Part shown: positions 1 to 64,000 of the stretch, piece after piece | Numbering within the stretch: the stretch's first letter is position 1 | Layout: each line of letters begins with the position of its first letter | Source: Macrostomum lignano | Taxonomy: Eukaryota | NCBI GenBank assembly: GCA_002269645.1 | Contig: NIVC01001363.1 | Location: forward strand, 124,001 to 188,000 | Direction: 5' to 3' | DNA length: 64,000 bases | Notes under the pieces: generated by a model | Databases searched by the model: none | Seen by the model: the letters and a program-made list of their open reading frames with translations, nothing else | What the model was told of the DNA's origin: nothing | Program-made: the position numbers and the translations under genes

Positions 1-2613
1 GCTCTAGATGCTGGCGATAAGGTACTTAAATGCTATAGCTGTTCTAGTTATTTCATGAGCAGTTATGGGTTGGGCTATGCTTTTATTTAGAATGTAACAA
101 ACATATATTAGAATGAATAATTAAATAATTAATGTTTAAATGGGATAATTATATATACTATTTAGGCTAAAATTATAATTACGTCTATGTCCTAAATGTC
201 CTAAAAATTTTTTCATAACAAACATTCTTTTAGCTATAGAATTGTGCTTTTATTACATTTATAAAAGCTAATCTATTATTGTTTATTAAATATTACACTA
301 TTATTAATTTCCAATAAGCTGTACTAAAACGTAAAAAGTTGCTAATTTATGGCTACTTTATTATTAATTCACTTATCCTGTATAAAAAGTTAAACCTATC
401 CGTCCTATAAGCAACAGTATTATAAAACATCGAACTTTAAACGCATAAATTGTATATCACATTAATTATCGAAAAAATAATGAAACGCAATGAAAGAATA
501 TGAATTGCCATGTTTGTTACAGAAAATTTACGTTAAAGATTTACGTATGAATCGCAGTAAAATAATTTGGAAGTCTGCAATTGACAAATAATAGATCGAC
601 ATTCAGCATGGCTATATTTTTAAAAAGGTGTATCTCGCGATGCGTTGAAACAAAAAAAACGTTGTGTCAGTTTTACTGAATTTATTGATCCTTTCAATAC
701 ACTGAAAATCACGTTGAAAAAATATTTTTCAAATATCACTAATAATTATTTCTGCAAAAAAGAAGATAAAAATTTCATATCGAAATTTCGACGTCAAATG
801 AAGGTTCAAACGACTACTCATTTGTCGCAAGTTTTTGAAAGGCGAATATCGACGTCATTTCGACGTGATTTTTACCGCCGGGCACCAGCCCGTGCGTCGT
901 GGCTCACCAAACCGGGACTTTCGAAATCGGGCTTCCGACTAGAAGGGGCTTTGCACTTACCTGCCAACTAGTGTCTTTTTGCTGTCAATCTCGAAGTCAT
1001 AGCCGATGATAAGGGACACTGCTGGGACTCGATCGCATTGGCCATGCAGGTATAGAGGGGACTTGCGCAGGGGATTCTTGCAGTGGCGAGACTATGGGGT
1101 AGCTACATGTACTATTACATTGCTAAATACGAGGAATTGTACTTTTGGCCTTCAACGCGCCAACTAGCCTCTCGTAGCGCTGATGATTGGCTAACTCGAA
1201 CATCGGAGACCGCATGATTCATCACCCGAGCCGCTTGGCTAACGTAGAGTGCACAGAGTACATCTCTAGCGCCGATTTTTGCACTATTGGCAATTTTGCT
1301 CACTGATTTGATAGATTGATCGACTGAGAACCGCCTTGCCATTGGTCCACTGTGACCGGCGCCTACTAGCTTAGCTACTCATCTGAGCCATCGGCGAACA
1401 AAGAAATAAAAGGTCAGCCTTTTAAAAAACCGATAAAAATAACTGTCAGATTTAACCTTCTCCTCAGATCACTTCACACTTCAGATTGAATTGGAGTTTC
1501 AGACTACTAACAGTATTATTGAATGATTTCTGCCTCAATAACAGCACTGTTGAACAAAATGAGCAAAAGTGTGCGCCTAATCCAGCTACTGAAATAGGGG
1601 ACAGATAAGGGATCACCCCTAGGTAGCCTCTCACCCAACCAATCAGAAACTCAACAGCCGGAGACCAAATAATCCACAGTGACCGAATCGGCTTAGTGCT
1701 TCGCAGCTGTAGACTCGGGATGATGCTGATGTCACAATCTTCGCAGATAGCTAGCAGGTGATGATCTTTACTTTGATGTTCGCTGCTGACGACCGGGGGA
1801 ATTCGTCCTTGATGATGACGGGGGGAGTCGCGATCCGGGGATCAAGAGACGACGGTCGAGCTCCGGGAACCAGAAGTGGAACCGGGTGGAGCGCAAGGGT
1901 CCAGAGATTGTCCCGAGAGGGCAACGGTTGGAGTCCAAGCGGGCCAAAAACACCGGTTTAAATAGCCGCCAACTGGACCGCAATTTGTTATAATGGAACG
2001 CCTTGATTCTGATTGGCTGAGCCGATTTGTTATAACGCACGTCGAATTTTCTGATTGGCTGAGCTTGTTGCCACCCAAACTCACGTGACCAAGAGTAGAG
2101 ATCCTATCAGTTCCCTCGGGGCCATAAAAATACGACAGGTGCGGTCATAACTCACTCAAAATCGCTACATAATGATTTATGACCTTTCGCGTAGGAATGA
2201 CAAAAATTAATGAAAAATATATACATTAGAAAGCTCTTATTAAGTAGAAAGTGAAGATAATGAAGCGAAATCGCTAATCGCTAATCCCAACGTACTTTTA
2301 GGGGTAAAACACAGCTGTCAAAGCTGTCACACGCTTGAGTGAACACGAACAATAGGCCCTGACCTCATAAATCTTGATGGCCTGTCAAAATCATGAGAAA
2401 AAAGCTACCACCCGCATCCTCTCAGACCATCTGGCTCCAGTGTCAGCACTGAGTGAGGCGCAAGTGGCTGTCAGACCAGCTCCAAAAGCGATGATTTATG
2501 ACCCCAAAGCCGCGCCTATGTTATTATAGCTATACTAGTATGGCCAAATCATATAATTAGTATGAATTCTATGAAGATTTACATAGAAGGAGAAAAATGC
2601 CCATAGCCTGCTG

Positions 2614-3770
2614 TTAGTAGGCTAGCAAGTTTAGAGCCCATGTGCTAGCGTGGAATTTAGGAAAAAGTGCGTCCTCATCAATAGCTTTAATCCTATTGTC
2701 GTGACGGTTGTCCGCCAATAGAGTTTCCGGCTTTAGGCTCACACATGAAACCCTACCTCCGGACGAAGGAGCAACATAGGAGCCGGAGTCGCATGTGAGA
2801 GCATCACGACCTGAAATATGATAATAAACAGCAAATATAAATGTGCAGTTCAACTTAACTTTTATAAATGGCGCACCTTTAGTGCAAAACTTAAAAATTC
2901 AAACTATGATAATCATTTCTTTATATTTGCTAGGAAGTGACATTGTTAATTAAGTTTGAAAAAATCTGGAAAATGTACTTTTCGTAGAAAGTGATAACCT
3001 TCCATACCTATTAGTTCGATTAGCAGCTCCTTAGTAACCAGCTTGGTGGCTGCCGTAGCATCGAGCGCAGCAGCATTAGCCTGAATAGCGATGTCGAGTC
3101 GCTGTTTGTTTATTGTTACGGCCGGGAGCTCCTCAACCAGATTACATGTACACGCCGCCTCATCGCCGTCCTGTCCAGTCGCGATGTCATTTTGCTCCTC
3201 CATCAACCTGTCATGTCCTGTGGTGCAGCCTCAGGCGTGTTTTCTTGTGTAGCCTGTCCAACCGTCCTACCACCGTGACTCTGGGCGCTGCACAATTCGA
3301 TCAAATTATCGAGCTTTTTGTTCATCTGCTCCAGTCGCACGTTGCCGATTGTCGGTGCCCCTAAAAAGTAAGGGAAATTCATAAAGCAAAACATAACACA
3401 AATACTGTATAGCTAATACCACATTTTCTAATCTATAGTTTTGCAAGCTAGCCGCCTACTGTAACAAATAAGTGCCAGGCGCTGTCCAGCATATCATTCT
3501 CACCGTCTCTATTCCCATGATTGGGATCGGCAGTTCCTGATCAGCGCAAAGGTAGGCAAAGCAGGGCCCATCAGAGTCCCAGGTTGTAAACTGCTCAAGG
3601 CGTCCAGCTACGGTTACATGTACTTTCCTCCCGTAGCATAGACGTAGAGGAGCCTCTTCTTTGCTCGCTGCAGTAATGACGCACAAGTCCTGTTCATTGA
3701 CGGCTTGCATCGCATTCTGAGCAAAGCAGACTACAAACCATTTGTTTAATTGATGCTCCATGTGCAACCT
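2614..3770 (-). other. Unidentified fragmented coding-like segments, possibly a remnant of a transposon accessory gene
   Basis: Minus-strand ORFs 3456-3767, 3203-3394, 2946-3206 and 2614-2853 have protein-like composition and nearby AG/GT signals. I could not join them into one frame. Confidence 0.3.
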
Positions 3771-4365
3771 GAAATAACTGCAAGGACAGTGAAAGTAAAA
3801 TTAGTCATATTTTTCGATGGTAATGCAGTTTTTGTGAAGCATATTTTTTATTAACTTTTGTGTTTCTTCTACCAACTTTGGCAGTTTTACAACTTTACAA
3901 TTAGTATTTTTTTACACTTTCTACTTATTCCAGACAAATATACCTATATTATTCAAGAAAATTATGCTCGCTTTTGTCGGTTTCTACATGCCCAACAGCT
4001 TATACATTGCTTTTTATCCGACGTGATAGAGCTAGAAGTCACTAATCACAATTAGAAATTTTTTTATGAAAAAAACAATGACAAAATACTACTGATGAGA
4101 ACAATCAAATGATAGGAGCTCAAAGTGCAAATGCAAGTGCATGCAAACAGGTTATTTGTGTGATTTAATGATTTAAAGTTATTTATATAAAGTTGTACAG
4201 TTGTATTGATTTATAATGATTCAATACTGAATTCTAAATGCCTTAAAAGGAATTTTCATTGATAAAAGCAGGATTTTGAGTGACTATAAAACTGTGATAC
4301 ATTTTAGTTTTTTATTTCAAATATGTGCAAAATATCACTTTAAAATGAAGCTACATAAAAGCTGA

Positions 4366-4996
4366 TGTCACGTTATTGGCGTAGCGGCTGCAGCAATGGG
4401 TTGAATATAATTTGGATATGAAGTCAAGTGGCAGGCGAATGACACAATGGCGACGTGACGTGAGCAGTGGCTATGAGCACCGTGAAGGCAGTGAAACGTA
4501 GTGGTGAGTAGGCGTCGGTCGTGGCGTGAAACAGTCAAGTAAGTGTGTGAGCAGGCTGGCCCAGACAGAAGGGCCGCGGTGAGAAATAAGGAGGCTCGAG
4601 GCAGCCAGACAAACAGATAAGACAGCTAAGAGGCCGCAGGGAAGGAAACAAGGAACAGGCGGGGAGAGACGAAAAAGCGTGAGGGGTGCCCGCCGCCAGG
4701 CGGGGGGTTTAATAAAAGAGCGCAGAGGGGGTAGCGCGAGCACGAGTGATTTCATTGGCTGGCGAGAGAACTTAAAATTATCGATCGTGCCAATTTTATA
4801 CGGTTGCGAGAGAGGATAGCAAAATATACAATGAATTATAAATTGCCACAAAATCGTTGGGCACTACTAAAAGTAAACGTCGCAATAAACGAATGGAAAA
4901 GTTTAGTTGAAACGGTGAAACTGAAGGGTTGAATGACTATGGAGAACAGCAGTCCAACGGCCCTTTTCGGGACCACCTTAAACTGACAACGTCACA
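4366..4996 (-). repeat. 3' LTR
   Basis: TGTCACG...GTCACA; matches 12803-13433 by eye except two G-run length differences. Confidence 0.96.
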
Positions 4997-5010
4997 CCCG
5001 CCTCCCTTCC
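4997..5010 (-). promoter_or_regulatory. Polypurine tract
   Basis: GGAAGGGAGGCGGG on the minus strand immediately before the 3' LTR. Confidence 0.85.
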
Positions 5011-6138
5011 GAAAAAGGATAGGGTCGCGCAAAAAGAAAACCAACACGCGGGGTGACGGCAAGAAAAACACAACGTGACCGCAGTTTATGAAATTATAGC
5101 AGAGTGAATTACAGTGGGGTTGAGTCAGTTTGTATGAGCATATGATTACCGGACAAAATTACAAAGTTCCAAAGGCTACAGACGATTACGAGAGCAGAAC
5201 ATTACAGGGCAGTAGAACACGGTGAGCACGAGCAATACAACATGGTGGTGTTACAAAAACATTACAAAATACAACAATGGTTACGGAAAGTAGTGCACGA
5301 CGGAGCGCGCGGCGCGTGCGAACACAAAAACGACAAAGGACGCGCAGAAGTGATACGATGGATGAGGCAAACACAGAACAAGGATGACAAGGTGGATGAG
5401 GCAAAGGATGCAGAGCAGAGGCACGGAACAGAGGCACAGTCCGGACAACTGCGGGCAAACGACGCCAAGCGTCAAGGGCGGCGGGACACGGCGCGGCGCG
5501 CCAAGGCGGAAGGGAGAACCGGCGCAAGAGCGCCCAAGGCGGAGACACGGCGCAGCGCGCCAAGGCAGAGACGGCGCAATGCGCCAGGCGGAGAACGGCG
5601 CAGCGCGCCAAGGCAAAGACGGCGCAGCGCGCCAGGCAGGGACGGCGCCACGCGCCAAGGCAGGAAACGGCGCAAGGGCGCCACGCGGGAACGGCGCCAC
5701 GCGCCAAACAGAGGACGGCGCCACGCGCCAGGCAGAGGGTGGCGCCACGCGCCAGAGGCAGAGGATGGCGCTACGCGCCAAAGGCAGAGAGAGCGTGCGT
5801 GCGGTGTGTGTGTGTGTAGTGCTTACTTTTACCCCACAAGAATTATATATATCTAGCTACATTATGAAATTTGCGAAATTTAATGACGAGCTACAGCTCA
5901 TTTCCGACAACAGCGAAAGCGATGCTGCACTCGTCAATGGGCTGAGCAGCGAACTAAGCTAGCTATATAAATTATCAAATTGCAATGTCGCCGCAGTTTA
6001 TCCCCTTGACTACGGTGGTTGGCTGTTGGCTGGTACAGCTGTGGAAGTTGTGCACACTAGTATCTGGCAGTGAGTAACAGCTGTGGCTTGTGTTTTGTGG
6101 CTTGCGGCTGGCAGATGCCGCAGGGACCTGTGACCAAC

Positions 6139-6342
6139 AGGTGCCACAGGAGGTAGTTTAACGCCTTGCCCGGGGCGTGAGCTTGCGGTCTACAGGTGCC
6201 GCAGAGACCTGTGGCTGACAGGTGCCACAGGAGGTAGTTTTACGCCTTGCCCGGGGCGTGAGCTTGCGGTCTACAGGTGCCGCAGAGACCTGTGGCTGAC
6301 AGGTGCCACAGGAGGTAGTTTTACGCCTTGCCCGGGGCGTGA
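6139..6342. repeat. 81-bp tandem repeat (~2.5 copies) in the Gypsy 3' region
   Basis: AGGTGCCACAGGAGG recurs at 6139, 6220 and 6301. Confidence 0.9.
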
Positions 6343-6353
6343 AAAACTGGCGG

Positions 6354-8213
6354 TTAGTGTCTGCTTCCCCACTGCTGGAGCAGGTCGGACACTTGACAGG
6401 TCCGGTACCTGACAGGCGGGCGGATGGGGCGTCCGTACCTGGATCTGGGTACGTCAGCCGGGGCTGGTGGCTCAGCTGCTTGCGCAGCGACTGGATTCGC
6501 AGCAATCTCAGGTGGTTCTAATTGCTCGGAGGAAGGGTCCCCCAAGGAAGCCGTGTACAGCGACTCTGAGCTGTCTTGGCTGTGGCTGGTGTCAGTGTCT
6601 GTGCTGTCAGTGTCAGTGTCTGGTTGTGGCTGTCCCTCAATAGCTACAGCATCGCCAGCTTCGGCGAATGGTTGGCCTTCTCCCGCTTCAGCTCCCGCCC
6701 CCTCCTCAAAGGCGCCTGAAGCTGGCGGTGGTGGATTTGGCCCTGGCGCTCTGCGTGGGCTCTCTGGCCGGGCAGAGGAAGGCTGGGGAATGGTGACGAG
6801 GCTAAGCTCGCTCGCGGGTCCGCTGGGCGGGTTCACACTAGGCGCTGGAGACCTGGCATGGGTGGCCTCACCATACCGGTCAACTACGTCTTGGTAAGTG
6901 GGCTGTCTGATGCACGGTTTGAGGCGGTCAATGTTGTAAATGTTATGGCGCGGATTTGGCACCCGATCTGCTGGGTTTAGGAGACCATACTCGGGGACTA
7001 AACGGTAAGTCCGCTCGGAGCAGCGCTGCACTACTCGGTATGGCCCCAACCACACAGCGGGTTCTATGCCCTTGTGGTTCGGGTTCAAGACCCAGACTAA
7101 CTCTCCCTCGTGGAACTCAGCGCGGAGGGCGCGGCGGTCGTAATACCTTTTCTGCCTCTCCTGGGCTTTACCCCTAGTGCGGCGGGCTAGGGCAGAGGTT
7201 TCGACTAGCGTGCGGTGCAACTGGTGGGCGTACCTCTCCGGCTGGTAGTGTTCATTTGGCGGTGGATTGTGACAGAGGTCGAGCGGTAGTTCGAACTCAC
7301 GCCCGAAGAAAAGTTTGGCTGGAGTAAATCCGGTGGATTCGGCGACTGTGGCACGGATTGACAGGGCGGCCAGGCGGCTGGCAAGGGGCCAGTCGCATTG
7401 TCTCTCAAGACAGATGGCTCTAATCTGGGCTTTCACCGTCTGGATCATCCTCTCAGCTTTACCGTTAGCCTGAGGGCGACGGGCTGTGATCCGACCCATG
7501 TCAATCTGTAGGAGCCTAGTTAATTCTATCATGGTACTATTGATGAAGGCAGTTCCGTTATCAGACACCAGCTGCTCCATCACCCCATACCTGGCAACCC
7601 ATTCAGTCAGGATGGTTGTGGCAGTGGTCTCTGCGCTGACGTCGGGAACAGGGACTACTTCAACAAACCCGGTGAACCTGTCGATCATAACCAGCAGGTA
7701 CTTGTACCCGTCACACTCTTCGAACGGGCCTGCGTGGTCCACGTGGACAACCTGGTTCGGGTAGCCGGACAGTTCTGGTTGCATAGGGGCCTTGAGCTTA
7801 CGCTTTGACTTCTTAGTCTTAGCGCAAACGGTGCATTCGGCCAGGACCCCCTTGACTATAGTATCTAAGTCGGAAATAACGAAGCGCGCCTTCAGGGCGG
7901 CCATCGTCTTGGTGATACCGCAATGGTTCAACTGGCCATGATACTGAAGGACCAGATGACCGACGTCTGCGGTCTCAGGCACCACCAGGCGCCTGTTGGC
8001 AGTCTTGGCTTTGGAGGATTTGGCTAAGTACAATAGACCCTCGACTACTTCAAGGTCATTGAATTGAGCCCAGAGTGCGCGCATTTCCCGGCTACAACCC
8101 TGCAGTTCGGCCTTGGACAATGGCTCAGTCTTACACTGGACACTGGCGATTAGGCGCGCCATGTCAACACAGGAGTCCTGGGCATTCTGGGCCCAGATGA
8201 GCTCAGGTGGCAC
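6354..8213 (-). CDS. Gypsy integrase portion of pol, frameshifted from the upstream ORF
   Basis: HHCC motif (HGQLNHCG...CTVC), DDE core (HVDH...VSDNG...AERM), GPY motif (WLGPYRV), low-complexity acidic tail. Confidence 0.93.
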   Translation of the reverse strand: MPPELIWAQNAQDSCVDMARLIASVQCKTEPLSKAELQGCSREMRALWAQFNDLEVVEGLLYLAKSSKAKTANRRLVVPETADVGHLVLQYHGQLNHCGITKTMAALKARFVISDLDTIVKGVLAECTVCAKTKKSKRKLKAPMQPELSGYPNQVVHVDHAGPFEECDGYKYLLVMIDRFTGFVEVVPVPDVSAETTATTILTEWVARYGVMEQLVSDNGTAFINSTMIELTRLLQIDMGRITARRPQANGKAERMIQTVKAQIRAICLERQCDWPLASRLAALSIRATVAESTGFTPAKLFFGREFELPLDLCHNPPPNEHYQPERYAHQLHRTLVETSALARRTRGKAQERQKRYYDRRALRAEFHEGELVWVLNPNHKGIEPAVWLGPYRVVQRCSERTYRLVPEYGLLNPADRVPNPRHNIYNIDRLKPCIRQPTYQDVVDRYGEATHARSPAPSVNPPSGPASELSLVTIPQPSSARPESPRRAPGPNPPPPASGAFEEGAGAEAGEGQPFAEAGDAVAIEGQPQPDTDTDSTDTDTSHSQDSSESLYTASLGDPSSEQLEPPEIAANPVAAQAAEPPAPADVPRSRYGRPIRPPVRYRTCQVSDLLQQWGSRH

Positions 8214-11200
8214 TTGGGATTCGGTTCAGGTTGACGGGATTCAGTCTCTGGGCTAGGAACAGCACCGCTAGCAGTAGCGCGGACATTCGGCGTTGGTTCA
8301 GCCGGGGCATCTGTGTCAGTCTGACACGCTACGCTAATGCCTATGGTCTGGACGCACACCTGACGCAGTTCTCTAGAGGGGGGCGTACGCCGGTGCTTTG
8401 GGTCTTGGTCCAGGAATTTCCCTTTAAATTCCGGAATCTGGCTGCACGTCGGGCAGTCAAAGTGATCGGCTCTGAATTTTGGCAGTCTACTAAGAGCGTC
8501 AGCAGGCACGTGGTCAACGCCTGGACGGTACTGGACTGTGAAATCGTATTCGGCTATTCGTTCTAGAGTGGACTGCTGGACCTTCAGCGGGTACAGTTCA
8601 ATGGTGGCAAGCCATTGGGCCAGCATACCAGTGGCATGCTTCTTAGAATGCAGCCATTTGAGCGCGGCCGCGTCCACCCGGACAGTGAAAGGCTTGTCTA
8701 ATAGATAAGGACGGAAATGCTCGAGCATCAGAACGAGCCCTAGCAACTCCCTCATGGTGGCGCAGTAGTTTCTCTGGCTACTGTTGAATTTTTTGGATGC
8801 GTAAGCTATAACTTGCTCTTGGCCATCTGGCCCGAGCTGGTACAGCACACCCCCAGTGCCGTCAAGCGAGCTATCGCAGTCCAAAATAAATTCGCGCCCT
8901 TTGGCAGAGAGGTCTGGATACGCCAGAATCGGTGGTGAACAGAGGCTATGTTTGAGTTCTTGGAAAGCCCGTTCATGATGCGGTTGCCATAGAAACGGAG
9001 CATCCTTTTTGGCTAAGGCATACAAAGGCGTGGCGATGATTGAGAATCGCGGCACGAATTTCCGGTAATAATTCGCAAATCCCAAGAATGATAGAAGCTG
9101 TTTCTTAGAAAGCGGTTTAGGCCAGTCTTGGACAGCCTGAGTCTTCGCTGGGTCAGCCTCAATGCCCCGGCTAGACACAACGAACCCCAGGAATGCGACC
9201 TTGTCCTTAAACAGCTCACACTTAGACGGCTTAATTTTGAGACCGGCTTTTCTAAGCTGCCAGAGGACCAGCGCGAGATGCGCGATCATTTGGTCGTTGT
9301 TGACAGCCTTAATGATAATGTCGTCTAAATAGATGAGGCTGACCTTCATCAGGAGAGGTCTAAACACCTTGTGCATCAGTTTCGCGAAATTGGCAGGTGC
9401 CGTCTTGATCCCGAATGGTACTACCTTCCAGCGGAAGGTGCCTTGGGGGCAGGCAAAGGCGGTGTAATCTCTAGCCTCCTCTTTGATCCCTACCTGCCAG
9501 TACGCGGAGGTCAGGTCAAGGCTAGAGAATACAGTGGCCCCGGCAAGGCTGTCAAAAGATTCTTCTATGAGTGGCAGAGGGAAGCTACACGGCTTGATGA
9601 GCTTATTGACGGCCCTATAGTCTATGCAAAGGCGTTGAGTGCCGTCCTTCTTCTTGACCAGAACGATAGGCGACACCCAGTCAGAGTCGCACTCCTCAAT
9701 GACCCCCTGTTCGAGCATCTGCGCTATGTTCTGGTCTAAGAATTCTTTTTGTGCTGGCGTGGTGCGCCTGTATGGTTGCGCAACAGGCTTGGCCTTAGGA
9801 TCTATTAACTCTATGCCCATCTCGTGTAAATTGGTGTGGCCTAAATCTGCGTTTGATCTAGAAATTTGGCTATTGAAGTAGTTGAGCAGTTTCAAAACGG
9901 TGGCGAGTTGGCCCCTAGACAATTTGGCTTGGTCTAGTTGGAACTGCGTTGTCAGCCATTTGGCTAACTCCCTACTAGGCGGCGGCAGCTTACTGAGTTG
10001 GCTGGTGAGGTTAGCTACATTGTCCAGGCTAAAGTCAGACTCCTTCAGGGTCGTCTGAGCTATGACCTCATGACTATCTAATTCCTGGAATGAGGCAATT
10101 TCTTGCCCCCTAGTTATCTGAATAGGCTGTTCCCCACTGTTGAGCACGCGCACTAGTATGTGGTTAGTATCGCTAACTGAGTCTAGAGTCTTGGCTACCA
10201 ACTGTTCGGTCTCTGGTCCGAGGATCCGGGACATGACTATACCGGAGGTGTACGGCGAAGAGTCGAGGACACGACTGGGGATCAAGGTTTCCGAGTGCGG
10301 GGGCAATTCTACGGTGCCGGCGGCCATCACTCGTCGGAGTTGGAAAATCCCCTTGTCCCCCTCAATGACTGGTACCGACACCCCTGCTACTAAAGCTCGG
10401 CCAGAGTTGAAGTCTAGCAGCATCTCGAAGCTGCGCAGGAAATCCATGCCTAACAGGGCTTCCGTGGTACAGTAAGCAGTGACTAGGAATACATGTTGTT
10501 TAGTCGTATTACCTAAGTTGATTTCGCAGCGTAGCGACCCTAGGATGTCTACCTGAGAGCCGCCGAAGGCGGTGGCACGCTGCTTATTGGCACTAGGCGT
10601 GAATATGTTATTGACGGGGTCAGCTGCGACCAGTTTGGCTTTCACGTCAGCACCCATGATGCTGGCATTGGCGCCTGAGTCTAGACAGGCCAGAACTTTA
10701 GAGTCTCCTACTCCTAGCTGCACGAAATAGCTAGACTCAAAGGTGTCAGCTGTGTACCCCCCTTGTCGGCATTGTGGATCACTGTCCCCTGGCTGAGGTT
10801 GCACATTACAGGCCTTGTCGTGCTGGCGCCCGGGGTCGACCTGGCGCTGGAATTTCACCCTAGTCCCCCTAAGGCGGTGCTGCTCGACTAGGCTACGCAG
10901 GCTGGGAGACAGTTGGCTAATGTGAACGAACAATTTCTCTGGCAGGTGCTCAGATTGGATGAACCCGTAATTCTGAGACCATGTGGCAATGGTTCCTAGT
11001 TCAGTCGTGACTTTTCCACGGCTGGGCTGCTGATTTTGGCTCCCCCGGGGCTGCTTTGGCGACTGTGGCCTCGGCGAGGGCGATGGACAGTCAGCGATCA
11101 GGTGATCGGTCTGGCCGCATCGATGGCAAGCCCGCGGAGGGCGAGGAGCTGGCCTAGGTTGTCTATAGGTTTGGCTAACTTGTGGTGGGCCCCCAGTGGG

Positions 11201-12118
11201 CTCTGTGCGAGCGGGCCCCTGATTGGTAGTGACAGGCGGAGTGGTCTGGCTTAATCTATTGGCTTGGTCGGTCACCATCTTCTCAAGCTCAGCGACCCTC
11301 TGTTCTAACGCTTTCTTCTCAGCGTCAGGTTCTATGGCACGAACCTTGGCTATAGTAGGAGGCACGTTCAGAAGCTGGCGGACCCCGACAAGATCTTTGG
11401 CCTTCTGCATCAGCTCTTCTGCAGAGGTGGCACTGTCGGTTTCCTGATCCCATAAGAGGAGCTTTTCGGCGAGGTCCTTATCCCTCAGCCCATGGCAGAA
11501 TCTGGCCTTGAGTAGGGGCTTCGCTTCAGCGAGCGAGAGACCCGCTAGTCTAGAATAGGAGACCAGTCTGTCGAAGAAATCAGACATCTGCTCATTATGA
11601 GATTGGGCGGCAGCAACTAATTCTACGTAGGCCTTGTCCTTCTTCTTGGCATCGGTGTACCTTTCCCTGAGCAGCCGAAGCGCAGATTCGAAAGGCAACT
11701 GGTCACACCGGTAATTAAGATATACCTCTTGGCATTCGGCTGACAGCAAAGATACGAGAATGGCGGACTTCTGGTCCTCAGGAACGCGGCAAGTGGCTAG
11801 ATACGAAGTAAGCTGAGCTTCCCACGTATCAAAGTTCATCTTCGGCTGATAAGCGATTGGAGGGCGAAGGCGTATGTCTGGCTTCGCAGGCGGCGAGGAA
11901 TTTGGCGCTAATGGCGAGGAAACAGCGAGACGCTCTTCGAGCATCCGGTGAAGAGAGGCTAAGGTTTGAGTCAACAAGAGTTGCTCACTAGGAGCTGGCG
12001 CGGCGGCAGCAGCTGCGCCTGCTGGCTGCTCGCCGGCATCGACTGCGTCCTGATCTGGCACGGCGGCATCTCCGTCAGCCAATGACGCTGCGGCATGGTT
12101 GTCCCCGTTGTCGGACAT
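8150..12118 (-). CDS. Gag-Pol polyprotein: Gag, CCHC knuckle, cold-shock-like domain, protease, RT, RNase H
   Basis: CHRCGQTDHLIADC knuckle; NYGFI/LFVH motifs; LDSGA protease; LDLTSAYWQV, PFGI and YLDD in RT; DCDSS...RELLG RNase H. Confidence 0.96.
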   Translation of the reverse strand: MSDNGDNHAAASLADGDAAVPDQDAVDAGEQPAGAAAAAAPAPSEQLLLTQTLASLHRMLEERLAVSSPLAPNSSPPAKPDIRLRPPIAYQPKMNFDTWEAQLTSYLATCRVPEDQKSAILVSLLSAECQEVYLNYRCDQLPFESALRLLRERYTDAKKKDKAYVELVAAAQSHNEQMSDFFDRLVSYSRLAGLSLAEAKPLLKARFCHGLRDKDLAEKLLLWDQETDSATSAEELMQKAKDLVGVRQLLNVPPTIAKVRAIEPDAEKKALEQRVAELEKMVTDQANRLSQTTPPVTTNQGPARTEPTGGPPQVSQTYRQPRPAPRPPRACHRCGQTDHLIADCPSPSPRPQSPKQPRGSQNQQPSRGKVTTELGTIATWSQNYGFIQSEHLPEKLFVHISQLSPSLRSLVEQHRLRGTRVKFQRQVDPGRQHDKACNVQPQPGDSDPQCRQGGYTADTFESSYFVQLGVGDSKVLACLDSGANASIMGADVKAKLVAADPVNNIFTPSANKQRATAFGGSQVDILGSLRCEINLGNTTKQHVFLVTAYCTTEALLGMDFLRSFEMLLDFNSGRALVAGVSVPVIEGDKGIFQLRRVMAAGTVELPPHSETLIPSRVLDSSPYTSGIVMSRILGPETEQLVAKTLDSVSDTNHILVRVLNSGEQPIQITRGQEIASFQELDSHEVIAQTTLKESDFSLDNVANLTSQLSKLPPPSRELAKWLTTQFQLDQAKLSRGQLATVLKLLNYFNSQISRSNADLGHTNLHEMGIELIDPKAKPVAQPYRRTTPAQKEFLDQNIAQMLEQGVIEECDSDWVSPIVLVKKKDGTQRLCIDYRAVNKLIKPCSFPLPLIEESFDSLAGATVFSSLDLTSAYWQVGIKEEARDYTAFACPQGTFRWKVVPFGIKTAPANFAKLMHKVFRPLLMKVSLIYLDDIIIKAVNNDQMIAHLALVLWQLRKAGLKIKPSKCELFKDKVAFLGFVVSSRGIEADPAKTQAVQDWPKPLSKKQLLSFLGFANYYRKFVPRFSIIATPLYALAKKDAPFLWQPHHERAFQELKHSLCSPPILAYPDLSAKGREFILDCDSSLDGTGGVLYQLGPDGQEQVIAYASKKFNSSQRNYCATMRELLGLVLMLEHFRPYLLDKPFTVRVDAAALKWLHSKKHATGMLAQWLATIELYPLKVQQSTLERIAEYDFTVQYRPGVDHVPADALSRLPKFRADHFDCPTCSQIPEFKGKFLDQDPKHRRTPPSRELRQVCVQTIGISVACQTDTDAPAEPTPNVRATASGAVPSPETESRQPEPNPKCHLSSSGPRMPRTPVLTWRA

Positions 12119-12649
12119 TGTGTAAGGTTGAGTGAGACAAATGAATCAAGCGTGAACGAAAATAAGGCTCCAGAGAAAACGAATTGAGGTTGATGACGCG
12201 AGAGAGACGAGAGAGATTGCGTCCTACTAACAAAATACGTGCCTGACAGGGGCAAACCGCAAAAAGCCTATAATAGGGGAGAGTCCTATCACGCAAACCA
12301 CCCAGACTAACTGTCAGGCAATAGTCCCTACAAACAATCAGCGCACAGCGTAACCTGGCGTGGCTTGGCACACGCAGCGGAGCTATCTTGGCAGAGCGTA
12401 AGCTCGAGCTCAACGCAGTTGACAGCGCGCGTTGCTCAGGGCGACGACCAGCGACGACTCGCGGCGACGAGCGAAGACCGGCCGAGCAGTCAGGACCCCT
12501 GGGCCTGACGTGGCACAGGCTCTCGTAGCCTTGCGGACCGAACCTCAGGCGTGGCACAGGCTCTCGCAGCCTTGCGGACCGTCAGGCAGAAACGTGGCAG
12601 GCCGGCACTCAGTCACGAGCCGGCAGAGCTGAGCAGAATCTTGATGGCA

Positions 12650-12789
12650 CTGACTTAGTTGCGAGCCGGCAGTGCTGAGTAGGAGTCTCGGTGGTGCTGA
12701 CTTAGTTGCGAGCCGGCAGTGCTGAGTAGGAGTCTCGGTGGTGCTGACTTAGTTGCGAGCCGGCAGTGCTGAGTAGGAGTCTCGGTGGG
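12650..12789. repeat. 47-bp tandem repeat x3 in the Gypsy 5' UTR, the last copy running into the PBS
   Basis: CTGACTTAGTTGCGAGCC starts at 12650, 12697 and 12744. Confidence 0.9.
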
Positions 12790-12796
12790 ACCTCCA
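12780..12796 (-). promoter_or_regulatory. Primer-binding site complementary to tRNA-Gln
   Basis: TGGAGGTCCCACCGAGA lies 6 nt from the 5' LTR and is complementary to the metazoan tRNA-Gln 3' end TCTCGGTGGGACCTCCA (recalled sequence). Confidence 0.85.
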
Positions 12797-12802
12797 AAAT
12801 TA

Positions 12803-13433
12803 TGTCACGTTATTGGCGTAGCGGCTGCAGCAATGGGTTGAATATAATTTGGATATGAAGTCAAGTGGCAGGCGAATGACACAATGGCGACGTGACGTGA
12901 GCAGTGGCTATGAGCACCGTGAAGGCAGTGAAACGTAGTGGTGAGTAGGCGTCGGTCGTGGCGTGAAACAGTCAAGTAAGTGTGTGAGCAGGCTGGCCCA
13001 GACAGAAGGGCCGCGGTGAGAAATAAGGAGGCTCGAGGCAGCCAGACAAACAGATAAGACAGCTAAGAGGCCGCAGGGAAGGAAACAAGGAACAGGCGGG
13101 GAGAGACGAAAAAGCGTGAGGGGTGCCCGCCGCCAGGCGGGGGTTTAATAAAAGAGCGCAGAGGGGGGTAGCGCGAGCACGAGTGATTTCATTGGCTGGC
13201 GAGAGAACTTAAAATTATCGATCGTGCCAATTTTATACGGTTGCGAGAGAGGATAGCAAAATATACAATGAATTATAAATTGCCACAAAATCGTTGGGCA
13301 CTACTAAAAGTAAACGTCGCAATAAACGAATGGAAAAGTTTAGTTGAAACGGTGAAACTGAAGGGTTGAATGACTATGGAGAACAGCAGTCCAACGGCCC
13401 TTTTCGGGACCACCTTAAACTGACAACGTCACA
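12803..13433 (-). repeat. 5' LTR
   Basis: 631-bp TG...CA repeat adjacent to the PBS. Confidence 0.96.
13231..13237 (-). promoter_or_regulatory. Candidate LTR TATA box
   Basis: TATAAAA on the minus strand, with an ATTAAA polyA-like signal about 85 nt downstream in the LTR. Confidence 0.5.
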
Positions 13434-16214
13434 CTGAGATAGTTCTTACATAAAAAACTACATGTTTTGGCTGCTAAAATTGAGGATAGATGAACAAAAA
13501 GTATAATGCTTCTTTATAGAAATTTCTAACTAGTATTTTTTATTCGAACAATGCTATTAATATTTTGCTAAAAATAAATATTAGTATAACTATCAAACAC
13601 AATTCGTGTTCAATGTGTCTTTTACTATGAAAGTTTCAAGACAGAATTTCAAAGATATAATATTATTTAAAAAGATCTACTCTTTATACATAGCAGCAAA
13701 ACACACAAACCAAGGACTAAACAGTAACTAGTAGTATAGTTGCACACCTATCGCTTAATTTTTTTATTATTTTGGTTATTCATACCCTTTAAAATAGTAG
13801 AAATGAACAATAGAAAGCTAATTTCGAGATTGAGGCAAAAACTGAGAATGCGCACTTCCATGTTGCTAGCCGCGTCTCAGCCGCGTCAAAATTTTAAACT
13901 CATGCCCCAGATGCGGCTGTAGTAAAATCTTATAGATTATGGTCTGAAAGTTATGCTTCAAAAGATTGCACGCGATAATGCGATACTTCATACAAGTGAA
14001 TTCGTGCGCTTGTAAAATAAAAAATGTGTCTGAGCGCGCGATAACATTCGAATCTATTACTTTTCATGCTGCGTTTCATTTATGTGTGTAATGAAGCTCA
14101 ACTTATATTGTAAGTACAACTTTATTTACAGTTAACTTAGTTTATCAGTCATTTAAAAAAACTTTCTTGACCGTTTTTTGTTAAAGTGCAATGAATTCAA
14201 ACGTCAGATTAACTTGGACGCGAGCGGGTAAATCTCAAACACAGAAGTAAAAAATTTGACAAAAAATAAAAGTTCTGTGGCATGCAAAATAATGCTTTAC
14301 CTCTGAAGATTAAACAATAATATAATAATTTTTCTACTTAAAACCACAAGTAGGCCTGAATTTCAAGAAAGAAAGCTGTTTGTTTTTTCGAAGGGTATTC
14401 TGACAACGATTAATACCGAAGATAAACAGTTTGTTCATTTAACATACAAAATTGTAGTTTTTGTTTTTTTAGAGTTAAATTTCTATTGGTTTGTAGTATA
14501 CACAAAATATTCTTTGTTTTTAAGCAACATTTTGTTATAAATTGAGGCTGTTTATAGTTACTTAATTTAACGTGCTAAGAATCTGCCTGATTTAATATAA
14601 ACGGAATATACGGTACCTAAACCATTTTTTATATATATATCGACAACATATCCCGTTGACGGACTGATAACGAACGGAGTTTATTATTGATGGCAATGAA
14701 ACGATGCCAATTGGGTTATTTATCTTTACTAAAATTTAATATGGCGAAACCTACAAATTCTGTAATATTCAGACTGACACCGATGGATCATGGATCTAGT
14801 ATTCAACTTGAACATATTTTAATTAAGTAAATGTATTGAATTTTCTTTAAATTACACGTTTGTCTCTTTAATTCAACTGAATCAACTTTTGCAACTATCA
14901 AATTGCAAGCCATACCACAAAAATAACACCAATACTTTCCCTTAATTTCTTGACAAAGAACTCGAAGCTGCTGTTCTCTCATACTGCTAAAAAGCTAGAA
15001 GTTAAAAAATATACTTATACATTTTACTTTTGAAGTTTTGACTAAGGTTTCCATCACTGATCAAATATATCGTCTGTAGAATGTAGATGTTGGTTTGTAA
15101 ATTAAAGCAAAACAAAAAATTGCATGTATATTCCCCATTTCTTCTTTAAAATGTGCAAGAAAAAACAGACTGAAACAGATACTTGAACTGCACTGGACTT
15201 ATATAAAGAAGTGCAGACCATAAAAATGCAATGAAATTAAAAGCGTACAGTTACTCGCACTGGGAAAATGTACAACAGTAAATAAAAGCCAAAAAGATAC
15301 TGGCAAAAAGAAAAAAACAGAAAACTTACAGACTGAAAAATACTATACAAAGCAGATATGGCACTGAAAACTAAGAAAAATGTAAATGGCAAATGGCAAA
15401 TGTTAAACTGGGAACTAAAACATATATATATGCTGAGAGAAAGGTAATACAGTATGCTAAGAGAAAGCAACAGATGTACAGGCCAGGATAAGATGCAACT
15501 GACAGTACAAATACAGTATATAGGATTTCAAACTCTTACATAGATGTGTTAGTTTTTATGCCCAACACTGTAACTACACAGTGCACATGTGAAAAAATGT
15601 GCATGTGTGGCATTTGGCATTGGCCCAGCCCAGCAATTCTTTCTACCCTCATGACTGCTATGCCACCATGGCCAACACTCCCTTCTTGCACTGTACTATA
15701 GAGATACATATAAATATATTCTATTATCATGCAATATCCACTTTTATTCCAGACAAGAAATGAATTTTGAAGTAAATTTGTGTATTGTAGAAAATAGAAA
15801 CCATATAAGAATGAGGTATTATCATCTTAATGTTATCTGGTATCAATTTAAAGAAAATAACTGTAGTAATTTTAGGAATGTCTACATTGAAAATTGCCAA
15901 AATTTACAAATAGACAGATAGACTCTCACTTTGTATTTTTGTAAATGAATACCAAGATAGCAGAGTACAATTGAAAATGACTAAATAGAAATAATAGATA
16001 TGGCATTCAAATTGCAAGGTAAACATATACTGCTACACACAGATATTGAGATATAAATACAAATAGAAGTAGATAGATTGTGCTTCCTAATTATGAGTAA
16101 AAAGGCTTTCTAAGGTGTCATTAAATACAATAAAAGTATGCAATACCAGGATTCTTTTTGCTTTCTCCTAACCATGCAATCTGTTTCTAAGGGTTCCTGT
16201 TCCTGCCATACCTA

Positions 16215-16418
16215 TTGTCTTTTGCTAGCCCAAATAGGCATTCAAATATGATAACATTAGAGGAATATATTAAATACATTGGCAAAAACAAATTAGAATA
16301 TTTCTATGGATTACCAAACATTAGAGCTCAAAATATACACATAAGATCAAAATTGAATATCATTACAAGCGAATTCATCAAAGATTTTCATACAAAAATA
16401 AACAAACTGCTTACTTAA
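16215..16418 (+). pseudogene. Possible degenerate Penelope-like RT fragment
   Basis: YFYGLPNI resembles the Penelope RT motif YFYGLPKIHK; surrounding sequence is decayed. Confidence 0.3.
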
Positions 16419-16786
16419 GTATGTTAGTTGGCTATAAATGGTAAAAACCCATATAATGAACTTAATAAGGTCTATACTTCTTTAGTAAAATCACAAGAAC
16501 ATGCAATAAAAAACTACTCTTTGTTTAGTATTTTTCTACATAATAACAAGTTTTGGGAACATTTACATGCTTATGAGCTGAGTAAACTTACACCTTACAG
16601 GAAATTTTGTGCTCATGAAAAAAGTCAAAATGCAACATCAATAGGCATAAGTAAGTAACAATGCATTGACAGTCGCAAATAAAACAAAATAACAATATTT
16701 AAAATGTCTCTGAAAGAATTAATCACTAAAGATCAAAATGTTTGGCGTTGTTTATCAGAAAACCTACACCTTACAGGAATTTTTCA

Positions 16787-17837
16787 CAAGGACTTCTAGA
16801 CTAACAGGACGTAAAACTCAAAGATCGTGCAATTTTTTTGAGGCCACGATTTCCTGGAAAAAATACACTGCGAAGATAGGAAAAAATCAGTTTTTCGTCA
16901 CAAAATCTGTGATTGTATTTGATCTGGGGCAGTGAAGACTACCATTCTTTTAATTTAACATGCACAATATGTTACTCTATTATATTTTCATATAGCTGTG
17001 TAGTGAAGTTTTCATTTTCATATTGTTTTCACTTTATTTCATAAGCCCAAAGTTGCAAACTCACAAGTGGCATTAGCCAAATATCAAATTCAAGAAAAGA
17101 AAAGCTGTTCAAATTTGTAATATAATAATATTTTTAGCCTTTAAAATAAAAATTATAAAAGAACTAATCAATGTTTTTTCTTATAGATACCTAGTAAAAA
17201 TGGTTAGGGCCTATTTTTGTGATTAAGTCTATTCTTCTTAAATCTTAGTCCTAAATATAGGCTTGGCTTAAAAACTGATAATACAGCTTTCTCAAGCCTA
17301 GGTAACCAACCATATGAAACTATTTATTGGTAATCTATATATAATAAAAAAATCTAAATATACTAATCTTTAAGTCATTGTCTAAATTTAATTACTTATT
17401 AGGCTAGATAGTGTAGTGATAGGTCTAGTTCTAGTAGGCCTAGGAATTAGTATAGTTACTAAACCTACAATAATAGCTTAAGACTAAGAGTACCTACATG
17501 CAATGTTTTTATACTTTATTTTAAAAAGAACAACACAAAAAGTTTGGCTAATGCCACTTGTGAGTTTGCAACTTTGGGCTTATGAAATAAAGTGAAAACA
17601 ATATGAAAATGAAAACTTCACTACACAGCTATATGAAAATATAATAGAGTAACATATTGTGCATGTTAAATTAAAAGAATGGTAGTCTTCACTGCCCCAG
17701 ATCAAATACAATCACAGATTTTGTGACGAAAAACTGATTTTTTCCTATCTTCGCAGTGTATTTTTTCCAGGAAATCGTGGCCTCCAAAAAATTGCACGAT
17801 CTTTGAGTTTTACGTCCTGTTAGTCTAGAAGTCCTTG
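16787..17837. mobile_element. Non-autonomous foldback/MITE with 295-bp TIRs (CAAGGAC termini, P-like)
   Basis: Near-identical inverted arms at 16787-17081 and 17543-17837; 8-bp TSD ATTTTTCA on both sides. Confidence 0.9.
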
Positions 17838-18309
17838 ATTTTTCAACAGTAGACAAGTGTCATGCAATTAAGACAGAGCTAAATAAGTTCATAAATATTG
17901 AAAACACAGCCGTAAAATATCCACAAGCTCACAGATAAAGGTTTTCCCCTATATTTTCAGTCATTGTCCCATAGACAAAAATAGTACACGTACACAAAAG
18001 AGCGTTATGAAACAAAAAAACGTACTTAAAGTACAAGTCAGAAAAATACGTTTTCGGTCGCTATCGCCACGATAAAAGCATAAGCTCTGGCTAAAAGTTT
18101 AAAGACACATTTTTCTATCAGTTTTTTATAAATAAAAGTTAAATTTATGTACAAATACTTCTGGTTTAACAATTAAATTCATGCTGAAAGAAAAAATTTG
18201 TTTATAACTTACGTATATTTCAATTTGAGATTTACCCGAGCTCTTAACTCTCATTCCTAGATAAACCTTGAATATTCACAGTTTACCCAGGAATTGCATC
18301 AATAGTACA

Positions 18310-18590
18310 TTAATACCCATGCTTTGCGGGCGTTAATGAGAAATCCTCGGGCGCCTTTGCGGGCGTTAATGAAAAATCATGGGTTTACTATCATTGTGCC
18401 ATAGACATTGTGTCCTTGACAAAATGGGACAAAATTAGCGGGCAGTTAATGATATTAACTGCCCGCTAATTTGCATTAGAGTAAGTTTGAAATAGACAAT
18501 CGGGCGTTAAATGTCATTAACTGCCCGCTAATTTGCATTAAAGTAAGTGTGACTCCTGCAAGCGGGCTTAAATGTAGTCTATGGCATTAA
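18310..18590. repeat. Cluster of short GCGGGC-containing repeats with a perfect 19-bp hairpin
   Basis: AAATTAGCGGGCAGTTAAT (18432-18450) is inverted at 18454-18472; TTAACTGCCCGCTAATTTGCATTA occurs twice. Confidence 0.6.
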
Positions 18591-19255
18591 AAGGCAAGAA
18601 TAAGTGCCCAGCGGGCAGAAAGGTCATGGTACAAGGCCATACGGTATCTGTTTCTTTTTTATTATTCCCTACTTAAAATATCGTCGTTATGTTGTTAGTC
18701 GTTAGTCATTCGAAAAAACCGTTTAAAAAACAAATTCCAGACGATCTTTCAAATACCTTACTTATACAAATATCGTAACCCGTATTATTCATCGATCATG
18801 TAAAAATAATGGCAGTTGTTATTTGTCCAGTGACTGGACGAATAGCGTTTTTACTATTTGTCTGGTTAAATTGCTAACTGTTTAAATTGCTATTTGTTTC
18901 GTGATGAATATTCTAGATTTTTAAGACCTTTCACGTATACTGATTAATATTTTGTTGCACTATGTATAAGAAAGCAGTGTATTCAATTTGGCATAATTTG
19001 GTGTATAAGACATACACTATAGTATAACAACATAATAATCAAGATACGAGTAAGAAGTCTTTGAAGTCTAAGAATGCACAGAGACAGAGGTAAGGAGTGT
19101 CAGTTAGTCATCAATATAGAATCACGCCATTTGCTTAGTTGCCTTGTTTTTTGGTAGGCGCCTTGTGGTGGCTTTGGAGATTTCCCTGTCAGCCACCCCA
19201 TTCTACTTGTCATCAGTGTGCAGCCACTCCAACTCCCCTATGTACATTTGGATTA

Positions 19256-20099
19256 CAGTCGTTTCGGTGACAAGACGTTTCGGTGACAGTCCTTTCGGTG
19301 ACAAGAAAAATACAATTTTCTGTTTTTGTTTTTAAACAGAAAATTACTTAGAAAATCTTAAGGGATATTGAGCCTAAAATTTTATATTTTTTTAAACAGT
19401 TAAGTATTTCTGTATTTAATTTTGTTTATTTACAATTATAGAGTTGCGGTCTTTTGAATTATGTTTTCCAATTTAAACATGCAAAAGCGTCGACGAGTGA
19501 ATATCTCCGCCTTTCTCGTGGTCTGCATTTCATGAAGATTCTCTCTAGGTTTATGGTTTATGTGTCTGAACACTCTGGGACAATTCAAAACGATCTGCAC
19601 AGGAAGAAAACAATATAATTAGTTTGCTTTCTTTTTTAAATATGTAGTAGTAGTAAGTTTGGCTCAGGCAAGAAGCCTGTTTGGCCAGTATATGTCAGTG
19701 TATTTAATATTAATATTATTTCGATAGAATGGGATCTGTGCGGCGAGTTTTACAATAATATAGTATTTGAAAGGGCGCCAATTTTTTTTTCTACGAAACT
19801 TCAAAAATCTTTAACGGCAAACAAAGCAAAAAGTATTTAAGTATTTAAGTATTTTTAAGTATTTAAAATATATTCTTTCGACGAAAATTTTTAAATACAT
19901 TACGAAACATAAATCTTAACAAAATAACTACAACCGAATATTATGAAACGCCTCTTATCACTAAAATAACAATACTCATGAAATATTTGATTTTTCATTG
20001 AAAATGAAGTGTGTCTATCACAATTGCAACTTGTCACCGAAACGACTATTTGTCACCGAAACGTCTGTCACCGAAATGTCTTGTCACCGAAACGACTGG
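19256..20099. mobile_element. MITE with subterminal TTTCGGTGAC repeats
   Basis: 3 copies on the left and 4 inverted copies on the right; termini CAGTCGTTTCGGTGACAAG; probable TA flanks. Confidence 0.8.
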
Positions 20100-20559
20100 T
20101 ACCCGTACATTTTAACGTCGGTTTAACATTGGTAAAAACTGATTGGCCAAAGTTATATATATCAATTGATTTAGGATTTTAGGGTAAATATCAAAGTTAA
20201 GCCCCCTAGGCCTAATACAGTTCTAGCCTTGGCTTTATAAGTTTATAGGCCTAGGCCTAGTCTAAATAATGGTGTAGAAGTATAGAACCAAGACTGCCAC
20301 ACACCAAGACTACCACACTTGGGGGGAACTAAGAGAGAAATTTGGCTCAATGTGTTATTAGATGGTGCTAAATAGGAGATAAGTAGGTAGGAGAACTAGG
20401 CCTAGTAAGACAATGCAGCAAGAAATGGAAAAAAGGAACCTATGAGAAAAATAGCAATGCTATCTCAGCTATCTATCTCATGATATCTCAGAATACATAA
20501 TAGTAAAATTTTTTGCTCTTAATAGATCTAGCAAAGTCCTTGCTTAATTGACAATAGAT

Positions 20560-21400
20560 AATAAATATTGATTTGTTAAGAAGATAAGTACTAAAATTGA
20601 TCTGCTAATTGAAAACATCAAACAAAGATAAATTTCAAAAGCTCATGGTCATGTCTTGGTATGGTTGCCATTATAATAAAATATTTTATTGTAGTCCCCA
20701 TTTAAATTTTTGCTATATTGAAATGATGTAAAACTAAGTAAAATGCTATTAGAGCAATCAAGTTTGAGGGTTGTCAATGTAGGCTAATTGTATTAATCTA
20801 GTTAGGTGGCACTGGCATATGCTGGCAATTGCTAAAGATCTAAGTCAACTTAATTGATAATCTAATAATAATTGGCAAATAGTGTCTAATCTATTGAGAG
20901 TCTAATAGTAACTAATTGCTAAACATAGACCAATATAATGTGCATACCTAACCAGTTTAAACTAGCTTATAGTTATGTCATATATTTATATATGAAGCAT
21001 TAATTATAACAAATAAATAATAACAATTGTAAAACCATTACAATAAGTAAATCCTTTTATAAGAAACTAAAAAGTTATATATTAGAAGAAATAATTGCAC
21101 CTTTATAAAATTGTGTCTTTATAATTATTGTAAAGCCATAATAAAGATAGTATTATTTGTTATAATAATATATATTAATTTGCCTTCTTTATTTCTTGAT
21201 ATTCCTCATTTGTTTGCAAAAGATTAATTGCTATAGGAAATTGTGTTACTGTTGTCCCTAATAGTCTCAAACTTATAGTAACTATGAGTATATCTATTTG
21301 TTCTATGATGACCACTAATATATTGCAAATAGATATAAATAGGTAGCACTATATATTAGCATATAAATATATTAGCACCATATTATAGATATAGCAAATT
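20560..21400 (+). pseudogene. Highly decayed CR1/L2-type LINE RT remnant
   Basis: Traces of the DDxKL, WQL and 'AYSYV' motifs in the expected order; many stops. Confidence 0.35.
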
Positions 21401-22959
21401 AGATTTTTTGTTTTAATAATTATTTTAGAAATAATCCTATTAGTTGAAAGTTGATAAAGCTTATATGCAAGAAAAGATATAAAGCTTAAAAGATAAGCCT
21501 TTCAATTACCATTGGAACATCTAATTGTAAGGCTAATAATAATGGTACAAATTTGTATAATGATTGGTCAGAGGTGAAGCCATGAACTTTAATATGATAA
21601 GAGCTAATTGGTATAAAAGTTTAAGCCAAAGAGGGTGGACCTAATATTATAACTAAGAAATTGCTCTAAAAATAATTTTGTATTCTATACTATATATTGA
21701 GGTTTTCTTTAATGCTTTAATATATGTAATTCCCATTTTCAAGACTTAGGGATTCAATATTTAATACTTATAGTATACTATAAACTTTAGTTATTTATAG
21801 TACTATATACTAAAGTTTATACTATAAACTTATAGTAAAATATAAATGGTGTTTCAATGCCATGATTATATAGAATATCTATCAAATATTTCATGTCATA
21901 TCTAGAGATAGGCCTATTAAAGGTGATCATAAACAATAAAAGCTTTGCTCCAAAGGTGAGCTGACTTTTAGCCTGCTCAGGTATTGCTTTATTTCTTGAT
22001 CTTGATAACATACAATTAGCTAATGCAAAGAATTCATCAAAGCTACATCTAGCATTGGCACCACTATTCCAAAATATCCATTTTATCACTTGATTACACT
22101 TTATTAGCCTGATTGATACTGTTAGCAGCAACATTATTTGGCCTGTTTTCTTAGCCATCTACCAAGGATAAAAGGCTATATTTGTCTTTTTCTTTTATTG
22201 ACCTTATATCTTTAAAATTATTAGAAAAAACAACAATAATAAAATTTCTTATATATTAAATATATTCTTTTAGGTACTAGACATCAGAGTTTAAAAGCAA
22301 CTCATAAGTTAAATATGCAACTAAAATCATTATAATAGGCCAAGCAAAAAATAAAAAAGAACCTAATGGTTCAAAATAAGCAAAAGCAATTTGAAAAGGC
22401 TTTATTTGGCTGGCCCATTGAAGCTAGCCAAACTTTCCCATTGTGATGTTATATATAACACAGAAGAAGCACTAATTATTGTACAAATTGTAGCTATGAA
22501 AAGGATATATAAATCAAGATTGAAATTTTAAAAGTAAAAATAAAAACTTTGTCTATGTCTATGTTTAAAATTGTTCACTATAGACTCCAAAACCAAAAAT
22601 GCCAAAATTTACAATGCGCTTCACTAGGCTTAAAATTTCTTAAATTCAAAACTTATCTAAAACTGCAAAACCAAAAGGCATATTTTTCACTAAATCCTCC
22701 ATAGTGTTGCTCTATATTTACCAATCCTCTTCAAATTTGACATAAAAAATATTTGGGCTGCTATAAGTCTGCTCTATGTTATGCGATTAACTTTGAACTT
22801 GATACAGTTCTTCCCATAGACTGGCTTTCTAAGCACTTGAGCTGTGCTAAAGGATCTGCCCAAACAATCAGCTTGATAGGTGGTATTACCCTGCTACACT
22901 CTGGAGACTTTAGGCTTTAGCGCATGGCTGTAGGCCAGAGAAGAGAGAAAATGAAAGGG

Positions 22960-23400
22960 AATAATAGATGAGAGAGAAGAGGAAAAAAGGAGATAAAAAT
23001 GACATGAGAAAGAACATAAGAAGAGACAAGGAGAGATGGGTGAGAGTAGAGAACAGAAAAGAAAGAATAGAGGAAGGAGAAGAGATGAGAAAGCTAAAGG
23101 GTTAAGAGTAAAGAGGAGAGAGAAAAGGAGAGAATAGATAAAGAGTACAGATAAGACGAGAGAAAAGAGATGAGAATAAGAGAGTAGAAAAGAGATGAAG
23201 GGGTAAAAAAGAGAGAGTAGAGAGAAGATAGGAGAAATGAGAGGAGAGAGAAAAGACAATAGATAGGAGAGATAGAGAAGAAAAGGGAGGAGAAAGTAGA
23301 GATGAGAGAAGGGAGAGTAGAGAAGAGTGAGTAGAGAGAATAGAGAGTAGATAAGAGAGGAGAGAAGGATAAAGAGAGTAAAGTGAAGAAAGGAGAGAAG
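22960..23400. repeat. AG-rich low-complexity tract
   Basis: Almost pure purine GAGA/AGAA sequence. Confidence 0.9.
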
Positions 23401-23872
23401 TTGCAAATGCCTTAAATCTTAATTTAACATAGTTACATGAATTTACTCCATTTTTTCACCTTTATCCTAACTACATGCATTAATAAGTTTTTGTTTGAGT
23501 ATGAATTTAGATATTAAAAAATGTATGCAAAAATTTCTAGGGTTTAGAATTTAGGGGGTTCAAAATCTGCAGGTTTCAACAGCTTGTAATGTCATAATTT
23601 TTTTATTTAACAAAAACTTTTGGTAAAGTTATTTTTACTGAATTAGACTTCTAAGATGATTGGCTAGTGTCTTCACAAAAATATTTTGTTTTCAATAATA
23701 AAAACTGCAACCCAAAAAGTAGGATCATGCTTTTATTTCCATAGATTTTCAAAGATGTAGGTATATTTTAAGATTAATATATATATATGTCTATATATAA
23801 TATCAAACCATTGTGACATTTCTATTTTTGAAAAAAGTAAAATCTTTTTGAAAAAAAATGCATGAAAAAGAA

Positions 23873-25293
23873 ATGGGCAAAGCTGGAGTAGCTTTTTCTG
23901 CATTAATTGATATTGGTCGAATTGGCCTATCAGTCTATAGCCTATATGTGAAAAGTATGCTTGGTAGCTCTCCAGGCTATAAGGCTCATTGTGATATCTC
24001 AAGTTATATCACTTGCTCTAAGACCTTCAATTCTAGGTAAGTTCTTTCAGTGTATTAATGATTGAAAAGATATTTTTTCACGAAAATAGTGCCTTCAAAT
24101 AATAAAATATTGTTCTATTTTGCAGCTATGGCACCGGATTTGGCCTTATTGGCCCGCTTCTTGGTGAGGATCATATCTTGAATCAAGACAATGGTGTCTA
24201 TGGCATCATCTTCTTTCTTATGCACTTCTTACTAGGTAAGTTCAATTAAAACATTAAAGTGTTTCTCAATTATCATCAATTGGAATAGATATAAAATAGA
24301 CTACTTGATTATTTACTTGATATTAACTTTCCAGTTAGCCTTAATAACAGACTGCCCAACCTACCTGACTACACTAGTCTACCCCAACCTACCTGACTAC
24401 ACTAGACTACCCCAACCTACCTGACTACACTAGACTACCCCAACCTACCTGACTACACTAGACTACCCCAACCTACCTGACTACACTAGACTACCCCAAC
24501 CTACCTGACTACACTAGACTACCCCAACCTACCTGACTACACTAGACTACCCCATGCTACCTGACTACACTAGACTACCCCAACCTACCTGACTACACTA
24601 GACTACCCCAACCTACCTGACTACACTAGACTACCCCAACCTACCTGACTACACTAGACTACCCCAATCTACCTGACTACAACAGACTACAACAGGCTAC
24701 CCCAACCTACAACAGGCTACCCCAACCTACAACAGGCTATCCCAACCTACAACAGGCTACCCCAACCTACAACAGGCTACCCCAACCTACAACAGACTAC
24801 TCCAACCTACAACAGGCTACCCCAACCTACAACAGTCTACCCCAACCTACAACAGGCTACCCCAACCTACAGCAGGCCCAACCTACATGCCTACCTACAG
24901 CAGGCCCCCAACCTACCTGCCTACCTACAGCAGGCCCCCAACCTACCTGCCTACCTACAGCAGGCCCCCAACCTACCTGCCTACCTACAGCAGGCCCCCA
25001 ACCTACCCGCCCTCTGATTGGCTAATCCAGTTCCCAATTCACAATCTGCAGTATGCTTCGCCGCCAGCAAGCTAGGCTTCTGTCTGCGCCTACTAAACTC
25101 TTTGGCCCTAGCGGCTGGCAGCCTCTGGCTGGCCTATATCCTGTTCTATGTGCTGAAACACGCCTGCATAGTGTGCATAGCTATCTATGGCCTGAATCTG
25201 CTGGCTCTGCTGCTCGATATTTGCCAGCTGCGATGCCATTCCGCTAAGCAGAAGCAGCGTGTAGCTAGAGCTGAAAAGAAAAAGAAAAAATAG
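23873..25293 (+). CDS. VKORC1: Vitamin K epoxide reductase complex subunit 1-like; exons 23873(or 23858)-24036, 24126-24235, 25052-25293; about 171 aa
   Basis: CDIS..ITCSKTF loop cysteines, YGTGFGL, LNQDNGVYGIIF, CIVC redox motif, poly-K C-terminus; GT-AG introns in phases 2 and 1. Confidence 0.95.
24355..24996. repeat. Compound minisatellite (27-, 20- and 32-bp CCCAACCTAC-based units) in VKORC1 intron 2
   Basis: Tandem CCCAACCTACCTGACTACACTAGACTA units, then shorter and longer variants. Confidence 0.92.
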
Positions 25294-26104
25294 ACAAAAG
25301 TATTAATATTACTTGTCTAGGAATATTTACTATGGACAATAAATAAACTGTTTCAATCTTCTCCCAGTCATTTTGTCTATTCCTACTGACCGCAATTCTA
25401 CTTGCTAGTTGATAGATTGCTATTGGCGTCGGTTTTGTCTGCGTTATTTTTGGTGGTGTTTTGACAAATTTGAAATAACAAATCAAAAAAGATTGTCTCA
25501 TTTTGGTCTGTTTTCATTCTGCTTTTGCTGGTGGCCGGCAGTATGCGTCCTTTTGCAGTTAACGAAGTTTGGTATATTTTGAATTGGTCCTACACTACCT
25601 GTGCCCAGAGATATTAATCGTGCTTTGTTTTTCATCGAGGCTCCTTTATTGATTTTTGTTCGGCTGTTTTCAATTGCATGCTCTGTCAGTTATTTGCCAA
25701 ATGCCAATCATGACGTCATGCCATAGCGTTTCTCTCTCTCTCTCTCTCCCGCTCTCGGTCTAAGCCCTTTTTATTCATTTTTTTGTTTAATAGCAATTTT
25801 TTCTGACTTAGTTTGATTAAATAAAAGCATAACAATTTCATTGTGCGAGTGAGGTTCTAGAGAATGAAATCAGTTTGTTTGAGTTGGTATTGGCTGGTAT
25901 ATTGAGCTTCGCAAGTTTCTTCTTCTGCAATTTATTTAAAAAAATTAAAGTAGGCATTGAAACCTTCATTGCATTTTAGACAATGTAAAACTTTGTCGAT
26001 TCCATATTTTCAAGATAAAGGCACTGTAAGTAGAAATTGCTAATACTATTAATACAACACTGCAAGCACATTACATTTCGTAGCTTTAAGCTTCATATGG
26101 TATT

Positions 26105-27072
26105 CAAGTACCACGATTGTATAACAGGACGGAAGACTCAAATATCGTGTAATTTTTTGAAGGCCGATTTCCTGGGAAAAATACTGCAGAGATACTCAGG
26201 AAAAACGTTTTTTTTCATCACAAGATCAACGGTTTCATTTGATCTGGAGCAGTGAAGCTTATCATTTTTTAATGTTGTATGCACATGTTACTGTGTTGCA
26301 ATTTATATAGTTTTGCAGTGAAAGTTCCATTTCCTATTGATTTTGTCGTTATTTCACAAGCCCAAGTTAAAGTTGCAAAAATTCAGAAATGATTTTTTGT
26401 TCTTTGGCATAATAATGATGCCTTTCTACAGGGGGGTTGTAGCCTAGCGGTTAGAGCGTCGGGCTCACGACTTGAAGGTCGGGGGTTCGATTGCCGATCC
26501 CATCGGAACAATTTGTATCCTTGAGAAGGACACTTAACTCTGCATTGCTTCAGTTCACCCAGCTGTAAAATGGGTGCCAGCATTAGCTGGGGTAATTGAG
26601 GGTGTGTGTGGCGACCCCCCAGTCCTTGGACTGAACAGCCGTACGCAGCCTTCAGATGCGCCGCGCAATAGCTGCGGCTGAGCTGTCGGTTGCACATCTG
26701 GCCCAATTGGGGCAGGTGTAATCAATTATTATCATATCGTTATATAAATACAATATGAAAAAATTATCCTAGTAAACATAGTTTACTTTTAATTATTTAG
26801 ACAGGGCTTACGAATGGCTACTAATTTGTATGCATTAAAATGGAACTTTCACTACACAACTATGTAAAATACAGCAGAGTAACATGCTGTGCAATGTGCA
26901 TGCCAAATTAAAGAAATGGAAATATTCACTGCCCCAGATCAGATGCAATCGTTGGTTTTGTGATGAAAAAAGATTTTTTCCTATTTCTGCAGTGTATTTT
27001 TTACAGGAATTGGCCTCCAAAAAACTGCGCGATGTTTTAGTTTTCCATTCCGTCATGCTACAGTGGTCCTTG
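26105..27072. mobile_element. Older copy of the CAAGGAC foldback/MITE family
   Basis: Diverged arms (~26105-26370 and ~26837-27072) homologous to the 16787 element; TSD ATGGTATT/ATGTTATT (7 of 8 match). Confidence 0.8.
26431..26731 (+). mobile_element. tRNA-derived SINE with CORE-like domain
   Basis: A box TAGCCTAGCGG, B box GGTTCGATTGCC, CORE-like CCTTGAGAAGGACACTTAAC...CAGCTGTAAAATGGG, ATT tail. Confidence 0.8.
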
Positions 27073-27155
27073 ATGTTATTCATGGACTACTTTTCTTTGA
27101 AATGAGTTGAAGGCCTTAGAAGGAACCGAAGTCCCTAATTTTCTTTAAGTCTCAG

Positions 27156-28796
27156 ACCGTCGATCCTCATCACAATCAAGTTGACAACCACGGCTGTCGC
27201 GGCGGTTGCAGCAGCCCGATTTGCTGTCGCCTGCCGCACCGACTCCTGGTCCGAATCCTGGCCAGCCTGACGCTGCCCGATCGTCTGCTCACGGCGCCGT
27301 TCGTCTGTCCTCGCCTGGCAGCCGCCAGCCGCGAGCCCGCTGTCCAGGGCCGCCTGCTCGACCTCGCCTGTCTCGCGCCGCTGTCCCGACCGGCCATCTT
27401 GAAGCTTCTGAGGATGCTTCGCCGACGCTCGCCAAGAAGGCTTCGTCGTTTAGTGCTGGCGTCGGATTCTGCCGCTAGCATCGGTTTGATCTCCGCTGAC
27501 GAGTTCCTGACATTGGCTGTCCGACTTTGTCCCGGCCTTGGCCATCTGCAGCTGCTGGACGCGGTCGGCAGCAACTTGCCGAGATTCCTCCGCACTGCCA
27601 GGTGTCGCCGGCTGGTGAGTCTTCGATTGGACCGAGTCTACCCGGAGCGCGGCACTTCTCAGCTATTTTTTGCTCACGTTGCTCGTCGATTCCCCCGACT
27701 GTCGCGGTTGTCGTTAAACGCCGCTACAGCCGGCGATGCGCCCGCCGCTTTGGCCTCTCTGGCGCCGCTTCGATTTCGACTTCGCCGGCTGCGCTTTGGC
27801 ATCGGTGGCGACTGTCGCGGCGGTGCTGGCGGCAGTGAGAACTGTCGCCTGCAGGCCTTGCTGAGCGCCCTGCCTTCGCCGATGCTGGCGCACTTGCGAT
27901 TGATCTCGCTGGACCTGTCCAACCTCCGGCTGCCGGCCGCTCCGGAAGACAGTCTCAGACCGTTGCAGGCCGCCGCCAACTTGACCTGCCTGCGTCTCGA
28001 CGGCAACTTCTTTCCGCAACTGGCGCCGGCGTCCTTAGCCGAAGCGTTGCGTTCGCTGCGTCACCGGCTGCGCTGCCTCCGTCTGGCCGAAATGTCTCCA
28101 TCGGCTACTCCGGATGCCTGCTGCTCGCCGGCTGTCATCGACGCTCTGTTCCGACGCCGGATGCCGGCGCTTCGCTCGCTCACCGTTGGACTCCGGAGAT
28201 TTGTCGATAGGCACGCCGGCGCCGTAGCGCGCGCCGCCCCGAGGCTGCGTCGACTCGCCTTTCTAAACTGCGGCATCGGCGCCGACACTCTGCGTCGGCT
28301 GTTGCTGCCGATTGGCTCGCCGTTTCCAAGCGCTCGGCGTCCGCGTCGGCTCCGCCTGTTGGCCGTGGTTGCGGGCTTGTTTGGCTCGAAATTAGAACTG
28401 GATGGGGTTGAGAGTGGTCAAGATGTTACGGAGAAGCGCAGCATCGGGTATTGTGTAAGAGGATTGAGTATCGATCGCGAAGCTGACTGTCTGCGCTGCG
28501 TCAGCCTGAGCGCTCCGGCTTCGGTTCATGCTGGCCTGGAGTCGCTGCTGACTTTAGCCCTACCGCCGGAGCCGTATTTCGTTCGCTTGAGTTCCGCCGA
28601 CTCAGCCGCGTCTGGAATGTCGATGATCGACAGCTGGATGACGGCGGGTTGGCTGACGCCCCGGCTGGCTGCAGGCGGAAGGGCTGGTGGCGCGGAGCCC
28701 CTGGCTTTGATTGGTCACTTAGTGCATGATCGCTGGTGCGTCTGCGAGACCCGCGGGCCCGCCGAAGCTTTCTCGGCTGCCGTTCTGCGGGACTGA
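27156..28796 (+). CDS. F-box/LRR-repeat protein, 5' end at a splice acceptor
   Basis: The frame stays open upstream of the listed ORF and encodes the F-box-like RLPHRLLVRILASLTLPDRLLTAPFVCPRL, followed by LxxLxL LRR units; phase-0 acceptor TCTCAG at 27150-27155. Confidence 0.85.
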   Translation, partial: TVDPHHNQVDNHGCRGGCSSPICCRLPHRLLVRILASLTLPDRLLTAPFVCPRLAAASREPAVQGRLLDLACLAPLSRPAILKLLRMLRRRSPRRLRRLVLASDSAASIGLISADEFLTLAVRLCPGLGHLQLLDAVGSNLPRFLRTARCRRLVSLRLDRVYPERGTSQLFFAHVARRFPRLSRLSLNAATAGDAPAALASLAPLRFRLRRLRFGIGGDCRGGAGGSENCRLQALLSALPSPMLAHLRLISLDLSNLRLPAAPEDSLRPLQAAANLTCLRLDGNFFPQLAPASLAEALRSLRHRLRCLRLAEMSPSATPDACCSPAVIDALFRRRMPALRSLTVGLRRFVDRHAGAVARAAPRLRRLAFLNCGIGADTLRRLLLPIGSPFPSARRPRRLRLLAVVAGLFGSKLELDGVESGQDVTEKRSIGYCVRGLSIDREADCLRCVSLSAPASVHAGLESLLTLALPPEPYFVRLSSADSAASGMSMIDSWMTAGWLTPRLAAGGRAGGAEPLALIGHLVHDRWCVCETRGPAEAFSAAVLRD

Positions 28797-28817
28797 CTTT
28801 GCTGCGCTGTGGGCCCG

Positions 28818-29127
28818 AAACTTCATGTTTCTCTAACTGCACTAAACTTCATGTTTCTCAAACTGCACTAAACCTCATGTTTCTCAAACTTTAATAAACT
28901 TCATGTTTCTCAAACTTCACTGAACTTCATGTTTCTCAAACTTCACTAAACTTCATGTTTTTCAAACTTCACTGAACTTCATGTTTCTCAAACTTCACTA
29001 AACTTCATGTTTCTCAAACTTCACTGAACTTCATGTTTCTCAAACTTCACTAAACTTCATGTTTCTCAAACTTCAATAAACTTCAATGTTCTCAAACTTC
29101 ACTAAACTTTTATATTCCCTAAACTTC
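28818..29127. repeat. 26-bp minisatellite (~11 copies)
   Basis: AAACTTCATGTTTCTCAAACTTCACT units. Confidence 0.92.
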
Positions 29128-29495
29128 AATTCCCAACTGGCTTCCCTAACACACAAAAGTTGTGGAATATGAAGTTGCCATGGGCTTAGCTGTTGTTAAA
29201 TATTTACTTTTTGTCTCTTTTGGCATTCCATGCAATAATCTTCTATGAGCTTTTCGTACATTCCTTGTATTTTTAATAAATTGGTGTGTTTAAAGTTGCA
29301 ATCTTATGCGATAGATGGAGAGCAAAATTTATTCATATTTACTATACCACCGGAATATGCAAAAAACCGAAACATCAGTTAACACTTCTTTATTATTTTT
29401 TACTGATTTTAGATTTGTATTGACGGTATAGTGTTTACAGTAGTACTGTATGCGAGTAAGTTCTGAGACAAGACACTAAAAATAACAATGCAATA

Positions 29496-30806
29496 CGAGG
29501 GGTGATCAAAAAGTTCTGCAAGTGACCTCACAACTCAGTGTTACAGCAGCCGAGGCGTCAAATCAGTGTCACATTCCCTCAAAGTACTTTCCACCACCAT
29601 CTATGCACCATCGCAATGCCTATGCACCATGTCTGAAAGCAGTCGTGGTACTCCGAAGTTGGTATACCCTGTAGAGCTGAATTTACCGCTTGGGCAAGCT
29701 CTTGTATGTGTTAAAACGGCCTCGCAGAAATGACGGATTTGATCCTCGGGAACAGCCAAAAGTTGCATGGTGCTAGATCTGGATGGATGGGGCAGCAGCT
29801 GGACCCCCTGCTGCTCCAGGTACGCCATGGTTGAGGCCGCTCTGTGCGGTGCCGCATTGTCATGGACTGGTGCAGCAGGAGTCGAGGTCCATGTCTGGTT
29901 CGCGCACGTTCCCGCCGCTCCTGCAGCACGCCTGGCAGAACAGTGTCTGTGTAGTACCTGGCAGTCACTGTGGCACCCGCTGGAAGGATGTTCACCGATA
30001 CAACACCCTGAGAGTTGAAAAAATGATGAATATCCGCTTCCGACTGCGGAATCCGGTCTTCAGCACCTTGGGCCTCGGGCTCATCTTCTGCTAGCCAGAC
30101 CATGTTGGACTGCTTATCCTTCATGGTAAAAGAAGGAGATCCAACATTCGTCTCCTGTGATGACATCCGACAGTCGTCGTGGGCCGTGAGGGTCAAACAT
30201 TTGCACCCACAAGCGACAGATCTCTGCTTGCTGCTCCGGAGTGAGAAGATGGGGTACTCACCGAGCGCAGGTCTTTGTGCGGCCTAGTTGCTCATGCATG
30301 ATGTAATGAGCACTTCCATAGCTGACACCAAGCTCATTGGCAAGGAATCTCAGCATAATGCTCCAATCCTCACGAATTATTGCATCGGCATGGGCCACAA
30401 CATCTTCGGTCACGGATGTCCGGGGTCGGCCAGAACTCGGTTCATCGTTAAAGCTGTCCCGGCCTTCCAAGAAATGGCGCAGCCAGCGGGCAACCGTGTC
30501 AAATGATGGAGCAGAGTCAGCTAAAACATTCACCAGATCGGTATGAATCTCAGTCACTTTGCAACCAAGTTGCATGCACAAAGATATAGAAGCGAACACT
30601 GTCTTTATGATGTTTCCATCAGCTACTGAAAACACATGGAAAATATATGGCTGTGAAATTTGACTGGAGCACATTTGGAAGCCAAAATTGCATATAGCTA
30701 AATATAGCAAACAGATATAGCCGCATATGTGTAAGTTTTTGGCTTTTGCCGATTCTATAACTAAGAGCTATAACAAAAGGTTGCAAAACTTTTTGATCAC
30801 CCCTCG
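29496..30806 (-). mobile_element. Mariner transposon, degenerate
   Basis: 26-bp TIR CGAGGGGTGATCAAAAAGTT(C/T)TGCAA; TA TSD; broken transposase with GRPR, VPH, TGDE and PDLAP motifs. Confidence 0.93.
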
Positions 30807-31858
30807 TATAGAATTGGACCAGCGCAATCAGATTCAATAACAATAGACACAGTACGAATGCTCGCGTTGCTTTGGAAGCACTGTTTAATAACAGCGGGAG
30901 TAAGAGCTCTAAAGTAGCTCACCATAAAACTGATGCATAAATATGATTAAATGAAGGCGGGATAAAAATCCTGCAATGTTGGCCCAATTTAAGGCACAGC
31001 ACAAAAAATTAACGCGTCAGGAATCAGAACTTCGATCTGCCATCCTAGAAGACTCAAGGAGTAGCTAGTTCAGATTTCAATGGGATACTTTGGCCGTATG
31101 ATTAAATAAAGTGAGAATTTGCTCAGGAGCTTTTGCTTAAACTCTAAGTGAGGGAAGTCTTCATATAACTGAGTCTATCGACCTGAAGCTCAATATTTTT
31201 GGTCGACTAGAGACTATAGTTTCTACTTGAGCATTGATTGAGAAAAGATGATTGTTTTTGGCAAAAGTTTGAGCGAATGCTCACTTATATTCATCCGGCC
31301 AAATGAGTACAGCATGCACCATTAACAAAAAAGGTCGAAGCACAAAATCAGGCACTTTTCTATTGAAAAGTTTGAGAGGCTGTTGCTAGTTTCTTTTTAA
31401 AATTTTAATACAGGTTGAAATCAGAAATTTAAGGCTCGGTCACACCGCTATCAAATGCAGTCACGCATTTGAACAAACTTCTAATAGAATTTCGAGTATA
31501 GCTAGTATCTGGCAAAAACATCTGACCCGTGGCACTTCCTGACTTCCAGTACTTCATAAGACCGAATTACACAGCACCGAAAAGGCATAAAAACCTTAAA
31601 AGCAGAGTCCTTCATAAGATCTTTTGATGGGGCTTATAACCATGTACAAGCATGCTGAAGCATGATGGAGTTTATTGCAAGAATTTCAATTACGTTTATA
31701 TTTTGATCGCATGGATCGAGGATGCTGCGTTTTGATTCTGTTGTCGTGGTGAGATTCTGGTCTTATGAAAAGTGTCAACGACGTTTGACAGCCTCAATTT
31801 GAATAGCTACCACTCTGGCAGCCAGCCATTTGACTGCCAAAAACGATTATAACTTAAC

Positions 31859-32337
31859 CAGGGCCACATGCGGCCCACGAAGCCTCTCTATCCGGCCCTC
31901 GGGTCCTTTGAACCTTCACAGTGGGAATCCGGCCCGCTCAAGATGCGACTCTTCGGCTCCTTTGTCAGTTCTCTCCTCTCCACTCTCCTCCTCTTTCTCA
32001 TCTCTCCTCTTTTCTTTTCTCACATCTCATCTCGTTTCTTCTCTCCCTATTAACCTTCTTATCTCTCTTATTTCTCTCCTTTTTTCTCTCTTATCTTCTC
32101 TCTCATCTCCTCTCTCCTCTCATCTTTTTCTTCGCTTCTCTTATCTTCTCTCTCATCTCTCCAATTTTCTCTCTTCTTATCTTCTCTTATTGCATCTCTC
32201 ATCTCGCCTCTCACTTCTCATCTCTTTCCTCTTCTCTCTTCTCTATTCCTAATTTTCTTTTCTCTCTCATCCGGCCCGCGGCAATGATCTATAAATTCCT
32301 TATCTGACCCTGAGGTACAAAATTTTTCCGATCCCTG
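31859..32337. mobile_element. hAT/Charlie-like MITE remnant with CT-rich interior
   Basis: CAGGGCCACATGCGGCCC...CCGGCCCGCG...CCCTG motifs; no clean TSD. Confidence 0.35.
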
Positions 32338-32387
32338 ACTCAAACCCCTAACCTAAATTGCTAGTGGGTAAAATTCTCTTTCGGCAG

Positions 32388-33803
32388 TCAAAAGTCTGGC
32401 TCCCCTTTGAAAGATTTTTGTTCCATCGGTCTTGCGACCGACCCAGTCTTAGAGGTCCTTATAGAATCACTGCAGAATGCACAACTGCCGTCAGAACTTG
32501 AGCTAATAGAGCTTCCCATTGTTTTCACCATCATCAGTTTTGTCGGCCCGGGATCTGATCCATGTCCGACAGTGTTGGACAGACGACGGGACCTGCGAAA
32601 CACGTCGCTTCGCAGTAGGATGACAAAGAGGGCCGGATTGATGAGGTTCATGATGCACATTGCGCCGCCTAGCAGGCACAAGTAGGCGGTGTCTATGCGG
32701 CTACGCTCGGCCACTATGCCGTAGGTGATGCGAGCTAAGCAGTAGCCGCGGCACAGCAAAAATGTGGCCAGATTAATCAGCGCATTTAACCGATAGACTG
32801 GAGCCGTGAATGAGACGCGCAGCATTTGCATCAGTTTGCGCAGGTGAAGAAAAATTGAATTCACCTCGGTGAGCAAAGCCACAGCTGTGTAGCCAATGAA
32901 CATCCGATTAGATAAGTTGTAGACAAATTTTGATATCACCTGTGAGTGTAGAAATGTGTTTATATTGATTTTTATCAATAGTAGCTTATGTCATACACCT
33001 ATATCAATATAGATTTAGTCAATAATTAATTATTCTTTGTTAAAACAGTCAAACTGCTAAGTTTATTGTGCCTAAGATACTAAAAAGTTGCTTTCAATGG
33101 GGTAAAAATTTGCATTCTATAATGAGATCCCATTAAAAATGATAACAGTCTAAGCTTATACTTACAGCAATATGATGAAGACTTAGCTCCCATTCCTTGA
33201 GCAACTTTCCTTGAATTAGGAGGTCCATAAAGTCGTAGAAAAAGTATCCTAGAAATATATTTGTGAAGAAGAAATGCATATTTCTTAGATCAAAAATTTT
33301 AGTAATAGAAGTATAAATGAAAATATTCAAACCTGTTGATATGGCAACCATATAGTATGTAAATGGAGATATATGGTTTATCAAATCCTGCCACATCTCA
33401 GGATACAAGTAGAAACTACAATTAATAAAGAAATAGTGAGAGCAGACACTACTTAATATAAAAAACTTGTCTTTATGTTTTATGTTAATAAATCAGGATA
33501 ATATTACATGTTATTTAAACACCCTCTTTAAAAGATCAATAAGAACCAATAATACTTACCAAGAAAGGTCCCATATGCCAATTATTAGAGCATGAATCCA
33601 CGATAGAAGAAGATTTTTCCATTTCCATAACTCCTCTTGATTTTTCGCTCGATGTACAATGATTCTTGGGGTCCAATCACGGTTAAAATTTGATTTAGTA
33701 ATCCGAAAATTGCAATAGTAAATAAAGCGGCACAAAATCCTCCCTTAACAGAAACTACACCAGCTTCGTTAGGAAAAGCATATTTGTAGAGTTCATTTTT
33801 CAT
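32388..33803 (-). CDS. TLC-domain protein (TLCD1/2-like); exons 33803-33560, 33415-33333, 33248-33166, 32939-32388; 1-nt frameshift in exon 1
   Basis: WKWKNLLLSWIHA, GYFFYDF, LHH and EVNSIFLHLRK motifs; GT-AG introns in consistent phases; adding one C at the GGGG run (~33668-33671) restores the frame. Confidence 0.88.
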
Positions 33804-35243
33804 CTGAACTACTCAAGAGAACACAAAGTCTATAAATAACTAGCTAATGCTAGAGCCAAACCGTAAGGCGTTGGGTTGGTACGTGAGCGTGGCAACATTT
33901 AGTTTATCTTTGTAATTCTCCAAGTTAAAATTGTGAAGTTATACATTTAAAACGGAAATAACAAAATTTTCGTCAGAATTCAAGATATATTCATATAATG
34001 CAACAAGAGAAAATACAGCTTTTTACTTAATATAAATTTATTATTTAGAACTTTCCCAGTATTTTTATCGCAAAACACTTTGTAATTGTAACAGAAACTT
34101 ATAGTGCAAATAAGTCGTAAAAACCAATGCAACATTGTCCGAGCCCGAGAGCTTGCTTATACGAGCTATTCATCTTAAGAACAACTTGAAATCGTTCATA
34201 GTGGTCATTGATTCGTCTACGAAGTGAAAATATCAGGTAATACCCCTAGGGACCCATAATGGGTAAATAATGCATTTTTACTGGCCATTATAATGACATT
34301 GAATGCCACTTAATGGCATTATAATTGCCACTTAATGGCATTATAATTGCCATTATAATGCAAATTCTATATATATAAAATGCATTTATAATGTGGTTGC
34401 AATTAATTAGAAATAATGCATTTTTAGTCATCTTGCGAGCCATATATACTCGTATATATATGAATACATTGCACTTCGTACCTTCGTTTAAATCGGCTCA
34501 TTAAAACCGTACTTAGTTCTATTCTGGTTTGTCTTACCAAACCATGGGCGATGTACACACAATAAGACACACTCAAAATAACACAATTGGTTAGTTTTAT
34601 GTATAAGACAGGTCTCAACTAAGTGAGTGAGCCGAAAATGTAATATTTATTACCAAACAAAGAAGCCAAATGTAAAAAAAAAATTTGTGTCCCCGGAGTT
34701 TTACGTAAAAGCAATTAAACATAAAAAACTGCAAAAATGTGACAAAGAATTAGGTGTATCTAAACAAAGCGCACGGCATATGAGAGAAAACGTAAAACAT
34801 AACATGTAGGATAAATATAGCTGAGCATTAGGCGCGCATGTTTTGTGAAAAAGGGCTTTTTAGTTTAGAAAAACTAACAAGAAACAAAGCTTGCTTAAGT
34901 ACAAGTACTAGATGGTACTGGGTCTACGATGTTAGCCAGCCGGCGTTTGCTAGCCGAAAGTTTGCCAGTTAGTGTCTCTTTCTTGGTCCCGTCTAATTCC
35001 CCAGTCATATTTTCTTCCTGTGTCCTAGCAATAGAGCTTTTAGAATAAGCCTAGCACACACACATCGGCTGGCTAACATCGACAAAAGCTACACAACAAT
35101 AGCTACCCAGCAGATAAATCAGGAATACGTACCAGAAAAAATTTCATGCAATGATTACATTGACAACCAGGACTACTTACAGAATAGAAAACGAGACAAG
35201 ACAATGACCCTGAAAAACTGACGCGCGTTTGAAGTTATCTGAG

Positions 35244-37640
35244 CTAATCGTGCTCACACTCTTCCAACAGGGGTACCAGACAAAAACTGCCTGATGGCAA
35301 GTTCGGAAAGTTGACATCGACTCGAATGCACCTCGCAGCCACATCAGTGAGACGTATGCAATTGTAATTTTCCCGAGTGGGTTCCTGACTCGTAAAGATA
35401 AGCATATTTCGGAGTGGAACATCAGATGTAAAAAAAGCAAGAAAGATTGCTTGTTCAGATGCACTAGCACCAATATTGGTAAAATCCGGAACAGCATTGA
35501 ACAGTAAGTCGATTAAACGACATTGTGGAGTCAGAAAAGAGCCAAAGATTTTGCTATCGGCAAAATGATTAATAGCAAAATATGAATTTGATACATCCAG
35601 GACATACGAACTACATGTTTTTAAAGTGCAATCCGCAGAAGTGGTTGTTAAAATTTTACCCCCAGAAGCGCCTAGAGTTCGATTTTCGCGCTCAGGAGGA
35701 TTGCAGTAGTGCTTAGCGATGACAAGGAGTGCATCAGAAATTGAGGGATTGGAGCCTGCAGCAGGTTGCAGTGAATACAATAGCACTTTTAGCCAGAAAA
35801 ACTTTTCGGAAATTTGCTTTCCATGAAATCGACTGCCAAAATGAAGCATATTAAAGCCATGCATAGCTGACTCAAAGGGAAACATTGATGCACAATACAG
35901 AGGACCAAATCGTTCATACTGGTCGGGTAGATGATAGAGAAGATGAAAATTAAGAAGCATAACACGTTCGCCAAAAAACTCAGGACACAGGTTAAGAAAC
36001 ATATTGCACAGACGTTTTAAAGTTGAAACACAAGAATTTTGCGAGTACAGCAAGTTATAAATAGAATTAAGAAGAAGGAGCAGGCCCCTAAGTTCGGGAT
36101 TTTCGATTCGTGGAAGCAGAATTGATGGAAACAGATACAGAGCAAAAATCTTGTATGTTTTCGCTTTCCAAAGTGAGAGCTGACTAATTGGAGGAACATT
36201 GCTAATACCTTGGGGAAGTTTCAGTTGCATAATCTGAGAGTCGATTACATTGACAGATGCTGAGCCTAGCACACGGTAATGATTGGGATTGCAGCTTTTA
36301 GTCTTAGAATCAGTCAAGAAGGCTAGAATGTGTTTTACTTGACCTTCCCAGAGACAATGCATAGAATCAACAATGAAATTTTCTGGAAAACGAATGATTT
36401 TGAGAAGAGCAGTTTCGCGTTTGATTCCAAAATAATCCTTAAGCCCTTGAGCCTTGAGAACTGTGAGATGCTGCGCATGCATGGCATTAGTTCGAAGCGG
36501 AATTCCATGGACAGCGGGGAAGACACGAACTTGGCCTTTTTCTGACACCTTTAGAGACTTGCCAGGTAGGATGCATCTGGGACAAGCAAATTGTCCGTTG
36601 AATTGCTTGATTCCAAAAAGGTGAGATAAAGCGGGCAAATCGCAGGTAAAAAACGAGAAGTGAAGAAAAAACGTCACATTCCTTACTTTTACACACGAAG
36701 GCAAGCGATTTAAAATAGTAGGCAAAAACTTTTCAAAATTCGGCTTTCCTCGATTGGTAAACAAAGCGATTGTGATAATGTTGACAAACTTCTGGCGTAA
36801 TCTAACAGGCAAATTGAGGCACAGTGCACAGAAAGGCCACACAGACATTTCAGAAACTTTAAAGAAGTTTGCTCCGTCAGCCGAAAGAAGAAAATACAAG
36901 TGAAAAATGTCAGGAGATGAGCCGGTTTCTAGTTCATTGCTAACAGCAGAGTTCAGAATGTCAGTTTGAAATCCTCGCCTTAGCTCACGCTGGTAAGATA
37001 AAATATCATTTAAATGCCTTTCAACTGTAAGCTCCACCTGATGGTTTACATTTAAGAGCCATAGTCCCTCGAAAGAGTCGACTGGATGTTCACTACAGTT
37101 TATAAGTAGACACGCTAAACAAACTTTCACAACGAAGTCCGGTTTTAAAATGAATGAACGAAGCAGAACCGCTTCCATTGCTTTGTAAGATGTAGGTAAA
37201 GCAGCGCGAGGAGACAGAATGGAAATGAGGCGAAGCATGTTTTTAACAGCTTTCTTGGAAACGTTCGACAAGATCATCCACAACATTAGAAGGGCACATT
37301 TGACCTCCATAGAGATACCTTGGATACAAAAGACAGAAAGAAGGTTACTATCCTCATCCGCAGAAAATATTTCAGGGTGCTCGATATCAGATGGACCAGC
37401 TGCCTGCACTTCATTCTCGTCATCAGCAGGAATTGCAATAGTCGGTTGCTCGCCGACGTTTGCTTGAATTGCAGCGGAAGAGCTCGAATCGCTGTATTCA
37501 CCCATGGATGTGTCAATCGAATGTGTACTTGAATCAACCGACATCGAGACATATGACGACCCAGAGGACAGACTTTCCGACGACCCAGAGGACAGACTTT
37601 CCGACGACCCAGAGGACAGACTTTCCGACGACGAACTCAT
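35244..37640 (-). CDS. CACTA/EnSpm-family transposase, 798 aa, uninterrupted ORF
   Basis: SADG...SVWP...NLP..LR, CDLPA...FNG..ACPRC, DSMH..EG and MFPFES motifs; N-terminal SESLSSGS repeated 3 times. Confidence 0.9.
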   Translation of the reverse strand: MSSSSESLSSGSSESLSSGSSESLSSGSSYVSMSVDSSTHSIDTSMGEYSDSSSSAAIQANVGEQPTIAIPADDENEVQAAGPSDIEHPEIFSADEDSNLLSVFCIQGISMEVKCALLMLWMILSNVSKKAVKNMLRLISILSPRAALPTSYKAMEAVLLRSFILKPDFVVKVCLACLLINCSEHPVDSFEGLWLLNVNHQVELTVERHLNDILSYQRELRRGFQTDILNSAVSNELETGSSPDIFHLYFLLSADGANFFKVSEMSVWPFCALCLNLPVRLRQKFVNIITIALFTNRGKPNFEKFLPTILNRLPSCVKVRNVTFFLHFSFFTCDLPALSHLFGIKQFNGQFACPRCILPGKSLKVSEKGQVRVFPAVHGIPLRTNAMHAQHLTVLKAQGLKDYFGIKRETALLKIIRFPENFIVDSMHCLWEGQVKHILAFLTDSKTKSCNPNHYRVLGSASVNVIDSQIMQLKLPQGISNVPPISQLSLWKAKTYKIFALYLFPSILLPRIENPELRGLLLLLNSIYNLLYSQNSCVSTLKRLCNMFLNLCPEFFGERVMLLNFHLLYHLPDQYERFGPLYCASMFPFESAMHGFNMLHFGSRFHGKQISEKFFWLKVLLYSLQPAAGSNPSISDALLVIAKHYCNPPERENRTLGASGGKILTTTSADCTLKTCSSYVLDVSNSYFAINHFADSKIFGSFLTPQCRLIDLLFNAVPDFTNIGASASEQAIFLAFFTSDVPLRNMLIFTSQEPTRENYNCIRLTDVAARCIRVDVNFPNLPSGSFCLVPLLEECEHD

Positions 37641-38100
37641 AATTTCAACTTCAGTTCTACGAGTGTTAGGATAGACTGAAAAGTTTGGAGAAAATTACGT
37701 ACCCGTGCCATCGAAATAAGAATGTGCACCATCATCTATCGATAAATATGAAATGAAGTGGAATAAATTAGCTCGGTGGCGTTAAAGTTGAAGGAGTTTA
37801 GATTCTTCCACATATATACATTTTGAACGACTACGGAAATCATTAAGGGTATCCTAACTACCCATACAAAGAGTGCCAACACTTTTCAAACGCAACAGTT
37901 ATTATTCTAAAAAAATAATTAAGGTAGTCGCTTCATTTTATATTAAAAAAACACTACAGAGTAAGAGTTTGACTTTAGCGCAGATAACGTAAAATAGGGA
38001 TCGATTCAGTTCAAAAACGTTATAGTTTGTTACATGTCGAATGGCAGTTGGGTGATTGCATCTTCAGTTAAAATATTGCGACACACGTTTAGCCGTCAGT

Positions 38101-41100
38101 CTAATCACCGGCCTTTCGCTTGCGGAAGGTTGACTCTGGACCAAGTCGATTCAGAGAGTCTTTGACGGCTGTCCACGCAGAAACCGTTTGATCCCTCGGG
38201 ATATTGAAGGCCTTGTTCAGAATGCCTAGTTTTTTTTAAGAAAGATTTTATAGTAGCAGCAAATTCACACAAACATTTTCCAACAATGGAATGGCTACAG
38301 TGAGCCAGTTTGAATTTTTAGCTTTAAAAGACTATATAGAATGACCTGCATCCATCTAATGCCCACAATACTAAGTCAGTTGCCAAAAAACATTCAGTTG
38401 CAAAGAAATTGTATCGCTTACTCTTAAGATGGTCTTGCACTTCTCCTGGAGCCTTTGGCCTTTGTGTCGTGCCTTTGTACTCTCCGAAAACATGCGATTG
38501 CACATACTCGACGCCATACCTCGCAGAAGCATATGCCCTGATGAACTTCGACGTCGTTGTACGAGGCAGATCTGAGAAATTGCAAACTCGCCCATCGTGG
38601 CCTTCAAATTCCTACGAAAAAGTACAAAGAAAATTGGTACTCAGGACCGATTGTTTGGATTATGTCATGATAAATGTCAGTGAAATGTGAAAACGTCAAG
38701 CCACATGAAGAAGAGCGAAAAATAAGAAAAACAGTAAAGTAAAATGGCAAAGTAAAGCATATAATAATTTTATAGTAAATGGTTAGTAAAGAAAGTAAAT
38801 TAATTTGCACAGAAACTGAGAAACCTACCTCCTTAAGGAAATCAGCTGATACCATTTGATGCAAGCTGGATGATGAAGTGCGAATCTTCCTCAGTTTGTG
38901 AGCGATGAACCGCTTCAAACTGTCTGAAACATTTGGTGTTTCACATTTGTACTATACTGATAGTGATTACATAAGCAGCACGAAATGCAGGATTTGTGAG
39001 TAAAAAAGTTGTATTACACTGAGATAATGAGAATAAAGCATAAAAACAAAAGCACAAGAAAGAAATAATTAAACCTTACCCATTCCTTCCTGAAATTCAG
39101 CCAGTGTGAGAGGCTTGGAATTTGTGGGATCGTTTGCACTTGCTGCCTTTGCTGATTCATGAGCCTGAAGAACTTGAGGAAGTAGTTCCGGTGGTAAGGC
39201 ACGCTGTTCCTCACTTGCAATTAAAGCCAATGATGCCTCAGAATTTTGGTGTCTGTCTTCAACATGAGTACCAGCTGTCCTTGGCCGCTTGTTTGCTAGA
39301 CTGCCTTGAGATTGCTTCCTAGCACGAGAATGAGCAGCTGTAGGTGTCGAAACTGGACTTGGGCTTACAAAAGAAACCTGAGTAGGAGGCGGAGTAGGCT
39401 GCCAGGTCTCATCATCATCCGAATCGTCAATATCACCTGCATCTTCATCACTTGAGTCTTCTTGTTGTCTCATGAAGACTTTCATATGAGACTGGACATG
39501 ATCAGAGAGCTCGGAGTTCTCCTTGTTTTCAGTTATGAATGCATCAAGCTCCTTCTCAAGGTAGATCATTTTTGACCATGGTTCAGCTGCAATGAACATG
39601 CCATTGAAAATGCCATCCTTGAGAGCAAGTGGGTAGTCCTCACCCTAAAATAAAAATGTGATTCATTATTAGATTTTGAGCTAATATTAGACCAAATTAA
39701 TTTTTTAATTAAGAATTATAAACAAACTAAATAGAAAATTCTTTTTAGAATAGTTAACAAAATAGATATAGCCTATTAGAAAGTTAGACAAACTAAACAA
39801 AAGAGTCCTTTAGAAAGATAGACAAGCTAAAGAGAATAAATCCATTGGAAAAATAGACAAACTTAACTAAAATAAAACTTTAGATAGCTTAATAGAGTTG
39901 GCAAATATAGCCTATTAAAATACTAGGAAAACTAAAAGTATAAGAAATATTAAAATAGAAAACTAAAGCACTGGACAATAGTTCAAATAGTAAACTTGCT
40001 ATTGGATAGAATATAGGGCCTACCTTATCAGCAAATAGACCTTCCTATGAATTGAACACCTTAGGCTTAGCATAGGAATAAAATAGCTCATAGATAAATA
40101 GATATATAAACATACTGAGACCACTATATAAAATGTTATAAAAATCAATGAAGGCAGTCAAGTTTGAAAATGAATACATTATACAAAATATATATTAAAA
40201 AAATAGACAATAAGACATTTAAAAATGGCCAAAATTCTATTGGGTTGTTAGGAAAGTTCTGTCCGTTTTTTATTTTTCTATGCAGAGGATCATGAAGCTG
40301 TGTTGGATCCAATACTTGTGTATGCATATACAGCCAGAGTTGTGGTCATTCTAACCAAGTCATTTGCTTTTCAGCGCCCAATTATGGCCAGAAATTTTGA
40401 ATTAAACAGCATCGCTCTAAGGCAGTGCATGCTATATGATTTTCTAGCAGGTATTACAGCAGCCGAATCGACTCGACGCCTGTGCAGTGCATTTGGCCAG
40501 GATGCTGTCTCTGACCGCACAGCCCGTCGTTGGTTTGATCGCTTTCGCAGCGGCGACTACAGCCTTGCTGACGAACCTCGCCCTGGACGCCCATCTGAGA
40601 TAGACACTGAGCTGCTGCGGACACTTGTGGAGGCCAATCCGCACCAGACTACACGAGAGCTGGCAGCCACTCTTGGGTGCTCCCATGTGCAAGTCGCTGA
40701 ACACCTGGCTGCCATGGGCAAGAAAAGCAAGCTCGGACAGTGGACCCCCATGACCTGACTGACAGGGACCGTCAAAGCCGAGCAGACATTTGCACCTCAC
40801 TGCTCTCCTACAAGAGAACAACAGACTGGCTGGCCTCAATACTCACTGGCGATGAGAAGTGGGTGATGTACGTTAATATACACCGCAAGCGCCAGTGGGT
40901 TGATGCCGGCAAACCGCCACAGCCAGAGCCAAAGGCCCCACTGCACCCTAAGAAGGTGATGCTCTGCTGTTGGTAGGACAGTGAAGGAGTTGTATACTTC
41001 GAGCTGCTGCCGCCCAACACCAGCATCACCGCCGAGCTCTACTGTAACCAGCTGCAGAATGTGGCCGACTGCCTCCACACACAGCGTCCAGGGCGTCAGC

Positions 41101-42249
41101 ATGTTCGCTTCCTTCATGACAACGCTCGGCCGCACACCGCCAATTTGACCCGACAAAAGCTGCTGGATCTGGGCTGGGAAGTGCTGCCCCACCCACCGTA
41201 CAGCCCCGATCTGGCCCCTACAGACTACCATCTTTTTCGAGCGCTGCACCATCATCTGAAAGAGAAAACGTTTGAAGATGACAAAGGGGTCAAGGACTGC
41301 ATTACTAACTTTTTTGAATCACAGCCCAAGGATTTCTACAGAGCTGGCATCCAAAGTCTGCCCTCTCGTTGGCAGAGGGTCATCGATTGCGATGGCAATT
41401 ATTTTACTGAGTAACACTGCTGCATTCCTATAAAAACTCGCTCCAACATATTTTAGTCAAAACGGACAGAATTTTCCTAACAGCCCAATATATTCTCTCT
41501 ATACTTAGAATAGAGAACATATAGAAAAGAAAGGAAAGCTAGCCAAACCAACCATAGTTCTTTATGCATGAGTTAGCTAATCATACTCTAACATTGATAG
41601 CAACTAAACAGCCTATTTCAAGCACTAAAAAGTAGTCTTTTGCAAATTAAACAGCCTTGGCCTAGTATTACTAAAACTATAAAAAGATGAAATCTTAGAA
41701 TAAGCCTAATTCACTAAAAAATACCTAACTAGTTCTATAGTTGGGCATCAGGGCCTACTCCCTACATGGCCTAAACTAGGCATATGGCTATAGAAGCCCA
41801 GCCTACTAGTAAAACAATATAAAAAACTATTTAGCTTCATTTAACTTTAGGCCCTAATAAATATATTTGTAGGAGTTAATAGATATTTGATAGTTAGGCA
41901 CACAAAACTACATTCATTTTAAGCCATATGCACTCAAGCAATTTATTTATTTTTTCAAATCCTGCAGAATTTTGTATACAATATGCAATAGCATTTGTAA
42001 CAATTACTAGGATTAGGCCTGGGCCTAGTAAGTAAGCAAAAAATTACTTACAAAAATGAATTTCACATCAGGCTCATTATGGCTAAGTGCAAGACTGCCA
42101 CGGGAAAAGTTATGATAAGTTCTTGTCTTTCGAATGAAGAATAGTAGGTACTTCGAATCATAAAATGACGCAGCAGAATTTGCCAATCGTTGCACTGGTT
42201 TCACTACTCTATTCGAAGAGCGCCTACTTGAACCAGCCGCAAGATCCAT
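38101..42249 (-). CDS. Transposon accessory gene with BEN-like C-terminal domain; exons 42249-42052, 39644-39080, 38923-38829, 38611-38422, 38225-38101
   Basis: Five exons join in frame through GT-AG introns (phases 0,1,0,1). C-terminus TTSKFIRAYASARYGVEYVQSHVFG...PKAP...AWTAVKDSLNR has BEN-like spacing. Confidence 0.72.
40240..41488 (+). mobile_element. Mariner transposon nested in intron 1 of the BEN-like gene
   Basis: 30-bp TIR TTGGG(T/C)TGTTAGGAAA(G/A)TTCTGTCCGTTTT; TA TSD. Confidence 0.95.
40384..41414 (+). pseudogene. Mariner DD34D transposase with one frameshift and one premature stop
   Basis: GRP, TGDEKW, HDNARPH and YSPDLAPTDY motifs; frameshift near 40745-40749; TAG at 40974-40976. 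Confidence 0.93.
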
Positions 42250-43481
42250 TCAAGATCCACCAACTCTTAGTGTCTGAAGTCAATAAATTCAAACCTATAA
42301 TAATAATATATTAACTGAATTGGAATAATTAGAAATTGGAATAATTGTCACACCAGATTGATTAATGCAATTAAATTGTTGAGAGGATGTCATAAAATAG
42401 TGAAGAAAACAAAGCTTTTATTTCGACAATCAAAATCGATTGAACAAGCTATGTTATAGAGAAATAACAAAAGCGACCCAATTTTTGCGTACGAATGTAA
42501 GTTTGTTTGCTAGATAAGAACCTGAAATAGAAATTTAATTACGAATTTCGCTTCGAGCAACAAAATAATCCAGCACGCAATTAGACCGCCATTTTAATTT
42601 CAATTTGTGATGGTCTAATTCGCTACGGCTGGATATAAAAAATGCATTTGTAATTTGATAATTGTTACAGAAAATAATGCATTTTTATCGCACCACGTTT
42701 TATTATTTGTTCTTCAAAGTTAGCAACGGAAGTATAATTTATAAATACACAGATGCGCAATAAAGCCAATCTTGAACTAAATTCATGCTTATTTTGTTAA
42801 ATAGTGTAGATAGAACTTTTACTAAAAATGCATTAAAAATGCACGTACATATAATGCACCAAGAATGCACTATTTTGTCATTAGATTCTGAAAATGCATT
42901 ATTTGTCCATTTTGGGTCCCTAGGGACATATTCAAAATGCCTATATAATTCACAACAAAATTTAATATTACATGTACGCGCTCGTATAAATTTAGAACCC
43001 AAGTGTACGTATTCTTTAAATCAAAACATGCATGGACAACTGAATTTGTATAGTAGCTATTAGACTTATAATTCAGCTGGTCCATGGATGAAACTACATG
43101 TGTACAAATGTATACACATAAGAACTGTAAACATGTACTGTAAATTCACGAGGTCTTTCGCGGGTACGAGATAATCTTCGCGGGCAGCATATGCAGCAGT
43201 TGAAGCCAGGTTCCGGATAAGCAATTAAGATTATACATGTACATGTAAAGCTATAAATTTTACTATAAAACCAACATATACTGATGTACATGTTAAGTAT
43301 AGCTAGTAGGTACCTGATACCTTAAAGCATGAAAACTACTATGTATTTTCTGTTAATAGATTCTATATACTAATTAGTTAAGACCAAACTCCTTGCTTAA
43401 AAAATCAATTTAATAAGTAGTAAATTTATCAATAAGGTTTTATCTATCTTTCATAAGAGCCCGAGTTGTCAAGTTTAAAAG

Positions 43482-43678
43482 ATCGGCACGTACGTTTCCG
43501 CTCTGACTTGCACTGACACGTGAGCGACAGGGCTGACCAACTTAAAAATATTACATTAACAAAAAGTGCAACTACCTACAAAATACAGCTGTTTGACCTG
43601 GGCTGGGTGACTGGGATTGGTGCTGTTAATAGAGATTGATTCGCGTGTAAGACAATCACCTTAGCTTTGTTTGCACTG
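43482..43678 (-). promoter_or_regulatory. Orphan diverged copy of the peptide-gene upstream region, with no CDS attached
   Basis: Homologous to the reverse complement of 49063-49275; CACGTG conserved at 43517-43522. Confidence 0.7.
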
Positions 43679-44035
43679 CCCACAAGTATTAACGGCCTTG
43701 GATCGAGCTGGGTTGCTCCATCAACACAATGCGTATTCGTTAGGGGTGCTTAATTGTATTAGATTATCTGCCGGGAGGAGTGCGATACTCAAGTTGTGGT
43801 GAAGTGATCCTCAGTTTGGAGCAGTGCTTATTTGACATTTATTTGACTGCCAATCAATGGAATGTAGCTGGATCTGTAACTGGATGATTAATTTTTTGCC
43901 TTCTCATTGATTTCTACTTCAGAATATAAAAAAAGTGTTGGGAGAGTTATATATGTTGAAAATGCCAGTGCTTTGGTTTTGATCGACCGACTATCGGAAA
44001 CATATTTTCGATATACTATCGGAAACACCAGCCGA

Positions 44036-44578
44036 GATCAGAAGCACCGGAGATAAGAAACGCAGAAGATCAGAAACACCGGAGATAAGAAACGCAGGAG
44101 ATCAGAAACACCGGAGATAAGAAACGCAGGAGATCAGAAACACCGGAGATAAGAAACGCAGAAGATCAGAAGCACCGGAGATAAGAAACGCAGGAGATCA
44201 GAAGCACCGGAGATAAGAAACGCAGAAGATCAGAAACACCGGAGATAAGAAACGCAGGAGATCAGAAACACCGGAGATAAGAAACGCAGAAGATCAGAAA
44301 CACCGGAGATAAGAAACGCAGGAGATCAGAAACACCGGAGATAAGAAACGCAGGAGATCAGAAACACCGGAGATAAGAAACGCAGGAGATCAGAAACACC
44401 GGAGATAAGAAACGCAGAAGATCAGAACCACCGGAGATAAGAAACGCAGGAGATCAGAAGCACCGCGGAGATAAGAAACGCAGGAGATCACTGGAGATAA
44501 GAAACGCAGGAGATCAGAAACACTGGAGATAAGAAACGCAGGCGATCAGAAACACCGGGAGATCAGAAACACCGGAAA
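44036..44578. repeat. 32-bp minisatellite (~16 copies)
   Basis: GATCAGAAACACCGGAGATAAGAAACGCAGGA units. Confidence 0.93.
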
Positions 44579-44850
44579 CATTGAAGATCGTTTTCAGCAT
44601 TGCCTGTGTAGATTTCTATGTATATTTTATCTTCGGAAACTTGTTCACCAACCGCGGACTAAGCATTTCGACAAATTGCAAGCCGCTTCCATTAAGCTTG
44701 CCAAATTCTTCGAATGCAACGTCTTTCTACGTTGATAGTTTCACATGCCAATCTCAAAACCCCAAACAAAATATCAATTATTACATTAAAAGCATGATGT
44801 TGTTGATTTCGATTTTCCATTAGTCTCTTATCTATAGCTACATGTACATG

Positions 44851-45439
44851 TAGCTTCAATGCTACAAAAGAATGTTGAGTCCGGAACGGTCATGCAGAGG
44901 TCGGCATGCCTTCATTTTGAATAAATAGGAGCTCCTTGTTAAGCTTAAGCGTGTATTTGTGCTGCGTATTCGGGCACTTGGGCAGTCAGATCAGAGTCAA
45001 AGCCGGGGTTCTCCGAGCTCAGCTGCTCAGCTCAGAGCACCGCCTTGGCGACCTTGCCGGCCACGCGGATGGCCTTCCTCCAGCGGAAGCGCCTCCTCCT
45101 GCGCCACTTCTCGGCCGGCTGCAGGGCGCCGTCCTCGGACATGTCGGACTCCTCCAGGTTGGCCAGGGCCTCCAGCGCGTTCATCGCATCGGCGTCCTCG
45201 GCCTGCTCCGCGCTGGGAGCGGCGGCGGCCAGGGCCGTGCAGAGCAGAAGTCCGAGAGCGAGTTGCCACTTCATGGTTGAGTCTGTTGCTGTGCGAGCTG
45301 ATGAAGCTGAGAGTCTGTGACTACTTTTCCTGTTAATTGATCTCAGCCAGCTGCTTTAGGCGACGCATTTATGCAGCCGAAATCGGCACGTTTTTCCGCT
45401 CCGACTGCCTTCTGTTTGGACTGCTGGGCTGGCACGTGA
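44851..45439 (-). repeat. Left arm of ~585-bp inverted duplication
   Basis: Reverse complement of 49218-49798 with a few substitutions and a 5-bp indel. Confidence 0.93.
45032..45274 (-). CDS. Secreted prepro-peptide, putative cationic antimicrobial peptide, copy 1
   Basis: Signal peptide, acidic pro-piece (11 D/E), and Arg/Trp-rich amphipathic C-terminus WRRRRRFRWRKAIRVAGKVAKAVL. Confidence 0.8.
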   Translation of the reverse strand: MKWQLALGLLLCTALAAAAPSAEQAEDADAMNALEALANLEESDMSEDGALQPAEKWRRRRRFRWRKAIRVAGKVAKAVL

Positions 45440-46020
45440 CAAGGGCTGACCTCTCCCAGATCGCACACTCTCTTTTCAATCATTTGATACAAAGTTTCTG
45501 GTGGCAAATAGAACCGAATTCCTGTATAATTAATAAGGTTGTTGAACAAGCAACTTAATCGGTAAATTTACACTAGAGTTTTTTCGTTTAGTGTTACGTT
45601 TGTTTGAGCGGCTGTTGCACTCTGGGGGTCTTGCTACTGCAAACACGGCCCTATTTGAATAGTCATCAAATTCACATTCTATTGAAATGCGCAATTTAAT
45701 AGCTCTTGTAGCTTATGAGCATCAGGAACTCGCGATGAAGAGAGCTGAGCTTCACGATGGAGAATCCATGATGAATACATTGAAATGATCGATAAAGCAT
45801 AGGCGTAACAACATCCAAGACTCTGGGGTTCCGTTTTAATTATTGCTGATGATTGAATTCAGCATTTCTGATGTGAAATCCTTATACTTTTGTTTAATAA
45901 AAGATTTGTATAGAGAAGCCGTGTCTGAATTTCAAGGTTATCCACAAAGTCCCATATTAAATATGACTGATAACTGAGAATCATTTCCCCCAACAGCTAG
46001 ATAATCATGCATTGCTCTTC

Positions 46021-46570
46021 AACTGAGAATCACTGCTCACAACTGCTCACAACTGAGCATCACTGCTCACAACTGAGAATCACTGCTTACACGTGAGAAT
46101 CACTGCTCACAACTGAGAATCACTGCTCACAACTGAGAATCACTGCTCACAACTGAGAATCACTGCTCACAACTGAGCATCACTGCTCACAACTGAGAAT
46201 CACTGCTCAAAACTGAGAATCACTGCTCACAACTGAGAATCACTGCTCACAACTGAGAATCACTGCTCACAACTGAGCATCACTGCTCACAACTGAGAAT
46301 CACTGCTCACAACTGAGAATCACTGCTCACAACTGAGAATCACTGCTCACAACTGAGAATCACTGCTCACAACTGAGAATCACTGCTCACAACTGAGAAT
46401 CACTGCTCACAACTGAGAATCACTGCTCACAACTGAGAATCACTGCTCACAACTGAGAATCACTGCTCAAAACTGAGAATCACTGCTCACAACTGAGAAT
46501 CACTGCTCACAACTGAGAATCACTGCTCACAACTGAGAATCACTGCTTACAACTGGGAATCACTGCTCTT
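46021..46570. repeat. 20-bp satellite (~27 copies)
   Basis: AACTGAGAATCACTGCTCAC units. Confidence 0.95.
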
Positions 46571-46625
46571 CACAGCTTTGGTACTCGTTAATAAGTATTA
46601 AGCATTTACCCTACATGGGTCTTAA

Positions 46626-48810
46626 CCCCCCAAACACTGATGGCACATGCCAGGCGTGCCATGGGTCTCATTTAACCATATACTGAGAATACATGTCTAT
46701 GGCCTAGATGGTTTAGCATAAATATGACTTTTCAACATTCCCATAAGTCACGGATGGCATGCTGTGCCTGCCATGTTATTTTTTCGCAATTTTTCAACTA
46801 TATTTGACTGCAAGTACGGGATAGATAAAAAACTTTTAAAACTTTAAAAAAAGGACAACAACAGAACAAAGAACAGTTAGGTAAACAATATTTAATGCAT
46901 CGATGAGGCATTTAGGAGGAGCGTTTTGAATTTCGTATTCTGAACGTAATTAAGTTTTACACCGTACCACCAGTGCAACTACTGTGCTGCTGCAGTGTGC
47001 CAATTCTGAAAGCACACGACAACACACAGCCCGGGCTCTCCTGGGCTTGTAAGTGCAATAAAAGTGCCATATGAATCGATATGAAAACTGGCTTAAATAC
47101 TAAGTTGCAAAAATTGACACCATTGCTGTAGCAGACTCTGCATCGCTTTGTCGGCCTTGCATTGGCATCTGTCGGCGGCAGCTTCGATGGCACGTGCTGT
47201 GAGACGGCCCTGCGCTTCGATGTATTCAGACGTTTGCCCCGGCCTGTTTGCTCCATGAGAGTGCGGATCGCAGCTATCAAAAATTCAACGAATTTGATAT
47301 CGCTTCCTTCTTGGCAGTTGCAGACCCAGGCACTGCGGACCAACTGCAGCAAAACGTGGAACCCGAGCTTCTGGTGCCATCTGTAGGTTCTTCTCCCCGC
47401 ACTGTAAGGCTGCAGTGCTGCATCAAAGCGATCAACGCCTCCCATGTTCTTATTGTACTGCAGCACCGAATTCGGCTTTAAAACTGACTCCTCCGCTCCG
47501 CCTCGGATCACTCGCCTCACTTCCGTGCTTTCAGCAACACCGTGCGTGTCCAACAAGTGCACAGTTTTGCGACCGCTTGCCTAGCTCATGTCTACCAGCT
47601 TGACTGCGAGAACATCGCCGCGGCGCATCTGGGAGTGACTGACGGGTTGCAGGGGCAGCATTTTCAGCTCATTCGGCACACCTCGATTGGGCCTCACCGT
47701 CCCAGTCAGTAAAGTACTGCGTTCCAGCAGAAACTGCGCCAGACGGAGCGATGTGATGTGAACCAGCTCTAACAGAAGACCTTGTGCCCCAGGTCCAGCA
47801 AATTTTTACTCAATTCAACGACGATCTTCTCGCTCAACGACAAATTCCCGCAGTTTAATCCATCTCAAAACTTGTCGTCATCCTGCTTAGCAGCATGTAC
47901 ATGAAAGTTCCACAGAAAACCTGTCAAAGCTTCTGTCCAGCAGTACACCTTGAGGCCGAATCTGGCACGCTTGTTGGGCATGAACTGCCGGAAAATGAGC
48001 CTGCCCTTGTACATGACCAGTTCTTCATCGACAGACACCTCTTGACTTGGGCTGTAATTTGCTTGGCAAATATCGCGGGCAATGTTAAGAAACGGTCGAA
48101 TCTTTTTCAAGGAGTCCTGGTGGTTGACGGTAGTGCAGTCGTAAAATCGAAGGAATGATAAAATCTGCACAAACCGATCCCTTCCAAGGCAATGTTCTTT
48201 CTGGAAGTATTCGCCGCCGTAGAAGTCTCCCGTGGACCAGTACATGTGCATTTCGGGCTTCTTCACAAGACCCATGTACAGGACGATTGCTAGAGACTTC
48301 TTCACCTCATTGTCGGTACACGCTCTCCAAGTTGATAGCAAATTGGGAAGAGCTCCGTCCTGATCTTCAGCTGTCAAATGTTGAAGCTTCATGTCAGCTC
48401 GGGAGTTGGTCCAGATGCGAATGGCAGACACCATGCAGATTAGCGGTGAGAAAGTGCTGCAGATAGAATTGCACCTGGGCCATTTTACCTTCAGGAGCTT
48501 GTGCTTGAATGTCTGGGTTCAGGGCCAGGCACAGCGAGGAATTCTCGTGGTTAAGCACAGCGAAACGTACAATTCCACAATCCACTGGTTAAGCAGCTGT
48601 GTCAGCGGGAAAATAGTCGCACTGAAGAGGATCTCCAAGGCAACTGCTGCAAAATGCGGAGGATGGCATCGGAAAATGATGCGCTACCTCCACCGGTGCA
48701 TTACTGGCAACATATTCTCTAAGCTTGGAAAATTTTGGAACTGACTATTCAGCACGGTGGCTCCTTTGTTGCGTTGCGTTGCCTTGTTAGATGCTAGAAG
48801 ATGCACGATG
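46626..48810 (-). mobile_element. piggyBac-like (PGBD4-type) transposon remnant
   Basis: TTAA|CCC end at 46622-46628; frameshifted transposase with SVDE..YKGR...PNKRARFGLK, YNKNMGGVD and CRVC; other end not found. Confidence 0.88.
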
Positions 48811-48953
48811 ACTGCTCACAACTGAAAATCACTGCTCACAACTAAGCATTGCTGCTCACACCTGAGAATCACTGCTCACAGCTAAGCATCACTGCTCACA
48901 CCTGAGAATCACTGCTCACAACTGAGCATCACAGCTTACACGTGAGAATCACT
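48811..48953. repeat. 20-bp satellite, second block (~7 copies)
   Basis: Same unit and orientation as 46021-46570. Confidence 0.9.
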
Positions 48954-49217
48954 CCTCCCAGCAGATAATCTAGGAGTACTACATGCAATTAAGCAGCACT
49001 AACGACTAGGCGTTCTGTTGATTATGGAGGTCAACACAGCTACAAGGGTTCATGCTTGAATGCAGTGCAAACAAAGGCTATTAAGGTGATTGTCTTACAC
49101 GCCAACTCATCCTAACTGAGAGCAGCAATCCCAGTGACCCAGCCCAAGTCAAACAGTGTTTCGGAGGCAGTTGCAATTTTTGTTGCTGTGATATTTTTAA
49201 GTAGGTGAGTCTGGCGC

Positions 49218-49798
49218 TCACGTGCCAGCCCGACAGTCCAAACAGAAGGCAGTCGGAGCGGAAAAACGTGCCGATTTCGGCTGCATAAATGCGTCGCCTA
49301 AAGCAGCTGGCTGAGATCAATTAACAGGAATAGTCACAGACTCTCAGCTTCATCAGTTCGCACAGCAACCGACTCAATCATGAAGTGGCAACTCGCTCTC
49401 GGACTTCTGCTCTGCACGGCCCTGGCTGCCGCCGCTCCCAGCGCGGAGCAGGCCGAGGACGCCGATGCGATGAACGCGCTGGAGGCCCTGGCCAACCTGG
49501 AGGAGTCCGACATGTCCGAGGACGGCGCCCTGCAGCCGGCCGAGAAGTGGCGCAGGAGGAGGCGCTTCCGCTGGAGGAAGGCCATCCGCGTGGCCGGCAA
49601 GGTCGCCAAGGCGGTGCTCTGAGCAGCTGAGCTCGGAGAACCCCGGCTTTGACTCTGATCTGACTGCCCAACTGCCCGAATACGCAGCACAAATACACGC
49701 TTAAGCTTAACAAGGAGCTCCTATTTATTCAAAATGAAGGCATGCCGACCTCTGCATGACCGCTCCGGACTCAACATTATTTTGTAGCATTGAGGCTA
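49218..49798 (+). repeat. Right arm of inverted duplication
   Basis: Reverse complement of 44851-45439. Confidence 0.93.
49380..49622 (+). CDS. Secreted prepro-peptide, putative cationic antimicrobial peptide, copy 2
   Basis: Protein identical to copy 1; CATAAAT TATA-like element at 49284-49290. Confidence 0.8.
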   Translation: MKWQLALGLLLCTALAAAAPSAEQAEDADAMNALEALANLEESDMSEDGALQPAEKWRRRRRFRWRKAIRVAGKVAKAVL

Positions 49799-50696
49799 GC
49801 TGGGAATGCAAAAGAGAAGCATCATGTTTAGGCTTGATTAGGTATGAATTTTTTTGGTGATGATTCACAAAGACTAAAAATAAAGTTTTTACTGGTGGTT
49901 TATCAGTGTACTATAAAGTTAGACAATTAAATCACAAAAGTTGTGCTCGCAGCTTACTACTGCACACAGCTCTGTTAGTAGACAGTTGGCAAAAGCTTGT
50001 GCACAACAATGGGAGAGGTGATATTAACAAATGAGTGTCGCACATTTCTAATTATTAATGATATAGGCATACAAAATTGGCATTAAGGAAGCATGACGCA
50101 TAAATTTATTAATAAATTCAAAAACCTAGCATTCAAGTAAATTTCTATCGTTCTTGCGACTGAAGCTTAAAATACACGCAGGAGACAACTGCAACACTTT
50201 ATTAGATAATAACAGACAAATTTTCGGTTACATTGTCCTGGAATAACACTGGCTGGAAACTGGAATAATATAAAAGTACGCACAATCAATCAGCTTAAAC
50301 GTGCATCATTTTAACTAGCAGTAAGTGTTATTAAATGCTTCTATCCGATTTAAAATATGATTGAGCTCTTTCCCGATGAAATCGGTACCTAGGCTAAGAA
50401 GCGTCCCAGTCACTTGAGTTGTCCCAGAGTTTTTGTCTGCGACTTTGAAACGATGCTGGGGCGGCAGAGTCGCACTTTATAACAGCTATATTGAGTCTAT
50501 TTGAGTTAGTGAAAAAGTTAAACGCTAACACTTTTAGACGACTTTTTGGCGACTTTTATTACGATGCTAAAACTCAATAGTCGCTATAGTCACTAGCGAC
50601 TTGTTTGCAATGACTCTTTAGCGATTCTCTATCAAAATTAACTACTACCTAGATACAAAAGTACACGATAAACTTTAATTTAACGGACATTCAGAA

Positions 50697-52422
50697 CTAT
50701 CCGAGAAGTGCCTGAACAGCCCGCACAATGGACCGCTCGCAGCAGGGACAATGCGGCGGCGGGCCAGACTGTCTCCTAATAAAATTCGAGCAGATCTCGC
50801 ACAGGCGGATAGCGTGAGTCTCCACTCGAGCAGCCGCCAATGCGCAGACCGTATCGTACTTGGCGGTACACACGGGCTGATTGATCCGGCAGAACTGGCA
50901 CAGATCTAGCAGGCTGAATGCGGGCTCGCGGAAGCGGAGAAACAGGCAGCTGAACTGCGTTGATGCCCAGCTGATTGCGCGGACCATTCGGCGGAAGGCG
51001 TCGTCCGGGTTGGTCTCGCTTGGCACGATGCCAAACCGGCTAGCGAGAGGGCGCGGGGAGGGGCCAGGGAGTTTCTTAGAAAAAGTCACTCATGTTTGAG
51101 ACAGCAGACTTTGGTATGAACCTAGTCTTTGAGAGAGAGTCATCTGCTGGGGTTCGTCTTTAGGGACGAAGTCATGGATGAGGTCATAGATGAGGTCACG
51201 GATAAGATCATAGATGATGCCACGGATAAGATCATAGATGATGCCACGGATAAGATCATAGATGATACCATGGATAAGATCATAGATGATGCCACGGATA
51301 AGATCATAGATGATGCCATGGATAAGATCATAAGTGAGGTCACGGATAAGATCATAGATGAGGTCACGGATAAGATCATAGATGATACCATGGATAAGAT
51401 CATAGATGATGCCACGGATAAGATCATAGATGATGCCATGGATAAGATCATAGGTGAGGTCACGGATAAGATCATAGATGATGCCACGGATAAGATCATA
51501 GATGATACCATGGATAAGATCATAGATGATGCCACGGATAAGATCATAGATGATGCCATGGATAAGATCATAAGTGAGGTCACGGATAAGATCATAGATG
51601 AGGTCACGGATAAGATCATAGATGATACCATGGATAAGATCATAGATGATGCCACGGATAAGATCATAGATGATGCCATGGATAAGATCATAGGTGAGGT
51701 CACGGATAAGATCATAGATGATGCCACGGATAAGATCATAGATGATGCCACGGATAAGATCATAGATGAGGTCACGGATAAGATCATAGATGATGTCACG
51801 GATAAGATCATAGATGAGGTCACGGATAAGATCATAGATGAGGTCACGGATAAGATCATAGATAATGTCATCACAGCCTAAGAAAGCAGTGTCGCCGCTC
51901 TCACCGGTACAGGAACAGCACATCGTCCACAGTGATGTTCTGCCTGCAGCGATGGTCGGAGTGTCGGCTGAAGTGCTCATTCAATCTGGCAGCGAATCGC
52001 TGGGGCGTGTCGGCTAGCCAGTGCTCGGGGCCGCCAGTCAATCTCATCAGCCGATGCCAGCGCTCTAGCAGGCCAATCAAATCGTGACAGGTCAGGTCGC
52101 CGCCTCTGGCAGATTTGAAAAACTCGAACAGCAGATGAGAGTTGGGATTACTAGCGTTGCCAGGCGGTAACCAGGCTCGCCAGCCGTCTGGCCCGCGGCA
52201 AGTGGGATCGGGGAACAGCTGTCTAGTCGATTGACTGGCGCGCAAGTGGACGTAAAACTCGGCGCTAGTTGCGTCCGGCCGGCCGGACAAAAAGCTGGCC
52301 AGCTCGTCTACTAAGGTGACGCTGTCGGACACGGCGCGGGGTGAGGGCGGAACGGCTAGGGGACTAACAGGATTGCTGACGGATGAAGCTCTGCTGCTAT
52401 CGCGCCCCGCCGCATATTGCAT
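50697..52422 (-). CDS. RING-finger protein (IAP/MDM2-style C-terminal RING); exons about 52422-51905 and 51121-50697
   Basis: CQFC...H..LCEIC...CPCC C-terminus; GTGAGA donor at 51904; the join needs a 1-nt correction at the A5 run 51080-51084. Confidence 0.55.
51171..51872. repeat. 24-bp minisatellite (~29 copies), probably intronic
   Basis: GATCATAGATGATGCCACGGATAA variants. Confidence 0.95.
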
Positions 52423-52547
52423 AGACTAAAATCTATGGCGATGGGGTGGCGATGGGGCGCTGCTTATAATTAATGGCGCCTCCACCGTCAGCAACATGCA
52501 ATGAAACAGTGGCTAAGCATTTTAGGGGCTGCGGTCTGCGGCAGAAG

Positions 52548-52998
52548 CGGGATATCTAGAGGACTGGGAATAGGATACTAGAGGGTTGTGAGTGGGATAT
52601 CTAGATGGCTGAGAGTGGGATATCTAGAGGGTTGTGAGTGGGACATCTAGATGGCTGAGAGGGATATCTAGAGGGTTGGGAGTGGGATATCTAGATGGCT
52701 GAGAGTGGGATATCTAGAGGGTTGTGAGTGGGATATCTAGATGGCTGAGAGTGGGATATCCAGGGGGCTGGGAGTGGGACATCTAAAGGGCTGGGAGTGG
52801 GACATCTAAAGGGCTGGGAGTGGGACATCTAGAAGGCTGGGATTGGGATATCTAGAGGGTTGGGAGTGGGATATCTAGAGGGTTGGGAGTGGGATATCTA
52901 GAGGGTTGGGAGTGGGATATCTAGAGGGTTGGGAGTGGGATATCTAGAGGGTTGGGAGTGGGATATCTAGAGGGTTGGGAGTGGGATATCTAGAGGGC
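52548..52998. repeat. 23-bp minisatellite
   Basis: GAGTGGGATATCTAGAGGGTTGG variants. Confidence 0.92.
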
Positions 52999-53260
52999 CG
53001 GGTTGTGACTTGAGCTTAAGAGGTGAAATAAAACTTGCATGAGCAGTTCGGAATCCCACAGCCACATCAATGGTGCGTACGGATAATGAAGTATGAGTTT
53101 GCAAATTCTCAAATGTAAAACTTTCACGTCAATTTATTGCAGTGACTGCAAGGGCAAAGTACATTTGAAAACTAAGTTACTACACGAATCGATAATAATT
53201 GCCAATGAATAGCAATTATGACATTACAAACGAGTTTAAAAATCCGAAATGCATCAAATA

Positions 53261-53530
53261 TCAATTAGATTGCTTCTGCGGCTGTTGATCAGCCTGGTGG
53301 AAGCCCAACTGTTCGAAGTCTTCCCGAAGCATTAGGCGCTTGTCCATTCTGCATTGAAAGTAGCGCTTAGACAGGTGCTTGCACTGCGCCTGGTCGCTGT
53401 TGTTCGCTTTCAGGCAGCGCATGTACTCCACCATCTCCGCCTTGCACTCGCCGTAGTGGTCGAGGGGGAACGAGCCCTTGTCTGGCGGCTTCACCTGCGA
53501 CGGTTTCGGCAGATTTATAAAGGACGACAT
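53261..53530 (-). CDS. COX19: Cytochrome c oxidase assembly protein COX19
   Basis: PPDKGSFPLDH..EC motif, twin CX9C, CRM..LM..EDF..LGF. Confidence 0.96.
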   Translation of the reverse strand: MSSFINLPKPSQVKPPDKGSFPLDHYGECKAEMVEYMRCLKANNSDQAQCKHLSKRYFQCRMDKRLMLREDFEQLGFHQADQQPQKQSN

Positions 53531-56500
53531 TGTTCCTGCAATGTGCCAATCATACAGGCTGAAATCATTATGTCAACAGATTGCATAATAAATATTAATA
53601 CATTTTTAATGTTCCTAATGATATCATTTGTGAAACTGAATGACAAGGTGCCATTTTTCACATAAATGCGCAACACTTGGTCGAGCCAGCCGATTCAGCC
53701 AGCAAAAATGCCCACCCAAGATTCAAGAAATACAGATGTAGTAATAATTAGATGACGAGGCATTTAGACTTAATAATACTGTTATAGTTACTCCTGCCGT
53801 TTACCCAAATTTAACAAAATTTTCTTAGTTTTTTTCATAGGTAAGTCACATTTTTGGCCAAAAAGTAAGTTGCATGGCCGGTTGCGCATGTATGATTTTT
53901 CATGATGCTAGCTGGCCTCAGTCAGGATATTCGAAATCAAATAAGATTCTTCTCACATGCAAAAGTTGTAGAAGATATATATACAGATTATTCAAATTTG
54001 ACAGAAGTCTTGAAATTTAAATAATTGCAAGAGTTAAATAAAATTATTGATAGCTCAAATTAAATGACAATTGAGAACAAAATTCTGAGTGTCAAATTTA
54101 AAGTTGATGACATATGCAATGATATAAAACTAGACATGGAAAGCATTGGCATAGAAATTGGCCTATTTGACATATATAAAAATATTGAATAATACCTATA
54201 AGGTATCCTCTCCCTTCTTTCTTTCTCATCAACTATTCTATCTTTACTGTTTGTTTAAAATCATTCATGCAAAATGATTTTCCTAATATGGCCTTAGCTA
54301 CTAGTCATTTTGTATATTAACTATTAATTAACTACTAGTAACTAATAGTAAACTACTAACTAATGACTAATACTAATAGCTTTTGTATATTAGCTATAAG
54401 TCAAAATTGTATACATGCATTATTTTTTTACAATTTTAGATTTACAAGTTTTAAAAACATTGTAACTTTGATAATTATACTTTTGGCCTATTTAGCTTAC
54501 ATTTAAATAGAATATAGGTAAAATAATAAATTTGTTAAAATCGAAAAAATTATTAGTGACACAGTGAATACTTTTGCGAATGCAATAATATATTTATATA
54601 TGCTGTTTATATAAGTACTATATTACGTCATATATATACATTATAGGCTTGTATTAAGATGTTATTCTTATTACCACTAGGCCTATTACCAAATATGTTA
54701 TTGTCAAAATGACTAGTATTCTAAAGTATCTGTGTCAATAATGTAAAATTCAAACTCAAGCACTTTTTAAACTTTCTTGGACATTCATTGACCCCTACTA
54801 TATATTTAACCAATCAAAGCAGGAAATTCTTCATTATTTAGCAGTGCTATTTAATGGTAAGAATCTTCTATAATGGTACAATTACAAAAAAGAAATTTGA
54901 TAAAGGGAGCAAAGGAAGAGTGGGTAGATTCTAAGGATGAAGACCTAAAAGAGATATAGGATAGTAAGTCTAGGCTATATGATTATAAAAATTCACTTGG
55001 CCTTAGCAATTCTTCTCTAGACTGTTGCTATAATGTAGAAATGTGCAGGGTGATCTATAATTGTACGAGTAATGATGTTTTTAAATTCGTGCCTAAACGC
55101 TAAGTAAATAATTTGTTATACTGTACGATTTTCTCATTTTACAAATATAATTTTTTTAATCTACGAGTAAAATTAGTATAAATAGAAGCGTTTTTGGCGG
55201 AGGAAGAACCAACCTCGCGCATCGCGGTTCATTAATACAAGTTAATAGCAGTTCCGAGAAAATAGGAATAAGAAGTGTTTTCTGTATTCATTCCTTTAAG
55301 AAGTAAGAGTGAAGTAGACGGAGGTGTGTACCGTATATACTACTAAGAAGGAAAGTGTTGAGTAGTGATAAGTTGCAAAGTAGATCTGAAGTAAGACGTG
55401 TAAGAATAACGGAGGCTGTGACCCTCTGATCTCGGTAACGCCCAAGGACTTGCAAAGTACATGAAATACATATACCAGTAAGCCAGAATACCGCTCAGGC
55501 CATTATTAAGTAGAACGCTACCAGAATAATAGAACGCTACCAGAATAATCAGAAGAGTACACCTCTCAGGGCTAACAGTTTTTCTAAGAATAATACTCAG
55601 ACTAATACTCAGACTAAATACTCAGACTAAATACTCAGACTAAATACTCAGACTAAATACTCAGACCTATTCTAAGAAACATTTTTCAGATTATTCTAAT
55701 ATTGATAAACTCATAATTTATTAATAGAATAATCTTGGTGGCAGCTACCAACCTAACAAGAACACTTAAGAGAATAGTAAATTAGCCCTAGGACAACTCT
55801 GGTTACAGCGAAAGGATTTTGTACCGTACGGGAATACCCCTACTACAGAAAGCAGCCTTATTGTATTTTCTTAGTTGACATTGCAAATTATTTAGGTTGA
55901 CATGACAACTTGACAATGATTTGATCCACTACATTTTGTCCGCTACCTTTTCATCTACTAATTTTTAAGTCATTTTGTCTATAAATTTGGTCATTTTAAA
56001 AGGCTTTAAAAGGCCTTTCTGTGCCAAATGCCAAGGTGTACTTCATACACCAAGCGCGCAAAGAAAAAATTTTGAACAATAAAGGCGTGAAGAAATAGTG
56101 GAATTTTTTACCAGAAAAGTGCACATAATGTCAGGTTTAAATTTAGCAATGTAAACACTAGCGCCAATACTAATTTATTAGAGCTCCCACTAAGCCAAAA
56201 ATTTTTAAGGAAGTTTTGTGTGCACGCGCATTTTATTTTTTGCCCTCCGCGCAGAACTCGTTTTTTGTTTCTTTTGGGATGAATTTCCCCCGGGTGGTGG
56301 TTTCTGGCGTTTTCTATGAATATTGACAGAAATTTGGGTCTCAGTTAAATGTCAATAGACACAACGCAAATGAAATGGTTTATCAATATACTATATAAAA
56401 CTTCGAATTTATTATAGTTTTAAACTAGCTTTAATTAGCTGACTGCAACCTAAATACCTTCAAAGCTATTTTTAAAATTCTTTTGACCGCGGCGGTTTGT

Positions 56501-57558
56501 TTTTCTGCTTGTCGAGATCCGGTACAACTCACGCAATCAAAAATGCTTATCTTAAATAAGCATGAAACTTAAAAATGTATAAATAGGTATAATAGAAGGG
56601 CTTGCACGTTGCCCATTAAATTGCCTCTGCAGAGCACACAGGGGCATAGTCTAGCTAGGGGTGGGTGGGGTCGCCTCAATCGGTTGGCAAAAGCATGTTG
56701 AACACCTTCGGGTCCATGAAAATTGCCTGCAGACAAATTGCCCGAAGAGATTGCCTGCGAGCGAATTGCCCAAGGAGTTTTTTCCTGTCGAGGTTTGCCC
56801 GAAATGCCTTAGTAAGTCTCAATAAAGAGATTTACCCGATCAAAACGTTTTGATAGTAACTGCAGCATATCAAATTGCATATTTTTCTTGTTGGTATTTT
56901 TATATATACACGCAGGGGGTTACATCGTCTGGTGAGCTATTAATCTATTTTTTAGACTTTTTGGGGGGACAATGCAGACAGAATATGCCGCGCGGCAACA
57001 TACGCTGCAGGAAAAAACATGCAAGCCTCGGCTGGAAAAAAATCTCGCGGTGAGCAATAATTTACTCGCAACGCAAATTGCACTCAAGGACCTGTATATA
57101 GCTATATACAGTGGCTAGTGGTCCTTGCGTGCGCGAGTAACGCGATATTTTGTCCTACCGGCCGGTCAGCGGCGCCCGAGCCAGGCCGAGCACTTGATCC
57201 GGACAGAGCCTATAGCACATGTACATGTACATAGCCTGCTGCCCTGAGCCGCTGCAGGATGTCCTGCTACTGACGCTGCAGGCACTGCGTATATATAGTA
57301 GTGTACAGGGAAGGGCGGCTTGTACTGTTACTGTACTTGGTTGACCGACTAAATGAAATGTAAATCAATTTTAATGCATGTTAGATTTGCTCACTTACAT
57401 GTAAGAGTATGTCTCGTAATGCAATTATGCTTAAAATAAAAATTCAACAGCCAAAAATTGTATTTTTTCATTCAAACAATCAATAACTAACAAACGATAG
57501 CAATAGTAATATGAACCAGTACTGTACGTGCATGAGTACATGTGTACTCAGTCAAGGC

Positions 57559-59475
57559 TTAAGCATAATCGTCGCTATACCGCGAAGCGTTGTCATCTTC
57601 GGACAAGTCCGACATGCGGGTCGCATTGCCGCGCAGCTTGCGCAAATCCGTGGCGGTCTCGTTCAGGCAGACCCGCTGGATATTGGTGCCGCACTCTTCG
57701 TACTCGGTCAGTAGGGCGTGCAGCTTCGGCCCGAATCGGCGCTGAGCCTCCTGCAGCCAGCGTCGGTGAAGCAGCGGCAGGTGGCGCGGCTTCTCTTCGA
57801 GTAGCTCTTCAAGCTGGCGCTGGCCTCGAGTCTCTGTGGCCAGCATTGCTCGCTCGTTGTCCATGTGCAACTGCTGGATGTTGGCAAAGTACGGGACAGC
57901 TCGTACAGTTAAGGGAATTTCCGGTTAGGCAGTTAGGGGGTCTTTCCGGTGGGACAGTTGAGGGAGTTTCCCTTGAGACAAATGAGAGACATTTTGGATG
58001 AGACAGTTAAACTGGAAGAGTAGTTTCCAGTGAGATTGTCAGAGGAGTTTCCAGAGACATTTCAGAGAATTTTCGGTGAGACATTTCAGAGAAGTTCCGG
58101 TGAGACATTTCGGAGGATTTTCGGTGAGACATTTCAGAGAATTTCCGGTGAGACAATTTCAGAGAATTTTCGGTGAGACATTTCAGAGAAGTTCCGGTGA
58201 GACATTTCAGAGAATTTGCGGTGAGACATTTCAGAGAAGTTCCGGTGAGACATTTCAGAGAAGTTCCGGTGAGACATTCAAGGACTACTTAAGAACACCG
58301 GAATAAGTGTTCTTAAGTAGTCCTTGGAGACATTTCAGAGAATTTCCGGTGAGACATTTCAGGGAATTTCTCGTGAGACATTTCGGAGGATTTCCAGTGA
58401 GACATTTCAGGGAATTTCCAGTGAGGCAGTTGGGGGAGTTTCGGGTGAGACATTTCAGGGAATTTCCAGTGAGGCAGTTGGGGGATTTTCCGGTAAGACA
58501 TTTCAGGGAATTTCCAGTGAGAAATTTCAGGGGATTTCCGGTGAGACATTTCAGGGAATTTCCGGTGAGAAATTTCAGGGGATTTCCGGTGAGACATTTC
58601 AGGGGATTTCCGGTGAGACATTTCAGGGAATTTCCGGTGAGACATTTCAGGGGATGTCTCGTGAGACATTTCGGGGGATTTCCGGTGAGACATTTCAGGG
58701 AATTTCCGGTGAGACATTTCAGGGGATGTCTCGTGAGACATTTCGGGGGATTTCCGGTGAGACATTTCAGGGAATTTCCGGTGAGACTTTTCAGGGGATT
58801 TTCGGTGAGACATTTCAGGGAATTTCCGGTGAGAAATTTCAGGGGATTTCCGGTGAGACATTTCAGGGAATTTCCGGTGAGACATTTCAGGGGATGTCTC
58901 GTGAGACATTTCGGGGGATTTCCGGTGAGACATTTCAGGGAATTTCCGGTGAGACTTTTCAGGGGATTTCCGGTGAGACATTTCAGGGAATTGCTGGTGA
59001 GGCAGTTGGGGTTTTTGGTGAGCAATTTCAAGGAATTTCCGGTGAGAAGTTTGGGACTTTCAGAGAATTCGACTTCCATGCAGTAATAAAACTTCAAATC
59101 GCCGACATAAAAGCTGACATCTAGCAAGAGCAATATCTCGTGCCTATCAGGCGGGAACTACAATCATGCGATAAGCAACAAGCTGCGGCTCACATCCTGC
59201 TGTGTTCCTACGCCTTGCAGCACGCGGTCGGCCCTCTCAAACAGCCGGTCATAGCTGTCCCATTCGTCGAACATAGTATAGGCGAAATACTCCGGATAAG
59301 ACAGTATGAAAAGCGCCAGAACGAAGAAGGTGCCGTACAACGCAAAGAACAGCAAATAAGGACTGTGCCAGATCTTCAGCGTGACAGTTTCTTCAATGTA
59401 ATTCTGCACAAATTCCGTACTTAATAGTATCTGCTGGGCTACAGATTCCATTTTGCATTCGCGCTTGTAGCACAT
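57559..59475 (-). CDS. Hypothetical single-pass membrane protein, probably two exons around a minisatellite intron
   Basis: ORF 59164-59475 has a hydrophobic stretch and a GTGAGC donor candidate; ORF 57559-57870 is a charged helical segment; the junction is uncertain. Confidence 0.4.
58015..59075. repeat. 24-bp minisatellite
   Basis: GGTGAGACATTTCAGGGAATTTCC variants. Confidence 0.95.
58279..58326. mobile_element. 48-bp hairpin MITE of the CAAGGAC family
   Basis: Perfect 20-bp stem CAAGGACTACTTAAGAACAC with an 8-nt loop; flanked by GAGACATT direct repeats. Confidence 0.8.
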
Positions 59476-60312
59476 GCTTGAGTTGGCAGTACTCCAGCAG
59501 GAACAGGTTGCAGAGATGACAGCTCGATAACAGCCAGCAGACTTAGATTTGCTTTATTTTATACATAAAAGATTGAATTTTGGGTATAGCGAGTTATCAA
59601 TTCGAGTCGGTAAGTTCAATTTCCAGATGCTGTTCGACATCTCTTCTGTTGTCTATGGCTAAAACCACTCGTATTTCGCCGGCTTTTTTCACCGCCAATT
59701 TCTCTGCTCAAGTTGAAAGATAAACAAAACAGTTTCTCTTGAAGTTGAGTAAGGCCACAGATACTAAAATAACTACGGTAGATGGGTTACTCAGGCATAT
59801 GTACATATGTAACAGCTTTCTACTTTCAGTTCAGTAGCAATGAAGAATACATAAGCTATTTTATAAAAAAAGGCAGTTGAAACTACTGTGATAGGTTTAG
59901 AAGCCCAAGCTTGCATGCGTAAACAACTTGCTAATTGGTTCAGCAGTAATGTACATTAGCCAGTCCACTGTACACAGTGTCGAAAGGCTCAGTTGGAGCG
60001 TTTGGGCTGGGGGTTATTTTTTATTAGAGGCAGGGGGGTTGTGTACACCCTGGCGCACTTTAAGCGACATAGGCACACAACCGGCGAGAGGCATTACTGC
60101 CCATTCCGCCGACTCCCCTGAGCAGGCATACAAGCGCGCGGATACGTACGCAGTCATACGCACAGGCACACACTCACTCAGGAGTGTACAGCGGCCCTAA
60201 CTTTATTTATCGTTAGGCATTTACACTTCACTGCGCCTTGGGGGGTTGGCTCTCAAGGCCGTTAATTGCACGAGCAGAGCCAAACCGAGATTCCAATTCC
60301 GCCCCAAATTAA

Positions 60313-60385
60313 TGTGACTGCACTTGGATTCGAGCCTGGGTCGCTGGCACACCAGAGCCTGCGCTACCGCTGGGCTTACGGCTGG
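60313..60385 (-). mobile_element. tRNA-derived SINE head, degenerate
   Basis: A-box-like TAAGCCCAGCGGT and B-box-like GCTCGAATCC on the minus strand. Confidence 0.45.
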
Positions 60386-61176
60386 AGGTTAGGAGCCAAT
60401 AAATAAGCCTTGGCTTTAAAAATACATTAAAATGCTTCTGTTCAACTTACTACTGAGCTGAAAGTAGTTTACATGCAAATGTGCTGAGTGGCCCATCTAG
60501 TTATTGTAGTATATGTGAGTAAGACTAACCTTACAGGGCCTGTACATACATAATTCTAACAGGCGAACCTGCCTCTGTAACATGTACATGGAATCCTTTG
60601 CTTATTCTGTAATGGGAACTTCTGACATCTTATAGACTTTGTTTTTATTCCCACAGCATGGTGAGAAATTAGTGACAGACAAGCAAACGCGGGAATAGAT
60701 CAGAAATTTGATTCACATGGAGCGAAGGCTCGCACAGAACGGCCGCACAGTTTGAAGCACAGTCTGTTTGTATTAGAAAAGATTTTGTAACTAACGATAC
60801 TCATGGCGGATAAGGAAATGCATTCAGCAAACCCTACTTGAAATTACCTTAATAATTGAACAAACTAATTGAGTTAAAATAACACCGGAACATAGATTAG
60901 GTAAACCAACGTAACTACTAGCAGCGAGGGACAGCAGTAGCTAATGATGCATTCGAGTTTTTGCAATGGCTGGACTTGCACAATTTTGGAAACTTAAAAA
61001 ACCAACTGCCATACCGAACAGAGTGACGCAGAAGTTTGTTTAAGGACAGCTACACTAATATGTATATATATAGTAGTAAAACTTATTTCTATCGTACAGA
61101 GTAGTTAGTCCAAGCTTACTGCTGCCAACACAATTGAGGCTTAGTAGGGGATACAGACATACACTAAGATAGGCAA

Positions 61177-61214
61177 TAAGACAGACAGACAGACAGACAG
61201 ACAGGCAGACACTA

Positions 61215-61247
<33 letters not shown>

Positions 61248-61685
61248 GGCAGAAGACAGACAGACAGACAGGCAGAAGACAGACAGACAGACAGGCAGAA
61301 GACAGACAGGCAGAAGACAGACAGACAGACAGGCAGAAGACAGACAGACAGACAGGCAGAAGACAGACAGACAGACACGCAGACAGACAGGCAGGCAGAC
61401 AGACAGGCAGACAGAAGGACAGACAGGCAGAAGACAGACAGACACGCAGACAGGCAGGCAGGCAGGCAGACAGACAGACAGACAGACAGACAGGCAGAAG
61501 ACAGACAGACAGACAGGCAGACAGACAGACAGACAGACAGACAGACAGGCAGAAGACAGACAGGCAGAAGACAGACAGACAGACAGGCAGAAGACAGACA
61601 GACAGACAGGCAGAAGACAGACAGGCAGAAGACAGACAGGCAGACAGGCAGAAGACAGACAGGCAGACAGGCAGAAGACAGACAG
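61177..61685. repeat. (AGAC)n/(AGGC)n compound microsatellite
   Basis: Tetranucleotide-based array directly after the PRPF19 stop. Confidence 0.95.
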
Positions 61686-61689
61686 AGGC

Positions 61690-63867
61690 TCAGTCAGAGC
61701 CGCAGCCGAACACTTTGAGGCTGCGGTCAAGCGAGCAGCTGACAATGGACCGGGCGTTGGTGCCGAAGCGCAGTCCAGTGACGGCGGCGGTGTGGTTGTC
61801 CAGCATGCAGAGCTCGTTGAACTGCTTGGTGTGGTACAGCCGGATGTCGCCGCCGCCAGCGGCCAGGTAAGTGCCGGAGTGATCGAAGGCCAGGGCCCTG
61901 GCGTGAGAGCTGGCCGGGCCGGAAGGCTGGCCGGATTCGGAGCCGCCCAGCTGCAGCACCTTGAAGTTCTTGAGCTTGCGCAGATCCCACAGCCGGACTG
62001 TGGAGTCCTCGGCGGCCGTGGCCAGGTAATAGCCGTTCTCAGAGAAGGCAAGCGCCGTCAACGGGGCGGTGTGCTGCTCAAAGTTCGTTAAGAACTTTTG
62101 CTCGCGAAGGTCCCACATTTTGACCTTGAAATTGGAATTCGTATAAGATAATTGTATTATTCATAACCGTGGGGTCTGATCAAGCCGAGTGGAGACAGAT
62201 TAGAGATGGGAGGGGAATGCAGACACAGAGTAGAGATGGGAGGGGAGTGCAGACACAGATTAGAGATGGGAGGGGAGTGCAGACACAGATTAGAGATGGG
62301 AGGGGAGTGCAGACACAGATTAGAGATAGGAGGGGAATGCAGACACAGATTAGAGATGGGAGGGGAATGCAGACACAGATTAGAGATGGGAGGGGAATGC
62401 AGACACAGATTAGAGATGGGAGGGGAATGCAGACACAGATTAGAGATGGGAGGGGAATGCAGACACAGATTAGAGATGGGAGGGGAATGCAGACACAGAT
62501 TAGAGATGGGAGGGGAATGCAGACACAGATTAGAGATGGGAGGGGAGTGCAGACACAGATTAGAGATGGGAGGGGAGTGCAGACACAGATTAGAGATGGG
62601 AGGGGAATGCAGACACAGATTAGAGATGGGAGGGGAGTGCAGACACAGATTAGAGATGGGAGGGGAGTGCAGACACAGATTAGAGATGGGAGGGGAGTGC
62701 AGACACAGATTAGAGATGGGAGGGGAGTGCAGACACAGATTAGAGATGGGAGGGGAATGCAGACACAGATTAGAGATGGGAGGGGAATGCAGACACAGAT
62801 TAGAGATGGGAGGGGAGTGCAGACACAGATTAGAGATGGGAGGGGAATGCAGACACAGATTAGAGATGGGAGGGGAATGCAGACACAGATTAGAGATGGG
62901 AGGGGAGTGCAGACACAGATTAGAGATGGGAGGGGAATGCAGACACAGATTAGAGATGGGAGGGGAATGCAGACACAGATTAGAGATGGGAGGGGAGTGC
63001 AGACACAGATTAGAGATGGGAGGGGAATGCAGACGCACAGAGCGGAGGGGAGGGGAATTCAGACACACAGAGCGGAGGGGAGGGGAATGCAGACACACAG
63101 AGCGGAGGGGAGGGGAATGCAGACACACAGAGCGGAGGGGAGGGGAATTCAGACACACAGAGCGGAGGGGAGGGGAATGCAGACACACAGAGCGGAGGGG
63201 AGGGGAATGCAGACACACAGAGCGGAGACGGGAGGGGAATGCAGACACACAGAGCGGAGGGGAGGGGAATGCAGACACACAGAGCGGAGGGGAGGGGAAT
63301 TCAGACACACAGAGCGGAGGGGAGGGGAATGCAGACACACAGAGCGGAGGGGAGGGGAATGCAGACACACAGAGCGGAGACGGGAGGGGAATGCAGACAC
63401 ACAGAGCGGAGGGGAGGGGAATGCAGACACACAGAGCGGAGACGGGAGGGGAATGCAGACACACAGAGCGGAGGGGAGGGGAATGCAGACACACAGAGCG
63501 GAGGGGAGGGGAATGCAGACACACAGAGCGGAGGGGAGGGGAATGCAGACACACAGAGCGGAGGGGAGGGGATTGCAGGCCAACAACACTAGCGGATCAG
63601 TGCCTGCAACGCCCCTAATGGAATGGAACAATCAGATCCAATAAGACGCACCTGCGCATCCTGGGTGCCGGTGGCGGCAATCATGCCGTCCGGATGCAGC
63701 TGGGCGCAGGTGAGCGGCTGCTGTCCGGCCGGATCGGCCACTCGGACCAGCAGGCGGCCGGCGCGGATGTCGGCAAATGCCCAGGTGCCGTCGCGCGAGC
63801 CGGACAGCAGGAAGTCGCCAGTCGGATGAACGGAGAGGGCGGTGACGGCGTCCTCGTGGGCGCGCAG
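61690..63867 (-). CDS. PRPF19: Pre-mRNA processing factor 19, last two exons (63867-63652, 62124-61690); gene continues beyond the window
   Basis: WD40 repeats AHEDAVTALSVHPTGDFLLS, FSENGYYLATAAEDSTVRLWDLRKLKNFK and FDHSGTYLA; phase-0 GT-AG intron. Confidence 0.95.
62190..63575. repeat. 30-bp minisatellite (two sub-variants) filling the PRPF19 intron
   Basis: AGACACAGATTAGAGATGGGAGGGGAATGC, then AGACACACAGAGCGGAGGGGAGGGGAATGC. Confidence 0.96.
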
Positions 63868-64000
63868 CTGGAATTAGGCGGGGAAATTGAAGGTAAAAAA
63901 TGCACACGCGAGACAAGTGATTAATGCATATGCATTTGGCATAGAGGCAATGATGATCAGGGAGAAAATAGCAGCCGACAGCTCAGCCGCAGCTATTGCG

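Follow-up and report, generated by a model that had tools for sequence, protein, structure and literature searches.

A lineage-specific family of hypervariable cationic peptide precursors in Macrostomum lignano with a candidate role in host defence

The window, the whole 64,000-nucleotide stretch of the Macrostomum lignano genome analysed here, contains a genuine, transcribed single-exon gene for an 80-residue prepropeptide. To judge from the sequences compared, the gene belongs to a large, lineage-specific Macrostomum multigene family that is described in no paper found by full-text searches. Its members share a conserved signal peptide and acidic propiece and a common promoter, while the cationic peptides at their C-termini are hypervariable. 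We favour, with modest confidence, the reading that the window gene encodes a lineage-specific prepropeptide of the host-defence type with an antimicrobial or cytolytic function.

The window gene, its predicted products and its second copy

The open reading frame runs on the minus strand (45274..45032) from an ATG at 45274-45272 to a TGA stop at 45034-45032 and comprises 243 bases, or 80 codons and the stop (Table 1). The initial annotation had given its coordinates and its length exactly. The coding sequence is 70% GC with 91% GC3, and the flanks are 42% GC. In GenBank, the exact 80-aa protein is present from M. lignano and is annotated solely as "hypothetical protein", and a V-to-I variant is found as PAA73004.1 (BOX15_Mlig024774g1). 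Two longer models of the window gene, PAA68913.1 and PAA73003.1 (127 and 129 aa), share the N-terminus MAFLQRKRLLLRHFSAGCRAPSSDMSDSSR, which is the antisense translation of the 3' end of one copy spliced to the 5'UTR and CDS of its partner. These models are read-through artefacts, and the real product is 80 aa. The M. lignano annotation derives from RNA-seq transcripts to which an expression filter was applied (Wudarski et al. 2017, PMC5730564); therefore, the gene model reflects transcription, with near-identical copies indistinguishable from each other.

Table 1 Coordinates of the window gene, its predicted parts, its promoter elements and its second copy (positions of the window)
Feature	Coordinates	Strand	Details
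Duplicated gene unit A	44851..45439	-	~589 bp: 165 nt promoter + 5'UTR, CDS, ~181 nt 3' flank
Prepropeptide CDS copy A, complete, single-exon	45032..45274	-	Translation MKWQLALGLLLCTALAAAAPSAEQAEDADAMNALEALANLEESDMSEDGALQPAEKWRRRRRFRWRKAIRVAGKVAKAVL; matches GenBank M. lignano models; GC3 91%
Signal peptide, residues 1-19, MKWQLALGLLLCTALAAAA	45218..45274	-	85-94% identity among paralogues; published SignalP call
Acidic propiece, residues 20-56	45107..45217	-	11 Asp/Glu; sole basic residue K56; core motif A(E/D)AMxALEAL; E-K end
Cationic C-terminal peptide, residues 57-80, WRRRRRFRWRKAIRVAGKVAKAVL	45035..45106	-	11 basic residues; aligns with long-form paralogues
Arg58-Arg62 run, putative furin/proprotein-convertase-type site	45089..45103	-	ProP 1.0 prediction in Irvine 2023 supplement
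Predicted mature 18-mer FRWRKAIRVAGKVAKAVL	45035..45088	-	6 basic residues; tail AIRVAGKVAKAVL
TATA-like box GCATAAAT	45367..45374	-	~95 nt upstream of ATG; conserved in the promoter of every paralogue
Family-specific proximal promoter element GGAAAAACGTGCC	45385..45397	-	Two matches in the window, one for each copy
Distal E-box CACGTG (TCACGTG context)	45433..45438	.	Edge of duplicated unit
Duplicated gene unit B	49218..49798	+	Head-to-head with A, 97% identity
Unit B counterpart, E-box	49219-49224		
Unit B counterpart, promoter element	49260-49272		
Unit B counterpart, TATA-like box	49283-49290		
CDS copy B, complete	49380..49622	+	Same 80-aa protein (tblastn); single synonymous difference GCC/GCT

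The initial annotation had proposed a precursor made of a signal peptide, an anionic propiece and an Arg/Trp-rich cationic C-terminus, and this architecture is supported by the paralogues, in which the prepro part is conserved and the C-terminal peptides are hypervariable. Its residue counts were also exact, with 11 acidic and no basic residues at positions 20-55, 11 basic and no acidic residues and no Cys at positions 57-80, and six basic residues in the 18-mer that would follow the Arg run. The family-wide A-L-A motif suggests that the signal peptide is cut after A16 (45227) or up to three residues further. The propiece is 37 aa long, contains no Cys and has a net charge of about -10. The amphipathic tail that had been claimed is present in the last 13 residues, AIRVAGKVAKAVL, whose helical hydrophobic moment of 0.65 is matched by 0.5% of shuffles (p = 0.005), but the 24-mer taken whole has no significant amphipathicity (p = 0.27). 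The peptide ends in KAVL directly before the stop codon and carries no Gly, GK or GKR amidation signal. An AF2 model of low confidence (pLDDT 62, pTM 0.27) places helices at residues 4-17, 27-41 and 53-79; because of this low confidence, we make no structural claim past helix propensity. A Pfam search with the window protein returned just three weak, unrelated matches at E <=10, and a PDB sequence search with the 24-mer as the query returned no match.

The two copies of the gene stand head-to-head and are separated by 4.1 kb. They differ by 1 synonymous substitution in the CDS versus 9 in 342 flanking bases (2.6%), and the binomial probability of at most one CDS substitution between them is 0.012. 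Between them lie broken transposase ORFs of the piggyBac type (46957-48434), together with 20-bp tandem arrays. The window is identical to scaffold NIVC01001363.1 (assembly GCA_002269645.1, Mlig_3_7), and among the loci compared, L001 corresponds to window positions 50274..40032 at 100% identity. The scaffold NIVC01001888.1, which is homoeologous or allelic, has the same two-copy layout, with the promoter motif of the partner at L002:23-35. The whole assembly holds five copies of the window paralogue, i.e. a low copy number. A transposon bounded by long terminal inverted repeats was one possible explanation of the 589-bp inverted repeat around the piggyBac ORFs. We rejected it because the repeat is a full promoter-CDS-3' gene unit with a low copy number and because family members elsewhere stand without piggyBac ORFs.

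Conserved precursors, variable peptides and a shared promoter

A word-indexed search matched the window gene only to itself. With phmmer, a full scan of 1.84 billion representative proteins yielded seven true relatives, with E-values from 1e-10 to 1e-4, and a single false positive, a repeat protein; relatives from other flatworms were not found. The profile search gave 22 clusters. One is a 929-bp Logan contig (SRR31628392) and all others are hypothetical proteins of M. lignano, and the E-values of the family over both kinds of search span 1e-10 to 1e-48. From these HMMER searches, we count at least 26 paralogues in M. lignano. The initial annotation could not assign the gene to a named family; indeed none is named, but a Macrostomum family of this size exists. 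Intact single-exon copies lie in genomic clusters of 2-7 per locus, for example at least four intact and three broken copies in 47 kb (L004), five copies in 20 kb (L006) and two copies in 3 kb (L005). Pfam searches with 17 family members gave nothing meaningful. PF22991 (Lock_Gag1-like) weakly matched six short-form members (best E 1.6e-4) and left the window protein unmatched; we regard these matches, which fall on the acidic helix, as spurious.

The signal peptides of the family follow the consensus M(K/R)(W/Y)Q(L/I/F)(A/V)LGLLLC..LA, which the N-terminus of the window protein, MKWQLALGLLLCTALA, fits. The family propiece is acidic, with the core A(E/D)AMxALEAL and KK at its end, and the window protein, which reads DADAMNALEALANLEE...AEK and then WRRRRR, fits the core. 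K-K precedes the peptide of every paralogue, and E-K stands at this site in the window protein. The peptides beyond KK are hypervariable and cationic and range from 6 to 37 aa. A C-terminal G, GK or GKR is found in most paralogues, although it is not universal (P0008 ends in SKK). Several forms were found. Short members are alternating peptides of a V/R beta type (FVRVRVRLG, IFRVRVHIG, FIHIHFG and WLRVRARVRIG), long members are rich in W/R/Y (WRIRFRRIRIRWRRVYRVVRTAYRIYRHLPFPGK and WLGRRRRVRIRWRKVLRLVYRIYRHMPLGK), one form is a Pro/Arg repeat (FLRVRLPRVRMPRVRLPRVRLPRLRVRFRWSKK) and another has two Cys (WRIKSACKIFRRLLHLARKCYAKKG). The window peptide aligns to the long forms through W..RRRR..R(I/F)RWR(K/R).

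The three parts of the precursor diverge to different degrees in a set of 14 distinct coding sequences. The signal peptide has 85% amino-acid identity and a dN/dS of 0.19, and the propiece 57% identity and a dN/dS of 0.77. In the mature peptide, identity is 48% at alignable positions, about half of the residues are unalignable, and dN/dS is ~0.5. The synonymous divergence pS is also raised in the mature part (0.62 versus 0.32), for which alignment noise may be a partial cause. A dN/dS above 1 was sought in the mature domain of these 14 sequences and not found; therefore, with the mature value at ~0.5, we do not claim positive selection.

The match in charge between propiece and peptide, which had been noted for the window gene, is a family-wide trend. 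The net negative charge of the propiece rises with the net positive charge of the peptide among 26 distinct members (Spearman 0.79, kinship ignored) as well as inside the 18 short forms (Spearman 0.65, kinship ignored). At the extremes, the propiece/peptide charges are -2/0 (FIHIHFG) and -9/+18, and those of the window gene are -10/+11.

The family also shares a promoter. When 170 nt upstream of the paralogues were aligned, two elements were kept amid diverged flanks, namely GGAAA[AC]ACGTGCC and, ~12 nt downstream, the TATA-like box of Table 1. This module sits roughly 95-125 nt upstream of the ATG. Distal sites resembling TCAC[GA]TG are found in most paralogues. In the 64-kb window, the 13-mer matches twice, once upstream of each copy, where 0.18 matches are expected, and 0 of 100 shuffles reach two. 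Among 145 kb of related loci, it has 17 matches, all of which lie ~110-130 nt upstream of family ATGs, pseudogenes included. As the element is confined to family genes in these sequences, the family is probably co-regulated by a single factor. This factor could be a bHLH protein of the TFE/MITF type, which we offer only as a speculative lead.

Candidate functions and known peptide systems

In the host-defence reading, the conserved signal peptide would route the precursor to the secretory pathway, where the acidic propiece (net about -10) would neutralise the cationic peptide (+11) before processing. A proprotein convertase would then cut after the RRRRR run and release FRWRKAIRVAGKVAKAVL, or else the 24-mer would be released; the former is likelier because the dibasic site of the family is degenerate (E-K) in the window protein. 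Once freed, the Arg/Trp-rich peptide with its amphipathic helical tail may act on membranes as an antimicrobial or cytolytic effector. Most paralogues would be amidated via their C-terminal Gly, GK or GKR, and the window member would not.

Fast-evolving secreted peptides could instead come from testis and ovary and act on gametes, eggs or the partner, a reproductive or germline role that we judge unlikely. Rapid divergence and tandem expansion typify reproductive proteins, and a paralogue transcript of 501 nt, RNA815_1838.3, is listed with an in situ pattern of "gonads" and mapped to Mlig001477.g4 by Brand et al. 2020 (PMC7336406, Table S11), where the reference for the pattern is work on socially sensitive genes (Ramm et al. 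2019). We found that the primers for this transcript match L004 exactly at 9977 and 10320-10340, and that the 364-bp amplicon spans a family gene at L004:10001-10267. However, the same transcript is equally abundant in fragments without gonads. Its reads were 93, 94, 49 and 176 in head-only, head+testes, head+testes+ovaries and whole-worm samples, with a positional class of 0,0,0 (Arbore et al. 2015, PMC4490696), indicating a low, uniform level with no regional enrichment. In addition, the probe and the window gene share 74% identity over 136 nt, and their longest common run does not exceed 10 nt; the probe therefore leaves the window gene uncovered, so that the "gonads" label says nothing direct about it. 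Gonads are not a typical barrier or immune tissue, and the localisation of this paralogue gives no pointer to a classical immune tissue. If the role were antimicrobial protection of eggs or sperm, the reproductive reading would merge with the host-defence reading. Such protection has parallels in Hydra periculin, medfly ceratotoxins and Drosophila andropin.

Less likely again are neuropeptide or peptide-hormone precursors, whose short products, such as FVRVRVRL-NH2, IFRVRVHI-NH2 and FIHIHF-NH2, would act on receptors. A signal peptide, a spacer, a dibasic site and an amidated C-terminal peptide form the canonical layout of such precursors, which the KK sites and the terminal G, GK or GKR of most paralogues match, and the paralogue transcripts found in head fragments are consistent with it. 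Flatworm neuropeptide precursors (npp, spp and FLP) have a signal peptide, dibasic processing and an amidation signal as in most paralogues. The conservation, however, runs the other way in the window family: the prepro part is kept, while the peptide is hypervariable in its sequence, in its length (6-37 aa) and in its structural class, a pattern that speaks against neuropeptides. Also atypical are the charges of +11 to +18 and the number of paralogues (more than 25), and the window gene has no amidation signal. Unlike npp, spp and FLP, the window family has mature peptides that are unconserved and extremely cationic, and no orthologues were found in other flatworms among the 1.84 billion representatives.

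We regard as improbable a cytolytic toxin or defensive secretion that would be stored in gland cells or rhabdites and directed against eukaryotes (predators, competitors or prey), with the biochemistry of an antimicrobial peptide and a different target. Melittin and the aculeatoxins, latarcins and conotoxins have the same architecture and evolutionary mode, with which the hypervariability seen here agrees. Against this, the one paralogue with expression results is neither gland-specific nor regional, M. lignano is a diatom grazer, and we know of no venom apparatus in this species. Finally, the possibility that the ORF arose by chance, is a piece of a transposon or is an annotation artefact, and yields no product, is effectively refuted, even though the two copies stand on either side of piggyBac-like remnants and tandem repeats and two GenBank models are clearly artefactual. 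Against it stand the high GC3, the identical protein in both copies despite diverged flanks, the intact state of at least 26 paralogues and their conserved promoter, the transcript-derived models and the low copy number.

Several known systems can be compared with the window family. The amphibian dermaseptin superfamily (PF03032) resembles the window family in layout, mode of evolution, dibasic site and amidation via a terminal Gly. Preprodermaseptins, as Vanhoye and colleagues are said to have described in 2003, combine a conserved signal and acidic propiece with a hypervariable, often amidated cationic peptide, and their mature part reportedly shows raised divergence that includes synonymous sites. 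In contrast, cleavage is at KR in the dermaseptins and at KK or an Arg run here, and the genes of the window family are single-exon genes in a flatworm host. Neither the window protein nor the 17 family members matched PF03032 (FSAP_sig_propep), there is no sequence homology, and the likeness is convergence, not membership.

In Hydra arminins and periculins, too, an anionic N-terminal part is joined to a cationic active peptide at the C-terminus, and both form lineage-restricted multigene families; the arminins are also alike in their mode of evolution. A table in PMC12466427 lists periculin as expressed in the female germline of Hydra, which parallels the "gonads" label of the paralogue. Periculin has eight Cys whereas the window peptide has none, and the Hydra peptides have demonstrated activity and demonstrated roles in the microbiome, whereas any activity of the window family is a prediction. 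Among the 1.84 billion representatives, phmmer found no sequence similarity to cecropins, arminins or periculins, and there was no cecropin Pfam match. There was also no Pfam match to cathelicidins (PF00666, the cathelin-like prodomain with four Cys), and the propiece of the window protein lacks Cys. Linear Arg/Trp- and Pro/Arg-rich antimicrobial peptides are either synthetic or processed out of cathelicidin or lactoferrin precursors. Indolicidin, tritrpticin and lactoferricin, Bac5, Bac7 and PR-39, and designed (XR)n beta-peptides resemble the family in composition only, through Arg/Trp- and Pro/Arg-type motifs such as RRRRRFRWRK in the window peptide, FLRVRLPRVRMPRVRLPRVRLPRL in P0008, and FVRVRVRL or IFRVRVRI in short forms.

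Earlier listing of the peptide and significance of the family

The precursor has been listed before. In Irvine et al. 2023 (PLoS Pathog 19:e1011508, PMC10414684), supplementary file 5 contains BOX15_Mlig024774g2, which is the identical 80-aa precursor, and the 18-mer that the initial annotation had put forward, FRWRKAIRVAGKVAKAVL, appears there as fAMP-LP group 142, with 11/11 AMP predictors positive. The pipeline of that study combined SignalP 4.1, ProP 1.0 and 11 AMP predictors, and the row of group 142 gives a signal peptide and, for the propeptide, a single cleavage site from which the 18-mer results, with the column meanings inferred from the Methods (PMC10414684). The SignalP/ProP check that the initial annotation had proposed is thus already published and positive, with the 18-mer site predicted. 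Group 142 was discarded because it came from a single genome; it is a row in a pre-filter table only, neither synthesised nor discussed, and the flatworm peptides that were assayed are fAMP-LP-5, -17, -82 and -123 (PMC10414684). As 12 of the 20 peptides synthesised in that study were inactive, the AMP predictors have a high false-positive rate (PMC10414684). The same paper also lists the V-to-I allele and, separately, Mlig001477g4 as "Ungrouped 544", and many short members fell outside its pipeline because peptides shorter than 10 aa were excluded (PMC10414684).

The peptide itself is therefore not entirely new, contrary to what had been supposed; the family to which it belongs is undescribed. 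Irvine et al. 2023 did not recognise it as a family, and its promoter, its genomic clusters, its short amidated members and the co-variation of charge likewise went unrecognised there. Full-text searches with gene IDs and peptide strings found no relevant paper, and the family gene IDs gave nothing relevant in the searched supplement portions (Grudniewska 2018, Wudarski 2017 and a 2025 intestine paper), which is uninformative. The principle of a conserved prepro part with a cationic hypervariable peptide is familiar, and the family is a further instance of it.

Beyond the single gene, we tentatively propose that the window gene is one tip of an arsenal, restricted to Macrostomum and under common regulation, of more than 25 secreted cationic peptides that are hypervariable and would evolve in the mode of frog skin and cone-snail venom peptides, with a conserved prepro part and a hypermutable mature domain. 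Such an arsenal may be the main gene-encoded antimicrobial system of the flatworm, run by GGAAA[AC]ACGTGCC with or without the TCACGTG E-box, and possibly deployed in and around the germline, where it would protect gametes and eggs. We hold this broader proposal as a possibility that is less probable than the host-defence function of the window gene itself.

These ideas are directly testable, since the family is compact, single-exon and probably co-regulated from a conserved promoter of 170 bp, and both transgenesis and RNAi are available in the host. M. lignano is described in PMC8717057 as the only flatworm with stable transgenesis, and RNAi protocols are given in PMC11075559. If active, the family would provide natural short (8-10 aa) amidated peptides of alternating Arg and hydrophobic residues together with long W/R-rich peptides. 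In that case it would also be a new and independent example of charge co-evolution between propiece and peptide, and would give a handle on bacterial control in a regenerating, microbe-exposed flatworm. If the antimicrobial arsenal is real, it would fill a gap, since canonical AMP families are reported to be absent from flatworms. Even if the peptides are not antimicrobial, they still form an unusually clear hypervariable secreted peptide family in a model flatworm.

GenBank models and the DNA around the gene pair

GenBank contains two models of the cationic-peptide gene, PAA68913.1 and PAA73003.1 (127 and 129 aa, respectively), that carry an extra N-terminal extension. In both models, this extension corresponds to the 3' end of one gene copy translated antisense and joined by splicing to the 5'UTR of the partner copy. 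The extension is a read-through or antisense annotation artefact arising from the head-to-head arrangement of the two units, 44851-45439 (-) and 49218-49798 (+). The interval between the two copies is occupied by a broken piggyBac-type transposase with 20-bp tandem arrays on either side. A 32-bp tandem repeat lies beyond the minus-strand unit.

Coordinates of mobile elements, tandem repeats and additional family members
Feature	Location	Strand	Remarks
piggyBac-type transposase, broken	window 46957-48434	-	at least two ORFs; Pfam DDE_Tnp_1_7, E 2.5e-33 for 47865-48434
20-bp tandem arrays	window 46042-46568 and 48811-48957		unit ACTGCTCACAACTGAGAATC; both flanks of the transposase
32-bp tandem repeat	window 44034-44570		GAGATCAGAAACACCGGAGATAAGAAACGCAG, 17 copies; ~280 bp past the end of the minus-strand gene unit
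Ty3/gypsy-type LTR retrotransposon	window 6354-12118	-	long intact ORFs
gag with zinc knuckle, protease, RT, RNase H	window 8150-12118	-	of the Ty3/gypsy-type element
Integrase	window 6354-8213	-	of the Ty3/gypsy-type element
24/120-bp tandem repeat	window 51176-51867		29 copies of GGATAAGATCATAGATGATGCCAC
Pro/Arg-repeat family member	Logan SRR31628392 contig 42504, 541-813		peptide FLRVRLPRVRMPRVRLPRVRLPRLRVRFRWSKK
Family pseudogenes, three	NIVC01001664.1 locus, 26217-26354, 33519-33626, 35162-35269		inside the cluster

The homoeologous or allelic scaffold and other repeats

On NIVC01001888.1, a scaffold homoeologous or allelic to that of the window, the corresponding locus (L002) also has the 32-bp repeat, and its ACTGCTCACAACTGAGAATC array is far longer than that of the window. 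A segment of ~8.7 kb (window 34244-42925) is missing from this scaffold, where 42926 is joined to 34243. The segment, which includes a 798-aa ORF with DUF1258 (35244-37640), is probably a mobile-element insertion. A neighbouring gene on the same scaffold (L002:7839-9141) codes for a TRAM_LAG1_CLN8 (ceramide-synthase-like) protein, and the region matching it by homology, window 32500-33800, is 99.6% identical.

Elsewhere in the window, the gag-pol ORF of the Ty3/gypsy-type element gives additional hits to PNMA and, at E 7.5e-7, to a cold-shock domain. Several reading frames are open through the GGATAAGATCATAGATGATGCCAC repeat (ORFs 51090-51980), which may represent either a satellite or a coding exon of repetitive sequence.

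Unusual family members and pseudogenes

Among the family-member proteins, the propiece of P0015 (PAA, Mlig004661g1) contains an internal duplication of 21 aa. Two others, P0012 (UniRef A0A1I8JEL3, 634 aa), named "Sushi domain-containing protein", and P0023, named "SERPIN domain-containing", are older-assembly models or names that either join a family member to unrelated genes or give it a label taken wrongly from them. The Pro/Arg-repeat member was seen only in the Logan assembly, being absent among GenBank M. lignano proteins, and the promoter module is present there with one mismatch. In the NIVC01001664.1 cluster, one pseudogene is frameshifted and two are cut off after MRWQFVLGL, and all three retain the promoter element.
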